A stretch of DNA of 64,000 nt from Auanema rhodensis (taxonomy: Eukaryota; Animalia; Nematoda). The translations under genes were made by a program, and so were the position numbers. Below, one piece after another: positions 1-64,000 of this stretch (within the stretch, counting starts at the first letter, position 1; each line of letters begins with the position of its first letter). The stretch is from NCBI GenBank assembly GCA_964057225.1, contig OZ059894.1:15748001-15812000 (forward strand), in the 5' to 3' direction. The notes under the pieces are model-generated. The model saw only the letters and a list, made by a program, of their open reading frames with translations. It was not told where the DNA came from and ran no database searches.

Positions 1-70
1 AGGAATACTATTCGCGTCATGGTATAAACTACAATGGTTTATATTATCGACGCAGGAGCATAACGGAACG
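1..70 (+). mobile_element. 3' terminus of a structured repeat/mobile-element module, truncated by the window start and joined to the tRNA-array spacer
   Basis: The reverse complement (CGTTCCGTTATGCTCCTGCGTCGAT...TAGTATTCC) aligns colinearly with 9347-9442 and 10484-10581. It ends in the same AGCATAACGGAACG and abuts spacer sequence CCAGAAATCT at 71. Confidence 0.7.
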
Positions 71-3000
71 CCAGAAATCTAATTTATCTATTTTTTTATT
101 TTTTGGTACTACCGATTTAGAATTCATCATACACCTCGGTGTATGCCACATTCGAAGCAGCGTGGCGCAGTGGAAGCGTGCTGGGCCCATAACCCAGAGG
201 TCGGTGGATCGAAACCACTCGCTGCTAGTGTTTTACCGATTCCAGAAATCTAATTTATCTATTTTTTTATTTTTTGGTACTACCGATTTAGAATTCATCA
301 TACACCTCGGTGTATGCCACATTCGAAGCAGCGTGACGCAGTGGAAGCGTGCTGGGCCCATAACCCAGAGGTCGGTGGATCGAAACCACTCGCTGCTAGT
401 GTTTTACCGATTCCAGAAATCTAATTTATCTATTTTTTTATTTTTTGGTACTACCGATTTAGAATTCATCATACACCTCGGTGTATGCCACATTCGAAGC
501 AGCGTGGCGCAGTGGAAGCGTGCTGGGCCCATAACCCAGAGGTCGGTGGATCGAAACCACTCGCTGCTAGTGTTTTACCGATTCCAGAAATCTAATTTAT
601 CTATTTTTTTATTTTTTGGTACTACCGATTTAGAATTCATCATACACCTCGGTGTATGCCACATTCGAAGCAGCGTGGCGCAGTGGAAGCGTGCTGGGCC
701 CATAACCCAGAGGTCGGTGGATCGAAACCACTCGCTGCTAGTGTTTTACCGATTCCAGAAATCTAATTTATCTATTTTTTTATTTTTTGGTACTACCGAT
801 TTAGAATTCATCATACACCTCGGTGTATGCCACATTCGAAGCAGCGTGGCGCAGTGGAAGCGTGCTGGGCCCATAACCCAGAGGTCGGTGGATCGAAACC
901 ACTCGCTGCTAGTGTTTTACCGATTCCAGAAATCTAATTTATCTATTTTTTTATTTTTTGGTACTACCGATTTAGAATTCATCATACACCTCGGTGTATG
1001 CCACATTCGAAGCAGCGTGGCGCAGTGGAAGCGTGCTGGGCCCATAACCCAGAGGTCGGTGGATCGAAACCACTCGCTGCTAGTGTTTTACCGATTCCAG
1101 AAATCTAATTTATCTATTTTTTTATTTTTTGGTACTACCGATTTAGAATTCATCATACACCTCGGTGTATGCCACATTCGAAGCAGCGTGGCGCAGTGGA
1201 AGCGTGCTGGGCCCATAACCCAGAGGTCGGTGGATCGAAACCACTCGCTGCTAGTGTTTTACCGATTCCAGAAATCTAATTTATCTATTTTTTTATTTTT
1301 TGGTACTACCGATTTAGAATTCATCATACACCTCGGTGTATGCCACATTCGAAGCAGCGTGGCGCAGTGGAAGCGTGCTGGGCCCATAACCCAGAGGTCG
1401 GTGGATCGAAACCACTCGCTGCTAGTGTTTTACCGATTCCAGAAATCTAATTTATCTATTTTTTTATTTTTTGGTACTACCGATTTAGAATTCATCATAC
1501 ACCTCGGTGTATGCCACATTCGAAGCAGCGTGGCGCAGTGGAAGCGTGCTGGGCCCATAACCCAGAGGTCGGTGGATCGAAACCACTCGCTGCTAGTGTT
1601 TTACCGATTCCAGAAATCTAATTTATCTATTTTTTTATTTTTTGGTACTACCGATTTAGAATTCATCATACACCTCGGTGTATGCCACATTCGAAGCAGC
1701 GTGGCGCAGTGGAAGCGTGCTGGGCCCATAACCCAGAGGTCGGTGGATCGAAACCACTCGCTGCTAGTGTTTTACCGATTCCAGAAATCTAATTTATCTA
1801 TTTTTTTATTTTTTGGTACTACCGATTTAGAATTCATCATACACCTCGGTGTATGCCACATTCGAAGCAGCGTGGCGCAGTGGAAGCGTGCTGGGCCCAT
1901 AACCCAGAGGTCGGTGGATCGAAACCACTCGCTGCTAGTGTTTTACCGATTCCAGAAATCTAATTTATCTATTTTTTTATTTTTTGGTACTACCGATTTA
2001 GAATTCATCATACACCTCGGTGTATGCCACATTCGAAGCAGCGTGGCGCAGTGGAAGCGTGCTGGGCCCATAACCCAGAGGTCGGTGGATCGAAACCACT
2101 CGCTGCTAGTGTTTTACCGATTCCAGAAATCTAATTTATCTATTTTTTTATTTTTTGGTACTACCGATTTAGAATTCATCATACACCTCGGTGTATGCCA
2201 CATTCGAAGCAGCGTGGCGCAGTGGAAGCGTGCTGGGCCCATAACCCAGAGGTCGGTGGATCGAAACCACTCGCTGCTAGTGTTTTACCGATTCCAGAAA
2301 TCTAATTTATCTATTTTTTTATTTTTTGGTACTACCGATTTAGAATTCATCATACACCTCGGTGTATGCCACATTCGAAGCAGCGTGGCGCAGTGGAAGC
2401 GTGCTGGGCCCATAACCCAGAGGTCGGTGGATCGAAACCACTCGCTGCTAGTGTTTTACCGATTCCAGAAATCTAATTTATCTATTTTTTTATTTTTTGG
2501 TACTACCGATTTAGAATTCATCATACACCTCGGTGTATGCCACATTCGAAGCAGCGTGGCGCAGTGGAAGCGTGCTGGGCCCATAACCCAGAGGTCGGTG
2601 GATCGAAACCACTCGCTGCTAGTGTTTTACCGATTCCAGAAATCTAATTTATCTATTTTTTTATTTTTTGGTACTACCGATTTAGAATTCATCATACACC
2701 TCGGTGTATGCCACATTCGAAGCAGCGTGGCGCAGTGGAAGCGTGCTGGGCCCATAACCCAGAGGTCGGTGGATCGAAACCACTCGCTGCTAGTGTTTTA
2801 CCGATTCCAGAAATCTAATTTATCTATTTTTTTATTTTTTGGTACTACCGATTTAGAATTCATCATACACCTCGGTGTATGCCACATTCGAAGCAGCGTG
2901 GCGCAGTGGAAGCGTGCTGGGCCCATAACCCAGAGGTCGGTGGATCGAAACCACTCGCTGCTAGTGTTTTACCGATTCCAGAAATCTAATTTATCTATTT

Positions 3001-6000
3001 TTTTATTTTTTGGTACTACCGATTTAGAATTCATCATACACCTCGGTGTATGCCACATTCGAAGCAGCGTGGCGCAGTGGAAGCGTGCTGGGCCCATAAC
3101 CCAGAGGTCGGTGGATCGAAACCACTCGCTGCTAGTGTTTTACCGATTCCAGAAATCTAATTTATCTATTTTTTTATTTTTTGGTACTACCGATTTAGAA
3201 TTCATCATACACCTCGGTGTATGCCACATTCGAAGCAGCGTGGCGCAGTGGAAGCGTGCTGGGCCCATAACCCAGAGGTCGGTGGATCGAAACCACTCGC
3301 TGCTAGTGTTTTACCGATTCCAGAAATCTAATTTATCTATTTTTTTATTTTTTGGTACTACCGATTTAGAATTCATCATACACCTCGGTGTATGCCACAT
3401 TCGAAGCAGCGTGGCGCAGTGGAAGCGTGCTGGGCCCATAACCCAGAGGTCGGTGGATCGAAACCACTCGCTGCTAGTGTTTTACCGATTCCAGAAATCT
3501 AATTTATCTATTTTTTTATTTTTTGGTACTACCGATTTAGAATTCATCATACACCTCGGTGTATGCCACATTCGAAGCAGCGTGGCGCAGTGGAAGCGTG
3601 CTGGGCCCATAACCCAGAGGTCGGTGGATCGAAACCACTCGCTGCTAGTGTTTTACCGATTCCAGAAATCTAATTTATCTATTTTTTTATTTTTTGGTAC
3701 TACCGATTTAGAATTCATCATACACCTCGGTGTATGCCACATTCGAAGCAGCGTGGCGCAGTGGAAGCGTGCTGGGCCCATAACCCAGAGGTCGGTGGAT
3801 CGAAACCACTCGCTGCTAGTGTTTTACCGATTCCAGAAATCTAATTTATCTATTTTTTTATTTTTTGGTACTACCGATTTAGAATTCATCATACACCTCG
3901 GTGTATGCCACATTCGAAGCAGCGTGGCGCAGTGGAAGCGTGCTGGGCCCATAACCCAGAGGTCGGTGGATCGAAACCACTCGCTGCTAGTGTTTTACCG
4001 ATTCCAGAAATCTAATTTATCTATTTTTTTATTTTTTGGTACTACCGATTTAGAATTCATCATACACCTCGGTGTATGCCACATTCGAAGCAGCGTGGCG
4101 CAGTGGAAGCGTGCTGGGCCCATAACCCAGAGGTCGGTGGATCGAAACCACTCGCTGCTAGTGTTTTACCGATTCCAGAAATCTAATTTATCTATTTTTT
4201 TATTTTTTGGTACTACCGATTTAGAATTCATCATACACCTCGGTGTATGCCACATTCGAAGCAGCGTGGCGCAGTGGAAGCGTGCTGGGCCCATAACCCA
4301 GAGGTCGGTGGATCGAAACCACTCGCTGCTAGAGTTTTACCGATTCCAGAAATCTAATTTATCTATTTTTTTATTTTTTGGTACTACCGATTTAGAGTTC
4401 ATCATACACCTCGGTGTATGCCACATTCGAAGCAGCGTGGCGCAGTGGAAGCGTGCTGGGCCCATAACCCAGAGGTCGGTGGATCGAAACCACTCGCTGC
4501 TAGTGTTTTACCGATTCCAGAAATCTAATTTATCTATTTTTTTATTTTTTGGTACTACCGATTTAGAATTCATCATACACCTCGGTGTATGCCACATTCG
4601 AAGCAGCGTGGCGCAGTGGAAGCGTGCTGGGCCCATAACCCAGAGGTCGGTGGATCGAAACCACTCGCTGCTAGTGTTTTACCGATTCCAGAAATCTAAT
4701 TTATCTGTTTTTTTATTTTTTGGTACTACCGATTTAGAATTCATCATACACCTCGGTGTATGCCACATTTGAAGCAGCGTGGCGCAGTGGAAGCGTGCTG
4801 GGCCCATAACCCAGAGGTCGGTGGATCGAAACCACTCGCTGCTAGTGTTTTACCGATTCCAGAAATCTAATTTATCTATTTTTTTATTTTTTGGTACTAC
4901 CGATTTAGAATTCATCATACACCTCGGTGTATGCCACATTCGAAGCAGCGTGGCGCAGTGGAAGCGTGCTGGGCCCATAACCCAGAGGTCGGTGGATCGA
5001 AACCACTCGCTGCTAGTGTTTTACCGATTCCAGAAATCTAATTTATCTATTTTTTTATTTTTTGGTACTACCGATTTAGAATTCATCATACACCTCGGTG
5101 TATGCCACATTCGAAGCAGCGTGGCGCAGTGGAAGCGTGCTGGGCCCATAACCCAGAGGTCGGTGGATCGAAACCACTCGCTGCTAGTGTTTTACCGATT
5201 CCAGAAATCTAATTTATCTATTTTTTTATTTTTTGGTACTACCGATTTAGAATTCATCATACACCTCGGTGTATGCCACATTCGAAGCAGCGTGGCGCAG
5301 TGGAAGCGTGCTGGGCCCATAACCCAGAGGTCGGTGGATCGAAACCACTCGCTGCTAGTGTTTTACCGATTCCAGAAATCTGATTTATCTATTTTTTTAT
5401 TTTTTGGTACTACCGATTTAGAATTCATCATACACCTCGGTGTATGCCACATTCGAAGCAGCGTGGCGCAGTGGAAGCGTGCTGGGCCCATAACCCAGAG
5501 GTCGGTGGATCGAAACCACTCGCTGCTAGAGTTTTACCGATTCCAGAAATCTAATTTATCTATTTTTTTATTTTTTGGTACTACCGATTTAGAGTTCATC
5601 ATACACCTCGGTGTATGCCACATTCGAAGCAGCGTGGCGCAGTGGAAGCGTGCTGGGCCCATAACCCAGAGGTCGGTGGATCGAAACCACTCGCTGCTAG
5701 TGTTTTACCGATTCCAGAAATCTAATTTATCTATTTTTTTATTTTTTGGTACTACCGATTTAGAATTCATCATACACCTCGGTGTATGCCACATTCGAAG
5801 CAGCGTGGCGCAGTGGAAGCGTGCTGGGCCCATAACCCAGAGGTCGGTGGATCGAAACCACTCGCTGCTAGTGTTTTACCGATTCCAGAAATCTAATTTA
5901 TCTGTTTTTTTATTTTTTGGTACTACCGATTTAGAATTCATCATACACCTCGGTGTATGCCACATTTGAAGCAGCGTGGCGCAGTGGAAGCGTGCTGGGC

Positions 6001-8363
6001 CCATAACCCAGAGGTCGGTGGATCGAAACCACTCGCTGCTAGTGTTTTACCGATTCCAGAAATCTAATTTATCTATTTTTTTATTTTTTGGTACTACCGA
6101 TTTAGAATTCATCATACACCTCGGTGTATGCCACATTCGAAGCAGCGTGGCGCAGTGGAAGCGTGCTGGGCCCATAACCCAGAGGTCGGTGGATCGAAAC
6201 CACTCGCTGCTAGTGTTTTACCGATTCCAGAAATCTAATTTATCTATTTTTTTATTTTTTGGTACTACCGATTTAGAATTCATCATACACCTCGGTGTAT
6301 GCCACATTCGAAGCAGCGTGGCGCAGTGGAAGCGTGCTGGGCCCATAACCCAGAGGTCGGTGGATCGAAACCACTCGCTGCTAGTGTTTTACCGATTCCA
6401 GAAATCTAATTTATCTATTTTTTTATTTTTTGGTACTACCGATTTAGAATTCATCATACACCTCGGTGTATGCCACATTCGAAGCAGCGTGGCGCAGTGG
6501 AAGCGTGCTGGGCCCATAACCCAGAGGTCGGTGGATCGAAACCACTCGCTGCTAGTGTTTTACCGATTCCAGAAATCTAATTTATCTATTTTTTTATTTT
6601 TTGGTACTACCGATTTAGAATTCATCATACACCTCGGTGTATGCCACATTCGAAGCAGCGTGGCGCAGTGGAAGCGTGCTGGGCCCATAACCCAGAGGTC
6701 GGTGGATCGAAACCACTCGCTGCTAGTGTTTTACCGATTCCAGAAATCTAATTTATCTATTTTTTTATTTTTTGGTACTACCGATTTAGAATTCATCATA
6801 CACCTCGGTGTATGCCACATTCGAAGCAGCGTGGCGCAGTGGAAGCGTGCTGGGCCCATAACCCAGAGGTCGGTGGATCGAAACCACTCGCTGCTAGAGT
6901 TTTACCGATTCCAGAAATCTAATTTATCTATTTTTTTATTTTTTGGTACTACCGATTTAGAGTTCATCATACACCTCGGTGTATGCCACATTCGAAGCAG
7001 CGTGGCGCAGTGGAAGCGTGCTGGGCCCATAACCCAGAGGTCGGTGGATCGAAACCACTCGCTGCTAGTGTTTTACCGATTCCAGAAATCTAATTTATCT
7101 GTTTTTTTATTTTTTGGTACTACCGATTTAGAATTCATCATACACCTCGGTGTATGCCACATTTGAAGCAGCGTGGCGCAGTGGAAGCGTGCTGGGCCCA
7201 TAACCCAGAGGTCGGTGGATCGAAACCACTCGCTGCTAGTGTTTTACCGATTCCAGAAATCTAATTTATCTATTTTTTTATTTTTTGGTACTACCGATTT
7301 AGAATTCATCATACACCTCGGTGTATGCCACATTCGAAGCAGCGTGGCGCAGTGGAAGCGTGCTGGGCCCATAACCCAGAGGTCGGTGGATCGAAACCAC
7401 TCGCTGCTAGTGTTTTACCGATTCCAGAAATCTAATTTATCTATTTTTTTATTTTTTGGTACTACCGATTTAGAATTCATCATACACCTCGGTGTATGCC
7501 ACATTCGAAGCAGCGTGGCGCAGTGGAAGCGTGCTGGGCCCATAACCCAGAGGTCGGTGGATCGAAACCACTCGCTGCTAGTGTTTTACCGATTCCAGAA
7601 ATCTAATTTATCTATTTTTTTATTTTTTGGTACTACCGATTTAGAATTCATCATACACCTCGGTGTATGCCACATTCGAAGCAGCGTGGCGCAGTGGAAG
7701 CGTGCTGGGCCCATAACCCAGAGGTCGGTGGATCGAAACCACTCGCTGCTAGTGTTTTACCGATTCCAGAAATCTAATTTATCTATTTTTTTATTTTTTG
7801 GTACTACCGATTTAGAATTCATCATACACCTCGGTGTATGCCACATTCGAAGCAGCGTGGCGCAGTGGAAGCGTGCTGGGCCCATAACCCAGAGGTCGGT
7901 GGATCGAAACCACTCGCTGCTAGTGTTTTACCGATTCCAGAAATCTAATTTATCTATTTTTTTATTTTTTGGTACTACCGATTTAGAATTCATCATACAC
8001 CTCGGTGTATGCCACATTCGAAGCAGCGTGGCGCAGTGGAAGCGTGCTGGGCCCATAACCCAGAGGTCGGTGGATCGAAACCACTCGCTGCTAGTGTTTT
8101 ACCGATTCCAGAAATCTAATTTATCTATTTTTTTATTTTTTGGTACTACCGATTTAGAATTCATCATACACCTCGGTGTATGCCACATTCGAAGCAGCGT
8201 GGCGCAGTGGAAGCGTGCTGGGCCCATAACCCAGAGGTCGGTGGATCGAAACCACTCGCTGCTAGTGTTTTACCGATTCCAGAAATCTAATTTATCTATT
8301 TTTTGATTTTTTGGTTCTACCGATTTAGAATTCATCATACACCTCGGTGTATGCCACATTCGA
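71..8363 (+). tRNA. Homogeneous tandem array of 48 tRNA-iMet genes, 171-bp unit (72-bp gene + 99-bp spacer)
   Basis: Gene starts fall at 156+171k for k=0..47 (checked at 4773, 5970, 7167, 8193). Only a handful of single-base variants are present. Confidence 0.97.
156..227 (+). tRNA. tRNA-iMet(CAT), first copy of the array
   Basis: AGCAGCGTGGCGCAGTGGAAGCGTGCTGGGCCCATAACCCAGAGGTCGGTGGATCGAAACCACTCGCTGCTA. It has A1-T72, three G-C pairs at the anticodon-stem base, a CAT anticodon and a GATCGAAA T-loop (A54/A60), all eukaryotic initiator hallmarks. T4 and T7 Pol III terminators follow. Confidence 0.97.
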
Positions 8364-9346
8364 AGCAGCGTGGCGCAGTGGAAGCGTGCTGGACCCATAA
8401 CAAAGAGGTCGGTGGATAGTGTTTTATCGATTAAAGAAAACTATTTAAATCAATTTTTTTTGATTTTTTGGTTCTACTGGATCAGAATTTATCATACACC
8501 TCGTAGTAGACCACATTCGAAGCAGCGTGGCGCAGTGGAAGCGTGCTGGGCCCATAACCCAGAGGTCGGTGGATCGAAACCACTCGCTGCTAGTGTTTTA
8601 CCGATTCCAGAAATCTAATTTATCTATTTTTTTATTTTTTGGTACTACCGATTTAGAATTCATCATACACCTCGGTGTATGCCACATTCGAAGCAGCGTG
8701 GCGCAGTGGAAGCGTGCTGGGCCCATAACCCAGAGGTCGGTGGATCGAAACCACTCGCTGCTAGTGTTTTACCGATTCCAGAAATCTAATTTATCTATTT
8801 TTTTATTTTTTGGTACTACCGATTTAGAATTCATCATACACCTCGGTGTATACCACATTCAAAGCAGCGTGGCGCAGTGGAAGCGTGCTGGGCCCATAAC
8901 CCAAAGGTCGGTGGAGGTAGGGCTCTTTTTCCATATCTATACCCCCCAATTTTAGCCCCGCCCCTTTTGCCGTCGAGCGCATACTTTTACTACCAGCTTA
9001 CTTCCCTTCCTAAAACGGGGGGTTTGGAGGGGTGCTGGGCCCATAACAAAGAGGTCGGTGGATAGTGTTTTATCGATTAAAGAAAACTATTTAAATCAAT
9101 TTTTTTTGATTTTTTGGTTCTACTGGATCAGAATTTATCATACACCTCGTAGTAGACCACATTCGAAGCAGCGTGGCGCAGTGGAAGCGTGCTGGGCCCA
9201 TAACCCAGAGGTCGGTGGATCGAAACCACTCGCTGCTATTTTTTTACCAATTCCAGAAATCTAATTTATCAATTTTTTGATTTTTGGGTTCTACCGATTT
9301 AGAATTCATCATACACCTCGGTGTATGCCACATTCGAAGCAGCGTG
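8364..9346 (+). tRNA. Mixed tRNA-iMet units: intact copies at 8521, 8692 and 9167; T-arm-deleted pseudogene at 8364; interrupted copies at 8863 and 9338
   Basis: Direct comparison with the consensus unit. Deleted units read GGTGGAT^AGTG, a 17-nt loss of CGAAACCACTCGCTGCT. Confidence 0.9.
8916..9031. other. 116-bp foreign GC-rich insertion inside a tRNA unit
   Basis: The tRNA stops after GGTCGGTGGA (8915) and array sequence resumes at GTGCTGGGCCC (9032). The insert has no similarity to the array and contains a GC box and an inverted repeat. Confidence 0.8.
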
Positions 9347-9442
9347 CGTTCCGTTATGCTACCGCGTCGATCTTACAGACCAATGGAGTCCAAGATGAGC
9401 GTGGTAGTATTCCAGATGTAGCGGTTAAACATGGAGCATAAG
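9347..9442 (-). repeat. Structured ~96-nt module, copy A
   Basis: Direct repeat of 10484-10581, differing by 3 substitutions and one 2-bp indel. Confidence 0.93.
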
Positions 9443-10483
9443 TCGCGTCCGCAATACAAGGTTCGTTAATCAATGCACATCTTGAATGCATAAGATCTTG
9501 AAATTCAAAACTTGAATTCCCGGTGAAAGTTTGACAGTTGGAATAGAATACACAGGATTCAGCAATAGACTTGAGAAGAAGAGTTTTTCCGGAATGCGGT
9601 TGGCGTATAATGAAAAGAGCGTTGACTTTAGGATTTTGCTTGTCTATTATATTATAGACATTATTAACAAAAATTGAAATATCAATATTATTGTGATCCA
9701 TCATACGTTCGAATCATTTCAAGAACTCGTTCACAGATAAAACTGGTGCAGATTCGTAGTAGTCTGAAGGCACAGTTTCTAGCAATGTCATTCAATCTTT
9801 TTTGATCATAGTCGACTTGAACAGTTCTAATAGTTTGTCGGATAATATTGCAAAGTCCTTGTGCACCACCATCTTCCAACCATCTTCTCGTCCGGCCAAT
9901 ATAGATTGCAAGTCGGTTAGTGTTTTGGGCCAGTGCGATGAAAGTGCGAACTGAATCTCTTCCGCGATTCGGCTCTTTCCAGAAATGGCTGTATTCCCCC
10001 AGTCTTTCTTTCTTCGCTTGGATGGGATTTCATCAGCTCTAAATTCGCTCTCTCCATCAGAAGTTGCAATATCGGATCCTCCATCGTCAAGTACAGTCTC
10101 ATTCCTATTTTCTTCTCCTTGCTCATCGGATCCCACATTTGAATTGTTATATTTGTCACATCGGGGGGGGGGGGGGGGGAGTCGTCTTCCAATTGCAAGA
10201 CCTCCACGTGTCTTTCCCCCTTATGTAGATACTCGACGTGGCACTGAAAGCACCGAAGCTTTTTTGTACTGGTTCTTGCTGAATACTAATGTTCTCCAGC
10301 CAATATGCACATAAACTAAAATATTTATTTAAAAAATAACTACACATTTATCAAACAAGAAACATAAGATATCTTCGAATAATTCAAAGTTAAAACGAAA
10401 AATTTCAAAATTGTGTTCCACATTTGGAGGATGAAGAATGAGAAGGAAAACAAATTTGTGATAAGTTCGAGGTGGAACCTCCA
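9443..10483 (-). pseudogene. Endogenous parvovirus/densovirus-like NS1 (Rep, SF3 helicase) fragment
   Basis: One reading frame with stops at 10329-31, 10221-23, 9792-94 and 9714-16 joins NILVYVHIGWR (possible nickase Tyr motif), an acidic/basic linker, KVNALFIIRQPHSGKT (Walker A, GxxxxGKT with G>R) and FEFQDLMHSRCALINEP (Walker B, densovirus-type NEP). The frame is cut off just after Walker B. Confidence 0.85.
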
Positions 10484-10581
10484 CGTTCCGTTATGCTCCC
10501 TCGTCGATCTTACAGACCAATGGAGTCTACAAGATGACCGTGGTAGTATTCCAGATGTAGCGGTTAAACATGGAGCATAAG
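10484..10581 (-). repeat. Structured ~98-nt module, copy B
   Basis: Outer stem TTATGCTCC/GGAGCATAA. Inner hairpin on the minus strand is GTCATCTTGTAGAC-TCCATTG-GTCTGTAAGATCGAC. Confidence 0.93.
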
Positions 10582-10841
10582 GATAAACATAAGACTCGAG
10601 AAAGATTGGTTCATTATATCTACGTGATTACAATAAGATACATATAACTAAGTAAAGGTTAAACTAATAGAGAACAGAGAGAGAACGACCAACCATCCAT
10701 GATCGTCCCTGAGGCAGAGCTGAAGTGTTGTAATATGGAAAAGGGCGGGTCGTCTTCTCTCAGTCTCGCATTCTCTGACTCTAACCTGCCTGCTACAGCT
10801 TCGTCATATGAATGTAATGCATTGATCATCCGAATGGAACT

Positions 10842-10908
10842 CGTGGCGCAGTGGAAGCGTGCTGGGCCCATAACCCAGAGGTCGGTGGATCGAAACCACT
10901 CGCTGCTA
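10842..10908 (+). pseudogene. 3' part (nt 6-72) of the tRNA-iMet gene split by the insertion
   Basis: Matches the consensus from nt 6. A and B boxes are retained, but the 5' acceptor strand is replaced by insert sequence. Confidence 0.9.
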
Positions 10909-10935
10909 GTGTTTTACCGATTCTTTTGTTTGTGA

Positions 10936-13900
10936 TCTACAACGAGGTGTATGATGAATTCTGAATCGGTAGAACCAAAAAATCAAAAAATTGATAAATT
11001 AGATTTCTGGAATCAGTAAAACACTAGCAGCGAGTGGTTTCGATCCACCGACCTCTGGGTTATGGGCCCAGCACGCTTCCACTGCGCCACGCTGCTTCGA
11101 ATGTGGATTACTACGAGGTGTATGATAAATTCTGATTCAGTAGAACCAAAAAATCAAAGAAAATTGATTCAAATACTTTTCTTTAATCGATGAAACACTA
11201 TCCACCGACCTCTTTGTTATGGGCCCAGCACACTTCCACTGCGTCACCCTGCTTCGAATGTGGTCTACTACGAGGTGTATGAAAAATTCTGATTCAGTAG
11301 AACCAAAAAATCAAAAAATTGATGAATTAGATTTCTGGAATCGGTGAAACACTAGCAGCGAGTGGTTTCGATCCACCGACCTCTGGGTTATGGGCTCAGC
11401 ACACTTCCACTGCGTCACCCTGCTTCAAATGTGGTCTACAACGAGGTGTATGATGAATTCTGAATCGGTACAACCAAAAAATCAAAAAATTGATAAATTA
11501 GATTTCTGGAATCGGTAAAACACTAGCAGCGAGTGGTTTCGATCCACCGACCTCTGGGTTATGGGCCCAGCACGCTTCCACTGCGCCACGCTGCTTCGAA
11601 TATGGTCTACAACGAGGTGTATAATAAATTCTGATTCAGTAGAACCAAAAAATCAAAGAAAATTGATTCAAATAGTTTTCTTTAATCGATGAAACACTAT
11701 CCACCGACCTCTTTGTTATGGGCCCAGCACACTTCCACTGCGTCACCCTGCTTCGAATGTGGTCTACTACGAGGTGTATGAAAAATTCTGATTCAGTAGA
11801 ACCAAAAAATCAAAAAATTAATAAATTAGATTTCTGGAATCGGTAAAACACTAGCAGCGAGTGGTTTCGATCCACCGATCTCTGGGTTATGGGCTCAGCA
11901 CACTTCCACTGCGTCACCCTGCTTCGAATGTGGTCTACTACGAGGTGTATGAAAAATTCTGATTCAGTAGAACCAAAAAATCAAAAAATTGATAAATTAG
12001 ATTTCTGGAATCGGTAAAACACTAGCAGCGAGTGGTTTCGATCCACCGACCTCTGGGTTATGGGCTCAGCACACTTCCACTGCGTCACCCTGCTTCGAAT
12101 GTGGTCTACAACGAGGTGTATGATGAATTCTGAATCGGTAGAACCAAAAAATCAACAAATTGATTAATTAGATTTCTGGAATCGGTAAAACACTAGCAGC
12201 GAGTGGTTTCGATCCACCGACCTCTGGGTTATGGGCTCAGCACACTTACACTGCGTCACCCTGCTTCGAATGTGGTCTACAACGAGGTGTATGATGAATT
12301 CTGAATCGGTAGAACCAAAAAATCAAAAAATTGATAAATTAGATTTCTGGAATCGGTAAAACACTAGCAGCGAGTGGTTTCGATCCACCGACCTCTGGGT
12401 TATGGGCCCAGCACGCTTCCACTGCGCCACGCTGCTTCGAATATGGTCTACAACGAGGTGTATAATAAATTCTGATTCAGTAGAACCAAAAAATCAAAGA
12501 AAATTGATTCAAATAGTTTTCTTTAATCGATGAAACACTATCCACCGACCTCTTTGTTATGGGCCCAGCACACTTCCACTGCGTCACCCTGCTTCGAATG
12601 TGGTCTACTACGAGGTGTATGAAAAATTCTGATTCAGTAGAACCAAAAAATCAAAAAATTGATAAATTAGATTTCTGGAATCGGTAAAACAATAGAAGCG
12701 AGTGGTTTCGATCCACCGACCTCTGGGTTATGGGCTCAGCACACTTCCACTGCGTCACCCTGCTTCGAATGTGGTCTACAACGAGGTGTATGATGAATTC
12801 TGAATCGGTAGAACCAAAAAATCAAAAAATTGATAAATTAGATTTCTGGAATCGGTAAAACACTAGCAGCGAGTGGTTTCGATCCACCGACCTCTTTGTT
12901 ATGGGCCCAGCACACTTCCACTGCGTCACCTGCTTCGAATGTGGTCTACTACGAGGTGTATGAAAAATTCTGATTCAGTAGAACCAAAAAATCAAAAAAT
13001 TGATAAATTAGATTTCTGGAATCGGTAAAACAATAGAAGCGAGTGGTTTCGATCCACCGACCTCTGGGTTATGGGCTCAGCACACTTCCACTGCGTCACC
13101 CTGCTTCGAATGTGGTCTACAACGAGGTGTATGATGAATTCTGAATCGGTAGAACCAAAAAATCAAAAAATTGATAAATTAGATTTCTGGAATCGGTAAA
13201 ACACTAGCAGCGAGTGGTTTCGATCCACCGACCTCTGGGTTATGGGCCCAGCACGCTTCCACTGCGCCACGCTGCTTCGAATGTGGTCTACAACGAGGTG
13301 TATGATGAATTCTGAATCGGTAGAACCAAAAAATCAAAAAATTGATAAATTAGATTTCTGGAATCGGTAAAACACTAGCAGCGAGTGGTTTCGATCCACC
13401 GACCTCTGGGTTATGGGCCCAGCACGCTTCCACTGCGCCACGCTGCTTCGAATGTGGCCTACAACGAGGTGTATGATGAATTCTGAATCGGTAGAACCAA
13501 AAAATCAACAAATTGATTAATTAGATTTCTGGAATCGGTAAAACACTAGCAGCGAGTGGTTTCGATCCACCGATCTCTGGGTTATGGGCCCAGCACGCTT
13601 CCACTGCGCCACGCTGCTTCGAATGTGGTCTACTACGAGGTGTATGAAAAATTCTGATTCAGTAGAACCAAAAAATCAAAAAATTGATAAATTAGATTTC
13701 TGGAATCGGTAAAACACTAGCAGCGAGTGGTTTCGATCCACCGATCTCTGGGTTATGGGCTCAGCACACTTCCACTGCGTCACCCTGCTTCGAATGTGGT
13801 CTACAACGAGGTGTATGATGAATTCTGAATCGGTAGAACCAAAAAATCAAAAAATTGATAAATTAGATTTCTGGAATCGGTAAAACACTAGCAGCGAGTG

Positions 13901-16727
13901 GTTTCGATCCACCGACCTCTGGGTTATGGGCCCAGCACGCTTCCACTGCGCCACGCTGCTTCGAATGTGGTCTACAACGAGGTGTATGATGAATTCTGAA
14001 TCGGTAGAACCAAAAAATCAAAAAATTGATAAATTAGATTTCTGGAATCGGTAAAACACTAGCAGCGAGTGGTTTCGATCCACCGACCTCTGGGTTATGG
14101 GCCCAGCACGCTTCCACTGCGCCACGCTGCTTCGAATGTGGTCTACAACGAGGTGTATGATGAATTCTGAATCGGTAGAACCAAAAAATCAACAAATTGA
14201 TTAATTAGATTTCTGGAATCGGTAAAACACTAGCAGCGAGTGGTTTCGATCCACCGATCTCTGGGTTATGGGCCCAGCACGCTTCCACTGCGCCACGCTG
14301 CTTCGAATGTGGTCTACTACGAGGTGTATGAAAAATTCTGATTCAGTAGAACCAAAAAATCAAAAAATTGATAAATTAGATTTCTGGAATCGGTAAAACA
14401 CTAGCAGCGAGTGGTTTCGATCCACCGACCTCTGGGTTATGGGCCCAGCACGCTTCCACTGCGCCACGCTGCTTCGAATGTGGTCTACAACGAGGTGTAT
14501 GATGAATTCTAAATCGGTAGAACCAAAAAATTAAAAAATTGATAAATTAGATTTCAGGAATCGGTAAAACACTAGCAGCGAGTGGTTTCGATCCACCGAC
14601 CTCTGGGTTATGGGCCCAGCACGCTTCCACTGCGCCACGCTGCTTCGAATGTGGTCTACTACGAGGTGTATGATAAATTCTGATCCAGTAGAACCAAAAA
14701 ATCAAAAAAAATTGATTTAAATAGTTTTCTTTAATCGATAAAACACTATCCACCGACCTCTTTGTTATGGGCCCAGCACGCTTCCACTGCGCCACGCTGC
14801 TTCGAATGTGGTCTACAACGAGGTGTATGATGAATTCTGAATCGGTAGAACCAAAAAATCAAAAAATTGATAAATTAGATTTCTGGAATCGGTAAAACAC
14901 TAGCAGCGAGTGGTTTCGATCCACCGACCTCTGGGTTATGGGCCCAGCACGCTTCCACTGCGCCACGCTGCTTCGAATGTGGTCTACTACGAGGTGTATG
15001 AAAAATTCTGATTCAGTAGAACCAAAAAATCAAAAAAAATTGATTTAAATAGTTTTCTTTAATCGATAAAACACTATCCACCGACCTCTTTGTTATGGGC
15101 CCAGCACGCTTCCACTGCGCCACGCTGCTTCGAATGTGGTCTACTACGAGGTGTATGATAAATTCTGATCCAGTAGAACCAAAAAATCAAAAAATTGATT
15201 TAAATAGTTTTCTTTAATCGATAAAACACTATCCACCAATATCTTTGTTATGGGCCCAGCACACTTCCACTGCGTCACCCTGCTTCGAATGTGGTCTACA
15301 ACAAGGTATATGATGAATTCTGAATCGGTAGAACCAAAAAATCAAAAAATTGATAAATTAGATTTCTGGAATCGGTAAAACACTAGCAGCGAGTGGTTTC
15401 GATCCACCGACCTCTGGGTTATGGGCCCAGCACGCTTCCACTGCGCCACGCTGCTTCGAATGTGGTCTACTACGAGGTGTATGATAAATTCTGATCCAGT
15501 AGAACCAAAAAATCAAAAAAAATTGATTTAAATAGTTTTCTTTAATCGATAAAACACTATCCACCGACCTCTTTGTTATGGGCCCAGCACGCTTCCACTG
15601 CGCCACGCTGCTTCGAATGTGGTCTACAACGAGGTGTATGATGAATTCTGAATCGGTAGAACCAAAAAATCAAAAAATTGATAAATTAGATTTCTGGAAT
15701 CGGTAAAACACTAGCAGCGAGTGGTTTCGATCCACCGACCTCTGGGTTATGGGCCCAGCACGCTTCCACTGCGCCACGCTGCTTCGAATGTGGTCTACTA
15801 CGAGGTGTATGAAAAATTCTGATTCAGTAGAACCAAAAAATCAAAAAAAATTGATTTAAATAGTTTTCTTTAATCGATAAAACACTATCCACCGACCTCT
15901 TTGTTATGGGCCCAGCACGCTTCCACTGCGCCACGCTGCTTCGAATGTGGTCTACTACGAGGTGTATGATAAATTCTGATCTAGTAGAACCAAAAAATCA
16001 AAAAATTGATTTAAATAGTTTTCTTTAATCGATAAAACACTATCCACCAATATCTTTGTTATGGGCCCAGCACACTTCCACTGCGTCACCCTGCTTCGAA
16101 TGTGGTCTACAACAAGGTATATGATGAATTCTGAATCGGTAGAACCAAAAAATCAAAAAATTGATAAATTAGATTTCTGGAATCGGTAAAACACTAGCAG
16201 CGAGTGGTTTCGATCCACCGACCTCTGGGTTATGGGCCCAGCACGCTTCCACTGCGCCACGCTGCTTCGAATGTGGTCTACTACGAGGTGTATGATAAAT
16301 TCTGATCCAGTAGAACCAAAAAATCAAAAAATTGATTTAAATAGTTTTCTTTAATCGATAAAACACTATCCACCAATATCTTTGTTATGGGCCCAGCACA
16401 CTTCCACTGCGTCACCCTGCTTCGAATGTGGTCTACAACGAGGTGTATGATGAATTCTGAATCGGTAGAACCAAAAGTAAAAAATTGATAAATTAGATTT
16501 CAGGAATCGGTAAAACAATAGCAGCGAGTTGTTTCGATCCACCGACCTCTGGGTTATGGGCCCAGCACGCTTCCACTGCGCCACGCTGCTTCGAATGTGG
16601 TCTACTACGAGGTGTATGAAAAATTCTGATTCAGTAGAACCAAAAAATCAAAAAAAATTGATTTAAATAGTTTTCTTTAATCGATAAAACAGATTAAAAC
16701 ACTATCCACCGACATCTGGGTTGTGGG
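10936..16727 (-). tRNA. Inverted, heterogeneous tRNA-iMet array of ~34 units (about 16 near-intact, 8 multiply mutated, 10 T-arm-deleted) plus a terminal fragment
   Basis: Reverse-complement tRNA copies, the first at 11025-11096. Variants include AGCAGGGTGACGCAGTGGAAGTGTGCTGAG and CATAACAAAGAGGTCGGTGGATAGTG. Counts were made by eye. Confidence 0.93.
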
Positions 16728-16778
16728 TTATAGACAAAGATATATGTAATAATAAATAACTTTTTTTTATTATATCAT

Positions 16779-17989
16779 TCAACAAACATTAGATGTATAA
16801 GTTATTGTCTGAATTTCATTTGTTAATGACGTTTTTGCTAATATACTCAGTATACATTGTTTATATTCTTGAACTACGGACATTGTTAAAATAGCGTTGG
16901 TGATGGGGAGAATTCCAAGTGTTATTGTCATATATATTTGTATGAATCGAGGCAGCGACACTCTTAGAACCAAAATAAAGATTTGGAAAGAAATAATTGG
17001 TGTTAGGTATAAAATAGATGGAATAGTGCTCTGAAAATGAAAACAATTAGACTTAATGCATTTGCTTTTCATGATACTTGAATGATGAGTAGTTTAAATA
17101 TATGAGTTTGATATTTTCTCATCGAACTGCTAATTTGAGCATTTCCTTTTAATTTTTTCAAAGTTAGAATTGAGCAACTAATAATTGTTGTAATAGTTCC
17201 GGCACAAATGAAGCAAATACATAGAAGCATAGGCAATCGTCTTCGTTCGGAATTCATCACCTGAAAATATTGCATTGGTTTCGATACTTCTGTCTAATTG
17301 GAGTTTTGTTAATATAGTGTAATCACTTACATCTGCTGATATCCCAATGTAGTAATGATATCGAATATCTACACCAGTATGTTCAACTGTGTAGGTTGCT
17401 ATTCCTTTTTCGTATAGTTCATGTGGACCTGCTCCCAACTGAAGAGCTGATCCCCATAGAAACAAAATAAAGAGATCGACTAAGATGATTTTCACGAAAA
17501 ATGTTTTTTTTGGAGATATTTCAGTATCAAATGACCTGAATGTTTTATGAATTCCTAAACATTGTCTAAATTATCACCTATTTATTACGTAGGAGCGATA
17601 GACAAAACAGTTGCTCAATATGATCATCATAGCAACGATGGACATATTTTCATTATAAGAGATAATGGTGCCAATAGTATAATTAACATATCTAGTTATT
17701 CCAATACCAATAATTATGAAAAAACTATTATCTGATAGAAAAACCTATAAATGTAAATTAAAATACAGAAAATAAAAACAAAAAGAAGTCTAATAATAAA
17801 TAATCTCACTGGTGTTGATATGGCGAAAAAAAAACTATGATGTATATCAATCATAGCATAAGCATATAAAAAGTATTTATATCCACCTAGTTTGCTTGTT
17901 GAACTTTTCTGTATAACATAAATAAAAAAAGAGTTGATCATTATTGATATTGTGCCAGATATGAGGCAATAATAGATAAAAAAGTACAT
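16779..17989 (-). CDS. Serpentine chemoreceptor, Str/Srd-type 7TM GPCR (multi-exon)
   Basis: N-terminal INSFFIYVIQKSSTSKLGGYKYFLYAYAMIDI, C-terminal Q-STIPSILYLTP...LPITNAILTMSVVQEYK, and several hydrophobic helices. Confidence 0.8.
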
Positions 17990-18795
17990 TTCCTTCAAAT
18001 TTGTTGTTAAATCTCCTAAAAGAAGTTTGAAAAGGATTGTATTTATAAAAATGTAAAAAGTGAAAAAAATTATTATTATTTAAAATCAGTCCGCAAATAT
18101 TTGATATTCAAAAGTGTTTTTAAAAGTAAAATAAAGTTAACAAGACATAATAATTAGAAATAATTCTCAAAAGACTATCTATAATATTTTATCATTCAGC
18201 AAGATTCAGATTTAATTAGTTAAAATTGAACAGTATATTTATAAAGCTGCATCAACTATATGTTTTCAAGTCTTCTTATAATAGATGTATATTAGTGCTT
18301 GTGTTATTGATGCTTGTGCTATAAGTATATTACTTCTTCCCACACACGGTTATGGGTATATGAAAATATTTATCAACTTTAAAATATCTCATATTTTCTC
18401 TAATGTATTTTATCACAGAATCGTGAAACAAACGAAAAATACTAATGTTATATCACTTAAACAAATCTTGACATATCTTTGATCTGGAGGCTATGCTTTA
18501 AAAAAATTGTATATATGTCACATAATATATAAAATTTAATTGTATACTATATATCTTATATCTTTCGCGGTTTTTGTAGTTTAGTTATATTGTTTGACCT
18601 TTGACATGATATGTATTCAACGAATGGTGTGATATAAGTTTAGTTATTCATTGGCTTATCTTACGTCCCTCTATCATTCAAGTATATAATTACAATTATT
18701 TTATTTATATTTCTCGTCTTTTTTGATAAATATTTCAATTAATTATGTACGTATTCAATTGTTTTCAATAATAGTTGCTTTGCTTATCAGGTCAA

Positions 18796-20491
<1,696 letters not shown>

Positions 20492-21043
20492 GTTCAAACC
20501 TGACTAAGACAAAAAAAAACGTTTTAACCAACTATGTAACATGCAATTATTATTCTACTTACTACATTCCATTCATTTCCTGTATATACTTTTTATATTT
20601 CAATTTTCACCTCTTGCTATTTCTGAAATAATGTTGTATCTTTGAGTCATTTTATATAGTTTTCATTTTTTACAGTCTATGTAATTAGGCTGCACTGTGA
20701 GCAAGCTTTTAATGCGAATATGCTACACTGTTTTCGATAAGTTGTCCCCATTTTCTTGCCGATCATTTCTTTAAATTTTTATATCATTTGTTTTTATATT
20801 TCCTTTTTTGTACTTTGTTACATACTCATATGTTCTTATATGTTAATTAATAAAGTTTCATTCATCCCAAATTTTTATTTTCCCTCTTGCAGTACCTGTG
20901 TGCGGTTGTCGCGTTGTTCTCTTCATTATGCTTATTACATACTTGATCGATTTTTGAAACTTTCCCCCCTGAGTGTCATAGAAAAATTGACTATTTGAGG
21001 TCGACAAGTGGATTTCTTGAGTTTTCTTTAAGAAATTTTTAGA

Positions 21044-22170
21044 ATGACGTTATTTAGTCATGCTTACCCTATTGATCTCGCTGCTATGTATTCAATCTAC
21101 ATGTTGTTATTTGCAGTTTTGGGTAAGTAATAATAATTCATTTCAAATCACATTTTCATACATTGAAACCGTACTCACTGATTTAGAATCCCGTGGGTGA
21201 AGTATATCCAGCTGTTCCACAAATGTTCAATCAAATGCAACCGTCTCCTATGTTCTATCCTAGTCCAATGGCTTATCCTCCTCAAATGCAAGCACCTATA
21301 TTTCGACAACAAAATATACTTCCTCCACCCACTGTTCCGGAACAAACAACATTCACATTACCGAACAATGTAAAATTACAATATATATTTAGAATATTAA
21401 ATTCTCTTGAAGATACAGCAAGTACTGCCTACTACAACTCCAAACACGTTTTTGTCCATTTTCGATGCTCTTGCAACCATTTTGCAAAGAGAACTTCAAA
21501 AATCTCAAATGGAACGGCTAAACAATATGCTTCCATCCGAGCATAAACAGGATTGGAAACAGTGACAGAAAATCCGTTTAATGTTCTCATAATTCAAGGT
21601 TTCAGATCGTCATTAAATTCAGGCAATGATATAGCATACGCTGATGATCTGGACAACATGGAATTTCCCAATCAATACAATTATAACACCGGACTGGCAA
21701 ATCTCATGAATTCGATGCCGGGTGAGGATAAATTAGTAGTTTTTATTGCTATCTTATTTAGCGCCTGATATAATAGCTTTCATGAATCAGCAACATGCTA
21801 GAAAACAACAAAGACAAGCTAGTCTGACTCGTAAGAGTTTTAAAATTGAGAAGGTAGAGAAAGTATATATCAACACTTATCATAATTTTTGAAATGCAGG
21901 AAAATATACCGAGCATACCACCTTCAACGATGATAAAGAAAAATGTAGAAGAAATAATTGATGATGATAGCTTGATCGGATTATTGCGCAGTGGTAGATG
22001 GAAGGAGATTGATTGGAAGAGGAAAATTCTGGGTTTAGGTGGAAGTGTATTAATGTATTTAATTATTATATTTATTTATAGACGAAATTCCAACTGCAGA
22101 AGAAGGAAATGCGTTAGCTCAAATGTTCAGCGAAATAGGAAATATGAAAACAACTACACCCACATTGTAG
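21044..22170 (+). CDS. Uncharacterised Pro/Gln/Met-rich protein with hydrophobic N-terminus, possibly secreted (multi-exon)
   Basis: ATG at 21044, consecutive open exons with canonical splice sites, last exon DEIPTAEEGNALAQMFSEIGNMKTTTPTL*. Confidence 0.6.
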
Positions 22171-22276
22171 AACTAAAAATTTAAAAAAAACTTCAAAGCA
22201 ATTTAGTAATAACTCGACACATGATCTAGAGATCATTTCAAAAAAAACATGCATATAACTATAAATTTTAATATAT

Positions 22277-23028
22277 CTATTTGTTCTGATGCTTCTTGCT
22301 GTATTCAGCGTAATCTATCATACCATCACCATTGATATCAAGATCTTTGAGTACAGCATCAACCATAGTAATAATATTTTCCTCGTCATCAACTCTTACA
22401 CCAGGTCCTATAATGAAGATATAAAGTGCACAAAGCGAGAGAAATCATACTATATTTAAATTTATAATTATCAATACAATCTATTAGCAGTTTGCAAGTA
22501 TGAATTACGTGGATATTTAATTTTGTAAAGATTACAACAACGGTTGTGTTTGATAGAGAATATTAAGTAGGAAAGATGATATTTACAAAACAAAATTTTA
22601 AATATGTGTTATATAGTTACCTGATTCATTTTCGTGATCGTGAGTTAAAGCTTTTATTATTTCAATTCCATCGATAAAATGATCTTTATTCAAATCGTGC
22701 ATGGAAAAATAGTGGAATCTAAAACATATTTGAATACAAATACCACACAATAATAATATTTACCGTTGCTGTTCTTCTGATAACTTCTCTACTTCAATCT
22801 TATTCTCCAAATGTTGCTTAATATGACTGAAATCACAATTAACCAATTATAAATAGAGCCAGATAACTTACGCCTCATCATGGACTTCTTGTGTTCCAGC
22901 AAATTGACCTCTATTACTTTGCACGCCTATATAATTATAAATAAGTTTTTATAATTGTCGAGTAGTAAGAAAACTATTTTTTACTAACCTGAAACTAAGA
23001 GGGCCAAGAGGAAAAGGTGAAAAGCCAT
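22277..23028 (-). CDS. MCFD2-like EF-hand protein, paralog 2
   Basis: Signal peptide MAFHLFLLALLVS; HIKQHLENK; FHYFSMHDLNKDHFIDGIE; VLKDLDINGDGMIDYAEY. Confidence 0.88.
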
Positions 23029-23746
23029 TGCACAATTGATAAGGAAGCTAATGAAGAGCAAACTGAAATCAATGGCCACGCCAAATGTACAAATAAATTG
23101 AAGCACACGTCACAAAGAGGTGCAATTTTCAACGGACTATTATGTTCTTGTTGGTTGTATTGGAATTTAATGAGATTTTCTGTTTGGTTTTTGTTGTCAT
23201 TCAATGGGATACATTCAAAAAAATTCAAAGTTTGAATATGACGTAATATTGAATAGTTAGCTATGATGTTAGCTTAAATTTTTCCATGAAAACAGCAGAG
23301 TACAGAAACATGACAGAAAGAAGTTCATTAAATTAAACAAAAAAAGTATCACAATCAAAGAATCGTCAATGCAACAGAAAATTATGCTATGAACTATCAC
23401 AATTATCCATAAGTAATCATCAGAAGATGCTATTATGAGCCAGAATGCTAAGTATACGAAAATCGTATGAAACGGAAACAAATCGTAAAAGTAAGTACGT
23501 AGTCTACACCGTTTAAAAATTACAATCGGTGTCTACATGAAACCTAAAAACTAGTAGAGAATGACACCCTAAGCAGGTAATGTAGTTGTAGACTCGCTAC
23601 GATAATAAATAGAAAACGGATGACAGTACAGAGTGAAACAGACAACCAACCCCAAAAAATGCATGAAATGCACAGACTATAACAATGGGATAGAGAAGAT
23701 ACTATCGAACGGCAAACGTAGAAATTCCCTAAGAACAAAAACGTTC

Positions 23747-24451
23747 TTATTTCTGGTTGGCCATTTGTTGTTGATGCCTAGCAGCCTGCTCTTCTCTCAT
23801 CTTCTGAGCTTTCAAGAATTCTCCATAATCTATGAAACCATCTCCATCAAAATCGTCATCTCTATATTCAAAACATTATTAAAATTATGAGAAAAAGAAA
23901 GTCACTTCAAAATAGAATCAATCATGGACTCGAGCTCAATTTCACTAGGAAGTGGTGGAGGTTGGTTATTTCCTTGGTGTTGTGGTCCGGGGTTTTCTAA
24001 AATGATAAGCATTAAGCAAAAAATCACTCGCACAAACCAGAATGAAAATGAGTAATAGCCTTAATCAATTCAATTCCGTCTAATCGTCCATTTCTGTCAA
24101 GATCATGCATATTAAAGTAATGAAACTGGAGTTGTTCTGGAGTCATATTGGCAGTAGGATCTACTTTTCCGTCAAGATGCTCTTTGATATGGCTGAAAAA
24201 TATGTAAGCAAATATATTGAATTGTTAAAGCATACTGTTCATCCTTGGCTTGTTCACCACCAAATTGAGTTGCTGGAGGTACTTGTTGAGCTTGTGCAGG
24301 TTGTTGTTGATGATGAACCTGAAGCAACTATAATTTAAAATAATTGTTAAATAAAAGCTACCTGTTGTTGGTTTTGCTGAGTTCCTGTAAATGAAGGCTG
24401 TTGATGAGCGCTAGATAAGTATAACAAGGAGCAAAGGATTACCACCAGCAT
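23747..24451 (-). CDS. MCFD2: MCFD2 homolog (ER-Golgi cargo receptor, two EF-hands), paralog 1
   Basis: Signal peptide [15 protein letters not shown]; HIKEHLDGK; [26 protein letters not shown]; [15 protein letters not shown]. Confidence 0.9.
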
Positions 24452-25380
24452 CTAGAAGAAAATGCGATTGAATGAAATATAGTGACCACTGCTATGGTCT
24501 GAATCAATAAGGGCTGTTTTATTTGCAGAAGAGGTGAGAACAATATATACTGAAGTAAACATTTTATTTAGTATATTTTTTACGTTCAAATAAATGTCTA
24601 TCGTGAAAATAAATTATTTTTGATTTTTTTTAATAGATTTTACGAAATCGATAAAAATAATTTTAAAAATAACCAAAACCAAAAAAAATTCGGTATGGTT
24701 AAAAGTCAGAGATTCGCCCACAATATGGGTAGGATGTTCTGTTAGTGTTATTAACAAAAAAGCTGAGAAAGTAAAATGAATAGATAAAACTGAAAAACAA
24801 CTTATTTCAATGTGTGACGTCATCATAATAAGTACGGTATGAAGTGGACAACGTGGTCCAATGCAGTGAAATTTTTAAAATTGATGTAATAATCAAAATC
24901 ATTAGTGGTTAATCATAAACTTAAATTCAACAGATCTTAATTACCATAAGATACACGATTTTTAGAACTTCCAGATTATAGCTTTACTGTCTATTCTATA
25001 AGCAAAGTTGACGCTTGCTACTACTCGTTTGGGTCGTGTGGCGTGTTTTGTGTTAATACGCCTTGCTGACGCACCATTGTTTTCTCTACTGATTATGCTG
25101 TGCATGCAATTTAGACAACTGATCATCTGAACATGCTACAATCTTTAGTAAATTAAGAAAACTAAAAAGATATAACTGTTTTGTAATTACATTCCTGAAT
25201 AATCCCACTTTCTATATGCGTGTTTTTAATATTTCCTATCCTATGCCAACTGTACCGACAACATAATTTGTTCATTTTGTTTTCTCTTACACAAGAAAAA
25301 TTATTTCCTTTTCTTTTAATGTTTCAAAATTATTATACAAACTAAACAAGATTCATGAAATAGTTTTAGTTTCATGTCGA

Positions 25381-27405
25381 ATGTCGGATTATTATTCCGC
25401 GGTTAGAGCTAGACGACGTGTAGCAGAAGACTCAAACACTGATCAATCTTATCAACAGTTTGAGGATCACGAACAAAAGAAGAAAGAAGCTAAGCCTGTA
25501 ACTGGTAGTTATTACTCTTCCCTGAATACAGTTTTCAACGCTTCACCTGCGCAATTGTGGAGCTCTGCCCAAGTACGTCGACGTAAATTTCAAGCGAAAT
25601 AAAACTTGGCTAATAATCAAATTCTTCCCAAATTTCGAGTGAAACAGGATATAGAGAATTAGAGACTAATGAGCTTTCAACTATCTAAAATTGAAATGAC
25701 GCTTCGGGCGATGGTTATCTCCGTGGCATCGCTTTCATGTTTGTACATGCATTGATTTTATTTCTTTTCAGGAAGCATTCTCATCGATACAGCCTTCTGC
25801 ATCCGAGCCAGGTATTATTTTGAAAGATTGTTGCTTCAATTGTATTATTATTCAGAAAGAAAAGTACCCACTCCTGAGCCTTTTTTTCCCGAATTAAATA
25901 TATTTGGTGACCCTATCGATCAACTAAATCTAGCCATGCCGTCCAGAGATAGAACATCTGAATTTAAAGTTACTGCTAAATCTTATCAGGTAATTTCAGT
26001 GACAATTTTCTTACCTTGTTTTTTTTTCAGATGAAAGTACAAGGAGTTGAACAACGACCATCCAACAAACATGAAATTTTGGCTGACTCAACTCATTTCA
26101 ACCAGTTAGCCAAGTACAGTTTAAGAATTAACCAATCTGGTTAAAAAAGTTTTTTTTAGACGTATTGGTCGTGATCTTAGTATGACTTGCTCTAAAATGG
26201 AAAAATTAGCGGAGCTTGCAAAACGTCGCAGTCTTTTCGATGAACGGGGTGAAATTGAACAGTTATCGCGTGTTGTGAGAGAGGTACGTTTTATGTTACT
26301 GTTTTGGATTGCAATGTTCGTTTTAGGATATTACTGGGCTTAATAAACAAATTGCATCTTTACAAGATTTCTCTCGGCGTAGAAACGGAGGCGTAAAAAC
26401 ACAAGGCACCGGACACAGGTTTTGCGTATCTTTAGATCATAGTTTGTAATAATTATCTTTTCCAGCCAATTAGTTGTTGTGGGTCTTCAATCGAAACTGG
26501 CGAATGTTAGTAAAGATTATCAAAGTGTTCTGGAAATTAGTACAGAGGTAAGATATGAAAAAAGCGATATGGTTTGACCATAATACTATTTTGCAGAATA
26601 TGAAACATCAAAAAACTCGTAGAGAAAAGTTTTCTCAAGCTGATCCTGTACCAATGTCTCTTCCATCATCTTCTAATGGTAATTTTCCAAACATTATTTG
26701 TTTTCTAATTTTTGAAACTGCAAGGTATATAGAATTCTGAAAAACGTTTTATGATTTACAATTAATATGCAAATTAAACGTGTCTCACGTTTTTTTATGT
26801 TAAAGGTTTCGTATTAATCAATATGTAATCAAAATTGGTTAATAGTTGGCATTTCTTCAAAATGAAAATGCAAGCTTAAAAATGCTAGTTTGCTAATAAC
26901 TTTGAAATATTTTAAAGTTCGATCTCGGCTTTTAATGGATGATGAACAACACGGAGGTGGAAGCGTTGCTTTGGATATGGGAGCTGTTGAACAGTATAGA
27001 ACTCAGCAACAAGTATTTCCTTTTTGTTAAATTAAAGTTTAGACATTGTATTTATAGGTGTCATTCCGTGACCAGAGCCAGGATTATATTAAAGCTCGCT
27101 CAAATGCCATGGAAACTATTGAAGGTTCGATCTCGGAGCTAGGACAGATTTTCTCGCAGCTTGCTAGTTTAGTCAGTGAGCAAGGTGAAATGATTACAAG
27201 GTAAGTTCGTTGAGTAATACTCTTAAAAAATAAACATTAATTCAGAATTGATTCAAATGTTGAAGATACTGCTATCAACATTGATTCTGCTCACACAGAA
27301 TTGGTTAAATACTTTCATAATATTAGCAAGAACAGATGGTTAATGATTAAGGTTTTTGGAGTTTTAATGGTTTTCTTTGTTATTTTCGTTCTATTCCTTA
27401 CCTAA
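25381..27405 (+). CDS. syx-5: Syntaxin-5 (Golgi Qa-SNARE)
   Basis: RDRTSEF N-peptide, KMEKLAELAKRRSLFD, SNARE motif AMETIEGSISELGQIFSQLASLVSEQGEMITRIDSNV and C-terminal TM NRWLMIKVFGVLMVFFVIFVLFLT*. Confidence 0.95.
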
Positions 27406-27660
27406 ATGTTTTAAAACCTATCTATACACTTATATAGAATTTATTGTTCACCGGTTTCTTGCGGCTAGACATTCTAGATTGTGATGTGATAACTTATTAA
27501 AAAATGTATAATATCTGTAACTTATAAGAACATCTGTGATTCATTAAAGCATGGGCATAATTAAATTTTACAGTTGGAAAGGTTTTCTATACCTTGTTAA
27601 TCTATTTTCTGCTCCTTATAAAAATTAACCTTCTTACTTATTAATTTAGACAATTTCTTG

Positions 27661-30045
27661 ATGCGAATATCTGCGGCATTAGTGGGCGTTTGCTCACTTG
27701 CGGCTACCGCAGCAACTGTAGCAAATGCTTTTGTTTTAAATAAGCAGTTTTATCCGGCTATGGTTTACATCACCAAAAGTAATGCTAGTATGGCTGTGAG
27801 TTATTAATTTTTTTTTAATAATTTGTTTTATATATTTAGGTTATCTATCTGCAATCTGTAATTATTGTATATTTATTATTTCAACTATTTAAACGTATTT
27901 TCTTTGGGGATTTGAGAGCAGCAGAAGCTGATGTGAGTCTTAGGATTCTAATCTTCATGTTTTTATTGTCTTCTAGAATTTATCAGAGCGAGCTTGGCAT
28001 GCAGTTATGGAGACATGCCTTGCTTTCACCGTCTTCCGAGACGATTTCTCTCCCTTCTTTGTGATGCAGTTTGGAATTTTACTATTTGTAAAAGTGAGGA
28101 AGATATGTCTTGTTTCTATTACTATTTTTTTTATTAAAGAGTTTCCATTGGCTGGCTGATGACCGGGTGGATTTAATGGAACGGAGTCCTGTAATAACAT
28201 TAAAGTTCCATGCACGTATGCTTGGTGAGAATATTATAATATAAACTTCATTTCAATTATTGTATTTCAGCTATAATTGCTTTCCTGGGTGGAATCGATT
28301 CTTATTTAGTATCTCATGCTTATTTTAGTGTATTGATGAAGGGTGCCAGTTCCCAAATTATTTTTGGCTTTGAGTAATATTAAGTTTAATGCTTTACATG
28401 TTAACTTAAACTTTTAGATATGCAATCCTTATTACATTAGTGGTTCATATATCTATCAAATATATCCTCCACATGCATGATTTACGCACAGCTCAATCAT
28501 GGGAAAATAAGGCGGTTTATTTATTATATTCTGAATTGATAATTAGTAAATATCAACAGTGTTTCCTTATTTTTATTCAATTCATTTAGACTTCTTCCGT
28601 TGTATATTGTACGGATTCTTTGCTGCTATAATGTTACAATTACATACTCTTCCACTATTTTCCACTAGACCTTTCTATATGTCAGTGAGGCAAGTCTTTA
28701 TTTTTTATATTCATTAATCATGTGATTTTGTAGAGCTCTGACTAAAGCCTTCAATGATATCATTCTATCTCGCCGTGCTATTCATGCCATGAACAAGTAA
28801 TGTTATTTTTTTAATACCTGTAAAAAAACATGTATTTCAGCTTGTTCCCTGTTGTAACTGCTGAAGAACTTGCCGCTATGGACTCCACTTGTATAATTTG
28901 CCGTGAAGAAATGACGGCAGATTCCCACCCCAAACGCCTGCCCTGCTCACATGTATTCCATACGCATTGTCTACGTAGCTGGTTCCAAAGACAACAAACT
29001 TGCCCAACTTGTCGTACGGATATATTAGGTACATCCAAATGTTGCTTAAATTTCTGAAATAATGATTTAAGCGGACCGAAATAATATCGGCTTGAACGGG
29101 CAAGCTGTTCCTGCAGTTCCAGCAGCTCCAGCTGCACCTGCCGCACAACAAGCTGCTCCTTTACCTCAAAATTTCATGCCTTTCTTGGCTCATCAATTTG
29201 CCGTAAACGCTCCGCAACCTCCAGCACCGCAACAACAACAACAACAACAACAGCACGGGCAACAACAAAATAATCAGGTTAATATTTGCCAAATAATAAT
29301 TCAAATTATTGAAATACAGCAAGCACAGCCAGGAGCAAATACCAACAATGTACCACCAATTCCCCCGATGGGATTTGGGCCACCACCCCCACCACCTTTC
29401 CCCGCTTTCATGCCTCAATTCGGAATGGTTTGTTTTCATTTGTTTCCATCAAACACAAATATTTTGTTAGCATGGATCAATGTTCCTTCCACCACCACCT
29501 CCACCACCGTTCCCACTCCCTGGTCGACCTTCATATTCTGGCTTCACAGACGAAGAGCTTTTTGCGATGGAAGGTGATGCCAGAGAAGCAATAGAAAGAA
29601 GACTCCATGCATTGAATGATATTTATACTTTGCTGGAAGCTGCAGGCATTCAAATGCAACAGTACATGACTCACATATCTCCATCTCTACCGTAAAAAAA
29701 ATAATTAAGACTAGCCAAACATATTTTTTTCAGAAACTTCCCTAGATCATCTGGTGATTCAAGCTCAGGGGCGACACAAGGCTCAACTACTTCGCAACCA
29801 TCTCGAGTTTCTCCCCAACCACAAGAGAACAATACTACAGAAATGGAAGACAATTCCGAGCCATCAGCCCGTGAAGAGTTATCAGAATTAGAGCCAGAAC
29901 AAGAGGCAGGGCCATCTACTTCAAACAGGTAAAACAATACAAGGAATTATTTCAATTATTAAATATTTCTAGCACCGCTGAACAAGCCGATAATTCAGCT
30001 GATGAATTAAGGCAAAGAAGAATGCTGAGATTCTCTAATTTTTAA
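27661..30045 (+). CDS. sel-11: ERAD E3 ubiquitin ligase HRD1/synoviolin
   Basis: KQFYPAMVYITKSNASMA, FFGDLRAAE, ETCLAFTVFRDDF, RING-H2 CIICREEM...PCSHVFHTHCLRSWFQRQQTCPTCR, Pro-rich tail ending ELRQRRMLRF. Confidence 0.96.
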
Positions 30046-30068
30046 ATTATACAACCTTATTTAAACTT

Positions 30069-30650
30069 GTATCTTGGTTAATAAATTTATATTACAAAGG
30101 CGTTGCCGGCCCTTATTGTGCCAAAGCAGCAGAATTCGCTTTGGGCACAATTCAGACTTACACCACCGGTTAACTAACGAAGGACAACACATTGGAAATA
30201 AGGAACAAGATCTCGACCAACAGTTGGCTGTGATTCGATGTCAAACCACGGATCACCAGGCAACTGCCGGACGCGAAATGCTCTTAAGGGAGTATAATGA
30301 ACCACAAACAAAATCAAGCACTTGAAACAAGAGAACCAAGAACACTCATGAGCTCACGCCGCCAAGCTGAGTATGGATCTAGTCATGATTCTTTAACACA
30401 GGACTAAGAGGCATACCCAGCTAAGAAGCGAGATTTAGAGAATCTCGGAGAAGGCAGCTGCCCGCAGTGGAAGACGACTGTCGAATGACTTGCTGGAACT
30501 GTCGACCGTCCCCCTCCTCCCGCGCGCGCCAAATTCGAAAGGAACGAGAGAGTATGTATAAAGAGGTGTACCCAGACGACTAAAAAATTTACCTTATGTT
30601 CTAAGCTCCGCCCCTTCTATATTGGCATGCTGCCAATATTAAAATTTTGA
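30069..30650. other. GC-elevated intronless segment, possible transposon/LTR remnant
   Basis: Abrupt composition shift after the HRD1 stop. Contains GCGCGCGCCAAATTCGAAA, a GC box and the hairpin ATATTGGCA-TGC-TGCCAATAT (30619-30639). No clear termini. Confidence 0.3.
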
Positions 30651-30879
30651 TCTATTTGGCTTAAGAATAAATGTTACGAAATTAAAAATCTACGTTTTAA
30701 AATATTTTATGTAAATAATAAAGATCGGTATAACATAAAAACTTTGAAGCTTTGAGAAATCATTATCGTACGTCATATCTAAGGAACTTATGTAAATATA
30801 CAGATTAAAAAGGTTAAAAATACTTAAATTACCAAACGTATGTAATAATAAATTTAGATATAACAATGTTATCACATCA

Positions 30880-32600
30880 AATGTAAGCTATTAAGTCTTA
30901 CGTTCACATGAATTCTAACGGAACTACCAAATAATGGAAATTCTGCACACATCAATTGAGGATCTATAGTGATATGAGTTTTAGTGATGTGTAGCCTGTT
31001 GCCAGTTTCAGCACAAGACACGTTTGAAGACTTTCCAAAAGAAAAAGAAACTTTGCGGAAAGTGTCACTAGCTTTGATCCAAAGGATGAACTGGCTGTAA
31101 ATTACCACCTGCAGCGCTCTCCTGGCACGCGACCCTTTCCGCGCCAACTTCTCAATTTCTTTTAAAGTACAGACTCGTAAATCGGGTCTTCCTTTGTTGT
31201 GTGGGTGGTAGATGTAGACAATCGTTTCTAATCTACATATAACCTCAAACGGTCGTGGTGGTCATTCTAAAATCTTTTAGCCTTAACGAAGTCGTTAGAT
31301 TCACACAAAACATTTTAAAGTATAAGTTTCCATCGAGTTTCTGGTTGAAAAGTCATGTCATCGAGTTATGATTCTCTGGAAATGATTTTCTACTCATTAA
31401 TAATTCAATAATTATTGAATAAAACATTGTTCAGCGTTTCGTATGTCACGTGGATATTGTATAAGATTTCCATACCAATAGACAAATCCAAATAAGCAAG
31501 TGCTTAAAATTACGACAAAAATTTCCAAAAAAAAAAAACAAATACTTGGCGCGTGCAACATTTTCATTAACATGTTTGATACCTGTTTGACATAATCGGG
31601 TAACAATGCTCTTCATCTTTTCTCTTATTTTCGATATTCCCCGTGTCGGTAGTCTAGGAAAGATAACATCTCTGATGAATTGCCGTTGTTTCGAAGGTCC
31701 GGCGCGCGCCACTTACGCACTTTCTGCCTTTTTTTTGTTCTTCCTTTTCCTCCATTTTCTTCCGACACCGGCATCAGATGGGAAATAAAGTACAACTCGT
31801 GAATCACTATAGATATGGGATCTAGATTTCTCCGAAATTAGTCGTGTAAGACGTGCTTGAGGTCTTAACTAACAAATATGAAGATTTGATTTAGCAAGCG
31901 TAATTCGCCAAAATTTTCTAAGGACTGGGCACACAGCACCCTACCAAAATCGAGACAAAAGTATTCTTATTTTTTGATCTTGTACTTGATACGTATTTCA
32001 TGGGTGATTTCAATAATATGAAGTTGTTTATTTTATTCATTTCTTTCAATAATATTAACGCTTCAACTACATCTGTTTCGCTTAGGAAATTGTTATTTTT
32101 GCTAGGATTGTAAATGAACTCAGTGGTACCCTAGGAATGGAATACTTAGCAAGATTCACCTCAAACATCGCAAAAAAAACCAATAATATCTGTAAAGCAT
32201 ATATTTATCTTGATCTATTCCAAGTTTACATAAATTTTCTTTAAAACTTTTCGTTTGAAACTGGAAACACCAGCAGGCTATGTGACATTGAGCGAATTCG
32301 TGGCTTTTGTATATTTGGGCGCGAAGCAGCCTGGTGTCTGAGCGCGAAAACTATTGGCAACAAAGAGATGATCAAGGGCTACATGTGCTCCGATCTCTTA
32401 TAAAACAATGACAGTTAAGTAAAAATCGATTAGTTTTCTTGAGATGATCGTAAAAATTGCGATGGTTGTACTTGGGATGGATTCCAATTGTGACCTGACC
32501 CGGATGCATTTGTTAAATATTCATTTTGACTTTCAGGAAGTTAGCGGATGCTACACTAGGCAACATTTACGGAGAAAATGGTAATTAGAAAAAAGAACAT
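30880..32600 (+). pseudogene. Possible decayed glycosyltransferase family 14 (core-2/I-branching)-like gene
   Basis: Exon-like pieces in plausible order: HIN*GSI...PVSAQDTFEDFP, KFSKDWAHSTLPK, LCDIERIRGFCIFG...IGNKEM. Many stops and frameshifts; motif recall only. Confidence 0.28.
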
Positions 32601-33977
32601 ATTCAATATGTTTGCAGACATCGCTGTCAGAAATAATAAACTAATTAACATCATATATTATACTATGACTGACAATGATTTTCGAGTACATTTTAATGAT
32701 AAGATGCAATGTTCACGAGTTAGGGTTACATGATCAGTAAACGCTAATGGTGTAAGATAGTTAATCAGAATTATCACAAACACTTCGAAGGAAATGCTGA
32801 AATGTTGAGGTAATAGCCCATGATCAAGGTATCGATCGGACGATTTGCCCGATAAATAGGTCAATCTTCTATCTTTTCTATACTCTTCCTACAGAAACTT
32901 CTCTAAAGGATACGCAACCTTCATATTCAGACAGATTCTGTATTGTTTATTGCATTTTATTTTCAATATTTTCCTATATGTACTTTATTATTGTTTTTCC
33001 CCCTGCAAATTAATATATTAAAGCAACCGTTCTAAAAACTAATAATTGTAGAAATGAATGGTAAACTTGCCCAACCGCTTTGTAAAATTCAGTGAAAAAT
33101 GAAAATAAGCATTTAGGTGACGTGTTCATCAATATGTCAGCTATTTCTTATATAACTTTCCTATTCCTTTTTTATATCATATAATTTAACATGTTACGTA
33201 ATCCGAAGATGATCATAGGGCATTTACCGCTTGAAAGTGCCTGGTAAGTAAGATACCGGGGAAATATGATTTTATCAGAAAATCAGGTTTTCATCTAATG
33301 TCTCCAGATGTCTCTAAGTTCTTTCTGTGTTCCAAGATTTTGTTAAAACAACAGTTGTTTCATTTTTTGATAGGAATTATAGATAATTTCCAGTTGATCT
33401 TATTTGCCTTTTAAATTTTTTAAAAATTACAAGTAATATCATATCTTCCTAACTATCATTTAACTGAGATTTGCTTTCTTTATCACATCTGGAATATTTA
33501 ACTTTGAATGTCGAGATGATCGCGTTGCTACACACATGTGCTCGTTTACTTTCCGATTCATTAAAGAGACAAAAGGAAAGACAAAGGCATCCACTATATT
33601 GGGCCAGAAAATATGTTGTCTCCCTGTGAGAGACAGTTTAGTCTTCTAGTAAAGATATATGGTCCTTAAACGAGGAAAGTCAGACAAAGGGCAAGGCTAG
33701 GACGACCGATTTCTCACCTTTCTTGTGGAAAGGACAATTCTTCGTTCAATGAAATCGAAGATACTTTAGAAAAAAGCATGTCTATCAATGAAAGTAGTGG
33801 AACCTTGCAGGGTATTATCATGAAATTATAAGAAAATAACATTCAAACTACACCAGCAGTTTCTTCTCCAGTATAGCTATTACCATTTTCTCCATTTTTT
33901 CTCAAATATTAGATTATTAGTTGGCTTTAGGAAGCATTTTCAGATATATCTGGAATATTAGGCTTCCCATGTAACAG

Positions 33978-35694
33978 ATGTGGTTCCCGTCAGTGGTTCG
34001 CATGCCACTTGGCTGGTTCTTTGGAATCTGTGTATTATTGACATCCATATTTGGAAATTATATGATCAGTCTATTTCTATTTTTGATCCCATTAGGTCAT
34101 CATAAGACATGGAGATTTATGATGGATCGAGCAATTAGTTTTTGGATGACAATCCCAATGGTATGAAGATATTCGAATTGTTTTAACCTATGATGAACTT
34201 TCAGGGATTTCTAGAGTTCTTATTTGGCATGACTGTAAGAGTAACTGGAGATGAAATCGATGTCGACGAGCCGGCTCTCATTTTGATGAATCATCGTACT
34301 AGGTATATTCGTTCACGATTTGAGATTTTTTTTCTTGAGAAATATATGTCATAGGATTCTCTTTGTTTAAGATTGGATTGGATGTATATTTGGTCCTTGC
34401 TGTATCAAATGAATCCTTGGTTAATCACAACTAATAAAATCTCTTTAAAAGCTCAATTAAAGAAACTTCCAGGAGCAGGTACGAAATGATTAATAGATAA
34501 ATAACTAAATCAATATAAACATTACTAGGCTTTGGTATGGCTGCAAATCAATTTGTTTTCTTAGAACGAAATATAGAAATAGACAAACAGTCATTTGATA
34601 AAGCTATTGAATATTATATGGGTATGGATAGAAAGTATCAGGTAAAAACTCCTGTTGATAAAGAATATCTCTTGGATTGTTCGTATAGATTCTATTATTC
34701 CCTGAGGGAACTGACAAATCACCTTGGACAACAACCAAAAGTATGGAGTATTCAAAAAAGAATGGTCTCAGACAGTTACAATATCTTCTCTATCCAAGAA
34801 CAACAGGATTTTACCATCTAGTCAACAAAATGAGGCAAAGTAAGTTAATTTGAAAGTATAGAGAGAAAAATCGAAATATTTAGGTAACTATATCACTTAT
34901 TTATATGATATTACTGTTGCTTATCCCTATAATATTGTACAGTCAGAGGTTAGTAGATTGTTCTCAACAGTATAATATATGATATCCAAAATCTAATATT
35001 AATTGTTTCAAATATATTATAGCTAAAGTAAAATATTATCTAAAAAAAGAATATAATAATTATAAAATAGCAATTTGATTCATATTTCAAAATTCAAAGA
35101 TGTTTTTAGGTTGATTTGGTACTTAAAGGTGCTTGTCCACGAGAAGTGCATTTTCATGTTCGTAAGATAGATATTCGAGATGTACCTAAAGACGAGGCTG
35201 GAATTGGAAGATGGCTAAACAGGTATACTTGATAGATATTCAATATCTTTATTAATTGTATTACTCAAGCTTATGGATTGAGAAAGAGGAACGACTCACA
35301 AAGTTCTACTCTGAACCATTGCGAACAAAGAGAATGTTTGAGGTTCAAAAAGGACAAGGAGTATGGACCAATGTAAGTAAATCATTCAAAAGAATTTATA
35401 CAATGTGCTTACTTGTAGAAGAAAGAAGGTTTTCGTAAAAGAGCCTTCAAGCTATTAGCTTTGGCATTTTGGTTAACCGTTGTAAGCATAGTTGGTTATC
35501 ATGTATGCTTCATTTGGACCCTACAGGTAGAACAAAAAACATTAAAATTCTATTTAATCATATAATTCATTGTATTTAAGTATGGATTCACTTATTTCTT
35601 CGTTGTCAGTTTTGTGATAACATACTTTTTCGGCGGAATAGATACATTTGTCTATAATCAATGGAAATTTTCTATAAAAGATTCTATTGTATAG
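33978..35694 (+). CDS. Lysocardiolipin/lysophospholipid acyltransferase (LCLAT1-like, acl family)
   Basis: PlsC motifs MNHRTRLDW, FVFLER, LLFPEGTD, LYPRTTGF and YDITVAYP. Confidence 0.92.
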
Positions 35695-36627
35695 ATCTAA
35701 TTTAAATTCCGATATATATGTTAGGAAACAGCCTTAATAAAGTTTAGTCTCTATTTTTTATATTTTTATTAGTATCACTACTAATTTCTGAACAAAAAGT
35801 TCAATCGTTGTATCTTGATTGTAATCATTTGAACACTGTTCCGTGATTTACAGGACCCAAGTTTCAATATTTGTTCTTACTTCTTCGTCATGTCTTTTTT
35901 TTTATTCAGCAGTCTATCTTTATTATTGACAAATTTCTTAACTTTATCTGAAGTGGACTACTCTTTCTTTATCTTTCTATCATCCGGAAACAGTTTCCTC
36001 GTCTTTTCTTCTTTATTTTAGCTTTTCATTTCTATTCCTGATTTTCGAGCAACGGAAAACAGTTGTCTTAATTTCATTTTTTTCACCATAGGTATTCATG
36101 TCATAATTTCGAAAAATTGTGGTTATGTTTCGAAAATGTTTATTTTAAACTGTTCCATTTATCCTATATCCATCTGGCTTTCAAAGTTTTTCGCGGTTTT
36201 ATGAGAGTTGTGACATAAAGACTTTTTTCATACTTTCAATACATAACAAAACTGAAATCACGGATTCATTCAAACAAAAAGTAAAAACATGAGATAGCTT
36301 GAAAAGTTCAATTTTTATCTATCTTGATAATTAATGAGAAAAGCTGAGCATTCATTACGTTCGTGCCTGGTCATCCCAGCTTTCAACCAGCGGCTCGGCT
36401 TGTAATTTACGACTATATCTTTGCACGCGTATTCCAATCATTCTTCACAACCTCACAATTTAGTTAAAAGCTTCACTAGTTATTGCTAATTTTAACACTT
36501 TATTGTATTTTCATTGTATTTAAGATTTATATTGATATTTGCAAACTTTTTTCTCAAATTTATATAAAGTTGTATTAACATCTAATCATTTTGATAAGTA
36601 TGTTTAAATGATTTAGAACAAATAAAT

Positions 36628-39600
36628 ATGGGATTTTGCAAGAAAAAGGCTAAGAAAAAAAGTTCAAATGCTATTCATCAACCTTCGTTTTCAACCATTC
36701 ACGAAGCAACATCATCAAAAATTGTAAGTTAATGAAAAAGGAATTTAAAATATCAATAAATGGTAATAATTTTCACGTTTTTTTACTCTCAAAAACATCT
36801 TATTCTCAAGTCTTTATTATTTTGTTTTTGTCTTCATTGCTTAACAATTTCATCTTTTTTGACTGACTAACCCCTTTACTACATGTTCAGACCATGTTTG
36901 GATTGAATGTAATTCATATGTTTTGAATGTGAATGATTTACTACACACTCTTCATGTTTTTCGAAAATTTTTTGGTGTTCTTGAAATTTCTAAAGTTTAA
37001 TTTTCTGGTAAGAGTCTATGTCTTTGTACCGACATATTCTCCCCGCAAAGCGATTGACAGCTATTTACACTATTCGTTGATGATCTTATATGTTTTTCTT
37101 CAAAATTTCTGACAGTTTTAGGTAAAAAATATTCTTAGTTCATTTCCTATGTGTAACTTTGAAGCATTTTGCTCTGATAGATCATACCAGAACGAGCAGA
37201 CTAGAAATGTGAATATATTGTATTTCAATTTCAAGTTTGATTTAATGAAGATTTGAAGATAAGATTAAAATAGATTACAATATATCTATTCAACTTAATC
37301 GTACAAAGAAAGTAACTGTTTCTCTTTTCGTATAATGAGAATACCTAAGCTAGTGGGTTGTTTTGTTCTGGATTTTGATATTTTAATCTGCTTTGCCAAT
37401 TCACGTAACATTGCTTAGTTAGAAGTTGACCTTGTCTTACAGAGGCTTACCTCATCAACGAGACAAGAAACGCACGTTTTGAAGCAGAACAGATTGTCCG
37501 GCAATCTACCAATTGTGCGTCGTTTATTTCTCGTTTTGTCCCTCTTTCTCTCAATCTCTCTCGTTTAGTTGTCAGAATTCTCTAGTGTTTCTATGTTATT
37601 TCTATATGGACCTCGAGATACGTTATCGGGTTCGCTGTCTTATAAACATTTTCAACTATGTTCAGGCCTGAAAGATTCAATTCAAATTTTCTGCTTCATC
37701 TGAGAAGTGTTACGAGTTCTCAACCTTGTCATGATTTCATTAGCTATGTGTTTTACTACACGATGTGTCGTTAACCTTTTCATAGTTCAGCAGGAAAACT
37801 TTTTTTATACATTCGGATCTGTCATCCTCTCATTTTTACTTTGACCATGATTAGTCAGTAATCATTTTTTTATAACATAAAAAAGATTAGCCTTATGTTC
37901 AAAACTTGATCGTCCTTTTCATTGATCAAGCATCAAAATTTCAATCGATATTTCCAACAAATTCTTTGTTCACCGGCTTTTCCAAAAAGATATATCATTG
38001 TAATACATTATCATATGACACAAGTCGGCAGAAAAAATTTTTTTTATCTCCCATGTTCGAACTGAGAACTGGCATTTCGAAGTAACTGACCGGATGATTA
38101 TCAGTTATATCTTACACACATATTGCATGTAATATGTATGAAATTTGCCTCTTTTCAATATTTTATTTCATTTTTAATATTTTCATAATTAAAAATAATA
38201 TTATTTATATCTAATGATCTTTATATATCTACTATTGATATCTCAAAATATATATTTTCTTTCTTGTTGACATTCATATCAATCATAATGGCCTCAGGCG
38301 GTCAACCTTATTGATCCGATTACAAGCAATGATAAAACTCCAAGGGAAACGTATGAAATAACTATTATGCATTCGTATTTCTTAACTGATTTACAGTCTT
38401 CTAGTATACAATTACCATTATTTTCATATTATGCCCGAATTATTCGTTGCATTCCATATTTCTTCACTACTTTCACCTATTTTTATCTTTTTTTTTTGTA
38501 GGAAAACATGCACTATTAAGTTTTTCCTTGGTTTATTTTGTAAGATCCATCACTTTACTTTTATTTTACAAATTATTTGTCTCTTGAGAAACTTGAATAT
38601 CTCACTTCTACTAAATATCTATATGATTGAGAGAACAAAAAGATTTTCCGCCCACGATACGTGAACTAAGCTCATGTTTCACGTTTCTTTTTGATGTTTT
38701 TTTGTTCACAAACTTCAATTGTTTCCAACGATTGGCAGCAATTTTTCCGTTTTTGCATTTGGTATGATTTGTGTTTCTAAAAGGTATCATCTATATATCA
38801 TTGTGTCATTTTTCTTCAATTCTCAACTTGCAATGCGAGAAGAAAAAGGAAAGTGATTTCGATACTTAATTATTTTTCTATCGTTTAAACGATAATAACA
38901 TTTTCATTCACTAATCATTATTACTTATTGATTTTCTTTTTATTATGGGAAAAAATTTGATGCTTAAGCTCAACATTTGCAACATGTATCTCTTTTTGAA
39001 AAATGAAATCTTCCTGCATGTAGCAGTAGAACGTTAAACAATTGGCCAAGAGAGAGGGGTGGGTGCGAAGGTAGCAAATGTTCCCATCTAAATTTGATGT
39101 TTCCCGACAAATGCATTTTTCTTCTTCTTATTTTTTTATTTTCATCTTTGTTTTTTTAGAAGACTGAATCATCTGGGTATAAGCAACTTCAAGTATCAGT
39201 GACTGCTTTCCTTGAATCATTACCTAAAAAAGTTTGTGATTTGATCGTAGTTATTCCTTCTGACAATTGACATATTATAGATTCACATGGATCTTCGTAT
39301 ACCAGATTTTGTGATACATGATTTCGATGATGAGGAAGAATCAAAGATAATAAGAATGATATTCACTCATGCAAACATACCATATAACAGTAAAGAAATT
39401 AAACGTGACGATTATTTATTAGAAGGTATAGGAAATCAATTTGAATTTTTAATTTATTTCTAATAATTTAGATTATCCTTTTTATTGTCTCCCAATGCTC
39501 GAAATTAATGGACGGAAACTGGGATGCGTTACTTCAATTTGTCGTCAACTAGCATGGAGATATGGTATATCATCTTATCTTCTTTTCAAGGCTCCTTTCC

Positions 39601-40117
39601 AGATTTTACCATTTGTTTGTTTTGTTTTCAGAATTATCCGGATACACAGTGGAGCAAGACTCCGTTGTGGATATGATTGCGGAAAAACTATATGAGGCCA
39701 GAGTGAGATTAAAGCCTTGGCTTGACCATATCGAGCACCGTGAAGATCATGAATGCGATGTTAGTGTAAACTGAAAGCTCACGTTTATTTTTTTTTCAGG
39801 GAGCGTGCAATTTCTACTATGCGTCAAAAATACTTAGTACATTATGTGAAATCATCGAAAATATTTTGAGAAGAAACCAATCCGCATGGCTGGTTGGTCC
39901 CAGGGTCAGTTTTTTTGAATGCAGATTGCAGAACTTTGAACTTTATTTCCAGATGACATGGGCAGACTTGATGGCAGCCTGTTTGTTTAGTCCAATCATT
40001 TATCATCATCCTCGACTTTTTGATAACTTTCCTAACGTGTACTTATTAACTAAAAAAATAGCAGAGCTTGATGTATTTTCCGGGTTTTTATATAACGTAA
40101 AAGATCGAAAATTGTGA
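36628..40117 (+). CDS. Divergent glutathione S-transferase-like protein with N-terminal extension
   Basis: IRMIFTHANIPY, PFYCLPMLEINGRKL, SICRQLAWRY, WLVGPRMTWADL. The first exon (MGFCKKK, 36628-36723) is inferred across a ~2.4-kb intron. Confidence 0.8.
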
Positions 40118-41264
40118 TATTATATATTTGTAAATTGAATTGAAGTAGTATAATGATAAAGAAATTTTTATTATTATATTTTTATTTTTATTATTATTAA
40201 TCCAGGTGGTGTTTGATAGTTTCCAAACCAAGATTTGCTAGGTCCAATGCTGCTCGCTTTGCGAGTTCATATAGCATATATTCAGTGAAAATATTTGTTA
40301 ATATAATGAAAACTGATTTCAATAAGATTTCTAAATTTATAAGGAAAAATAGTGTTTTTTGACTATTACGAATAATTCATCTTAATGTAATAAAATTTAG
40401 ATTAGGAACATGTTAATTCATTAAAAATATTTTTTAATGATTCTGAGCACAAAGCTCGATCAATAACTAAGTTTTATCTGCAGCATAGCTTCAAACAAGC
40501 AAGCTTCAGCATCTGAATCTTACTGAATATCTATGAAGAGAACTTGGTCGACGTAAAATTTACCCGTTTAAAAGATAGACGTTTAGTGCACTCCTAACAT
40601 TCTATCAAAAAATTATATTTGAAGTTTTAATGAAACTCATGAAATTCATGAAAGAAGACTTCAAGCAGTTTATGAAAATTTCGGAGACTCCAGAAAATAC
40701 TTTTAAACATGATTTTTTGATTGTTATAAATTCTTTCTGAATTTTTGTAGTTTGTGTCAAAAGATATGAGAGTTTCTAAAAGTTGTCCGAAGATTTTTGC
40801 ACATGACTGTATTGTAGATTGCATAACATTAAAAATAAAAGGATCTAACTCAAAATTTTAGGCAAGTCAAGAGTGATATTTCTTCTTTCACTCAACTTGA
40901 TATCTAGTTAGAGCAAGTTCTAAAGCATAAAAAAATTAAGTTTAAAGTATGCTGTACGCTCAAAATTGAAATTTTTTTTTTAATTCGCCATTTTTTTTTA
41001 TTATTTTATCTTAATTTTGATTTTTTTCTTTTTTTAGATCATATTTTTTATACGTAATTTACAAACCGTCACGCCGTCCTGAATGTGTTAAATTTTTTAA
41101 AATTAGAACTATATCCGCAATTTTAAAATACGCAATTATCCGGCTTATTTCTGTTTTTCGATCGTAATCGTTAGGGAAATATATCCGTTAAAAAACAAAT
41201 AAAATATCGCCAAATTGCTTCAAATTTTCGAAGAAGATTGACAATTATTCATTTTCCTCTGCAG

Positions 41265-44200
41265 GATGAGTTAGGCAATATATTAATTTCACAGTGTAAA
41301 CTCGATTTAGGTAACACTTTTGAAAATGAGCCAGTGTTCATCGCTACTGTTATACTTGAACAAGAAAAGACTGATTTATCAGAGAGAAAAAATGTTTCTT
41401 GTGCTTTTATGAACATTTTGAATTTCTTGATAGATCCCGTATCTCGTAAATCTTATGGTTTGTTTGCTTGTTTGTCACGAAGAAAGAACAAATTTTAGGA
41501 GTGGAAGTAAGCTCATGTGAGGATTTCATGAAATACATCAATGATAAGCTAGGCATTAGTGAGGAAAATCTCGACTTGAGTGGTCTCGACAAAGAAACTG
41601 TTGAAATATTTCTTAACGTTTGAGATGAGAACACATTAAATTTCATCTTGGAGTTATTTATAGGAGTTTAATGTTTTGTGCAGAAAGCTCTTTGTACTAT
41701 TATGTGCTTCAAATGGTTACTTAGCCGACGCATTTATTGACTTCAACAATAGTATCGATATTCTGGGATACAAAGTAGGCCGTATAGTCGAAAACTAGTG
41801 TTAAATATCTATTTAAGAAAGTTGATGCTTGTAAAGAATTAAAGATTCTCTTCCATACACTTCAATACCTTCAGAAAAAATCTTTTCCTTATCAGAATTC
41901 AATTCTTTGGGAAGAAATTCTAAATATACAAAAGTATATAGTTTTTTTAGAGGAACAAAATTCACCAAAATTGGATGAAGTTAATATTGTGATTTTTTTA
42001 TTTCACATATTGAAAGTTTTTCAGATCGGAATAGTTTCTGTGTTAAAAGATGCTCATGCTCGAATTGAGTTCAAATTACCTGTGTCGACTGAAGAAATCA
42101 TAACGTTGGTTCAAAATTCATGTGCTTCAGATTTTGGGGTTGTACAATTCCTGATCAATGAACGTATTCACCTTTTACTTCATCGACCTTTTGCTGAGAT
42201 GTCAGTTTTCCTTTACTTGAACTAACTTATTATCAAGTTCAGCATTATCACTAATTTGAGAACTGTATCGAGTAGTAGTGATTTAAGAAGACTGAAATGT
42301 TTTTACAAAGTTGGCTGACTTTCGAATGTTGTCTGCGATCATTAATATATTCTTCAGGGTTCTCTGCAAATTCTCTCCAACTTAGGAGATGATGATTTGG
42401 AATGGTTATCACAAAAATATGCAAATAATATTGATATTTATTTACCTCGATGGCTTTATTTCATATCTGAGTGTGAAGTTGTAAGTTGAATTATGCTGAT
42501 GTCTTTATCTCACTCCAACTTAGCTGGAAGGCGAACCTGCACAGTCTCATGAAGCCGTGATTAAGAAAGTGTTTGACTGTAGTTCCTCATCAGAAGTGTG
42601 TGTTATACAATTGCGATTCATAATTTGTTCTGTAGATGCTCAGTCATTTGTACCTCTGGTCTTTCATAGCGCCGTTTGTCTCAACGTCTTCAACAGAATG
42701 TCTTTTCAAACGGTTTGCTCGAGTGCTCATTCATAATTTTGATACAAAACAGAAAAAGAAGTTCATACAGGTATGGTATCATGAACTACTATTCGTAATT
42801 TCGAATTTCAGCTTTTCAAAAGTCTCTCTCCCACACTTCGTTCTATATATTTCGCTGAAAATGATGCTAATTGGGAAACCTCTTTGTATTCAATACCTTA
42901 TTATTATACCAAAGAAATGATCCCAGATGATATTCGAAAACGGGGATGTGCTGCTATTGATCGTATAACTATATTTTTAAATTAAAACAAATATATATTT
43001 TAAGTTTTATTGGAAGTTCTATCACCATGGAAAATGCTCAATATTCTTCTGACGTTAATGGAGACAGATGTGTTACTAAAGAGCAAAATAGCAGTTTGCA
43101 TCGTTCACCTGATGAGCCATCCTAAATTGTTTGATGAAGTCAATAATATATCTGGTAATTTGTTAGTTCTTTCATATAAGTATTCACCTTTCACAGATTT
43201 CGAGATAATCTTTGAACGAAATGAATTGTTGAAAAGATTGTTTTATTTAGCTGTTAAAAACTATGAAGAGCCAATAGGCTTGAAACCGGCACCATCACGT
43301 TTTAAATTCATAAGTTCGAATTTTGATTTAATAAGTTTGATAATTATGTTTCCTAGATTCTACTATAACCTTTTTGAAAAAACTTTTTGAAGAAAACTTT
43401 TTGGATGGTGATAAGGAGATGGTGAAAGAAATTATTCAGGTACTCTTAAGTGCTGTTTTAATCTGTATGTCGCGAATTTAAGGAAAAAAACTTCAAATGG
43501 TATCAATATGCCATCATGGTTCATGGCTTTTTCAGAAAAATCAAGTGTTCTTTAGAGCCTGTTCAGGTTATTTTCATTCATTTATAAGCAAATATTCATT
43601 TTCCAGTTTGATAGTAAAAATATTGCCACATTTTCTGATCTTGTTGAATCCCAGTTCTCATTGCCGCTCACTGCTTGGCAAGGAGAAGTTGTGAAAGAAG
43701 CTTTCTCAGATTTTTTCGAAAGTAAAAATGAAACGAGCCTAAGTTTTCATAAATGCTGTTTGATTCAGAACACTTGAGCAACGTATGCCCTGTAATAATT
43801 GCATGTGCACTTTTACAACAAGTACATGTTTCGAAAACTATTTCACCGGTAGTATCGATTATATTGTTTTTATTTACAACGAATTCAGGACTTGACTGAA
43901 TATATTCACAATTTCGTGGAAAAACTATGCTTCTTAAAGGAAGACTTTGAAACAGAGTGTATTGAAGAAATTCTAAATGAGACTATAAATACAATTTGTG
44001 ATTTAGAATTGGAAGATGAACAACCGGTAAAATTGGTTTTTCTATCAAAAGTTTTTTTTTTATTTCAGACAGAGCTTGTACCTGAAATTCCGGAAGTAAA
44101 TTGTTTGCTTTATTACATCTGAGTAACATTTTTTGTAGGAGTTGCAATTTTTAAAATATTTGCTTGATGATAGTTATCCCCAAAGGATTAGAGATATTGG

Positions 44201-45090
44201 TTGCATTTGACATTGTTAAGTGTTTTATATCTTAGTTTTTAAGTGATTTCACATGCCAGGAATAATACCACTTATAAAGCCTATTTGAAAGCTCCCAAAA
44301 AGTTGATTGAAGAGCTACCTATTCTTCCTTTCTTTGACGCAGTTACTGATATTTCTTCGCTCCCTGCTGATGCTGAAACCCCTCTTTCTCCAAAGTCTTC
44401 TGCACTTTCTACACATTCAATGGCTTTCGCACCTTCTGCAATCCATGAAGAACCAGTCACAGCTGAATGTTTCGAAACCAGGTACTTTGAACAGTTAGGC
44501 ACGAATCAAGAGAAAACCTGCGAAGTAGATACAAATAAAGAAAATGAACATAATCTTGGTAGTTATAAAAGTCATTTGCTTCAATTTACATAAGTGTTTC
44601 AGATGTTGTAGATTTTCAATTGAATAAGCCTTTTTCTACAAATTCACCAAATTACAATATGTTTACGAATTCTCAACAAGAGCAAAGTATTCATAAACAT
44701 GATATATGTATACCCCTCGATAGAGATGAAAGAGTTGTTTTTTAATATATATATATATATGTATATATATTCTTTTTTTAGCGTAAATTTTCCGCAATGA
44801 TGATCGGTGCAAAAGGAAGAAATATTCAGAAGTTAAGAAATGAATGTAACGCTAAAATTGTGGTCACGGTAGATATAGTTATCCAACCAAATATTTAACA
44901 AATCTCATTTCAGGACTCAGAATTTGGAGTTTTAGTCAGCTTTGAGCATGATGAACACCCACAGTTACTACAAGCCGGGAATGTATTAAAAAATGAAGTT
45001 GCTTCTATATTAAAAAAGATAAGAAGTCGTGATTATAAAGAAAACGATAGAAAAAGAAATTTAAAAAAAAAATCCAGCGCTCTTGAGTAA
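41265..45090 (+). CDS. Large multi-exon, mostly helical protein with a C-terminal KH domain; 5' end unresolved
   Basis: Long run of short exons with canonical splice sites. KH signature AMMIGAKGRNIQKLRNECNAKI at ~44775-44865. Stop at 45088-45090. Confidence 0.65.
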
Positions 45091-45571
45091 GAATTTGTGA
45101 CATAAATAATAAACATATACACATATACAGAGATAGATAAATTTGTTTTTTTTATTAGTTTAGTGTTGTGAATGTGAAATAATAATCATAGTTTAATCAG
45201 CATTATTCAAATCGTTCAGATCATTTCTAAGGGTAGCTAAACACTAAATGGTTGCTCATGTTTTCTCATATTTAGCCCAACTGTATTCACGATTTTCAAT
45301 TAGCTCAACACTATTACATAGATGTATACATTTATAGCGGTTCATATTTAAATTGAACAGCCGATGAAAAAAAGTTTTCATAAAGTTTGAGTTTGTCTGC
45401 TGCATGGTTTTTAGCAGGATGTAAGAACAAACTAACGTCCTAGAGCTTTGCTTTGCACAAGTTATTGCTGCGTTTTATGAAGTGTTATAAATATATTTTT
45501 ATTACTAATGTTTTTCATAGTGTTTAAGAATATGTTCAAACTTTCATATTTCAGAATAGAAAATATTGTGC

Positions 45572-47661
45572 ATGATAAAACTGTGTTCAATAGTACGTGG
45601 AAAAACCTGGTATACAAAAGTTATCGTTCATTTTAGATTTCATTTTTTTTCAGCATTCGAGTAACCCAGCAATTGAATTATATTCATTCGTCTCGTCTTA
45701 TATCAGAAATGTGTTCTAATGATGATAGAAAAGGCAATGAGGTTTATTGAATAAATTAAATAGTTAATTTTTAGAAAAACAATTATCCATACCTGAGTTA
45801 GTTCGTGGAATGGTTGAACTTGAAACTACCAAATTCATGTGCGGTTTACTGTGTATAATTCAATTTCTTAGTTCATTTCAGGAAACTTATCAATTTCCCA
45901 GTTATTGAAATAGATGCTAAGGATGTAAATGCTATTCGTGGCAAAGTACGCCTTGAAGCATATCTTCTGAAAAACCTAGGTAATATTAAGGTATAACTAT
46001 ATTTTAAACATGAAAGAATGCATGGTTTCAGAATTTAATGAACTCAATCAACGACAAAAATAAACGGCTCTTGGTATTCGATCCGGACACAGTTTCGGAT
46101 GATAATGACAATGTAAGGCAAGAAATTTTATCTAAGATTAGTGATGTTTTGCCAGGTAATATCAAGTTGGGAGTGAGTGTGTAAATCTTGTACTTAAGAT
46201 AAATCCTACAATTGGTCAAAGCACTCATTAGATATAACTTTTGATGATTGGGATATGAGACGTATTATACGAGCAGTATTACCAATGAATCTAGATTTCA
46301 GGTTTGATTTACAAATTTTTAAAATTACTGTTAAGCAGTTTTCAGCAGTTTCACACAAACAGGTCATATTATTCATTGTAATTTCCGTGATGATATGCAA
46401 CCATATAAGAAAATAATTGGTCAGATATTACTAAGAAAAGTGAACAAGTGCAGGTTGATTTTCATTTTCTACAAATTATATAGCTATGATATTTTCAGAA
46501 CAGTTGTTAATAAAATTGATGGTATCACCAGTGAATTCCGTAACTTTGAAATTGAGTTGGTGGCTGGGGAACCAGAATACGTTGCTGAAGTTTTGGAAGG
46601 CGGAATGCGCTATAAATTGGATTTTAGTAAAGTTTGTCCTTGTATTGTTTCTGCATTTTAATAAAAGATTTAGGTCTTCTGGAATTCTCGTTTAAGCTTT
46701 GAACATGAACGAGTTATGCAGTTTTTTAATTCTCGTTCATTAAGTCAGTTTTATAAATTATATTTCAGCATTTAAATGATCGAATATGTATTTAGTATTT
46801 GACGCATGTGCTGGTGTTGGGCCATTTGTTATTCCTGTTGTTAAAAAAGTTCATGCCCGTAAAGTTGTTGCTAACGATTTGAATCCTGAGAGCGTGAGAT
46901 GGCTGAAGGAAAATCTCAAGTTGAATAAGGTATTTTATTATATAATTTAGAGTTTGCTGAATTATTCTTCATTTAGATTATTAGTTCAGAAATTGATGTT
47001 CATAATATGGACGCTGTTGATTTTATTAAAGGACCCTTTTCTGATGATTTGGTGAAAGTAAGTTGTGCTTATATCCTTACTTTCTATTCAAATGTTCAAG
47101 GCTATAAAAATCAAGAAATCCGATCCCGAATTAGCTCCAACATCGGGAGCTCATATTTTGATGAATCTTCCTGCGTATGCTATCAATTTTCTTCCTGCAT
47201 TTAAGTATGAGATTGATTATATTTATCAGCTTGATTCTAATCTTACAGGGGAATTCTTCATAATAAGTTAAAAGATGATGATGTTCCAGAAGATATGTTC
47301 CCAATTATCATATATTGCTATTTGTTCGTTAAGGTGAGATTATATATATTTTATATTTTATAGTTATTGTTTTTTTAGGCTCATGAAGAAGTACCAGATG
47401 AATATTTTTCAACGAAAGCTAAGGAATACGTATTAGAGAAGCTAGATTGTCCTGATGCTGATATTAAGTTGATTCATCATGTAAACCTCTTCTTGCTCAT
47501 TGTTGTCTTAATGCAATTTTTCATTTTAGATTCGTACGGTGTCATCTCGTAAAGAAATGTTCTGTGTTCAAGTTCAAGTTCCTCTGAAGTTTTTAAGAGA
47601 AAGTAATTGCTCTGATAGCGAACCAGAAGCAAAGAAGTTAAAGCTAGATAATACGTGTTAG
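45572..47661 (+). CDS. TRMT5: tRNA (guanine37-N1)-methyltransferase TRM5
   Basis: [63 protein letters not shown] and MNLP. Confidence 0.95.
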
Positions 47662-47895
47662 AATCACATTATTATTGATTGTTGATTGTTATTGTTGGTA
47701 ATAAATATTGAAATATTCTCAAATTTGAAATAGACCCCTGAGGTTTTTGCTTGAGACTATCTTTTTGTTCGTAGTATGTTAATGTGAACTTGAGAATCAT
47801 ATTTTAGAAGTCATGATTTTTTTGCGACCTCTAGGGTCTTATAGTTTATTAGGTTATAATAACTCCAAGGTATTTTGAAATAGTTGAAATTAAAC

Positions 47896-48923
47896 ATGAA
47901 AAGACAAACCCCTTTTAAGCAACTTGGTCTTTTATCACTACGGAGTGCAGCTTCCCTTCCGTCACTCAAAATTTATAGTTTAAGAAGGCGCTTAGCAGAA
48001 AAATTATCAAATAAGTATGTTAGTTGTCCGATATCGTTCATGACTGCTTTATATTCTAGATATGACGCTGATAGAGTTCAACAGATTGGTCCAGATTTAG
48101 CGTGTTTAGAATGGTTAATGAATTGCGGTTCAACAAAGGTTCAAACCTGGTGAACGTCAGTTTTATCAGTTGTTTTAGGTGGTAATGAGTGATCGAGAGG
48201 AAGTATGCAGCATCAAACAAATGAAAGAATATTTATCTTATGCTTTGAATAACAAACAGCCAAATGTAATTATTTATAATTAATTTTGCATATTTTCCAT
48301 TCAAGAATTGAGAGGAATTAGTTGTTTTTCAGAAGATTATTCCTTCATCATTGCCAAATGATACAGCTTATATGAATAAATGGAAACATATTTCACCACT
48401 TCATATAGTTAATGTGAGCCGTTACTGAAATTAATTTTTTTTTTTTATAATTTTAGGTCGACGCTAGTGATTCCGCTATAGCTAATGAGGGTTTTCAATA
48501 TTTCCGGGATCTTAGGAAGTTGAATACCCTAAAATTAAATTTTTGCGATTACTTCGGTGATGAAGCTCTACGAGAATTGGCATTAAGTCGCCCAGCTCTC
48601 ACATTAACGGATATAGTAAGCTAACCTTTCGAACCGTTTGAGTTGTTTATTATATCTTTGTAAGGAAATCGTTTTGAATCCATGTGTAACAGATGGAGCA
48701 GTGTATTGGCTAAGTAGATTGAAAGCTCTGAAAAGGGCTCACTTTTATTTCTTACCCTACATCTCTAATCGGCAAGCATTCGTCAGACAACTTAAGACTT
48801 CAATTCCTAAATGCAAAGTTTGTTTTTTCCTCAAAACTAGTTTTGTAACTTATGTTTGTTTCGTCTCAGATAACCTTCCCGGAAGTTGGAACAATAGGAT
48901 ATGGTTATTCAGATAAAAAGTAA
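47896..48923 (+). CDS. Mitochondrial ATP synthase subunit s / factor B-like LRR protein (ATP5S/DMAC2L family)
   Basis: DRVQQIGPDLACLEWLMNCG, VDASDSAIANEGFQYF, LKLNFCDYFGDEAL, plus a basic presequence-like N-terminus. Confidence 0.85.
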
Positions 48924-50816
48924 CTTATTTGCTTGTATATAAATGTTTTAGGTTTTAATTGTTTTCTTTTTTCTTATAAAATAGTACCACTAAAAATATT
49001 AAGAATATTTAATTTTATTCAACACATTTGCAAGTACTTGCTACACTACATATTAATAATTCCTTTTCCTTCATCGGATACTTACAAATACCTAATTGAA
49101 AAACGTTTTTTGTTGCCAGAAAAAAATGCGAAAAAACCACATTATTCTGGCGTTTTGACGACTCATTCGAAAAACTCGTTTTAAATTACGGTTTTTATTT
49201 TACTTATTTTTCTTATATGTTTATCTTTTTCTAAATGCTAAACGAAAATCTCTATTACTATGTGTAATACTATTCTTTATATATGAGCTTTCATAAAGTC
49301 ATGTACTTTTATTACAAGAGTATTCAATTAATTTTGATACTTCAAAGTTTTATTTAGGCAATTACATACATCATGATCATTTTGTTTGTTATGCTCTCAT
49401 GCTCTCATTTAACTTCCCGTACTCTATTAAAATCTACTCAACAATAACAAAAAACACAAAAGAATAATAATACTAATGATTAGGTGAAAAGTAAAAATTA
49501 TCTTTCTGTTTTCTTTTTCGATCCATATTTCTAAGAAGACACTGTTTTTTCGATTATATGCTTCGTGTCCTATCAGCTTCTGCTTGAATCACATGGTCAA
49601 GAATCATCCATTATCCTCTGTCTTTAATATTCTTCTGACAACGTACTCAAGGGATATGAGAAACTTGCCTCCAAATGCTGCTTCAAAAGTAGTACTACTG
49701 TTGGACAGAACTTTACGATTTTTCTCTATTTCAATCAAACTACAAATCACATGGAAGATCTACAGTAATTAATGTATTCAAAAACAATATATGGAAGAGA
49801 CAGAACCAAAGTCATGTTAGGTCATCAAGAGCTTTTTTCTTTTAAAAAAATTGACTGATATATTCGTCTTCTTCTCAATCATATGCTCATTTTGAAGTTG
49901 TCATGCTTGTTAGTCGTTTTCTCCAGGATTTTCATATCTCTCTTTTTTCCTTTCTTTCATGTTCTCTTTCATTTCACTCTCTCTTTTTTCTTTTTTATTT
50001 CTTCAAAAGTTTGTGTCTGCAAATCTCTCGTGTTTCATTGTTCTTTGTATTGTCCTAATTAAAGAGCATCCACTTTTCCATATTCTTGAAACTTTTTTTC
50101 ACATATTTTGAACGTAATATTCATGTGAAAATATCCAGCTTGCAATTTCAATCAGTTCCTGATCAGCTTTGTAACAAACAATATGCATAGATTTTGAGTT
50201 TTTTTCAGTTTGAAAAAATGCTTTATAGTTCGTCGATTTTGTCTCTTTGACTTGTTATCGACTGACAACAACAAGCTTGTATTCTATGTTTTCTATACAT
50301 TTTAAATATTGTTTAACGAGAGTAATATAAATGAGAGAAATAATCCTAAGATACAACCGCTTAATCGATGATCAAAAATTAAAATGAATGTCCTTTCCAC
50401 TTACTCTTCACGCAATGTACGTGGAAGAAGCGTTGAAGAGGATTAAGGTTGATCAGGCTCTTTGAAATGCTTGCAGCTTCAGACATTCCCATACTTGAGC
50501 ATAGAAAGGTTAAATAAAATATATAAGGAAAAAAGTTTTTGGTTTCGTAGAACCCAAAAGATAAATGTATTTTACTTGACGATCGCTATAATGCTTATAT
50601 TCAGAGTAAATTATTATTTAATTTTAAATTATTCCATTGTTTCATCTATTTTACTGACCTTAATTTCGAAACACATTAGTTTCCACTACATTAACAATGA
50701 AAGTTTGAGCTATTCGTTGGACTATCCGCAATATTCGAAATGAAATTATTCGAACTTTTTGTCTAACAATGAATTCAGAAGTTGTTTTCTGTTCATATGA
50801 ATATCATATACTACAA

Positions 50817-50818
<2 letters not shown>

Positions 50819-50895
<77 letters not shown>
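50819..50895. repeat. (AT)n microsatellite
   Basis: Uninterrupted AT dinucleotide run. Confidence 0.97.
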
Positions 50896-50900
<5 letters not shown>

Positions 50901-53900
50901 AATATACGTATGTATATCATCAGACTATAGATTATGTTCTTATTGTTTTTCATTCTTGCTTAATATATAAGTTATTATGAAGTTTAATATTCATAACAAC
51001 ATAAACATAAAAATATTCCCCATATTCATCTACAGTCCTTTATATTTGTTTTCTATTTCTTTAATTTGCTGGATATTAGATATAATTTTCTTTTATTGGC
51101 TTCAAGCTCACCAAGTTTTCTCCTATCCTTATTCCACATATACTCAATATAATCGGACAGTGGAACAATCTTCTCCATTCCATATATCTTTCGATTGTCC
51201 TAGCTTTTTCGGTTTCTTTTTCTCTCTCTCACTTCCGTTATCTTTTTTCAGTTTTCTCTTTACGCAATCCTTTGGTGTCACCCACTTTTCCTCTCCGTTT
51301 TTTGCTCGTTCCTCTCTTTTAGCAAAATTTTTTCCATCTCCATTTGTCGTTCGAGTTTCATGGTCTCAGTATATATTAAGTGAGTCATGATAGCTTTTCA
51401 CAAGACATCAGCCAGTTTAAAAAAATCATCTATGCACAAACCCTCATCTGCATCCATTATAGAATTCTAAGATCTAGGTTTCCATACAGGCATTCGTGTA
51501 TCATAGCAATACTCTATAACAACATCAATTTTCTTACATAAAAAATGATGCTCAACAACGAGATTTACATGGGATAGCTGAAATCGTCAGTTTAAGCTTA
51601 TATGTAAATTTTCGTTCTGATTCATGGATATGCAATGAGATAGATTCGAATTGTGTGAGAATTTATAACAAACTGAATTCAATAACATATACACCAAGTT
51701 TGATTCAATATCATTTCTGTCTGCTTCCGCTGTTGCCTCAGAAGTAATAAAGCCATTTAGACATGAATCAGTACCACTTTGATGTTTTTTCCTTATTCAC
51801 TTGCAGCTGTAGGAGTAACAGTAGTTGTAACATTCTCAAACTGACAATTTGACCTTTTCTATTCTTTATATTTCCTGTATATGAATCTCAAATCAGTTTG
51901 TTTTTCCTCATCTCCACACACGTGCAAGCAGTTCCGACTGAACAAAAGGTTACTCATGTTCCATCTACCATTCGAAAGTTTGAATAGATGTTTCTCTTCT
52001 TCTTGTATCTTTCATTTTTCTTTTTCTTTCGTTTCCTATTTCAAAATTATTGTTCTTTGATTAACTTTTGTCGTCTTCACTAATTGTTAGGCTAAAGTTC
52101 AGCTATTAACTCTCGTCTTGTGATACGTTGTTTCCAAAAACTGTCTTCATCTATATTCAGTTGGTACTTAATTTTGTTTTTCTCTCTCCTTTTCTCTCTA
52201 TTTCGCTCTTTTCGTTTTCTTTGTACTCTCAAATTTTCTAAGCACCCTCCAGCTCATCTATTCTCCTCACTTGTGCATGCAGCATATCTTTCTCGACCTC
52301 CTTCCACTCATATGCTCTATCTATTCATAACCAGCAATTAATATGGATCTTTTTTCATTTAGTGAGTGTTTTTCTTTTAATTAAAATTTAATTAGCTCAA
52401 GAAGTTTGTGTCATTTGATTATATAACCTCTTACTATCGTGGCTAAGTCATGTAGAAAGAATACAAAATTAGCAGTACGTTCATCATTATCGCTCATTCA
52501 GTCATCCGCTCCCATAGCTCAGTCTCGATGTGCAACCTCAATTTACAAAATGTTAACACTTTAACAATTTCCTTATCAAATTAGTCATTTTATAAGCTCA
52601 TTTTCAGAGCATCGTGCACAACAAATCTTCTCAAGAATATTAATAAATTGATTTAAATTCAATTTTCAAAGCTACAGCCTCCAGACATTCATTGTTTTAT
52701 TCCATTTTGTGAAAAACAGTTCAAAATCCGTTTGGTTTGTGCAAAAATTCATTGGTAAAAGCATCAATTTTCATTGGTTTTCATTTTTTTCTTTGATTCT
52801 CGTCCAAGTATGTATAGCCTGAACTAAAAGAAGACATCAAAAAAAAAGGAAATTCGAATGAGAGGCCATATATTTTGCGCAAGGAATCATATTGCATGCC
52901 GTCTGATTATATATTGGATTTAATTATAAAAATAAATGTAAAATATTGGTCCATTCTACTTAATTTGGATCTTTCTTTTTGACGTGGAGCATTTAGTTGT
53001 TTCACATACATTACATACATACATAGATATATGTATATATGTATATGTACGTGTATATTACTTCATTTCCTTCACTTTTTCTTCCTATTCTAACCATAGT
53101 TTTTTTTCTTTTTTTTGTTCGATATATTATTGATGTCCTTGTTTATAAGATCAAACCATTTTTAAAAGGTCGTAGAATGCTAAGAAGATGACGATTATAC
53201 CCTTTGGCTATAATGATATACAGGGGTTTATGTATTAAATTGAAGCTCTAGAAAAAAAGACTCTCAAATTATTTTTCTTTTATTTTTCATTATTCTTTTA
53301 CCCTTTTTTGATTTTTTCATATATTTTGTATTCAGAAAAAAAAACTTCATTAAGTTGTTATTCTCCAAATAAAAACCAATAGCTAATAATAATGGGTACA
53401 TATAGTTTTCAATCGGTTCTTTATTATATTAAAGATTATTATAACAAAACTATTAATTCAATAAAAATTTTACATTATGAATTATAATTTATTATAAATT
53501 ATATTTACAACATCCTTATGATTCATTTTTATTATTAAATAGTGTTAAAACGTTTCCATTTATACTGAATTAAAAAATATATTTTCAGCCTTTTTAGCTG
53601 GAGGCAAAGATATATAAAACAAATTATGAGCAACATGTATTAAATCAAAAAAAAATTGAATAAAATTATAATTTTCAAAAAAAAATAATAGCTAGAAATC
53701 TTCCTGTAGAAACAGAATAATAGAATTTATATTAATTTTTTGGATTCTTGAATTCTTGACATTTGAATGAGATGTACTTAATATTATTTTCATATTATAA
53801 GCTTTTTAATTTGAATTATAATCTCCTGAAAGTTTTCTAATACAATCGATAGTCAATAGAAAGTTTTCAACTTATGTTGTTGGCTTAATTACTCCTTTAG

Positions 53901-55216
53901 AACAGAGAACGAACCCAGAGTTTTGATGAAAATTCAGACAAAATTGAATAGAAAGAGACTACACAAAGCGAATATGATGACGAACTTTAATCCGTCTTAT
54001 ATCTCCTTTCATTTTTATATTTTTCACATTCATTTCCTTGATATCTCTCAAGTTTCCTTATTCTTTTCAATTCACATTTCCTTTTTATCCTTGTTCTCAT
54101 TCTGTGACTTCATGAGTTTCATGTGCAATAGTGCCAATATCTAAGATCATTTAATTGAAAAGTCTGACTTGATGGGCACAGAGAAGAAATTCCCGTAAGA
54201 GAGTTAGCTGAAGATAGAAACACAAAATATCATACCAAGAATATGAAAAAATATAGAGATTATTACATATGTATGGCTCCAAAGCTTAAAAAAAATGAAT
54301 TCATTCTTTTGTATCTTTATGATCTTTGTTATAAAACTCATTTCATATTGACCTGTTAAGACAATTATTCTGGGGTTTCACACGTTTTACGTCAAGAATC
54401 GAAGTCTCGCAATATTATTCCTAGAAGAACCAGCTTAATAACGAAAGTATGGGCTAGTACATATAAATGTTTTATTTGAAGCATATATATTCACTGACAT
54501 CTTGAATATTTTTTATATCTTTACTTCTGTGTTAAGATTCAGAAGATGATGATGAAGAAGATTCAAGATATCATATGATTAGAATTATTTTATTTTGTTT
54601 TTCAACTTTTTTTTTGAAATGTCGCTGTTCCAATTCCTACACGTATATAACACGTTATTTCTATTGCGATGTTTGCATGAATTAGTTGAATTTATTGGAA
54701 CATTGTAAATAATTTTAATAATAGCTTTAACGAGTATAATTTATGGAAAAATAGGTCTTATGATTGTCAGTAGTTCTGAGCTGAGAAGCTAACGATGTAA
54801 ATACAGACATATGTAGCTTTAGCCTCTTGCTGTTTGAGTAGCTAATGATATTCGCTGCGTTTCCTGTTTCATATTCAAAAATGCTTAAAATACATGGAAT
54901 GGAAGTTGTAACTTCCAGCCTCACTTAGCTGGATTTGATAAGAAAATATTTCCAAATAATACTCAGTAACAATTTCAGAAAACTTGCAAAACGTTTTCAA
55001 CTTGCTCACATGCTGACTTATGAACTTACTGAAAAACTTCCGAGTAGCTATTCAACTATCCGTCATTCAAAATATTCCTACGTTTCATAGATGTTTAATT
55101 CCAGAGTTCATTGCACGACAAGGAAGAGCTGAAGCCAATTATATTCTCACCGTTTATTCTTTTTTTTCTCTAATTCTCTTCATATATGATATACTTGAAT
55201 GTTTTATATCTTCATA

Positions 55217-55268
<52 letters not shown>
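55217..55268. repeat. (CT)n microsatellite
   Basis: CT run; further CT-rich tracts at ~55836-55941. Confidence 0.95.
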
Positions 55269-55270
<2 letters not shown>

Positions 55271-55381
55271 TTTTCTTTTTTGAACTTTCCACTCGTTTTC
55301 TCGCGATGTCGTACTTTTCATGTTACCTGAACTTATTCAGACTTCTTTACAATTCAAATGATCTTTCGAACTTTTTCAGAG

Positions 55382-55848
55382 ATGATATCTACACAGCATT
55401 CTACAGATGTCAACTATATTCGGAAGCAAAAGTCGGTAAGTAAGCAAGTCAAGATTATCTTCCCCACTCTTCTATTGAACCTTCTTTGATAATGTTCATT
55501 ATTTGAAGTTTGATGATTCGTCTTTCCTTATTTCAGAGGGTTTCAACCGTCGCTCTCTGTAATATTAGCTGTTTCATGAGTAAACTTTCTCCTTTTATAG
55601 ACATTAAGCCTTTCCATTTTCAATTCAAAACGGTCAATGACCTTTTTGGTTAGTCAAGAAATGCTCACATGAGGCTTCACAAACACAATTAAGAAAATTT
55701 TCTCTGAGAAGCATACTTTTCACTTTTCATCGTCCTCCCTCTCTTTCACCCTTACTATGCTTCTTTCTGCTTAACCGTTTTTCTTTCTCCCCCTCTCTAC
55801 CTCTCTCCATCTTTCCCTCTTTCTGTTTCATAGGCCTCTCTCTCTCTC

Positions 55849-55890
<42 letters not shown>

Positions 55891-58800
55891 GCCTTCTCAC
55901 TTTCCATCCCTCTCTCTCTCTCTCTCTCTTTTTCTCTCTCTCCTTTTACACATCTCTTCACCTTCAACTTCATATTATATGTGTTTTCCATATTTTTTTC
56001 GAAAAGTAGATTCTTTCCTAGGAAATAGTTTTCAATTTGTACAATAATTTTCAATACGAAAGCATTGCGTCAGAATTTTCTGTCATTCAAACCAAAATTT
56101 GGACTAAAACAAATTGTAAGTGATGTCAATTTTATCACCTGACTACCATAATATTCAATGGTTGGCTTGGCTGAGAAATTTTTAATCATAAGAAAAAGGA
56201 AAAAGCCGTTAAAAGTTCTCGTTTCAATACAACTTTCCTCCTTTTATAACAATCAAAAATAATTTATATTCTTGTTCAGTAGATGTTTGCTTTCAACCAT
56301 AAATTTTCTATCTACCTACATCAATACACTGCGCTATAGCCGTTTATGGAAATTATTAGAAAATTTCTTTTTTTTAAACTATTTAGTACTATTTTTAATA
56401 TTTTATTTTAAAAAAATTTCTTTTATTCATTTTTCATCTATATCTCTGATGAGGTGGTGGCTGCAGGAAACTCTATCTAGAACACGCTCATATGGATTCT
56501 TTCTAGAAGAACATTTTTTTTAAAGATTCATATGATGTTCTTCAATAAATTTTTTTTTCTGTTCAATAAGGATTTTATGGTACGATACATATGTATCCTG
56601 TAATGCAAATGCTGCTCATACATATTAAATTCATCTTTTCACATTATAAGAATTCATTTAATATTTCAAGTTTTTATAGGAATTTTTCATAAATGCAGCC
56701 ATATGCTCAGGTGGCTGAGGAAATTCTTCAGATACAACTTCTGCCATATATTGAACATCTGATCTTTTTTTCGTGCAAATTCAATCGGGTTTCCGGTGAA
56801 AGTTCAAACTGTTGAAACTGCTCTGAGAAACAACGAGAGTTTCAAACTTTCCTGCAGCCACCACCTCATCATCAAGAGCTAAAAATGAGAAAAAGCTTGG
56901 AACAAAGGTTGACTAACCAAAGAAAAAAGCGGAGAAAACTTTGAGGTCATCTACGACCAGTGATGCCAAATACACTCACAGACTTCTTGGCAATTCCGGC
57001 TTTTCTCCTCATTTCCCAGTCTATTTCCTGTCTTGTCTTTTGGTATGTGTGTGATGATGATGATGATGGTTGTGATGGTTGTGCTAGTGGCTCAATAGTT
57101 TTACTTGAAAAAAGATGAAGAAAGTCTACAGATCATTTAGAATGAGAAACTCATCTCATCCTATCTTCATGTATTTCTTTTTTATTCCATTTTTCATACA
57201 CATAATGTCTTTCATTGTCCATCAAAATGTGCTGATCCTCACAGTCCTATTCCTAGTGTTTCATACATCACTGCAACTACTCATCAAACACCCTTCTATT
57301 TCTTTGATAATTTTCAGAAAAGATCTATGTATATAGCAATTTCAAATTCGTTATCCAAACACAGTATTGTATGTGAATGAAGTTTTATATTTTTCCAGAG
57401 CCATATCCCCTCGATCTCCATTGATCCTCCTAGACGTCTTTCCATTTCGTCGCCTCTTCGTTTTACCCGAACTTTCTCAGAGGATTCTTTGGACTCCATT
57501 GAAAAGACAGGACGTCGTGAACTATTACGAAGAAAAATGCTGTCAAGTCAGGTAGTTATAGTTATGAATAATTTATTTTTAATCCTTTTGATGTTTCAAT
57601 ATTATCAGCTTTCATAACAGTTAAATCTCATATCAATGTTTCGAAAGATTATAAAATCTTTTAATTATATTTTCAAGAATTAAACGATAATCACAAGATC
57701 AAACTCTTATATATATAATTAATCCATCAGTTTATATTTTCATCGACATTTTCTGATTAATGATCATGATATATGAGCTTGTTAGCGTTTTTACTAAGTT
57801 GTTCATGAGATAGTTTGAGACTCATATCTTATAGTTAGTACTCACATTCAGGTTTAATGACTAATTACCACATTACGAAAACAAATGACCACCAAAAACT
57901 CAAAGTTAAAGTTTAGTCTTTGGAAGTATTTCGAATAACTTGCTTTACCTTTTCATCAGTATCGGTGAACTGGCCGTGAGAGCCATCCCGACTTCTTTCT
58001 TTTTCTTGAAAATATCTCTATATCGAAAATTCTTTCTCAACTAATATTTTCTCAATGTTATTTCAATGAAAATCTTTTTTTTTTCAATTTTATAAACATT
58101 GAGTTAAAAGTTTATGTTAAGGAAACTGGAATGAATCTACTTCCTTCTCCTAATGGTTGCCCATTGCTTCGCGAAATGGGACGATCCCGCACAGAACCCA
58201 CTGACTCAACAGATAATCTAAGAATTCCTGGATCTGTAAGTAGTTTGAAGCATTGCTTTTCACATATTTTGAAAAAAGAAATGTTCTGAAAAACATTCAA
58301 GATACTGATGCAAAGTCAATTTTTTTCATTTTCAGCTTAAGAGATCAACTGGTGATCTCACGAAAGAGCACACAGGAAAGCGTACATTGGGAGAAGTAAT
58401 AGGTTTGTTTGTCTTTGATCTTCTGAATAATGATAATGAAAATGGGACAGTAATTATTTGTTTAAATTAAATTTTTTTCCAGGTTTGAGTCTGTATCAAC
58501 ACAAGCTGATAACTCAAGCATGGCCAAATATTTTTAGTACGGGATGTAACGGGCAATTTGCCAACAATATTTATGATATTCTGTGTAGAAAATGTCCTAA
58601 AGCTCGAATTTTATTCAAAAAGGTATAACTATTACTATACGCCGAAAAGAAAATTTATCAAACATGTTACAGGCTAATACAGTAGCCAGTTTTGCTCAAA
58701 CAGATGATTGTTATGCCTTACACGCTAAGGTAACTGTTGAATTAATAGATGCAGCAATACGCGGATTGGATTCGGATCATGTTAAATTTACTTCATATGT

Positions 58801-59766
58801 ATATGAGGTTTAAACTGCTAATATAGATTATTATCTAATTTATATTTTTAGATAGGGAAATCACATCGCCATCTACGTCCAGAAGGATTAACCACTGGCA
58901 TGTGGGATGAATTAGGTTAGACAGCTGACTGTTTTTTAATTTAATAACAATTAATTAAATAATTCTTCAAGAGACAATTGAAAAAATCAATTAATTTAAC
59001 AAGTTTTCGTATCGTTAGTATATCGTTACTTGGTTTTGAAAATCTCTGATATTATGAGTGACTTTCATTTCCCTTGATACTTTAAATATTCTCAAAAATG
59101 TGTTTCTGTTCGTCTTAAAAAGCTCAAATTATTTTCGAAAACTAATTATTCACTTCCTTTCTAATATAGTAAGGACATGAGAACTTTGAATGTTTAGAAT
59201 TTTCAAAGATATAAAGAAAACGGTAACATTGTAAAACTTGTTTAAGTGAATGATATTTTAAAATAAAATAAAAATTTAAATTAAAAATAGAACTTACCTC
59301 ATTAATACAACCAGTCTGTACATTTAACACGTTTGAAATGAAATAAAAAAATATTCACGTGAAGTAGTCACGTGAAATGTGCATCCATACATACATTCAA
59401 AGTCATTTATTATCTGTATGTTATATTCAAAAATGTCTGAATGAAAGATGATAGAGATAAAAAAAAGAAAAAGAAAATGATGATGATGATGATGAAATAT
59501 AAAAATATATTTATAATATATTCAATATTATAATTCATTTTATAGGTGATGCTATAATTGAAGCTTTACGTCGTTATGAAAGTGTAAGAAAGCATAAGGA
59601 ATTACGCCGAGCATGGTTAGCACTTATTGCTTACATAACTGATAATATGAAACAGGTTAGTTGAATCAACATTTATTTTATTTATTTATTCTTACAGGGT
59701 CAAACTGTCTTACGAGCAGCATCAAGTTATGATATATGCGATTACGGTAGTCCAAAAAAGATTTGA
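55382..59766 (+). CDS. Nematode globin (glb family) with N-terminal extension
   Basis: GLSLYQHKLITQAW (A helix), CPKARILF (CD1 Phe), LHAKVTV (E7 His), IGKSHRHL (F8 His), AWLALIAYITDNMKQG (H helix). The 5' exons at 55382, 55537, 57318 and 57398 splice in frame but are less certain than the core (58122-59766). Confidence 0.85.
56447..56871. repeat. 24-bp perfect inverted repeat, arms 56447-56470 and 56848-56871
   Basis: TGATGAGGTGGTGGCTGCAGGAAA and TTTCCTGCAGCCACCACCTCATCA are exact reverse complements. Confidence 0.92.
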
Positions 59767-61670
59767 AAATCTTTTGCTCTTTTCCATTTTCTCCTCCTTT
59801 TGCCCAAATAACTATGATCTTTATTTAATATTCAAATTGGATTACTTACTAACATTGTTGTTTTCTTTCGTCTTCATGCCATCCTAAACCATACGACGCT
59901 TTCTCTAATATAAATTTTGGCTCGTATCATTCAGAATCTCTTGCACACCCCTTCCAATCTCAATTCGTCCTCTTTTTTTCTCTCTCTCTCTCTTTCTCTT
60001 GCTCCTCATTTGTCTCTCTCTCACTCTCTCTCTATGTAAAAACGCATCTCCTGATATTCTGATCTCTCAGTTGAATCCAACAAAAATTTCTTCTTTATAT
60101 CTCTGATAGCATTCGTCTTGAAGTCTATCAAACTAATTAAACTCACCGCTTTGCACTTTTTGCACATATCACAGTTATGATCAACTTGCAGAGTTTTAAA
60201 CAATTTATTTTATTGTTGCTTCAAATGCTATATAATACATAGGAACATGATTAAAATAATCGTTTACTTTTGGTTATTATCCAAAAGTAATTATACATAT
60301 TATAAGTTCAACTAAATTACCTTATACGGTATTCTTATAATGTATAAGTTTCATGAGATCAAATTGAAAAATCAAAAAAATCAAAAAGAATCAGAATTGT
60401 TATAGACATCAATATTATAGTAATATCTTACTGTCTTTTATGGTTAAGTAAATCTTTTCTGGTTATTCACACACACACACACACATACACCTACATCTAC
60501 ACCTACACACATATATTATATATATTATATAGTAATATATTTTATATATATTACTATATTACTATATTATATAATTGTCTTTGTATTTTTCTTATTATAT
60601 TGTATTACGATTTCACGGATTATAGCTTCATATGATTTGTACAAAATGAAACAACGCAAAAAAAAAGATTTCATATAAAAATTTATTTTTTGTTTAAATT
60701 TCTGTCTTTTTTCTGCTGAAAGAATGAGAGAGACGATTATAAAAATAGAGAAAAGAGAGCATTTCATCGCTGACAATACTGTACAAAAAAACAACAACAT
60801 AACTGTGAAATTAAAAGAGAAATCTTCGTTTCGGACGTAGTTTTCGAACATTGTATAAGATTCGTAAATAACAGAGAAAAATGAAGAAGTTCAAGCACCA
60901 TATTAGCACAGCACATGCAGTTGAGATGGTAACCAATAAAAAAAAGTAAAAAAAAGAACCATATTAACAACATAGCATACAAAATATATATTTGACAGAT
61001 ATATAGGTTGATAACCCGACAAGAAATTCGTTCCTAGAAGCTTACATAAGAGGTCCGTAATTTTGTCATTGTTTAACTATTCTATATATAATATATATAC
61101 ATATTTTATATAGAATAGATAGATATAATTAACTAGGACAACGATTATGATTATGATTATATTGAAGATTGAGCAAAATGAAGGCCAAGGTTGCTTCCGT
61201 TTTAAGCTTTCAACGATCGGCAAAATTGTCGATGAAATTAAAAGCGGAATAGCTAAGTGAAGTGTGATGGATACTGTTTTCTCATCGAGTGATAAGTTAA
61301 ATTTTCAAAAGTCTACTAGACAGCTACATGGGAACTAAGGAGGAAAAGAAACACGAGTCATTTTGAGATTTCATTGAGTTAAGCTGATTATACATTATAG
61401 GTATCCCTGGCACAAGGAATTCAAGGTGAGACCAAAAGTTTGTATACTTCTCAGTCTCTAACCGCGGTTTTTTTGGAGAGAGCAAGATAATGATCGTTTT
61501 AGTAAAAATATCCTTTAAGTAATTGGAACTTAAAGATCTTACTGTATTCATTAAGACTATTTGTATGTGATTTACTATTAAACAAAGGAAGTTATTCCTT
61601 TTTTTAAAAAGTAAAACACCATCTCTATAAGTAGCTAAGGACTGAAGAAAATCATATGTAAAAGGATATG

Positions 61671-63896
61671 TTAGATTATCTCCATCTTCCGCGGTTCAGG
61701 ATCAGAGCTCACAGGCAGAAGCTGAAAAAAATTTTTTTTAGTTTAAAAAAAAAAGAAATGTAAAGAAAGAAATTGCTTTTGAATAAAAAAAATGTACCTG
61801 ATGTCTCTGAGCCCTAGGCCGAACATAGATAGCATAAGCCAATGGAATTAATGCAAATGAGCATAGTTTAAGCATTGTTGCTGTGCTGAAAAAAGATTGA
61901 AAGTTGAACAAGATCTTCCATTAAAATAGAAAAAAATAGGAAAAGATAAAAAGTACCTGAATATATCATCCCAGGATCGAAGATCAGATAGAATATATCC
62001 AGCTTGAACACAAATAAAGTTGTACGGCGCCAAACCTACAAAAGAAGAATTAAAATATTAAGAATCGTTTGTGAAATGGATCTTCAATAAAAGATTTTTT
62101 CACGAAAGTCTAAAGACGTAAAAGTTTTAAATAGATTTCATTCAACAAAAAGTGAAGAGGACGAGTCAAATATTACTTTCAAAGAAAACGAATTGCAGAT
62201 GATTACAGGAATACTTCATCAATGTCATCATCAGAAGTATTGCAGAAAGAAAATTAATCGTTCGGAAAAATTGATTCGGAATTGGCTTTGATGACTATCG
62301 AAAATAGAAATTTCTTTAGAACATAATCGCTCGTGATTCAATTGATTTCTTGGTTTCTATTTAAACATTGTATCTAATTTGGTCTTTCTGAAACCAAAAA
62401 ATCCGGGTCATCAATGACCTCAAACAGCCATTGAAAAACCAATTCAAACTTTTTACTTCTAAAGCAACTTTCGCTTTAGAATATTCGGATATCGCAAAAT
62501 AGTGGTCATGCTACTTACCTATCAAAGCTGAACCAGCAAATATCGGTAACGGAATATTCAAAAAAGGTGCTACAATATTCAGAAGCCAAGATGGTGAGAT
62601 TGGAAACATTCGAGCAAATAAAAGGAACGGTAACAATCGATTACTGTTGTCATCAATCTATAATAAATAAATTAAGAAAAAACTGAATTTCCATATGTTG
62701 TTTCAAAGCAAAGTATTCAAAAATGAAAATTCACAAACCTTTTGTTGGAGGTAGGTTAACTTCTGTCCGAAATAGTATAAAACGTATTCACGGCCAAACA
62801 TTTCAGAAAATAAATAGCATAATGTGGATCCAACTGTAAAGAACTTTGTTACAATAAAATCAACTGTTAGTTTATGTGTTTATCATATACTAAAGGTTTT
62901 AGAAAAAGCATATTTTGAAAAATAACATAGGTTTAACTATATCTATACGATAATGAAACTTTATATATTTTAGTTTAATATTCATAGAATAGTCCATAGA
63001 ATATATAATTTGCTTACTTGTTGTCAAACAACAGCAGAGAATGAAACCCGTCCACAAGTCATAGACTGCACCGGCAATCACGTTCTGTAAGTAAAAAAAA
63101 CTGTTTTGTGTCTGTTTAATTTCAAATGATCTGCAGAATTAAAATTTTTTTTTATCAAATTTAAGGAACCAGGGATGGGGGGGGAATGCTGTTTTGATTG
63201 TTCATTGCTAACGAAAGATTGGCTAATTGGAACTGGGAAGATATTTCTTAGCCTGTTCTTCTAATGATCAGAAGTTTAGCGCAGAGAAAGAAATCGAAAA
63301 TTTCAATTTAATAGCCTTCAATCCAAGTTTTCAGCTATATAGAATTATTTGATAGCAATATCGGTATGTTTTGAAAGAATATTCTTATGTAAAATATTTT
63401 GAAATATAATATTATATATTATTAAATATTATAATTAATAAAAATTCTTACTAAGAGAAATGATCCAGGAATAGCAAATGTCTGCTTATATAGATATGCA
63501 CAAATAAATACTGTAGTTATATAGCCAAAATGATTTTCTTTATAAACTCGAAATTTTTCAGCTAAAGCAGTGAAGTTATCGAATTGTCGTGGTAATTCGA
63601 AAAGACTATCTGAAAATAAAATAATAAATTGAAATTTTATTTTATTAATTATATAAATAGTTACAAATTATACAAATTGATTTGTAATTGATTATCTCAA
63701 AATAGACTGATATGACAGCAACATTCATATATTTTTTTTCTCCACAAAAATTTGAAGAAAAGAATCGCATTGAAAAAGAAAAAAATAGGAAAAACTACTA
63801 ACCATCACTTCCCCATTCAGGTGCTGAACATATCATATACCATAAGGATAATGATGATGCAGCAAAAATACATGGCAAAATGAGCAGACGAACCAT
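61671..63896 (-). CDS. TMEM41 family (VTT/DedA domain) membrane protein, TMEM41A-like
   Basis: YLYKQTFAIPGSFL, NVIAGAVY, VGSTLCYLFS, LLFARMFPISPSWLLNIVAPFLNIP and GLAPYNFICVQAG. Confidence 0.93.
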
Positions 63897-64000
63897 CTAA
63901 GAAGATTCGTGTAATATTGAGATTTACTCTAAAGTTGATCGATGTGTCGTATTTAAAAAAGAAATAATGAGCAAATCTGAAAAGAAAAACAGAAATTTAG

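Follow-up and report, generated by a model that had tools for sequence, protein, structure and literature searches.

A structured 97-nt module that probably forms the 3' end of a small mobile-element family in a nematode tRNA array

The window, by which we mean the whole 64-kb stretch of Auanema rhodensis DNA that was analysed, contains a tRNA array that occupies 26% of its length. An unannotated structured module had been proposed to occur here in three copies, and all three were confirmed in the 64 kb. Two of them (A and B) turned out to be parts of one compound insertion, a point absent from the initial annotation, and the third (C) is cut by the edge of the window. The features are the following.

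1 to 70, plus strand: module copy C, from a diverged subfamily; its 3' 70 nt are visible and the window edge cuts off the rest
9343 to 9346, plus strand: left target duplication CGTG, 4 bp, tRNA positions 6-9
9347 to 10841, minus strand: compound insertion, 1495 bp, left uncovered when the array unit was mapped
9347 to 10483, minus strand: unit 2, 1137 bp, made up of 5' TGGAG-GTTCCACC, about 200 nt of AT-rich sequence, an NS1 fragment and module A ending GGAACG 3'
9347 to 9443, minus strand: module copy A, 95% identical to B, decaying; the 3' end of unit 2
9441 to 10285, minus strand: dead parvovirus-type NS1 fragment, SF3 helicase up to Walker B plus upstream linker
10474 to 10478, minus strand: GTTCC motif of unit 2, 5 nt inside its 5' end
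10484 to 10841, minus strand: unit 1, 358 bp, made up of 5' A-GTTCCATT, a 261-nt body (X) and module B ending GGAACG 3'
10484 to 10580, minus strand: module copy B, complete, 97 nt, structure intact; the 3' end of unit 1
10836 to 10840, minus strand: GTTCC motif of unit 1, 1 nt inside its 5' end
10842 to 10845, plus strand: right target duplication CGTG, 4 bp, where the tRNA resumes at position 6

The compound insertion lies inside one initiator tRNA-Met gene and separates tRNA position 9 from position 10. The intact tRNA reads AGCAGCGTGGCGCAG, the left piece of the split gene ends in ..AGCAGCGTG, and positions 6-65 of the tRNA model align to 10842-10902. It is the one insertion at which a target duplication can be assessed. 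The statement that all copies lie in the tRNA array is true of their location; A and B, however, belong to one insertion, so that there are two independent sites, and two such sites inside an array of this extent are not significant. The association with tRNA genes that the statement implied is not supported; the two insertions occupy different positions of the 171-bp array unit and have opposite orientations. With two independent insertion sites, tRNA-gene targeting is unsupported.

All three copies end in the motif AGCATAACGGAACG, which has three matches in the 64 kb, at 57-70 on the plus strand and at 9347-9360 and 10484-10497 on the minus strand. Dinucleotide shuffles gave an expectation of 0.24 matches, and a count of three was reached in 0 of 100 shuffles. 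The terminus had been described as invariant, and the same 3' terminus is indeed found against three unrelated neighbours: copy A adjoins the tRNA gene at 9346/9347, copy B adjoins unit 2, and copy C terminates with AACGGAACG at position 70, next to array spacer (..GATT/CCAGAAATC, 14 nt past a tRNA 3' end). Copies A and B are 95% identical across 97-98 nt, and copy C is about 77% identical to B across the 70 nt inside the window. The 5' edge of the module, likewise absent from the initial annotation, is sharp as well, with homology between A and B beginning at the same base, CTTATGCTCC, and unrelated sequences upstream; between these two copies, the only ones that can be evaluated, there is no 5' truncation at variable positions.

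The hairpins quoted earlier for B and C do occur in the sequence, and minimum-energy prediction gives these same folds on the strand ending GGAACG, with -27.2 kcal/mol (z = -2.3) for copy B and -19.3 kcal/mol (z = -4.9; matched by none of 200 shuffles) for copy C. A covariance model of the module scored 119.9 bits for B, 106.8 bits for A and 57.4 bits for C (E = 1.5e-12). In copy B a 14-bp hairpin with a bulged C lies at 10503-10538, and the hairpin of copy C lies at 14-53. The hairpin ends 19 nt from the 3' terminus, has the conserved single-stranded blocks GGAATACTA and GGAGCATAACGGAACG on either side and sits within a larger closed domain, which in B is bounded by the outer stem TTATGCTCC/GGAGCATAA and followed by a single-stranded 7-nt tail, CGGAACG. 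The outer stem UUAUGCUCC/GGAGCAUAA that had been proposed is seen only in A and B; it has no covariation support and is damaged in copy A, whose defects are a 2-nt hairpin deletion and one broken pair each in the hairpin and the outer stem. A small AUGU/ACAU arm, present only in the near-identical A and B, also has no covariation support. The module hairpin folds equally well under DNA parameters.

In the one pairwise comparison that forms the basis of the covariation (B versus C), the 14-bp hairpin carries eight substitutions and every pair is kept, none being broken. Eight of the 14 pairs are invariant, three have changed on both sides (C-G to G-U, U-A to G-U and G-C to A-U) and two more have changed on one side, via G-U. 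Pairing, the 7-nt loop and the bulged C are all conserved, as had been claimed, together with the stem base (GTCAT / AT-C-GAC), and the claim that the non-Watson-Crick positions are G-U on the strand ending GGAACG applies to all four wobble pairs. The sole unpaired cell of the hairpin alignment is in the decayed copy A. Pairing fell from 97% to 23-47% when the 3' partner was slid by 1-3 columns, and when eight random substitutions were simulated in the B stem all 14 pairs survived in 0.016% of trials (p about 2e-4). The copies could alternatively be three functionless leftovers of local duplication whose hairpin was kept by chance, since there are only three of them, two lie 1.1 kb apart and the covariation comes from a single sequence pair. 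We disfavour this explanation as scarcely credible, given flanks that differ at either end of A and B and at the one visible end of C, the simulation result for the eight stem substitutions and a motif count above that of all shuffles. We conclude that the module is real and under structural selection; motif count, folds, covariation and simulation support the original proposal of a strand-specific single-stranded signal at an invariant terminus, here of something mobile. The three interpretations first suggested, an RT-recognition 3' end, a small non-autonomous RNA and a rolling-circle terminus, are still the candidates to be weighed.

The initial annotation missed that the compound insertion consists of two head-to-tail units, both with the module at the 3' end, and that the 3'-terminal GGAAC has its reverse complement in their 5' motif, GTTCC(A). 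Each unit has GTTCCA within 1-6 nt of its start and GGAACG at its end. GTTCC occurs in the 1495-nt insertion only at insertion positions 2 and 364; the probability of both placements by background frequency is about 2e-5, an uncorrected, post hoc value from two junctions. The end of B and the start of unit 2 read GGAAC-GTGGAG-GTTCC, in which two inverted 5-bp arms enclose a 6-nt spacer. The boundary between the units falls after the first spacer base, and unit 2 begins at the base directly after the unit 1 terminus. The terminal inverted repeat measures 5 bp (7/8 for unit 1), and beyond GTTCC(A) we found no similarity of the unit 5' regions to each other or to the reverse-complemented module. 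A 13-nt partial echo of the first 20 nt of the module (CTTATGTTTATCC) lies directly upstream of B, and body X has no similarity to the module, to the rest of the window or to the virus contigs considered below.

Between copies A and B lies the NS1 fragment, which had also been overlooked. It spans profile positions 59-335 of 423 (E = 5e-69), with the HUH-motif region missing at the N-terminus and the last third missing at the C-terminus, and carries two in-frame TGA stops (9792-9794 and 9714-9716) as well as a frameshift at a 17-nt homopolymer (10163-10179). It lies on the same strand as the structured module strand, and its homology breaks off precisely where module A has its 5' edge. A 116-aa ORF matched Pfam Parvo_NS1 weakly (E = 6e-4), where relatives reach E = 1e-17 to 6e-24; identity to P0002/P0003 was 51-53% across 88-89 aa. 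The nearest relatives are uncharacterised, capsid-encoding viruses of 4.1-4.7 kb with inverted terminal repeats; no nematode NS1 family was found among the 207 matches. There is a report of parvovirus-related sequences in one nematode genome (PMC5013282). With its SF3 helicase homology, disrupted frame and nematode host flanks, the stretch presented here has the properties of an endogenous parvoviral element.

The module might then be the terminal hairpin or origin of a parvovirus-like NS1 donor and the locus an integrated defective virus genome. Copies A and B both touch the NS1-bearing segment, B where a left-end structure would be expected upstream of NS1 and A after the truncated gene. Parvovirus telomeres are branched hairpins of about 100 nt that NS1 cuts at a fixed site, and the module is similar in its length of about 100 nt, its branched fold and its parvovirus-type NS1 neighbour; weak echoes of the virus-end motifs CTTATCA and GTGTAGT lie 19 and 139 nt past B. 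We nevertheless consider such an origin very improbable and rejected the module as a parvovirus telomere. Copies A and B are direct repeats, whereas the related viruses have inverted terminal repeats, and the 7-nt unpaired 3' tail of the module could not prime DNA synthesis. In unit 1 the module is present without any viral sequence, which also sets it apart from endogenous parvoviral elements, and the second, 77%-identical subfamily (C) is found at another site. Parvovirus integration junctions are normally ragged and not fixed to one base. Run against seven related virus contigs (L001-L007), whose outermost hairpins are unassembled, the covariance model gave no match at the contig ends, and its best match reached 16.6 bits inside a capsid gene.

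To place the module among known families, the 64 kb were scanned with Rfam 15, in which only tRNA matches reached the gathering thresholds. At E up to 10, no family fell on the module in 9200-11000, 10470-10600 or 1-90; one overlap was recorded, a 10.8-bit chance match to a lncRNA model. The families not matched by the module include UnaL2, R2 3' elements, hammerhead, HDV-like, twister, sbRNA/Y RNA and tRNA. None of the self-cleaving ribozyme families matched it even at E up to 10, and ARAGORN called no tRNA on it. No autonomous partner element was present in the 64-kb window. Taken as a whole, we regard it as likely that the module is the 3'-terminal cis-element of a small, non-autonomous and strand-asymmetric mobile-element family in this nematode.

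One possible route is reverse transcription. The module would be an RNA 3' end read by the reverse transcriptase (RT) that a 'stringent' non-LTR retrotransposon without poly(A) encodes (CR1/L2/RTE/R2-like), or a 97-nt SINE-like RNA, and the compound insertion would be a single target-primed event with template jumps from module RNA (A) to a viral NS1 transcript, from there onto another module RNA (B) at its 3' end and finally to one further RNA (X). Non-LTR and SINE tails of this kind (eel UnaL2/UnaSINE, CR1/L2, R2 3' UTR) are similar in their precise 3' end without poly(A), in a near-terminal stem-loop conserved in shape and loop size and variable in stem sequence, in a short terminal near-repeat, in the occurrence of one tail on unrelated upstream sequences and, as far as the one assessable insertion shows, in target duplication. 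The module has both the precise 3' end and the conserved 3' stem-loop, and its multi-branch 3' domain, with a covarying hairpin and G-U pairs on the sense strand, as well as the 4-bp target duplication, agree with this route. The common 5' edge of A and B looks as if a discrete RNA had been copied to its 5' end, and the partial echo upstream of B resembles RT stuttering. The terminal near-repeat AACGG-AACG of the module resembles the short repeats at CR1/L2-type ends, and retroposition by LINE machinery is a known route of non-retroviral virus genes into genomes; both were counted in favour.

We still find reverse transcription somewhat doubtful. The two complete copies share a 5' edge and no 5'-truncation series is visible; the NS1 fragment lacks the 5' coding end and has unrelated AT-rich sequence (about 200 nt) ahead of it, and is thus not a simple mRNA copy to the 5' end. 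Neither a partner LINE nor an RT or endonuclease ORF is visible in the 64 kb, and there is no match to Rfam LINE 3' elements (UnaL2 or R2) or to any ribozyme. The inverted GTTCCA at both unit starts is predicted by a nick-site hairpin or by short terminal inverted repeats and is unpredicted by an RT tail, which argues for a DNA-level or hairpin-across-junction mechanism over a plain RT tail.

Inverted ends could also belong to a site-specific recombination site or to a double-stranded DNA transposon. With a recombinase, the units would be cassettes integrated successively, Crypton-like or integron-attC-like in logic, with CACG as a shared crossover core; with a DDE enzyme, a transposon whose inverted ends are very short and whose target duplication is 4 bp would have moved both units as a composite. 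Joining the inverted GTTCC/GGAAC ends gives GGAAC-(6 nt)-GTTCC, the two-inverted-arm layout of a tyrosine-recombinase core, and a 6-nt spacer is found at the B/unit-2 junction (GTGGAG) and at the notional circle junction with one CACG (GCACGA). The units are in exact head-to-tail tandem inside one 4-bp repeat, the module is discrete and has fixed edges between unrelated 'cassettes', and the attC signature is a hairpin of this imperfect kind, with an extrahelical base and a shape conserved over the sequence. On balance this route is unlikely. The inverted arms measure only 5-8 bp, the two spacers agree at 2 of 6 bases, the unit 5' regions share nothing beyond GTTCC(A), and recognition of double-stranded DNA leaves the covarying, G-U-containing hairpin unexplained. 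There is no recombinase or transposase gene in the window, and we know of no integron-like system in animals. A DDE 'cut-and-paste' transposon (terminal inverted repeats of at least 10 bp, a target duplication of fixed length per element, a transposase) was rejected on the 5-bp repeat, on unit 2, which has no target duplication of its own, and on the lack of a transposase in the window.

We tentatively favour movement as single-stranded DNA by a HUH/Rep-type enzyme, either rolling-circle or peel-and-paste, over a reverse-transcriptase tail and a recombinase site, while giving it somewhat less than an even chance. The element would have a minimal 5' end (GTTCCA, 1-6 nt from the boundary) and an elaborate 3' end, the module, whose hairpin conserves only pairing, loop size, bulged C and stem base and would be the structure recognised by a protein on the transferred strand. 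The strand would be cut directly past ..GGAACG, a position that may be a nick site. Where 3' end meets 5' end, GGAAC could pair with GTTCC and place the cut site in a small hairpin loop (GGAAC-G/NNNNN-GTTCC). The head-to-tail pair at 9347-10841 could have arisen if a strand was transferred to the cut site within a resident copy or if that site was read through; a unit 2 that starts at the base after the unit 1 terminus is what Rep strand transfer at a cognate site or termination bypass would be expected to yield. The copies, their termini, the covariation, the two-unit anatomy, the 4-bp duplication and the NS1 homology are observed, and the single-stranded DNA intermediate, the HUH enzyme and a nick at the cut position are inferred.

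Several observations were weighed with this mechanism in mind. The same-strand cargo is a HUH nuclease/SF3 helicase gene, and a hairpin 19 nt from the terminus was likened to Helitron/Helentron and IS200/IS605 right ends; both were counted for it, as were the invariant 3' terminus, the compensatory changes with all wobble pairs on one strand, the equally good fold with DNA parameters and the GTTCCA at both unit starts. Rolling-circle transposons are marked by the capture of gene fragments and by composites with multiple 3' ends, which was likewise counted in favour. The NS1 fragment could be captured cargo or the remnant of a Rep gene; because the HUH region and the C-terminal third are absent, it looks like cargo and not like the element's own gene. 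Counted on the other side were the nearest NS1 relatives, which are capsid-encoding viruses without the module, the lack of a nematode NS1 family among the matches and of an autonomous partner in the window, the post hoc nature of the GTTCC observation at two junctions, and the unlike bases 3' of the proposed cut at these junctions (TGGAG versus A or CACGA). The CGTG duplication around the compound insertion was also counted against it, since HUH transposons, to our knowledge, normally make no target duplication. Replitron-1 is an exception (PMC10288648). The termini, too, are unlike any described HUH element, having neither TC...CTRR nor an A/T or T/T target and lacking both 12-15-bp subterminal repeats and direct terminal repeats.

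Helitrons and Helentrons (HINE, DINE-1) resemble the element in their asymmetric ends, short conserved 5' end, hairpin at most a few dozen bases from a precise 3' end, gene-fragment capture and composite or tandem elements with common 3' ends; non-autonomous copies that greatly outnumber coding ones were listed as a further likeness. The 97-nt, apparently multi-branched 3' domain is different, and no Rep/Pif1-helicase gene was seen in the window. In canonical Helitrons a hairpin lies about 10-12 nt from the 3' end; that of the module ends 19 nt from the terminus, inside a larger closed domain. Assignment to them was rejected, as they have TC...CTRR ends and insert between A and T without duplication, whereas the module element reads (A)GTTCC ... 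GGAACG between ..CACG and CACG... with a 4-bp duplication. Helentrons resemble the element further in a short inverted motif that sits 2-4 nt in from the 5' end; they have 3' palindromes 8-35 bp from the 3' end and, with HINEs, 12-15-bp subterminal inverted repeats and a TT target (PMC4067079). They were rejected as well; of these criteria palindrome distance alone fits, the inverted motif being 5-6 bp and at the very 3' end (versus 12-15 bp, 38-60 bp from that end) and T-rich flanks being absent. Replitrons have short direct terminal repeats and a CRESS-like Y1 Rep and occur in plants, algae and protists (PMC10288648); we discarded them because the element here is in a nematode host and has inverted ends in place of direct ones. 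IS200/IS605 right ends and integron attC sites share with the module an imperfect palindrome with an extrahelical base, shape over sequence and head-to-tail units, and would also share strand-specific folded single-stranded DNA and cleavage at a fixed distance 3' of the hairpin. They differ in being bacterial systems without known animal counterpart and in their core sequences; here, no Y1 transposase or integrase is nearby and a target duplication is present.

A bolder proposal, which we rate as distinctly unlikely, is that the module and GTTCCA are the two ends of an undescribed class of animal mobile element, either an HUH transposon of viral origin or an integrating satellite that belongs to a nematode parvo-like virus. 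Its single-stranded DNA would be cut and joined by a parvovirus-type NS1/Rep, the 97-nt fold would serve as origin/terminator, and unit 2 would be a decayed Rep-bearing copy.

If the family is already listed in Dfam or Repbase, the finding would amount to routine repeat annotation. Should movement as single-stranded DNA prove correct, this would be an animal rolling-circle-type element with ends that fit no described group (Helitron, Helentron, Replitron) and with a physical link to a parvovirus-type Rep gene, and it would bear on part exchange between single-stranded DNA viruses and transposons and on the entry of virus genes into animal germlines. Should reverse transcription be correct instead, the locus would be a clear natural case of template jumping that captured a DNA-virus transcript, and the element a rare SINE-like element in a rhabditid nematode. 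Under either explanation the module is a candidate for a compact, testable protein-recognition fold, in which single-stranded blocks and a bulged C are conserved and the stem is conserved in shape only. The locus is also a record of an endogenous element of parvovirus-like kind in a nematode, and reports of such elements from this phylum are very scarce.

The 3' motif AGCATAACGGAACG occurs three times in the 64-kb window, against 0.24 occurrences expected from shuffled sequences, and each occurrence ends a copy of the 97-nt folded module:

1-70, + strand: module copy C, cut by the window edge, about 77% identity to B
57-70, + strand: 3' motif of copy C, found by motif scan
9347-9443, - strand: module copy A, 95% identity to B
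9347-9360, - strand: 3' motif of copy A, found by motif scan
10484-10580, - strand: module copy B, 95% identity to A
10484-10497, - strand: 3' motif of copy B, found by motif scan

The evidence comes from this one locus, where two copies are complete and one is partial. The hairpins quoted in the initial annotation were recovered as predicted folds on the strand given there, and the fold of copy C had a z-score of -4.9, with none of the shuffles equally stable. Between B and C, eight stem positions of the 14-bp hairpin differ and no pair is lost; both sides have changed in three pairs and a G-U route was taken in two. When eight substitutions were placed at random, all pairs survived in 0.016% of trials, and we regard a chance origin of the module, with no function, as extremely improbable. 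No variation was seen in the length of the loop, in the bulged C, at the base of the stem or in two single-stranded blocks, GGAATACTA and GGAGCATAACGGAACG. The strand ending in GGAACG has G-U at each of the four wobble pairs, as had been noticed before; its complement would thus have tandem A-C mismatches there. Since the hairpin is predicted with DNA parameters too, folding cannot separate RNA from single-stranded DNA. The outer stem that had been proposed to close the domain is present in A and B, but it is confined to these two copies and lacks covariation support, and the same holds for a small arm. In copy A, a 2-nt deletion and the loss of two pairs have degraded the structure, as a dead copy would be expected to show. 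At the other end, the 5' edge of the module is fixed, with A and B both starting at CTTATGCTCC next to unrelated upstream sequences; a 13-nt partial echo of the module start lies upstream of B.

The surrounding window is eukaryotic and non-human, and its ORFs at 16.8-18.0 kb match the nematode-specific chemoreceptors Srj, Srd and Str. Positions 71-16691 consist of about 95 tandem 171-bp units with one initiator-type tRNA-Met gene each (67 gene calls by ARAGORN, 75 by Rfam), oriented + up to 10923 and - from 10938. An array this large for one tRNA is unusual. It is flanked by host genes, namely serpentine chemoreceptor (Srj/Str) exons at 16779-17998 (-) and, further on, a RING-H2 (HRD1/synoviolin-like) exon followed by a Q/P-rich exon at 28830-29600 (+). 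The main 72-nt tRNA sequence is present in 63 identical copies (50 +, 13 -), and degenerate or internally deleted copies cluster at 8270-9170 and throughout the - oriented half. At 4300-7300, four diagnostic variants recur every 1197 bp (seven units), with a single 1368-bp (eight-unit) step; this periodicity points to recent unequal exchange in seven-unit blocks. Two incomplete tRNA units, of which the left breaks off in the T-arm and the right restarts at about tRNA position 22, are linked by a 109-bp unique filler rich in C/G runs (8916-9024). The filler is not repeated elsewhere in the window and may derive from another element or from repair. The inversion junction itself (10924-10937) contains 14 nt of filler between + and - units.

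Mapping of the array units left 9347-10841 uncovered. On the left side a tRNA gene ends after AGCAGCGTG and on the right side it restarts with CGTGGCGCAG, which places a 1495-bp block inside a single tRNA gene with a 4-bp duplication, CGTG. The block lies about 80 bp from the inversion breakpoint. Read on the - strand, it consists of the following parts in order:

A-GTTCCATT...
X, the 261-nt body of the first unit
module B, ending ..GGAACG
TGGAG-GTTCCACC...
AT-rich sequence of about 200 nt
fragment of an NS1 gene, encoding a parvovirus-type HUH nuclease/SF3 helicase
module A, ending ..GGAACG

Within the 1495 nt there are only two GTTCC motifs. The one at position 2 lies 1 nt inside the block start, and the one at position 364 lies 5 nt past the end of module B. 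If the background frequency is taken from the window outside the array, both placements together have a chance of about 2e-5, a value that is uncorrected and refers to a pattern noticed post hoc. Based on this placement, we read the block as two complete units arranged head to tail:

10484-10841, - strand: unit 1, GTTCCA ... module B
9347-10483, - strand: unit 2, GTTCCA ... module A

The minimal 5' end of each unit, GTTCCA, thereby carries the reverse complement of the unit's own 3'-terminal GGAAC. The junction of the units reads GGAAC-GTGGAG-GTTCC, and the first base of the spacer is the last of unit 1. Alignment of the unit starts to each other and to the reverse-complemented module was no better than shuffles beyond GTTCC(A). 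X (10581-10841) and the first 200 nt of unit 2 gave no viral signal in tblastx, blastn or profile searches, and neither structure in X nor structure across the junction of B with unit 2 exceeded that of shuffles. X includes an imperfect hairpin of about 100 nt at 10670-10768 (-) with a sub-threshold Rfam match to mir-14 (25.5 bits, gathering score 53). The direct repeats A and B were also considered as the ends of an LTR element or TRIM; this was rejected, as TG..CA ends and a polypurine tract are absent and B is followed only by TGG without a tRNA-complementary primer site.

Copy A sits inside a tRNA gene in the orientation opposite to that gene, whereas copy C adjoins an array spacer 14 nt past a tRNA 3' end and has the orientation of the tRNAs. 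The differences in position and orientation indicate two independent insertion sites, and they make no case for tRNA targeting.

In unit 2, a 116-aa ORF at 9354-9704 (-) had weak matches to Pfam Parvo_NS1 and to the E1 helicase of papillomaviruses; a look-up for sequences identical to the ORF gave nothing. A search of 1.84 billion representative proteins returned 207 matches, 40 of them below 1e-10, the best being 400-470-aa proteins with clear Parvo_NS1 domains. Between Walker A and Walker B, the window fragment shares 51-53% identity with these relatives. A profile built from them, used for homology detection only, aligned to the insertion over positions 59-335 of 423 (E = 5e-69; window 9441-10285, -), and the homology ends at exactly the base where the module starts. 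The fragment is devoid of the N-terminal region, which holds the HUH motif in the related protein P0002, and of the C-terminal third of the helicase. Its frame is interrupted by TGA at 9792-9794 and 9714-9716 and shifts at a 17-base homopolymer (10163-10179). This run, which consists of G in the window and of C in the NS1 sense direction, is the site of the sole frameshift and may be a slipped genuine poly-proline-coding tract or a length error of sequencing or assembly. Stops, frameshift and missing ends identify the fragment as an endogenous parvovirus-like element. Among nematodes, reports of such elements are limited to one genome (PMC5013282).

The best-matching proteins are encoded on contigs of 4.1-4.7 kb from sequencing-run and metagenome assemblies, with a capsid-sized second gene, often ambisense. 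The relatives of the fragment apparently form an undescribed clade of viruses of 4.1-4.7 kb. The clade is known only from such assemblies, with one member mis-binned as Trichococcus; its NS1 proteins have 350-470 aa with a very short HUH region, and its members carry inverted terminal repeats as well as the conserved end motifs AGACTACA and TTCTTATC. The seven related virus contigs are mostly ambisense, with two of the seven same-sense. Every virus contig examined ends in a 30-nt inverted repeat, a length equal to the assembler's k-1 and hence a sign that the viruses have longer inverted terminal repeats. No related virus was found in IMG/VR or in a phage collection. No nematode or host-genome NS1 family was among the matches, and all contigs checked were at most 5.5 kb long except P0041, a 24-kb contig rejected as a false positive with bacterial cadherin repeats.

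The module could be the end of the virus that donated NS1, which we consider very unlikely. A covariance model of the module found no copy of it at the ends of the seven virus contigs or elsewhere in them, and the viral end motifs are absent from the module. Moreover, A and B are direct repeats whereas the viral ends are inverted, the 3' tail of the module is unpaired and unit 1 has the module without viral sequence. These findings disfavour a viral end and go no further, because the outermost viral hairpins are missing from the assemblies. Reverse-complemented, the conserved block GGAATACTA reads TAGTATTCC, which resembles the CRESS-like nonanucleotide. This resemblance was not adopted either, since copy C does not retain the small stem around GGAATACTA and the Rep found here is parvovirus-type.

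No relatives of the module were detected. In the comparison with Rfam called for by the initial annotation, only tRNAs reached gathering thresholds and the module remained unmatched at E values up to 10 in three focused searches, a negative that spans ribozymes, LINE 3' elements, Y/sbRNA and tRNA-like structures. With filters turned off, the covariance model, which was built on all three copies, detected no additional one in the 64-kb window, and exact-pattern scans found none in viral, JGI metagenome or prokaryotic genome contigs. Translations running through the module gave no candidates in a collection of 5.8 billion proteins, a full-text literature search with the terminal 13-mer found nothing, and the literature on tRNA arrays, nematodes and endogenous viral elements offered general context only.

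Any explanation has to cover seven features: the fixed 3' terminus, the single-strand-specific covarying hairpin 19 nt from it, a 5' motif in each unit that is complementary to its 3' end, the exact head-to-tail tandem, a module whose 5' edge stays fixed next to unrelated bodies, the 4-bp target duplication, and a captured or remnant Rep gene. On a rough weighting that leaves part of the probability unassigned, we tentatively lean towards an HUH/Rep-type single-stranded-DNA mechanism. The hairpin on the transferred strand would be the recognition structure, the cut would fall in the loop of a GGAAC/GTTCC hairpin and the strand would be transferred at the cut site of a resident copy. Such a mechanism naturally covers the 3' terminus, the hairpin, the complementary 5' motif and the tandem units, and the Rep gene fits either as captured cargo or as remnant. 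Its main difficulty is the 4-bp target duplication; HUH elements able to make target duplications are exemplified by Replitron-1 (PMC10288648).

A reverse transcriptase tail with template jumps, which we hold to be unlikely, accounts for the 3' terminus, the hairpin, the fixed 5' edge and the 4-bp duplication and can account for the tandem and the Rep gene, but gives no reason for a 5' motif complementary to the 3' end. Recombinase and DDE transposon, even taken jointly, appear improbable. A DDE transposon explains the complementary 5' motif and the duplication and leaves the covarying hairpin and the tandem without account, while a tyrosine-recombinase core site would explain the 5' motif, the tandem, the 5' edge of the module and the duplication, but its arms are short, its spacers differ from each other and its prior in animals is low.

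The element does not have the termini, the target or the absence of duplication of canonical Helitrons, nor the 12-15-bp subterminal repeats and TT target of Helentrons (PMC4067079). In contrast to Replitrons (PMC10288648), it is without direct terminal repeats and lies outside their host range, and the defining features of parvoviral telomeres and of DDE transposons are likewise missing. No LINE/SINE partner element was present in the 64-kb window. Its nearest counterparts in working mode are Helitron/Helentron ends and stringent LINE/SINE tails, and we conclude that the module is very probably the 3' cis-element of a non-autonomous mobile-element family.

Follow-up and report, generated by a model that had tools for sequence, protein, structure and literature searches.

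The window, that is, the whole 64-kb stretch of nematode DNA analysed here, contains 67 tRNA-Met(CAT) genes with a period of 171 bp, as called by ARAGORN, which lie on the plus strand up to position 9238 and on the minus strand from 11025. The near-identical 171-bp units form an array of 16.6 kb, whose spacer pattern is absent from the metagenome contigs that we searched. The features of the locus are listed in Table 1.

One tRNA-iMet gene of this array is split after nucleotide 9 by an insert of 1,495 bp (9347-10841). The 4-bp sequence CGTG is duplicated on the two sides of the insert, at 9343-9346 and 10842-10845, and no other tRNA sequence is missing. The first-pass annotation of this DNA had already described the split and the duplication, in agreement with both the period of the array and the Rfam match of the 3' part, in which 10842-10908 corresponds to positions 6-65 of the tRNA model at 37.3 bits. 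The first unit of the minus-strand arm is an intact mirror image of the split unit and can be used as an internal 'empty site'. A 17-nt homopolymer run is also present at the locus, and a second, unrelated filler of 112 bp lies within the array at 8918-9029. Rfam matches to microRNAs at 10863-11070 were discarded, as they represent the array palindrome and score far under the gathering thresholds.

Table 1. Features of the locus in window coordinates
Feature	Position	Strand	Basis or remark
Module copy C, partial (cut by the start of the window), diverged	1-70	+ (sense strand)	Orientation opposite to that of copies A and B; covariance model 60.7 bits, E 1.4e-14
Array, plus-strand arm, 171-bp units (context)	71-9337	+	
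Split tRNA-iMet, 5' part, nt 1-9	9338-9346	+	CGTG at 9343-9346 is the left duplication copy; position expected from the array period of 171 bp, starting at the intact unit 9167-9238
Module copy A, 96 nt	9347-9442	-	Repeat comparison; covariance model 110 bits; strand from hairpin pairing pattern
Decayed parvovirus-family NS1/Rep fragment, pre-helicase region to just past Walker B	9441-10282	-	tblastn outer bounds
AT-rich 201 bp between NS1 likeness and module B	10283-10483	-	No NS1 likeness
Module copy B, 98 nt	10484-10581	-	Repeat comparison; covariance model 123 bits
260-bp segment without relatives, long internal hairpin	10582-10841	-	
Split tRNA-iMet, 3' part, nt 6-72	10842-10908	+	First four bases, CGTG, are the right duplication copy
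Array palindrome junction (context)	10909-11024	.	Spacer broken at +15 after the tRNA, then about 20 novel bases, then inverted spacer
Array, minus-strand arm, many mutated units (context)	11025-16590	-	

The NS1/Rep fragment

The insert carries a fragment of a parvovirus-family NS1/Rep gene, in which the SF3 helicase core with Walker A and B is present. Its helicase piece (9444-9713, minus strand) has 209 protein matches, the best of them with an E-value of 2.5e-23 and 52% identity, and the matched proteins carry the Pfam domain Parvo_NS1 (PF01057) with E-values of 1e-17 to 1e-24. The relative P0002 in turn matches the solved Rep40/Rep68 and NS1 helicases with an E-value of 6e-16. The helicase piece alone scores 19.2 bits, just below the Pfam cut-off of 20 bits, and a Pfam search of every ORF in the insert yielded only weak NS1 and E1 helicase matches. 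The fragment is not a complete open NS1 gene with the distal helicase motifs: it contains two in-frame stops and at least one frameshift; its C-terminal part lacks about 88 residues, and at the N-terminus 69 residues or more are missing or cannot be recognized. By its sequence, the cargo of the insert is viral (NS1/Rep) in nature and decayed.

The nearest NS1 relatives are about 50% identical and are encoded on contigs of 2.5-4.5 kb. The fragment had previously been labeled as densoviral, a label that the matches do not bear out: in the sources searched, no densovirus or other named virus appears among the nearest relative clusters, and the only designation attached to these clusters stems from a bacterial MAG and reads 'SF3 helicase domain-containing protein'. 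Close ORF copies were not found in the protein collections searched.

At the end next to module A, the first-pass annotation had NS1 cut in the middle of the helicase, and tblastn places the bound of the NS1 likeness at 9441, so that the gene stops at the module boundary. At the other end, the gene had been drawn up to module B, filling 9443-10483; the likeness covers 9441-10282 of this interval, but the remaining 201 bp show none, and neither does the rest of the insert up to 10841. The start of the full-length relatives projects to about 10475-10530 (tblastn), and the 201 bp are possibly a diverged gene start or leader of NS1.

Two pairwise alignments of NS1 relatives extended into the module. 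The tails of the 157 NS1 relatives match the module no better than chance, the post-Walker-B tail of 156 of the 157 has its best match elsewhere in the window, and copies B and C do not preserve the frame for an NS1 continuation; the module was therefore rejected as a coding continuation of NS1.

The module repeat and the 358-bp unit

Modules A and B lie in direct orientation and are 94.9% identical over 98 columns (E 1e-38), with three substitutions and one 2-nt indel between them; no inverted pair was found between the two copies. As had been noticed before, both start at the same base, sharing the sequence CGTTCCGTTATGCT. Copy C, at the start of the window, is 77% identical to copy B over 70 nt (blastn) and carries the exact CGTTCCGTTATGCT terminus at 57-70 on the minus strand, where it abuts position +14/15 of the array spacer. 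The same terminal base of the module thereby forms the junction in three contexts (9346/9347, 10483/10484 and 70/71). The target itself varies: copy A sits at nucleotide 9 of the tRNA, antisense to it, and copy C at spacer position +14/15, in the sense of the tRNA. Since copy C occupies a different site in the other orientation, there is no target specificity at the nucleotide level. Neither blastn nor the covariance model with its filters off detects more than these three copies in the window; all three lie inside the 16.6-kb array, and the covariance model finds none in the other 47 kb. These observations support the view that the module is repeated in the host genome and that its terminus is fixed.

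The modules had also been called structured, which applies to a 15-bp central hairpin that is conserved among the copies, but less so to the modules as a whole, whose folds reach only z-scores of -1.2 to -3.4. On the NS1-sense strand of the hairpin, 42 of the 43 cells are paired (97.7%) and three changes are double-sided, despite the 23% divergence of copy C, in a comparison of three sequences of which two are nearly identical and for which 12 of 500 shuffles reach the same level; on the opposite strand, 79% of the cells pair, with one double-sided change. As the hairpin is kept paired in the diverged copy C, the repeat family appears to be under some structural constraint rather than to be one-off filler. 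NS1, the favored strand of the hairpin and the shared terminus all have one polarity. For the module treated as DNA, folding energies are -10 to -13 kcal/mol, with z-scores of -1.2 to -2.6, and no long palindrome is present. Within 9100-11100, no Rfam family, ribozymes included, matches the module at E-values up to 1, and ARAGORN is silent there; hammerhead ribozymes, which we sought as the criterion for a Penelope-like element or a retrozyme, are likewise absent from this interval at E-values up to 1.

Module B and the adjoining 260-bp segment, which has no NS1 or Pfam likeness, make up a unit of 358 bp (10484-10841). The weakly inverted outer ends reported by the first-pass annotation are borne out in this unit, and by extension in the insert as a whole, with 7 of 9 bases, a level that random pairs reach in 0.3% of cases at offset 0 and in 2% with small offsets. 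When folded, the 358-nt unit has both ends paired and forms long internal hairpins. As a repeat, the 358 bp are represented by one copy, and only 96-98 nt are present twice. The motif GGAAC occurs just twice in the insert, in each case close to the right end of a unit; in the unit 9347-10483, the right end is echoed over only 5-6 nt, and a free local alignment of the two right ends with each other gives no significant likeness (p 0.05 to 0.45). Furthermore, the 5' end of the module has a weak partial re-copy beside module B (p about 0.01).

The ends of LTRs made by integrases usually carry characteristic dinucleotides. The repeat ends seen here differ from these canonical dinucleotides, and the bases following the left repeat are not complementary to tRNA-iMet, the only tRNA available for comparison; the 4-bp CGTG duplication falls within the range of 4-6 bp of LTR retrotransposons. 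ORFs for a reverse transcriptase, endonuclease, integrase or transposase are not found in the 64-kb window. Compared with the first-pass annotation, the third module copy at 1-70, the exclusion of both NS1 coding sequence and a palindromic telomere as the identity of the module, the compensatory changes in the hairpin and the weakly inverted ends of the unit are new.

Origin of the insert

The first-pass annotation had proposed that a mobile element captured the viral gene, and in this general form we consider the proposal the better reading, because the module has a fixed terminus, occurs in direct copies that are neither NS1 sequence nor palindromic, and shows one polarity throughout. The NS1 fragment was thus probably brought in by a mobile element. 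The more specific mechanism put forward, a serial template jump of the R2 type, fares less well: the inverted ends and the clean 4-bp duplication fit an insertion by an integrase or transposase at least as well, and the alternative mentioned in the same annotation, that of an NS1-encoding element which has direct terminal repeats and suffered a deletion, has equal or greater explanatory power.

It is this alternative that we favor, if tentatively: the insert may be one transposed block of a host repeat family with the NS1 fragment as cargo, namely an internally deleted element with direct terminal repeats. On the minus (NS1-sense) strand, the block would begin with a complete 358-bp repeat unit, running from 10841 to 10484 and closing with the 98 nt of the module; it would continue, directly after the repeat, with an internal region carrying the parvovirus-family NS1 gene in the same polarity; and it would end with a second repeat copy, of which only the last 96 nt (module A) would be left after a deletion from the middle of the helicase into this repeat. 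The whole block would have entered in a single insertion, carried out on the repeat ends by an enzyme that the element encoded, for which an integrase-like enzyme and a target-primed reverse transcriptase are candidates. Because of the strand-specific G-U pairs of the hairpin and the single polarity, the family would probably replicate through RNA. NS1 would have joined it earlier, when element and viral nucleic acid recombined or a template switch linked the two, and the inserted copy would then have decayed in place.

A number of observations agree with such a block: the clean CGTG duplication without loss of tRNA sequence, the 95% identity of the direct copies A and B, the same terminal base at three junctions, the hairpin kept paired in the diverged copy C, the inverted ends, the exact bounding of NS1 at module A, the confinement of all three module copies to the array, and a module that is non-palindromic and no NS1 tail. 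Against it stand the lack of a reverse transcriptase, integrase or transposase within the window, the single copy in which the 358-bp repeat is seen, the non-canonical repeat ends without a tRNA-iMet complement, the small set of three sequences behind the covariation, and the shortness of the inverted ends, which may be due to chance. Moreover, the unit with the insert adjoins the centre of the array palindrome, which hints at a break-repair event.

The R2-type serial jump is possible but somewhat doubtful. Here, a non-LTR target-primed reverse transcriptase would have nicked the tRNA gene, copied the 3' module of its element and switched to an NS1 transcript. Having reached the 5' end of this transcript, it would have continued at the 3' end of another element RNA (module B and at least 260 nt), and the product would have been joined to the target with a 4-bp duplication. 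Such serial jumping by the reverse transcriptases of retroelements is documented (PMC8594491), as are in vivo jumps of R2, whose protein binds its own 3' UTR, to snRNA and tRNA (PMC3414825). The precise 3' terminus (in NS1 sense) that is shared by the two outer junctions and the inner one at 10483/10484 is what an end-to-end jump predicts, the polarity is the same throughout, the hairpin close to this terminus favors the sense strand in its pairing, as a 3' recognition element would, and the NS1 piece ends close to the projected gene start; the partial re-copy beside module B would also fit. R2 elements resemble our case in their location in a multicopy RNA gene array, their precise, tail-less 3' junction, perhaps their structured 3' end and, on this model, their jump-made chimeras, and they are known for 3' UTR recognition and for internally deleted SIDEs (PMC3414825). 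However, in the R2 jumps that are documented, a full element gained a small cellular RNA at its 5' end, whereas here a piece of a viral gene lies between two element ends. Of the properties of site-specific non-LTR elements, the constant 3' terminus is seen in three contexts, but the window contains neither a linked ORF for a reverse transcriptase or restriction-like endonuclease nor a constant target site and orientation, given the placement of copy C. In addition, the switch into NS1 falls inside the gene and not at an RNA end, the weakly inverted ends are not predicted, the insert matches no Rfam ribozyme or other RNA family, and three rare switches would be needed in one event.

A purely DNA-level event, of which two forms come into question, is unlikely. 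The 358-bp unit could be a short TIR transposon that, together with a partial second copy and the NS1 DNA enclosed by the two, moved as a composite. Alternatively, the array could have suffered a double-strand break whose repair by replication-based template switching stitched in existing segments and made the adjacent inverted duplication. The 7/9 inverted ends and the 4-bp duplication around the whole composite point in this direction, as does the fold of the 358-nt unit, which resembles those of miniature TIR elements. Likewise, of all plus-strand units it is the last one ahead of the palindrome centre that holds the insert, a placement that applies to about 2 of the 97 units; the palindrome junction and the junction of copy C interrupt the array spacer at one and the same position; and the 112-bp sequence at 8918-9029 would be a second instance of filler. 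Yet the window contains no transposase, strand-specific G-U pairing is not expected of a DNA transposon, random filler leaves the threefold junction at one terminal base unexplained, and the unit 9347-10483 has only its 5-6-nt echo at the right end. Dada, a known family of transposons with a DDE transposase and no terminal inverted repeats that targets tRNA and snRNA genes, shares the insertion into a multicopy tRNA gene and the short target duplication, but its duplications are 6-7 bp long (PMC3706591). The duplication here has 4 bp, on which ground we reject membership in this family; a transposase or fixed site is not seen in the window either.

We consider it improbable that the module is a viral terminal or origin sequence, in which case the insert would represent a viral genome, defective or concatemeric, that integrated with its ends retained and its middle lost. 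Defective parvoviral genomes with retained ends are established, the closest relatives sit on contigs of 2.5-4.5 kb, and the module borders on NS1 sequence at one end, while at the other it is found some 200 bp upstream of the recognizable likeness, which is where the left genome end would be. A parvoviral ITR, however, is a long near-perfect palindrome and is inverted at the two ends; the module has no long palindrome, copies A and B are direct, without an inverted pair between them, a 23%-diverged copy with compensatory changes lies elsewhere in the array, and the 260-bp segment resembles neither NS1 nor a Pfam family. Highly improbable, finally, is an assembly artifact, that is, a chimeric read join in the repetitive, palindromic array. 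The 16.6 kb of near-identical units, the adjacent palindrome and the homopolymer run are hard to assemble, but a chimera would not yield tRNA halves that fit to the base with a 4-bp duplication, nor the same module base at three junctions.

The element-borne cargo that we favor has partial parallels in other animals. A survey of endogenous NS1-derived sequences in invertebrates describes fragments that are likewise decayed, with stops, a frameshift and truncation, and that lie in host DNA near repeats, with transposable elements adjacent to them; only one nematode species is among the hosts (PMC5013282). In contrast to these cases, the present fragment combines a nematode host with a tRNA gene of a tandem array, two direct repeat copies and a target duplication. 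In mosquitoes, virus-retrotransposon chimeras and EVEs in LTR retrotransposons similarly join viral to repeat-element sequence, through reverse transcription and recombination followed by germ-line fixation (PMC6797480; bioRxiv 10.1101/127498). The mosquito cases, however, concern RNA viruses, recognizable LTR retrotransposons and piRNA clusters, while here a DNA virus family, an unclassified repeat and a tRNA array are involved.

When relics of DNA viruses are met with in animal genomes, the usual explanation is accidental end-joining. If our reading is true, this locus would provide direct evidence, from sequence, for the ability of a host mobile element to take up a gene of a DNA virus and place it in the germ line, in a phylum, the nematodes, where parvoviral relics are rare. 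The nearest relatives of the fragment further indicate a clade of small NS1-encoding genomes, and the large palindromic tRNA-iMet array emerges as a place that collects insertions. A quite improbable variant is that NS1/Rep was not cargo but the element's own gene, so that the insert would stem from a nematode chromosomal mobile element with a parvovirus-like ancestor. Such an element would have short inverted ends, make a 4-bp target duplication, carry terminal repeats of about 358 bp in direct orientation, and tend to settle in a tRNA-iMet array. In that event, it would represent a kind of Rep/SF3-helicase-encoding element that has not yet been described.

The tRNA-iMet array and its interrupted gene

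The left part of the window is a large palindrome formed by an array of initiator-type tRNA-Met(CAT) genes, 67 of which are called by ARAGORN, those on the + strand reaching 9238 and those on the - strand starting at 11025. Many additional units of the - arm are mutated copies; its numerous tRNA pseudogene units are organized in higher-order repeats, with called genes spaced by about 256, 411 and 768 bp. At the palindrome junction, the sequence passes from spacer position +15 of one arm through about 20 novel bases to the spacer end of the other arm; microRNA matches found there were dismissed as the palindrome itself, with scores far under the gathering level. A unique 112-bp filler between two partial tRNA units is related neither to the insert discussed here nor to anything else in the window. 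A scan of metagenome contigs with a host spacer pattern gave no match. Past 16.6 kb, the G+C content falls to about 30%, and serpentine receptor exons of the Srj/Srd/Str type show that the host is a nematode.

The interruption affects the + unit nearest to the palindrome centre. The gene expected there, 171 bp past the intact unit at 9167, is represented by nucleotides 1-9 only, and its remainder resumes from nucleotide 6 on the far side of the insert (Rfam tRNA model positions 6-65, 37.3 bits). CGTG is found on both flanks and no tRNA sequence is missing. The split after nucleotide 9 described in the first-pass annotation is borne out; CGTG is a 4-bp target duplication around an insert of 1,495 bp. 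The mirror-image unit of the other arm is intact and can be used as an internal empty site.

Coordinates of the array, the insert and neighbouring features
Feature	Positions	Strand	Detail
tRNA-Met(CAT) tandem array	1-16590	+ then - arm	171-bp unit
Palindrome arms	1-10908; 11025-16590		
Palindrome junction (centre)	10909-11024		joins two array arms
Module copy C	1-70	opposite to A and B	
Filler	8918-9029		112 bp
Split tRNA, nt 1-9	9338-9346		
Insert	9347-10841		1,495 bp
Module copy A	9347-9442		
Segment first assigned to NS1	9443-10483		
NS1 likeness, outer bounds	9441-10282	-	tblastn of relatives
Stop-free NS1 piece	9444-9713	-	
Module copy B	10484-10581		
Unit of copy B and 260-bp segment	10484-10841		358 bp
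260-bp segment	10582-10841		
Long imperfect hairpin	10663-10770		
Split tRNA, from nt 6	10842-10908		
Mirror-image unit	11025-11096		intact
Mutated pseudogene units	11097-16518	- arm	
Serpentine chemoreceptor exons (Srj/Srd/Str), nematode-specific, and TYW2/TRM5-like exon	16782-17998; 46395-46658	-; +	

A decayed NS1 fragment between two modules

The stop-free piece of the NS1 fragment matched 209 proteins at E <= 1e-3 (best 2.5e-23, 52% identity). Pfam Parvo_NS1 was present in all 10 matched proteins that were scanned (E 1e-17 to 1e-24), and for one relative, P0002, there is a match to the solved helicases of Rep40/Rep68 and NS1 (E 6e-16). While NS1 had initially been assigned to the whole segment between the modules, its likeness ends at 10282, and none was detected in 10283-10483 or in the 260-bp segment. 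Compared to its relatives, the fragment contains two in-frame stops and at least one frameshift; about 88 residues are missing from its C-terminal end and at least 69 from its N-terminal end. When full-length relatives are projected onto the insert, their start lands no more than a few tens of bases from the copy B boundary. A 17-nt homopolymer run inside the fragment may be genuine or an artefact of sequencing or assembly. The nearest relatives (P0001-P0031 and P0166-P0168) form a clade of proteins of 400-500 residues on Logan/ENA contigs of 2.5-4.5 kb, which are probably small parvovirus-like genomes; one of the proteins carries a bacterial MAG label, probably owing to a binning error. No named match confirms the earlier label ‘densovirus’.

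Copies A and B are direct repeats (94.9% identity, E 1e-38) that begin at the same base, as proposed before, and differ by three substitutions and one 2-nt indel. Copy C is new: it is 77% identical to copy B (covariance model, 60.7 bits), lies at another array site in reversed orientation relative to the tRNAs, and sits at the array's left edge, cut off by the window start; beyond these three, the window holds no copies. Since the CGTTCCG end of copy C also meets array spacer, 14-15 nt past a tRNA end, one terminal module base is a junction in three cases, two of them with host DNA and the third within the insert. This spacer position is the break point both at the copy C junction (70/71) and at the palindrome junction (10923/10924), and may mark the edge of an amplified unit or a fragile site.

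The modules had been described as structured, which holds for a central 15-bp hairpin conserved among the copies, but only mildly for the module as a whole, with z-scores of -1.2 to -2.6 when folded as DNA; when folded as RNA, the scores vary among copies and strands from -1.5 to -4.9. On the NS1-sense strand, 42 of 43 hairpin cells are paired, and three double-sided changes maintain pairing in copy C; on the opposite strand, where G-U pairs turn into A-C, 79% of cells pair, with one double-sided change. This strand-specific conservation is a hint, coming from three sequences, two of them nearly identical, and being reached by 12 of 500 shuffles. No Rfam family matches the module. Two pairwise alignments ran on into it; as NS1 coding sequence it was rejected, given that it matches the tails of 157 relatives no better than background and that the frame is lost in copies B and C.

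Origin of the insert

The ends of the 358-bp unit coincide with those of the block, and the weak inversion reported for them is seen at seven of nine bases, a level that random pairs reach in 0.3% of cases at offset 0 and in 2% when small offsets are allowed. GGAAC occurs twice in the whole insert, each time near the right end of a unit; the right ends of the two units show no significant likeness in a free local alignment. The NS1 fragment, the favoured strand of the hairpin and the shared module terminus have a common polarity. Within the 260-bp segment, the long imperfect hairpin gives a weak match to the mir-14 model (E 0.014), well under the gathering score. The 64-kb window contains no reverse transcriptase, integrase or transposase.

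A single 4-bp duplication encloses the entire block, and the reading that we tentatively rank first is that of an element with direct terminal repeats and an internal deletion; it would have carried NS1 and inserted in one piece. Ranked behind it, and doubtful, is the original proposal that an R2-type, target-primed reverse transcriptase made serial template jumps from module to NS1 to a second element RNA. It accounts for the common module terminus and the single polarity, and R2 jumps and SIDEs (PMC3414825) as well as serial jumping (PMC8594491) are known parallels; however, it leaves the inverted ends unexplained, requires a switch into the interior of NS1, and does not come with the fixed target that would be expected for an element of the R2 type. 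A composite transposon or a break-repair event, both acting at the DNA level, appears unlikely. An integrated defective viral genome that kept its own ends is improbable; unlike parvoviral ends, the module is not a long palindrome, and copies A and B are direct rather than inverted. Last comes an assembly artefact, which we consider very improbable.

Virus-retrotransposon chimeras in mosquitoes (PMC6797480; 10.1101/127498), parvoviral relics adjoining transposable elements (PMC5013282) and Dada elements in tRNA genes (PMC3706591) offer further parallels. Taking the readings together, it is probable that a host mobile element carried the viral fragment in.
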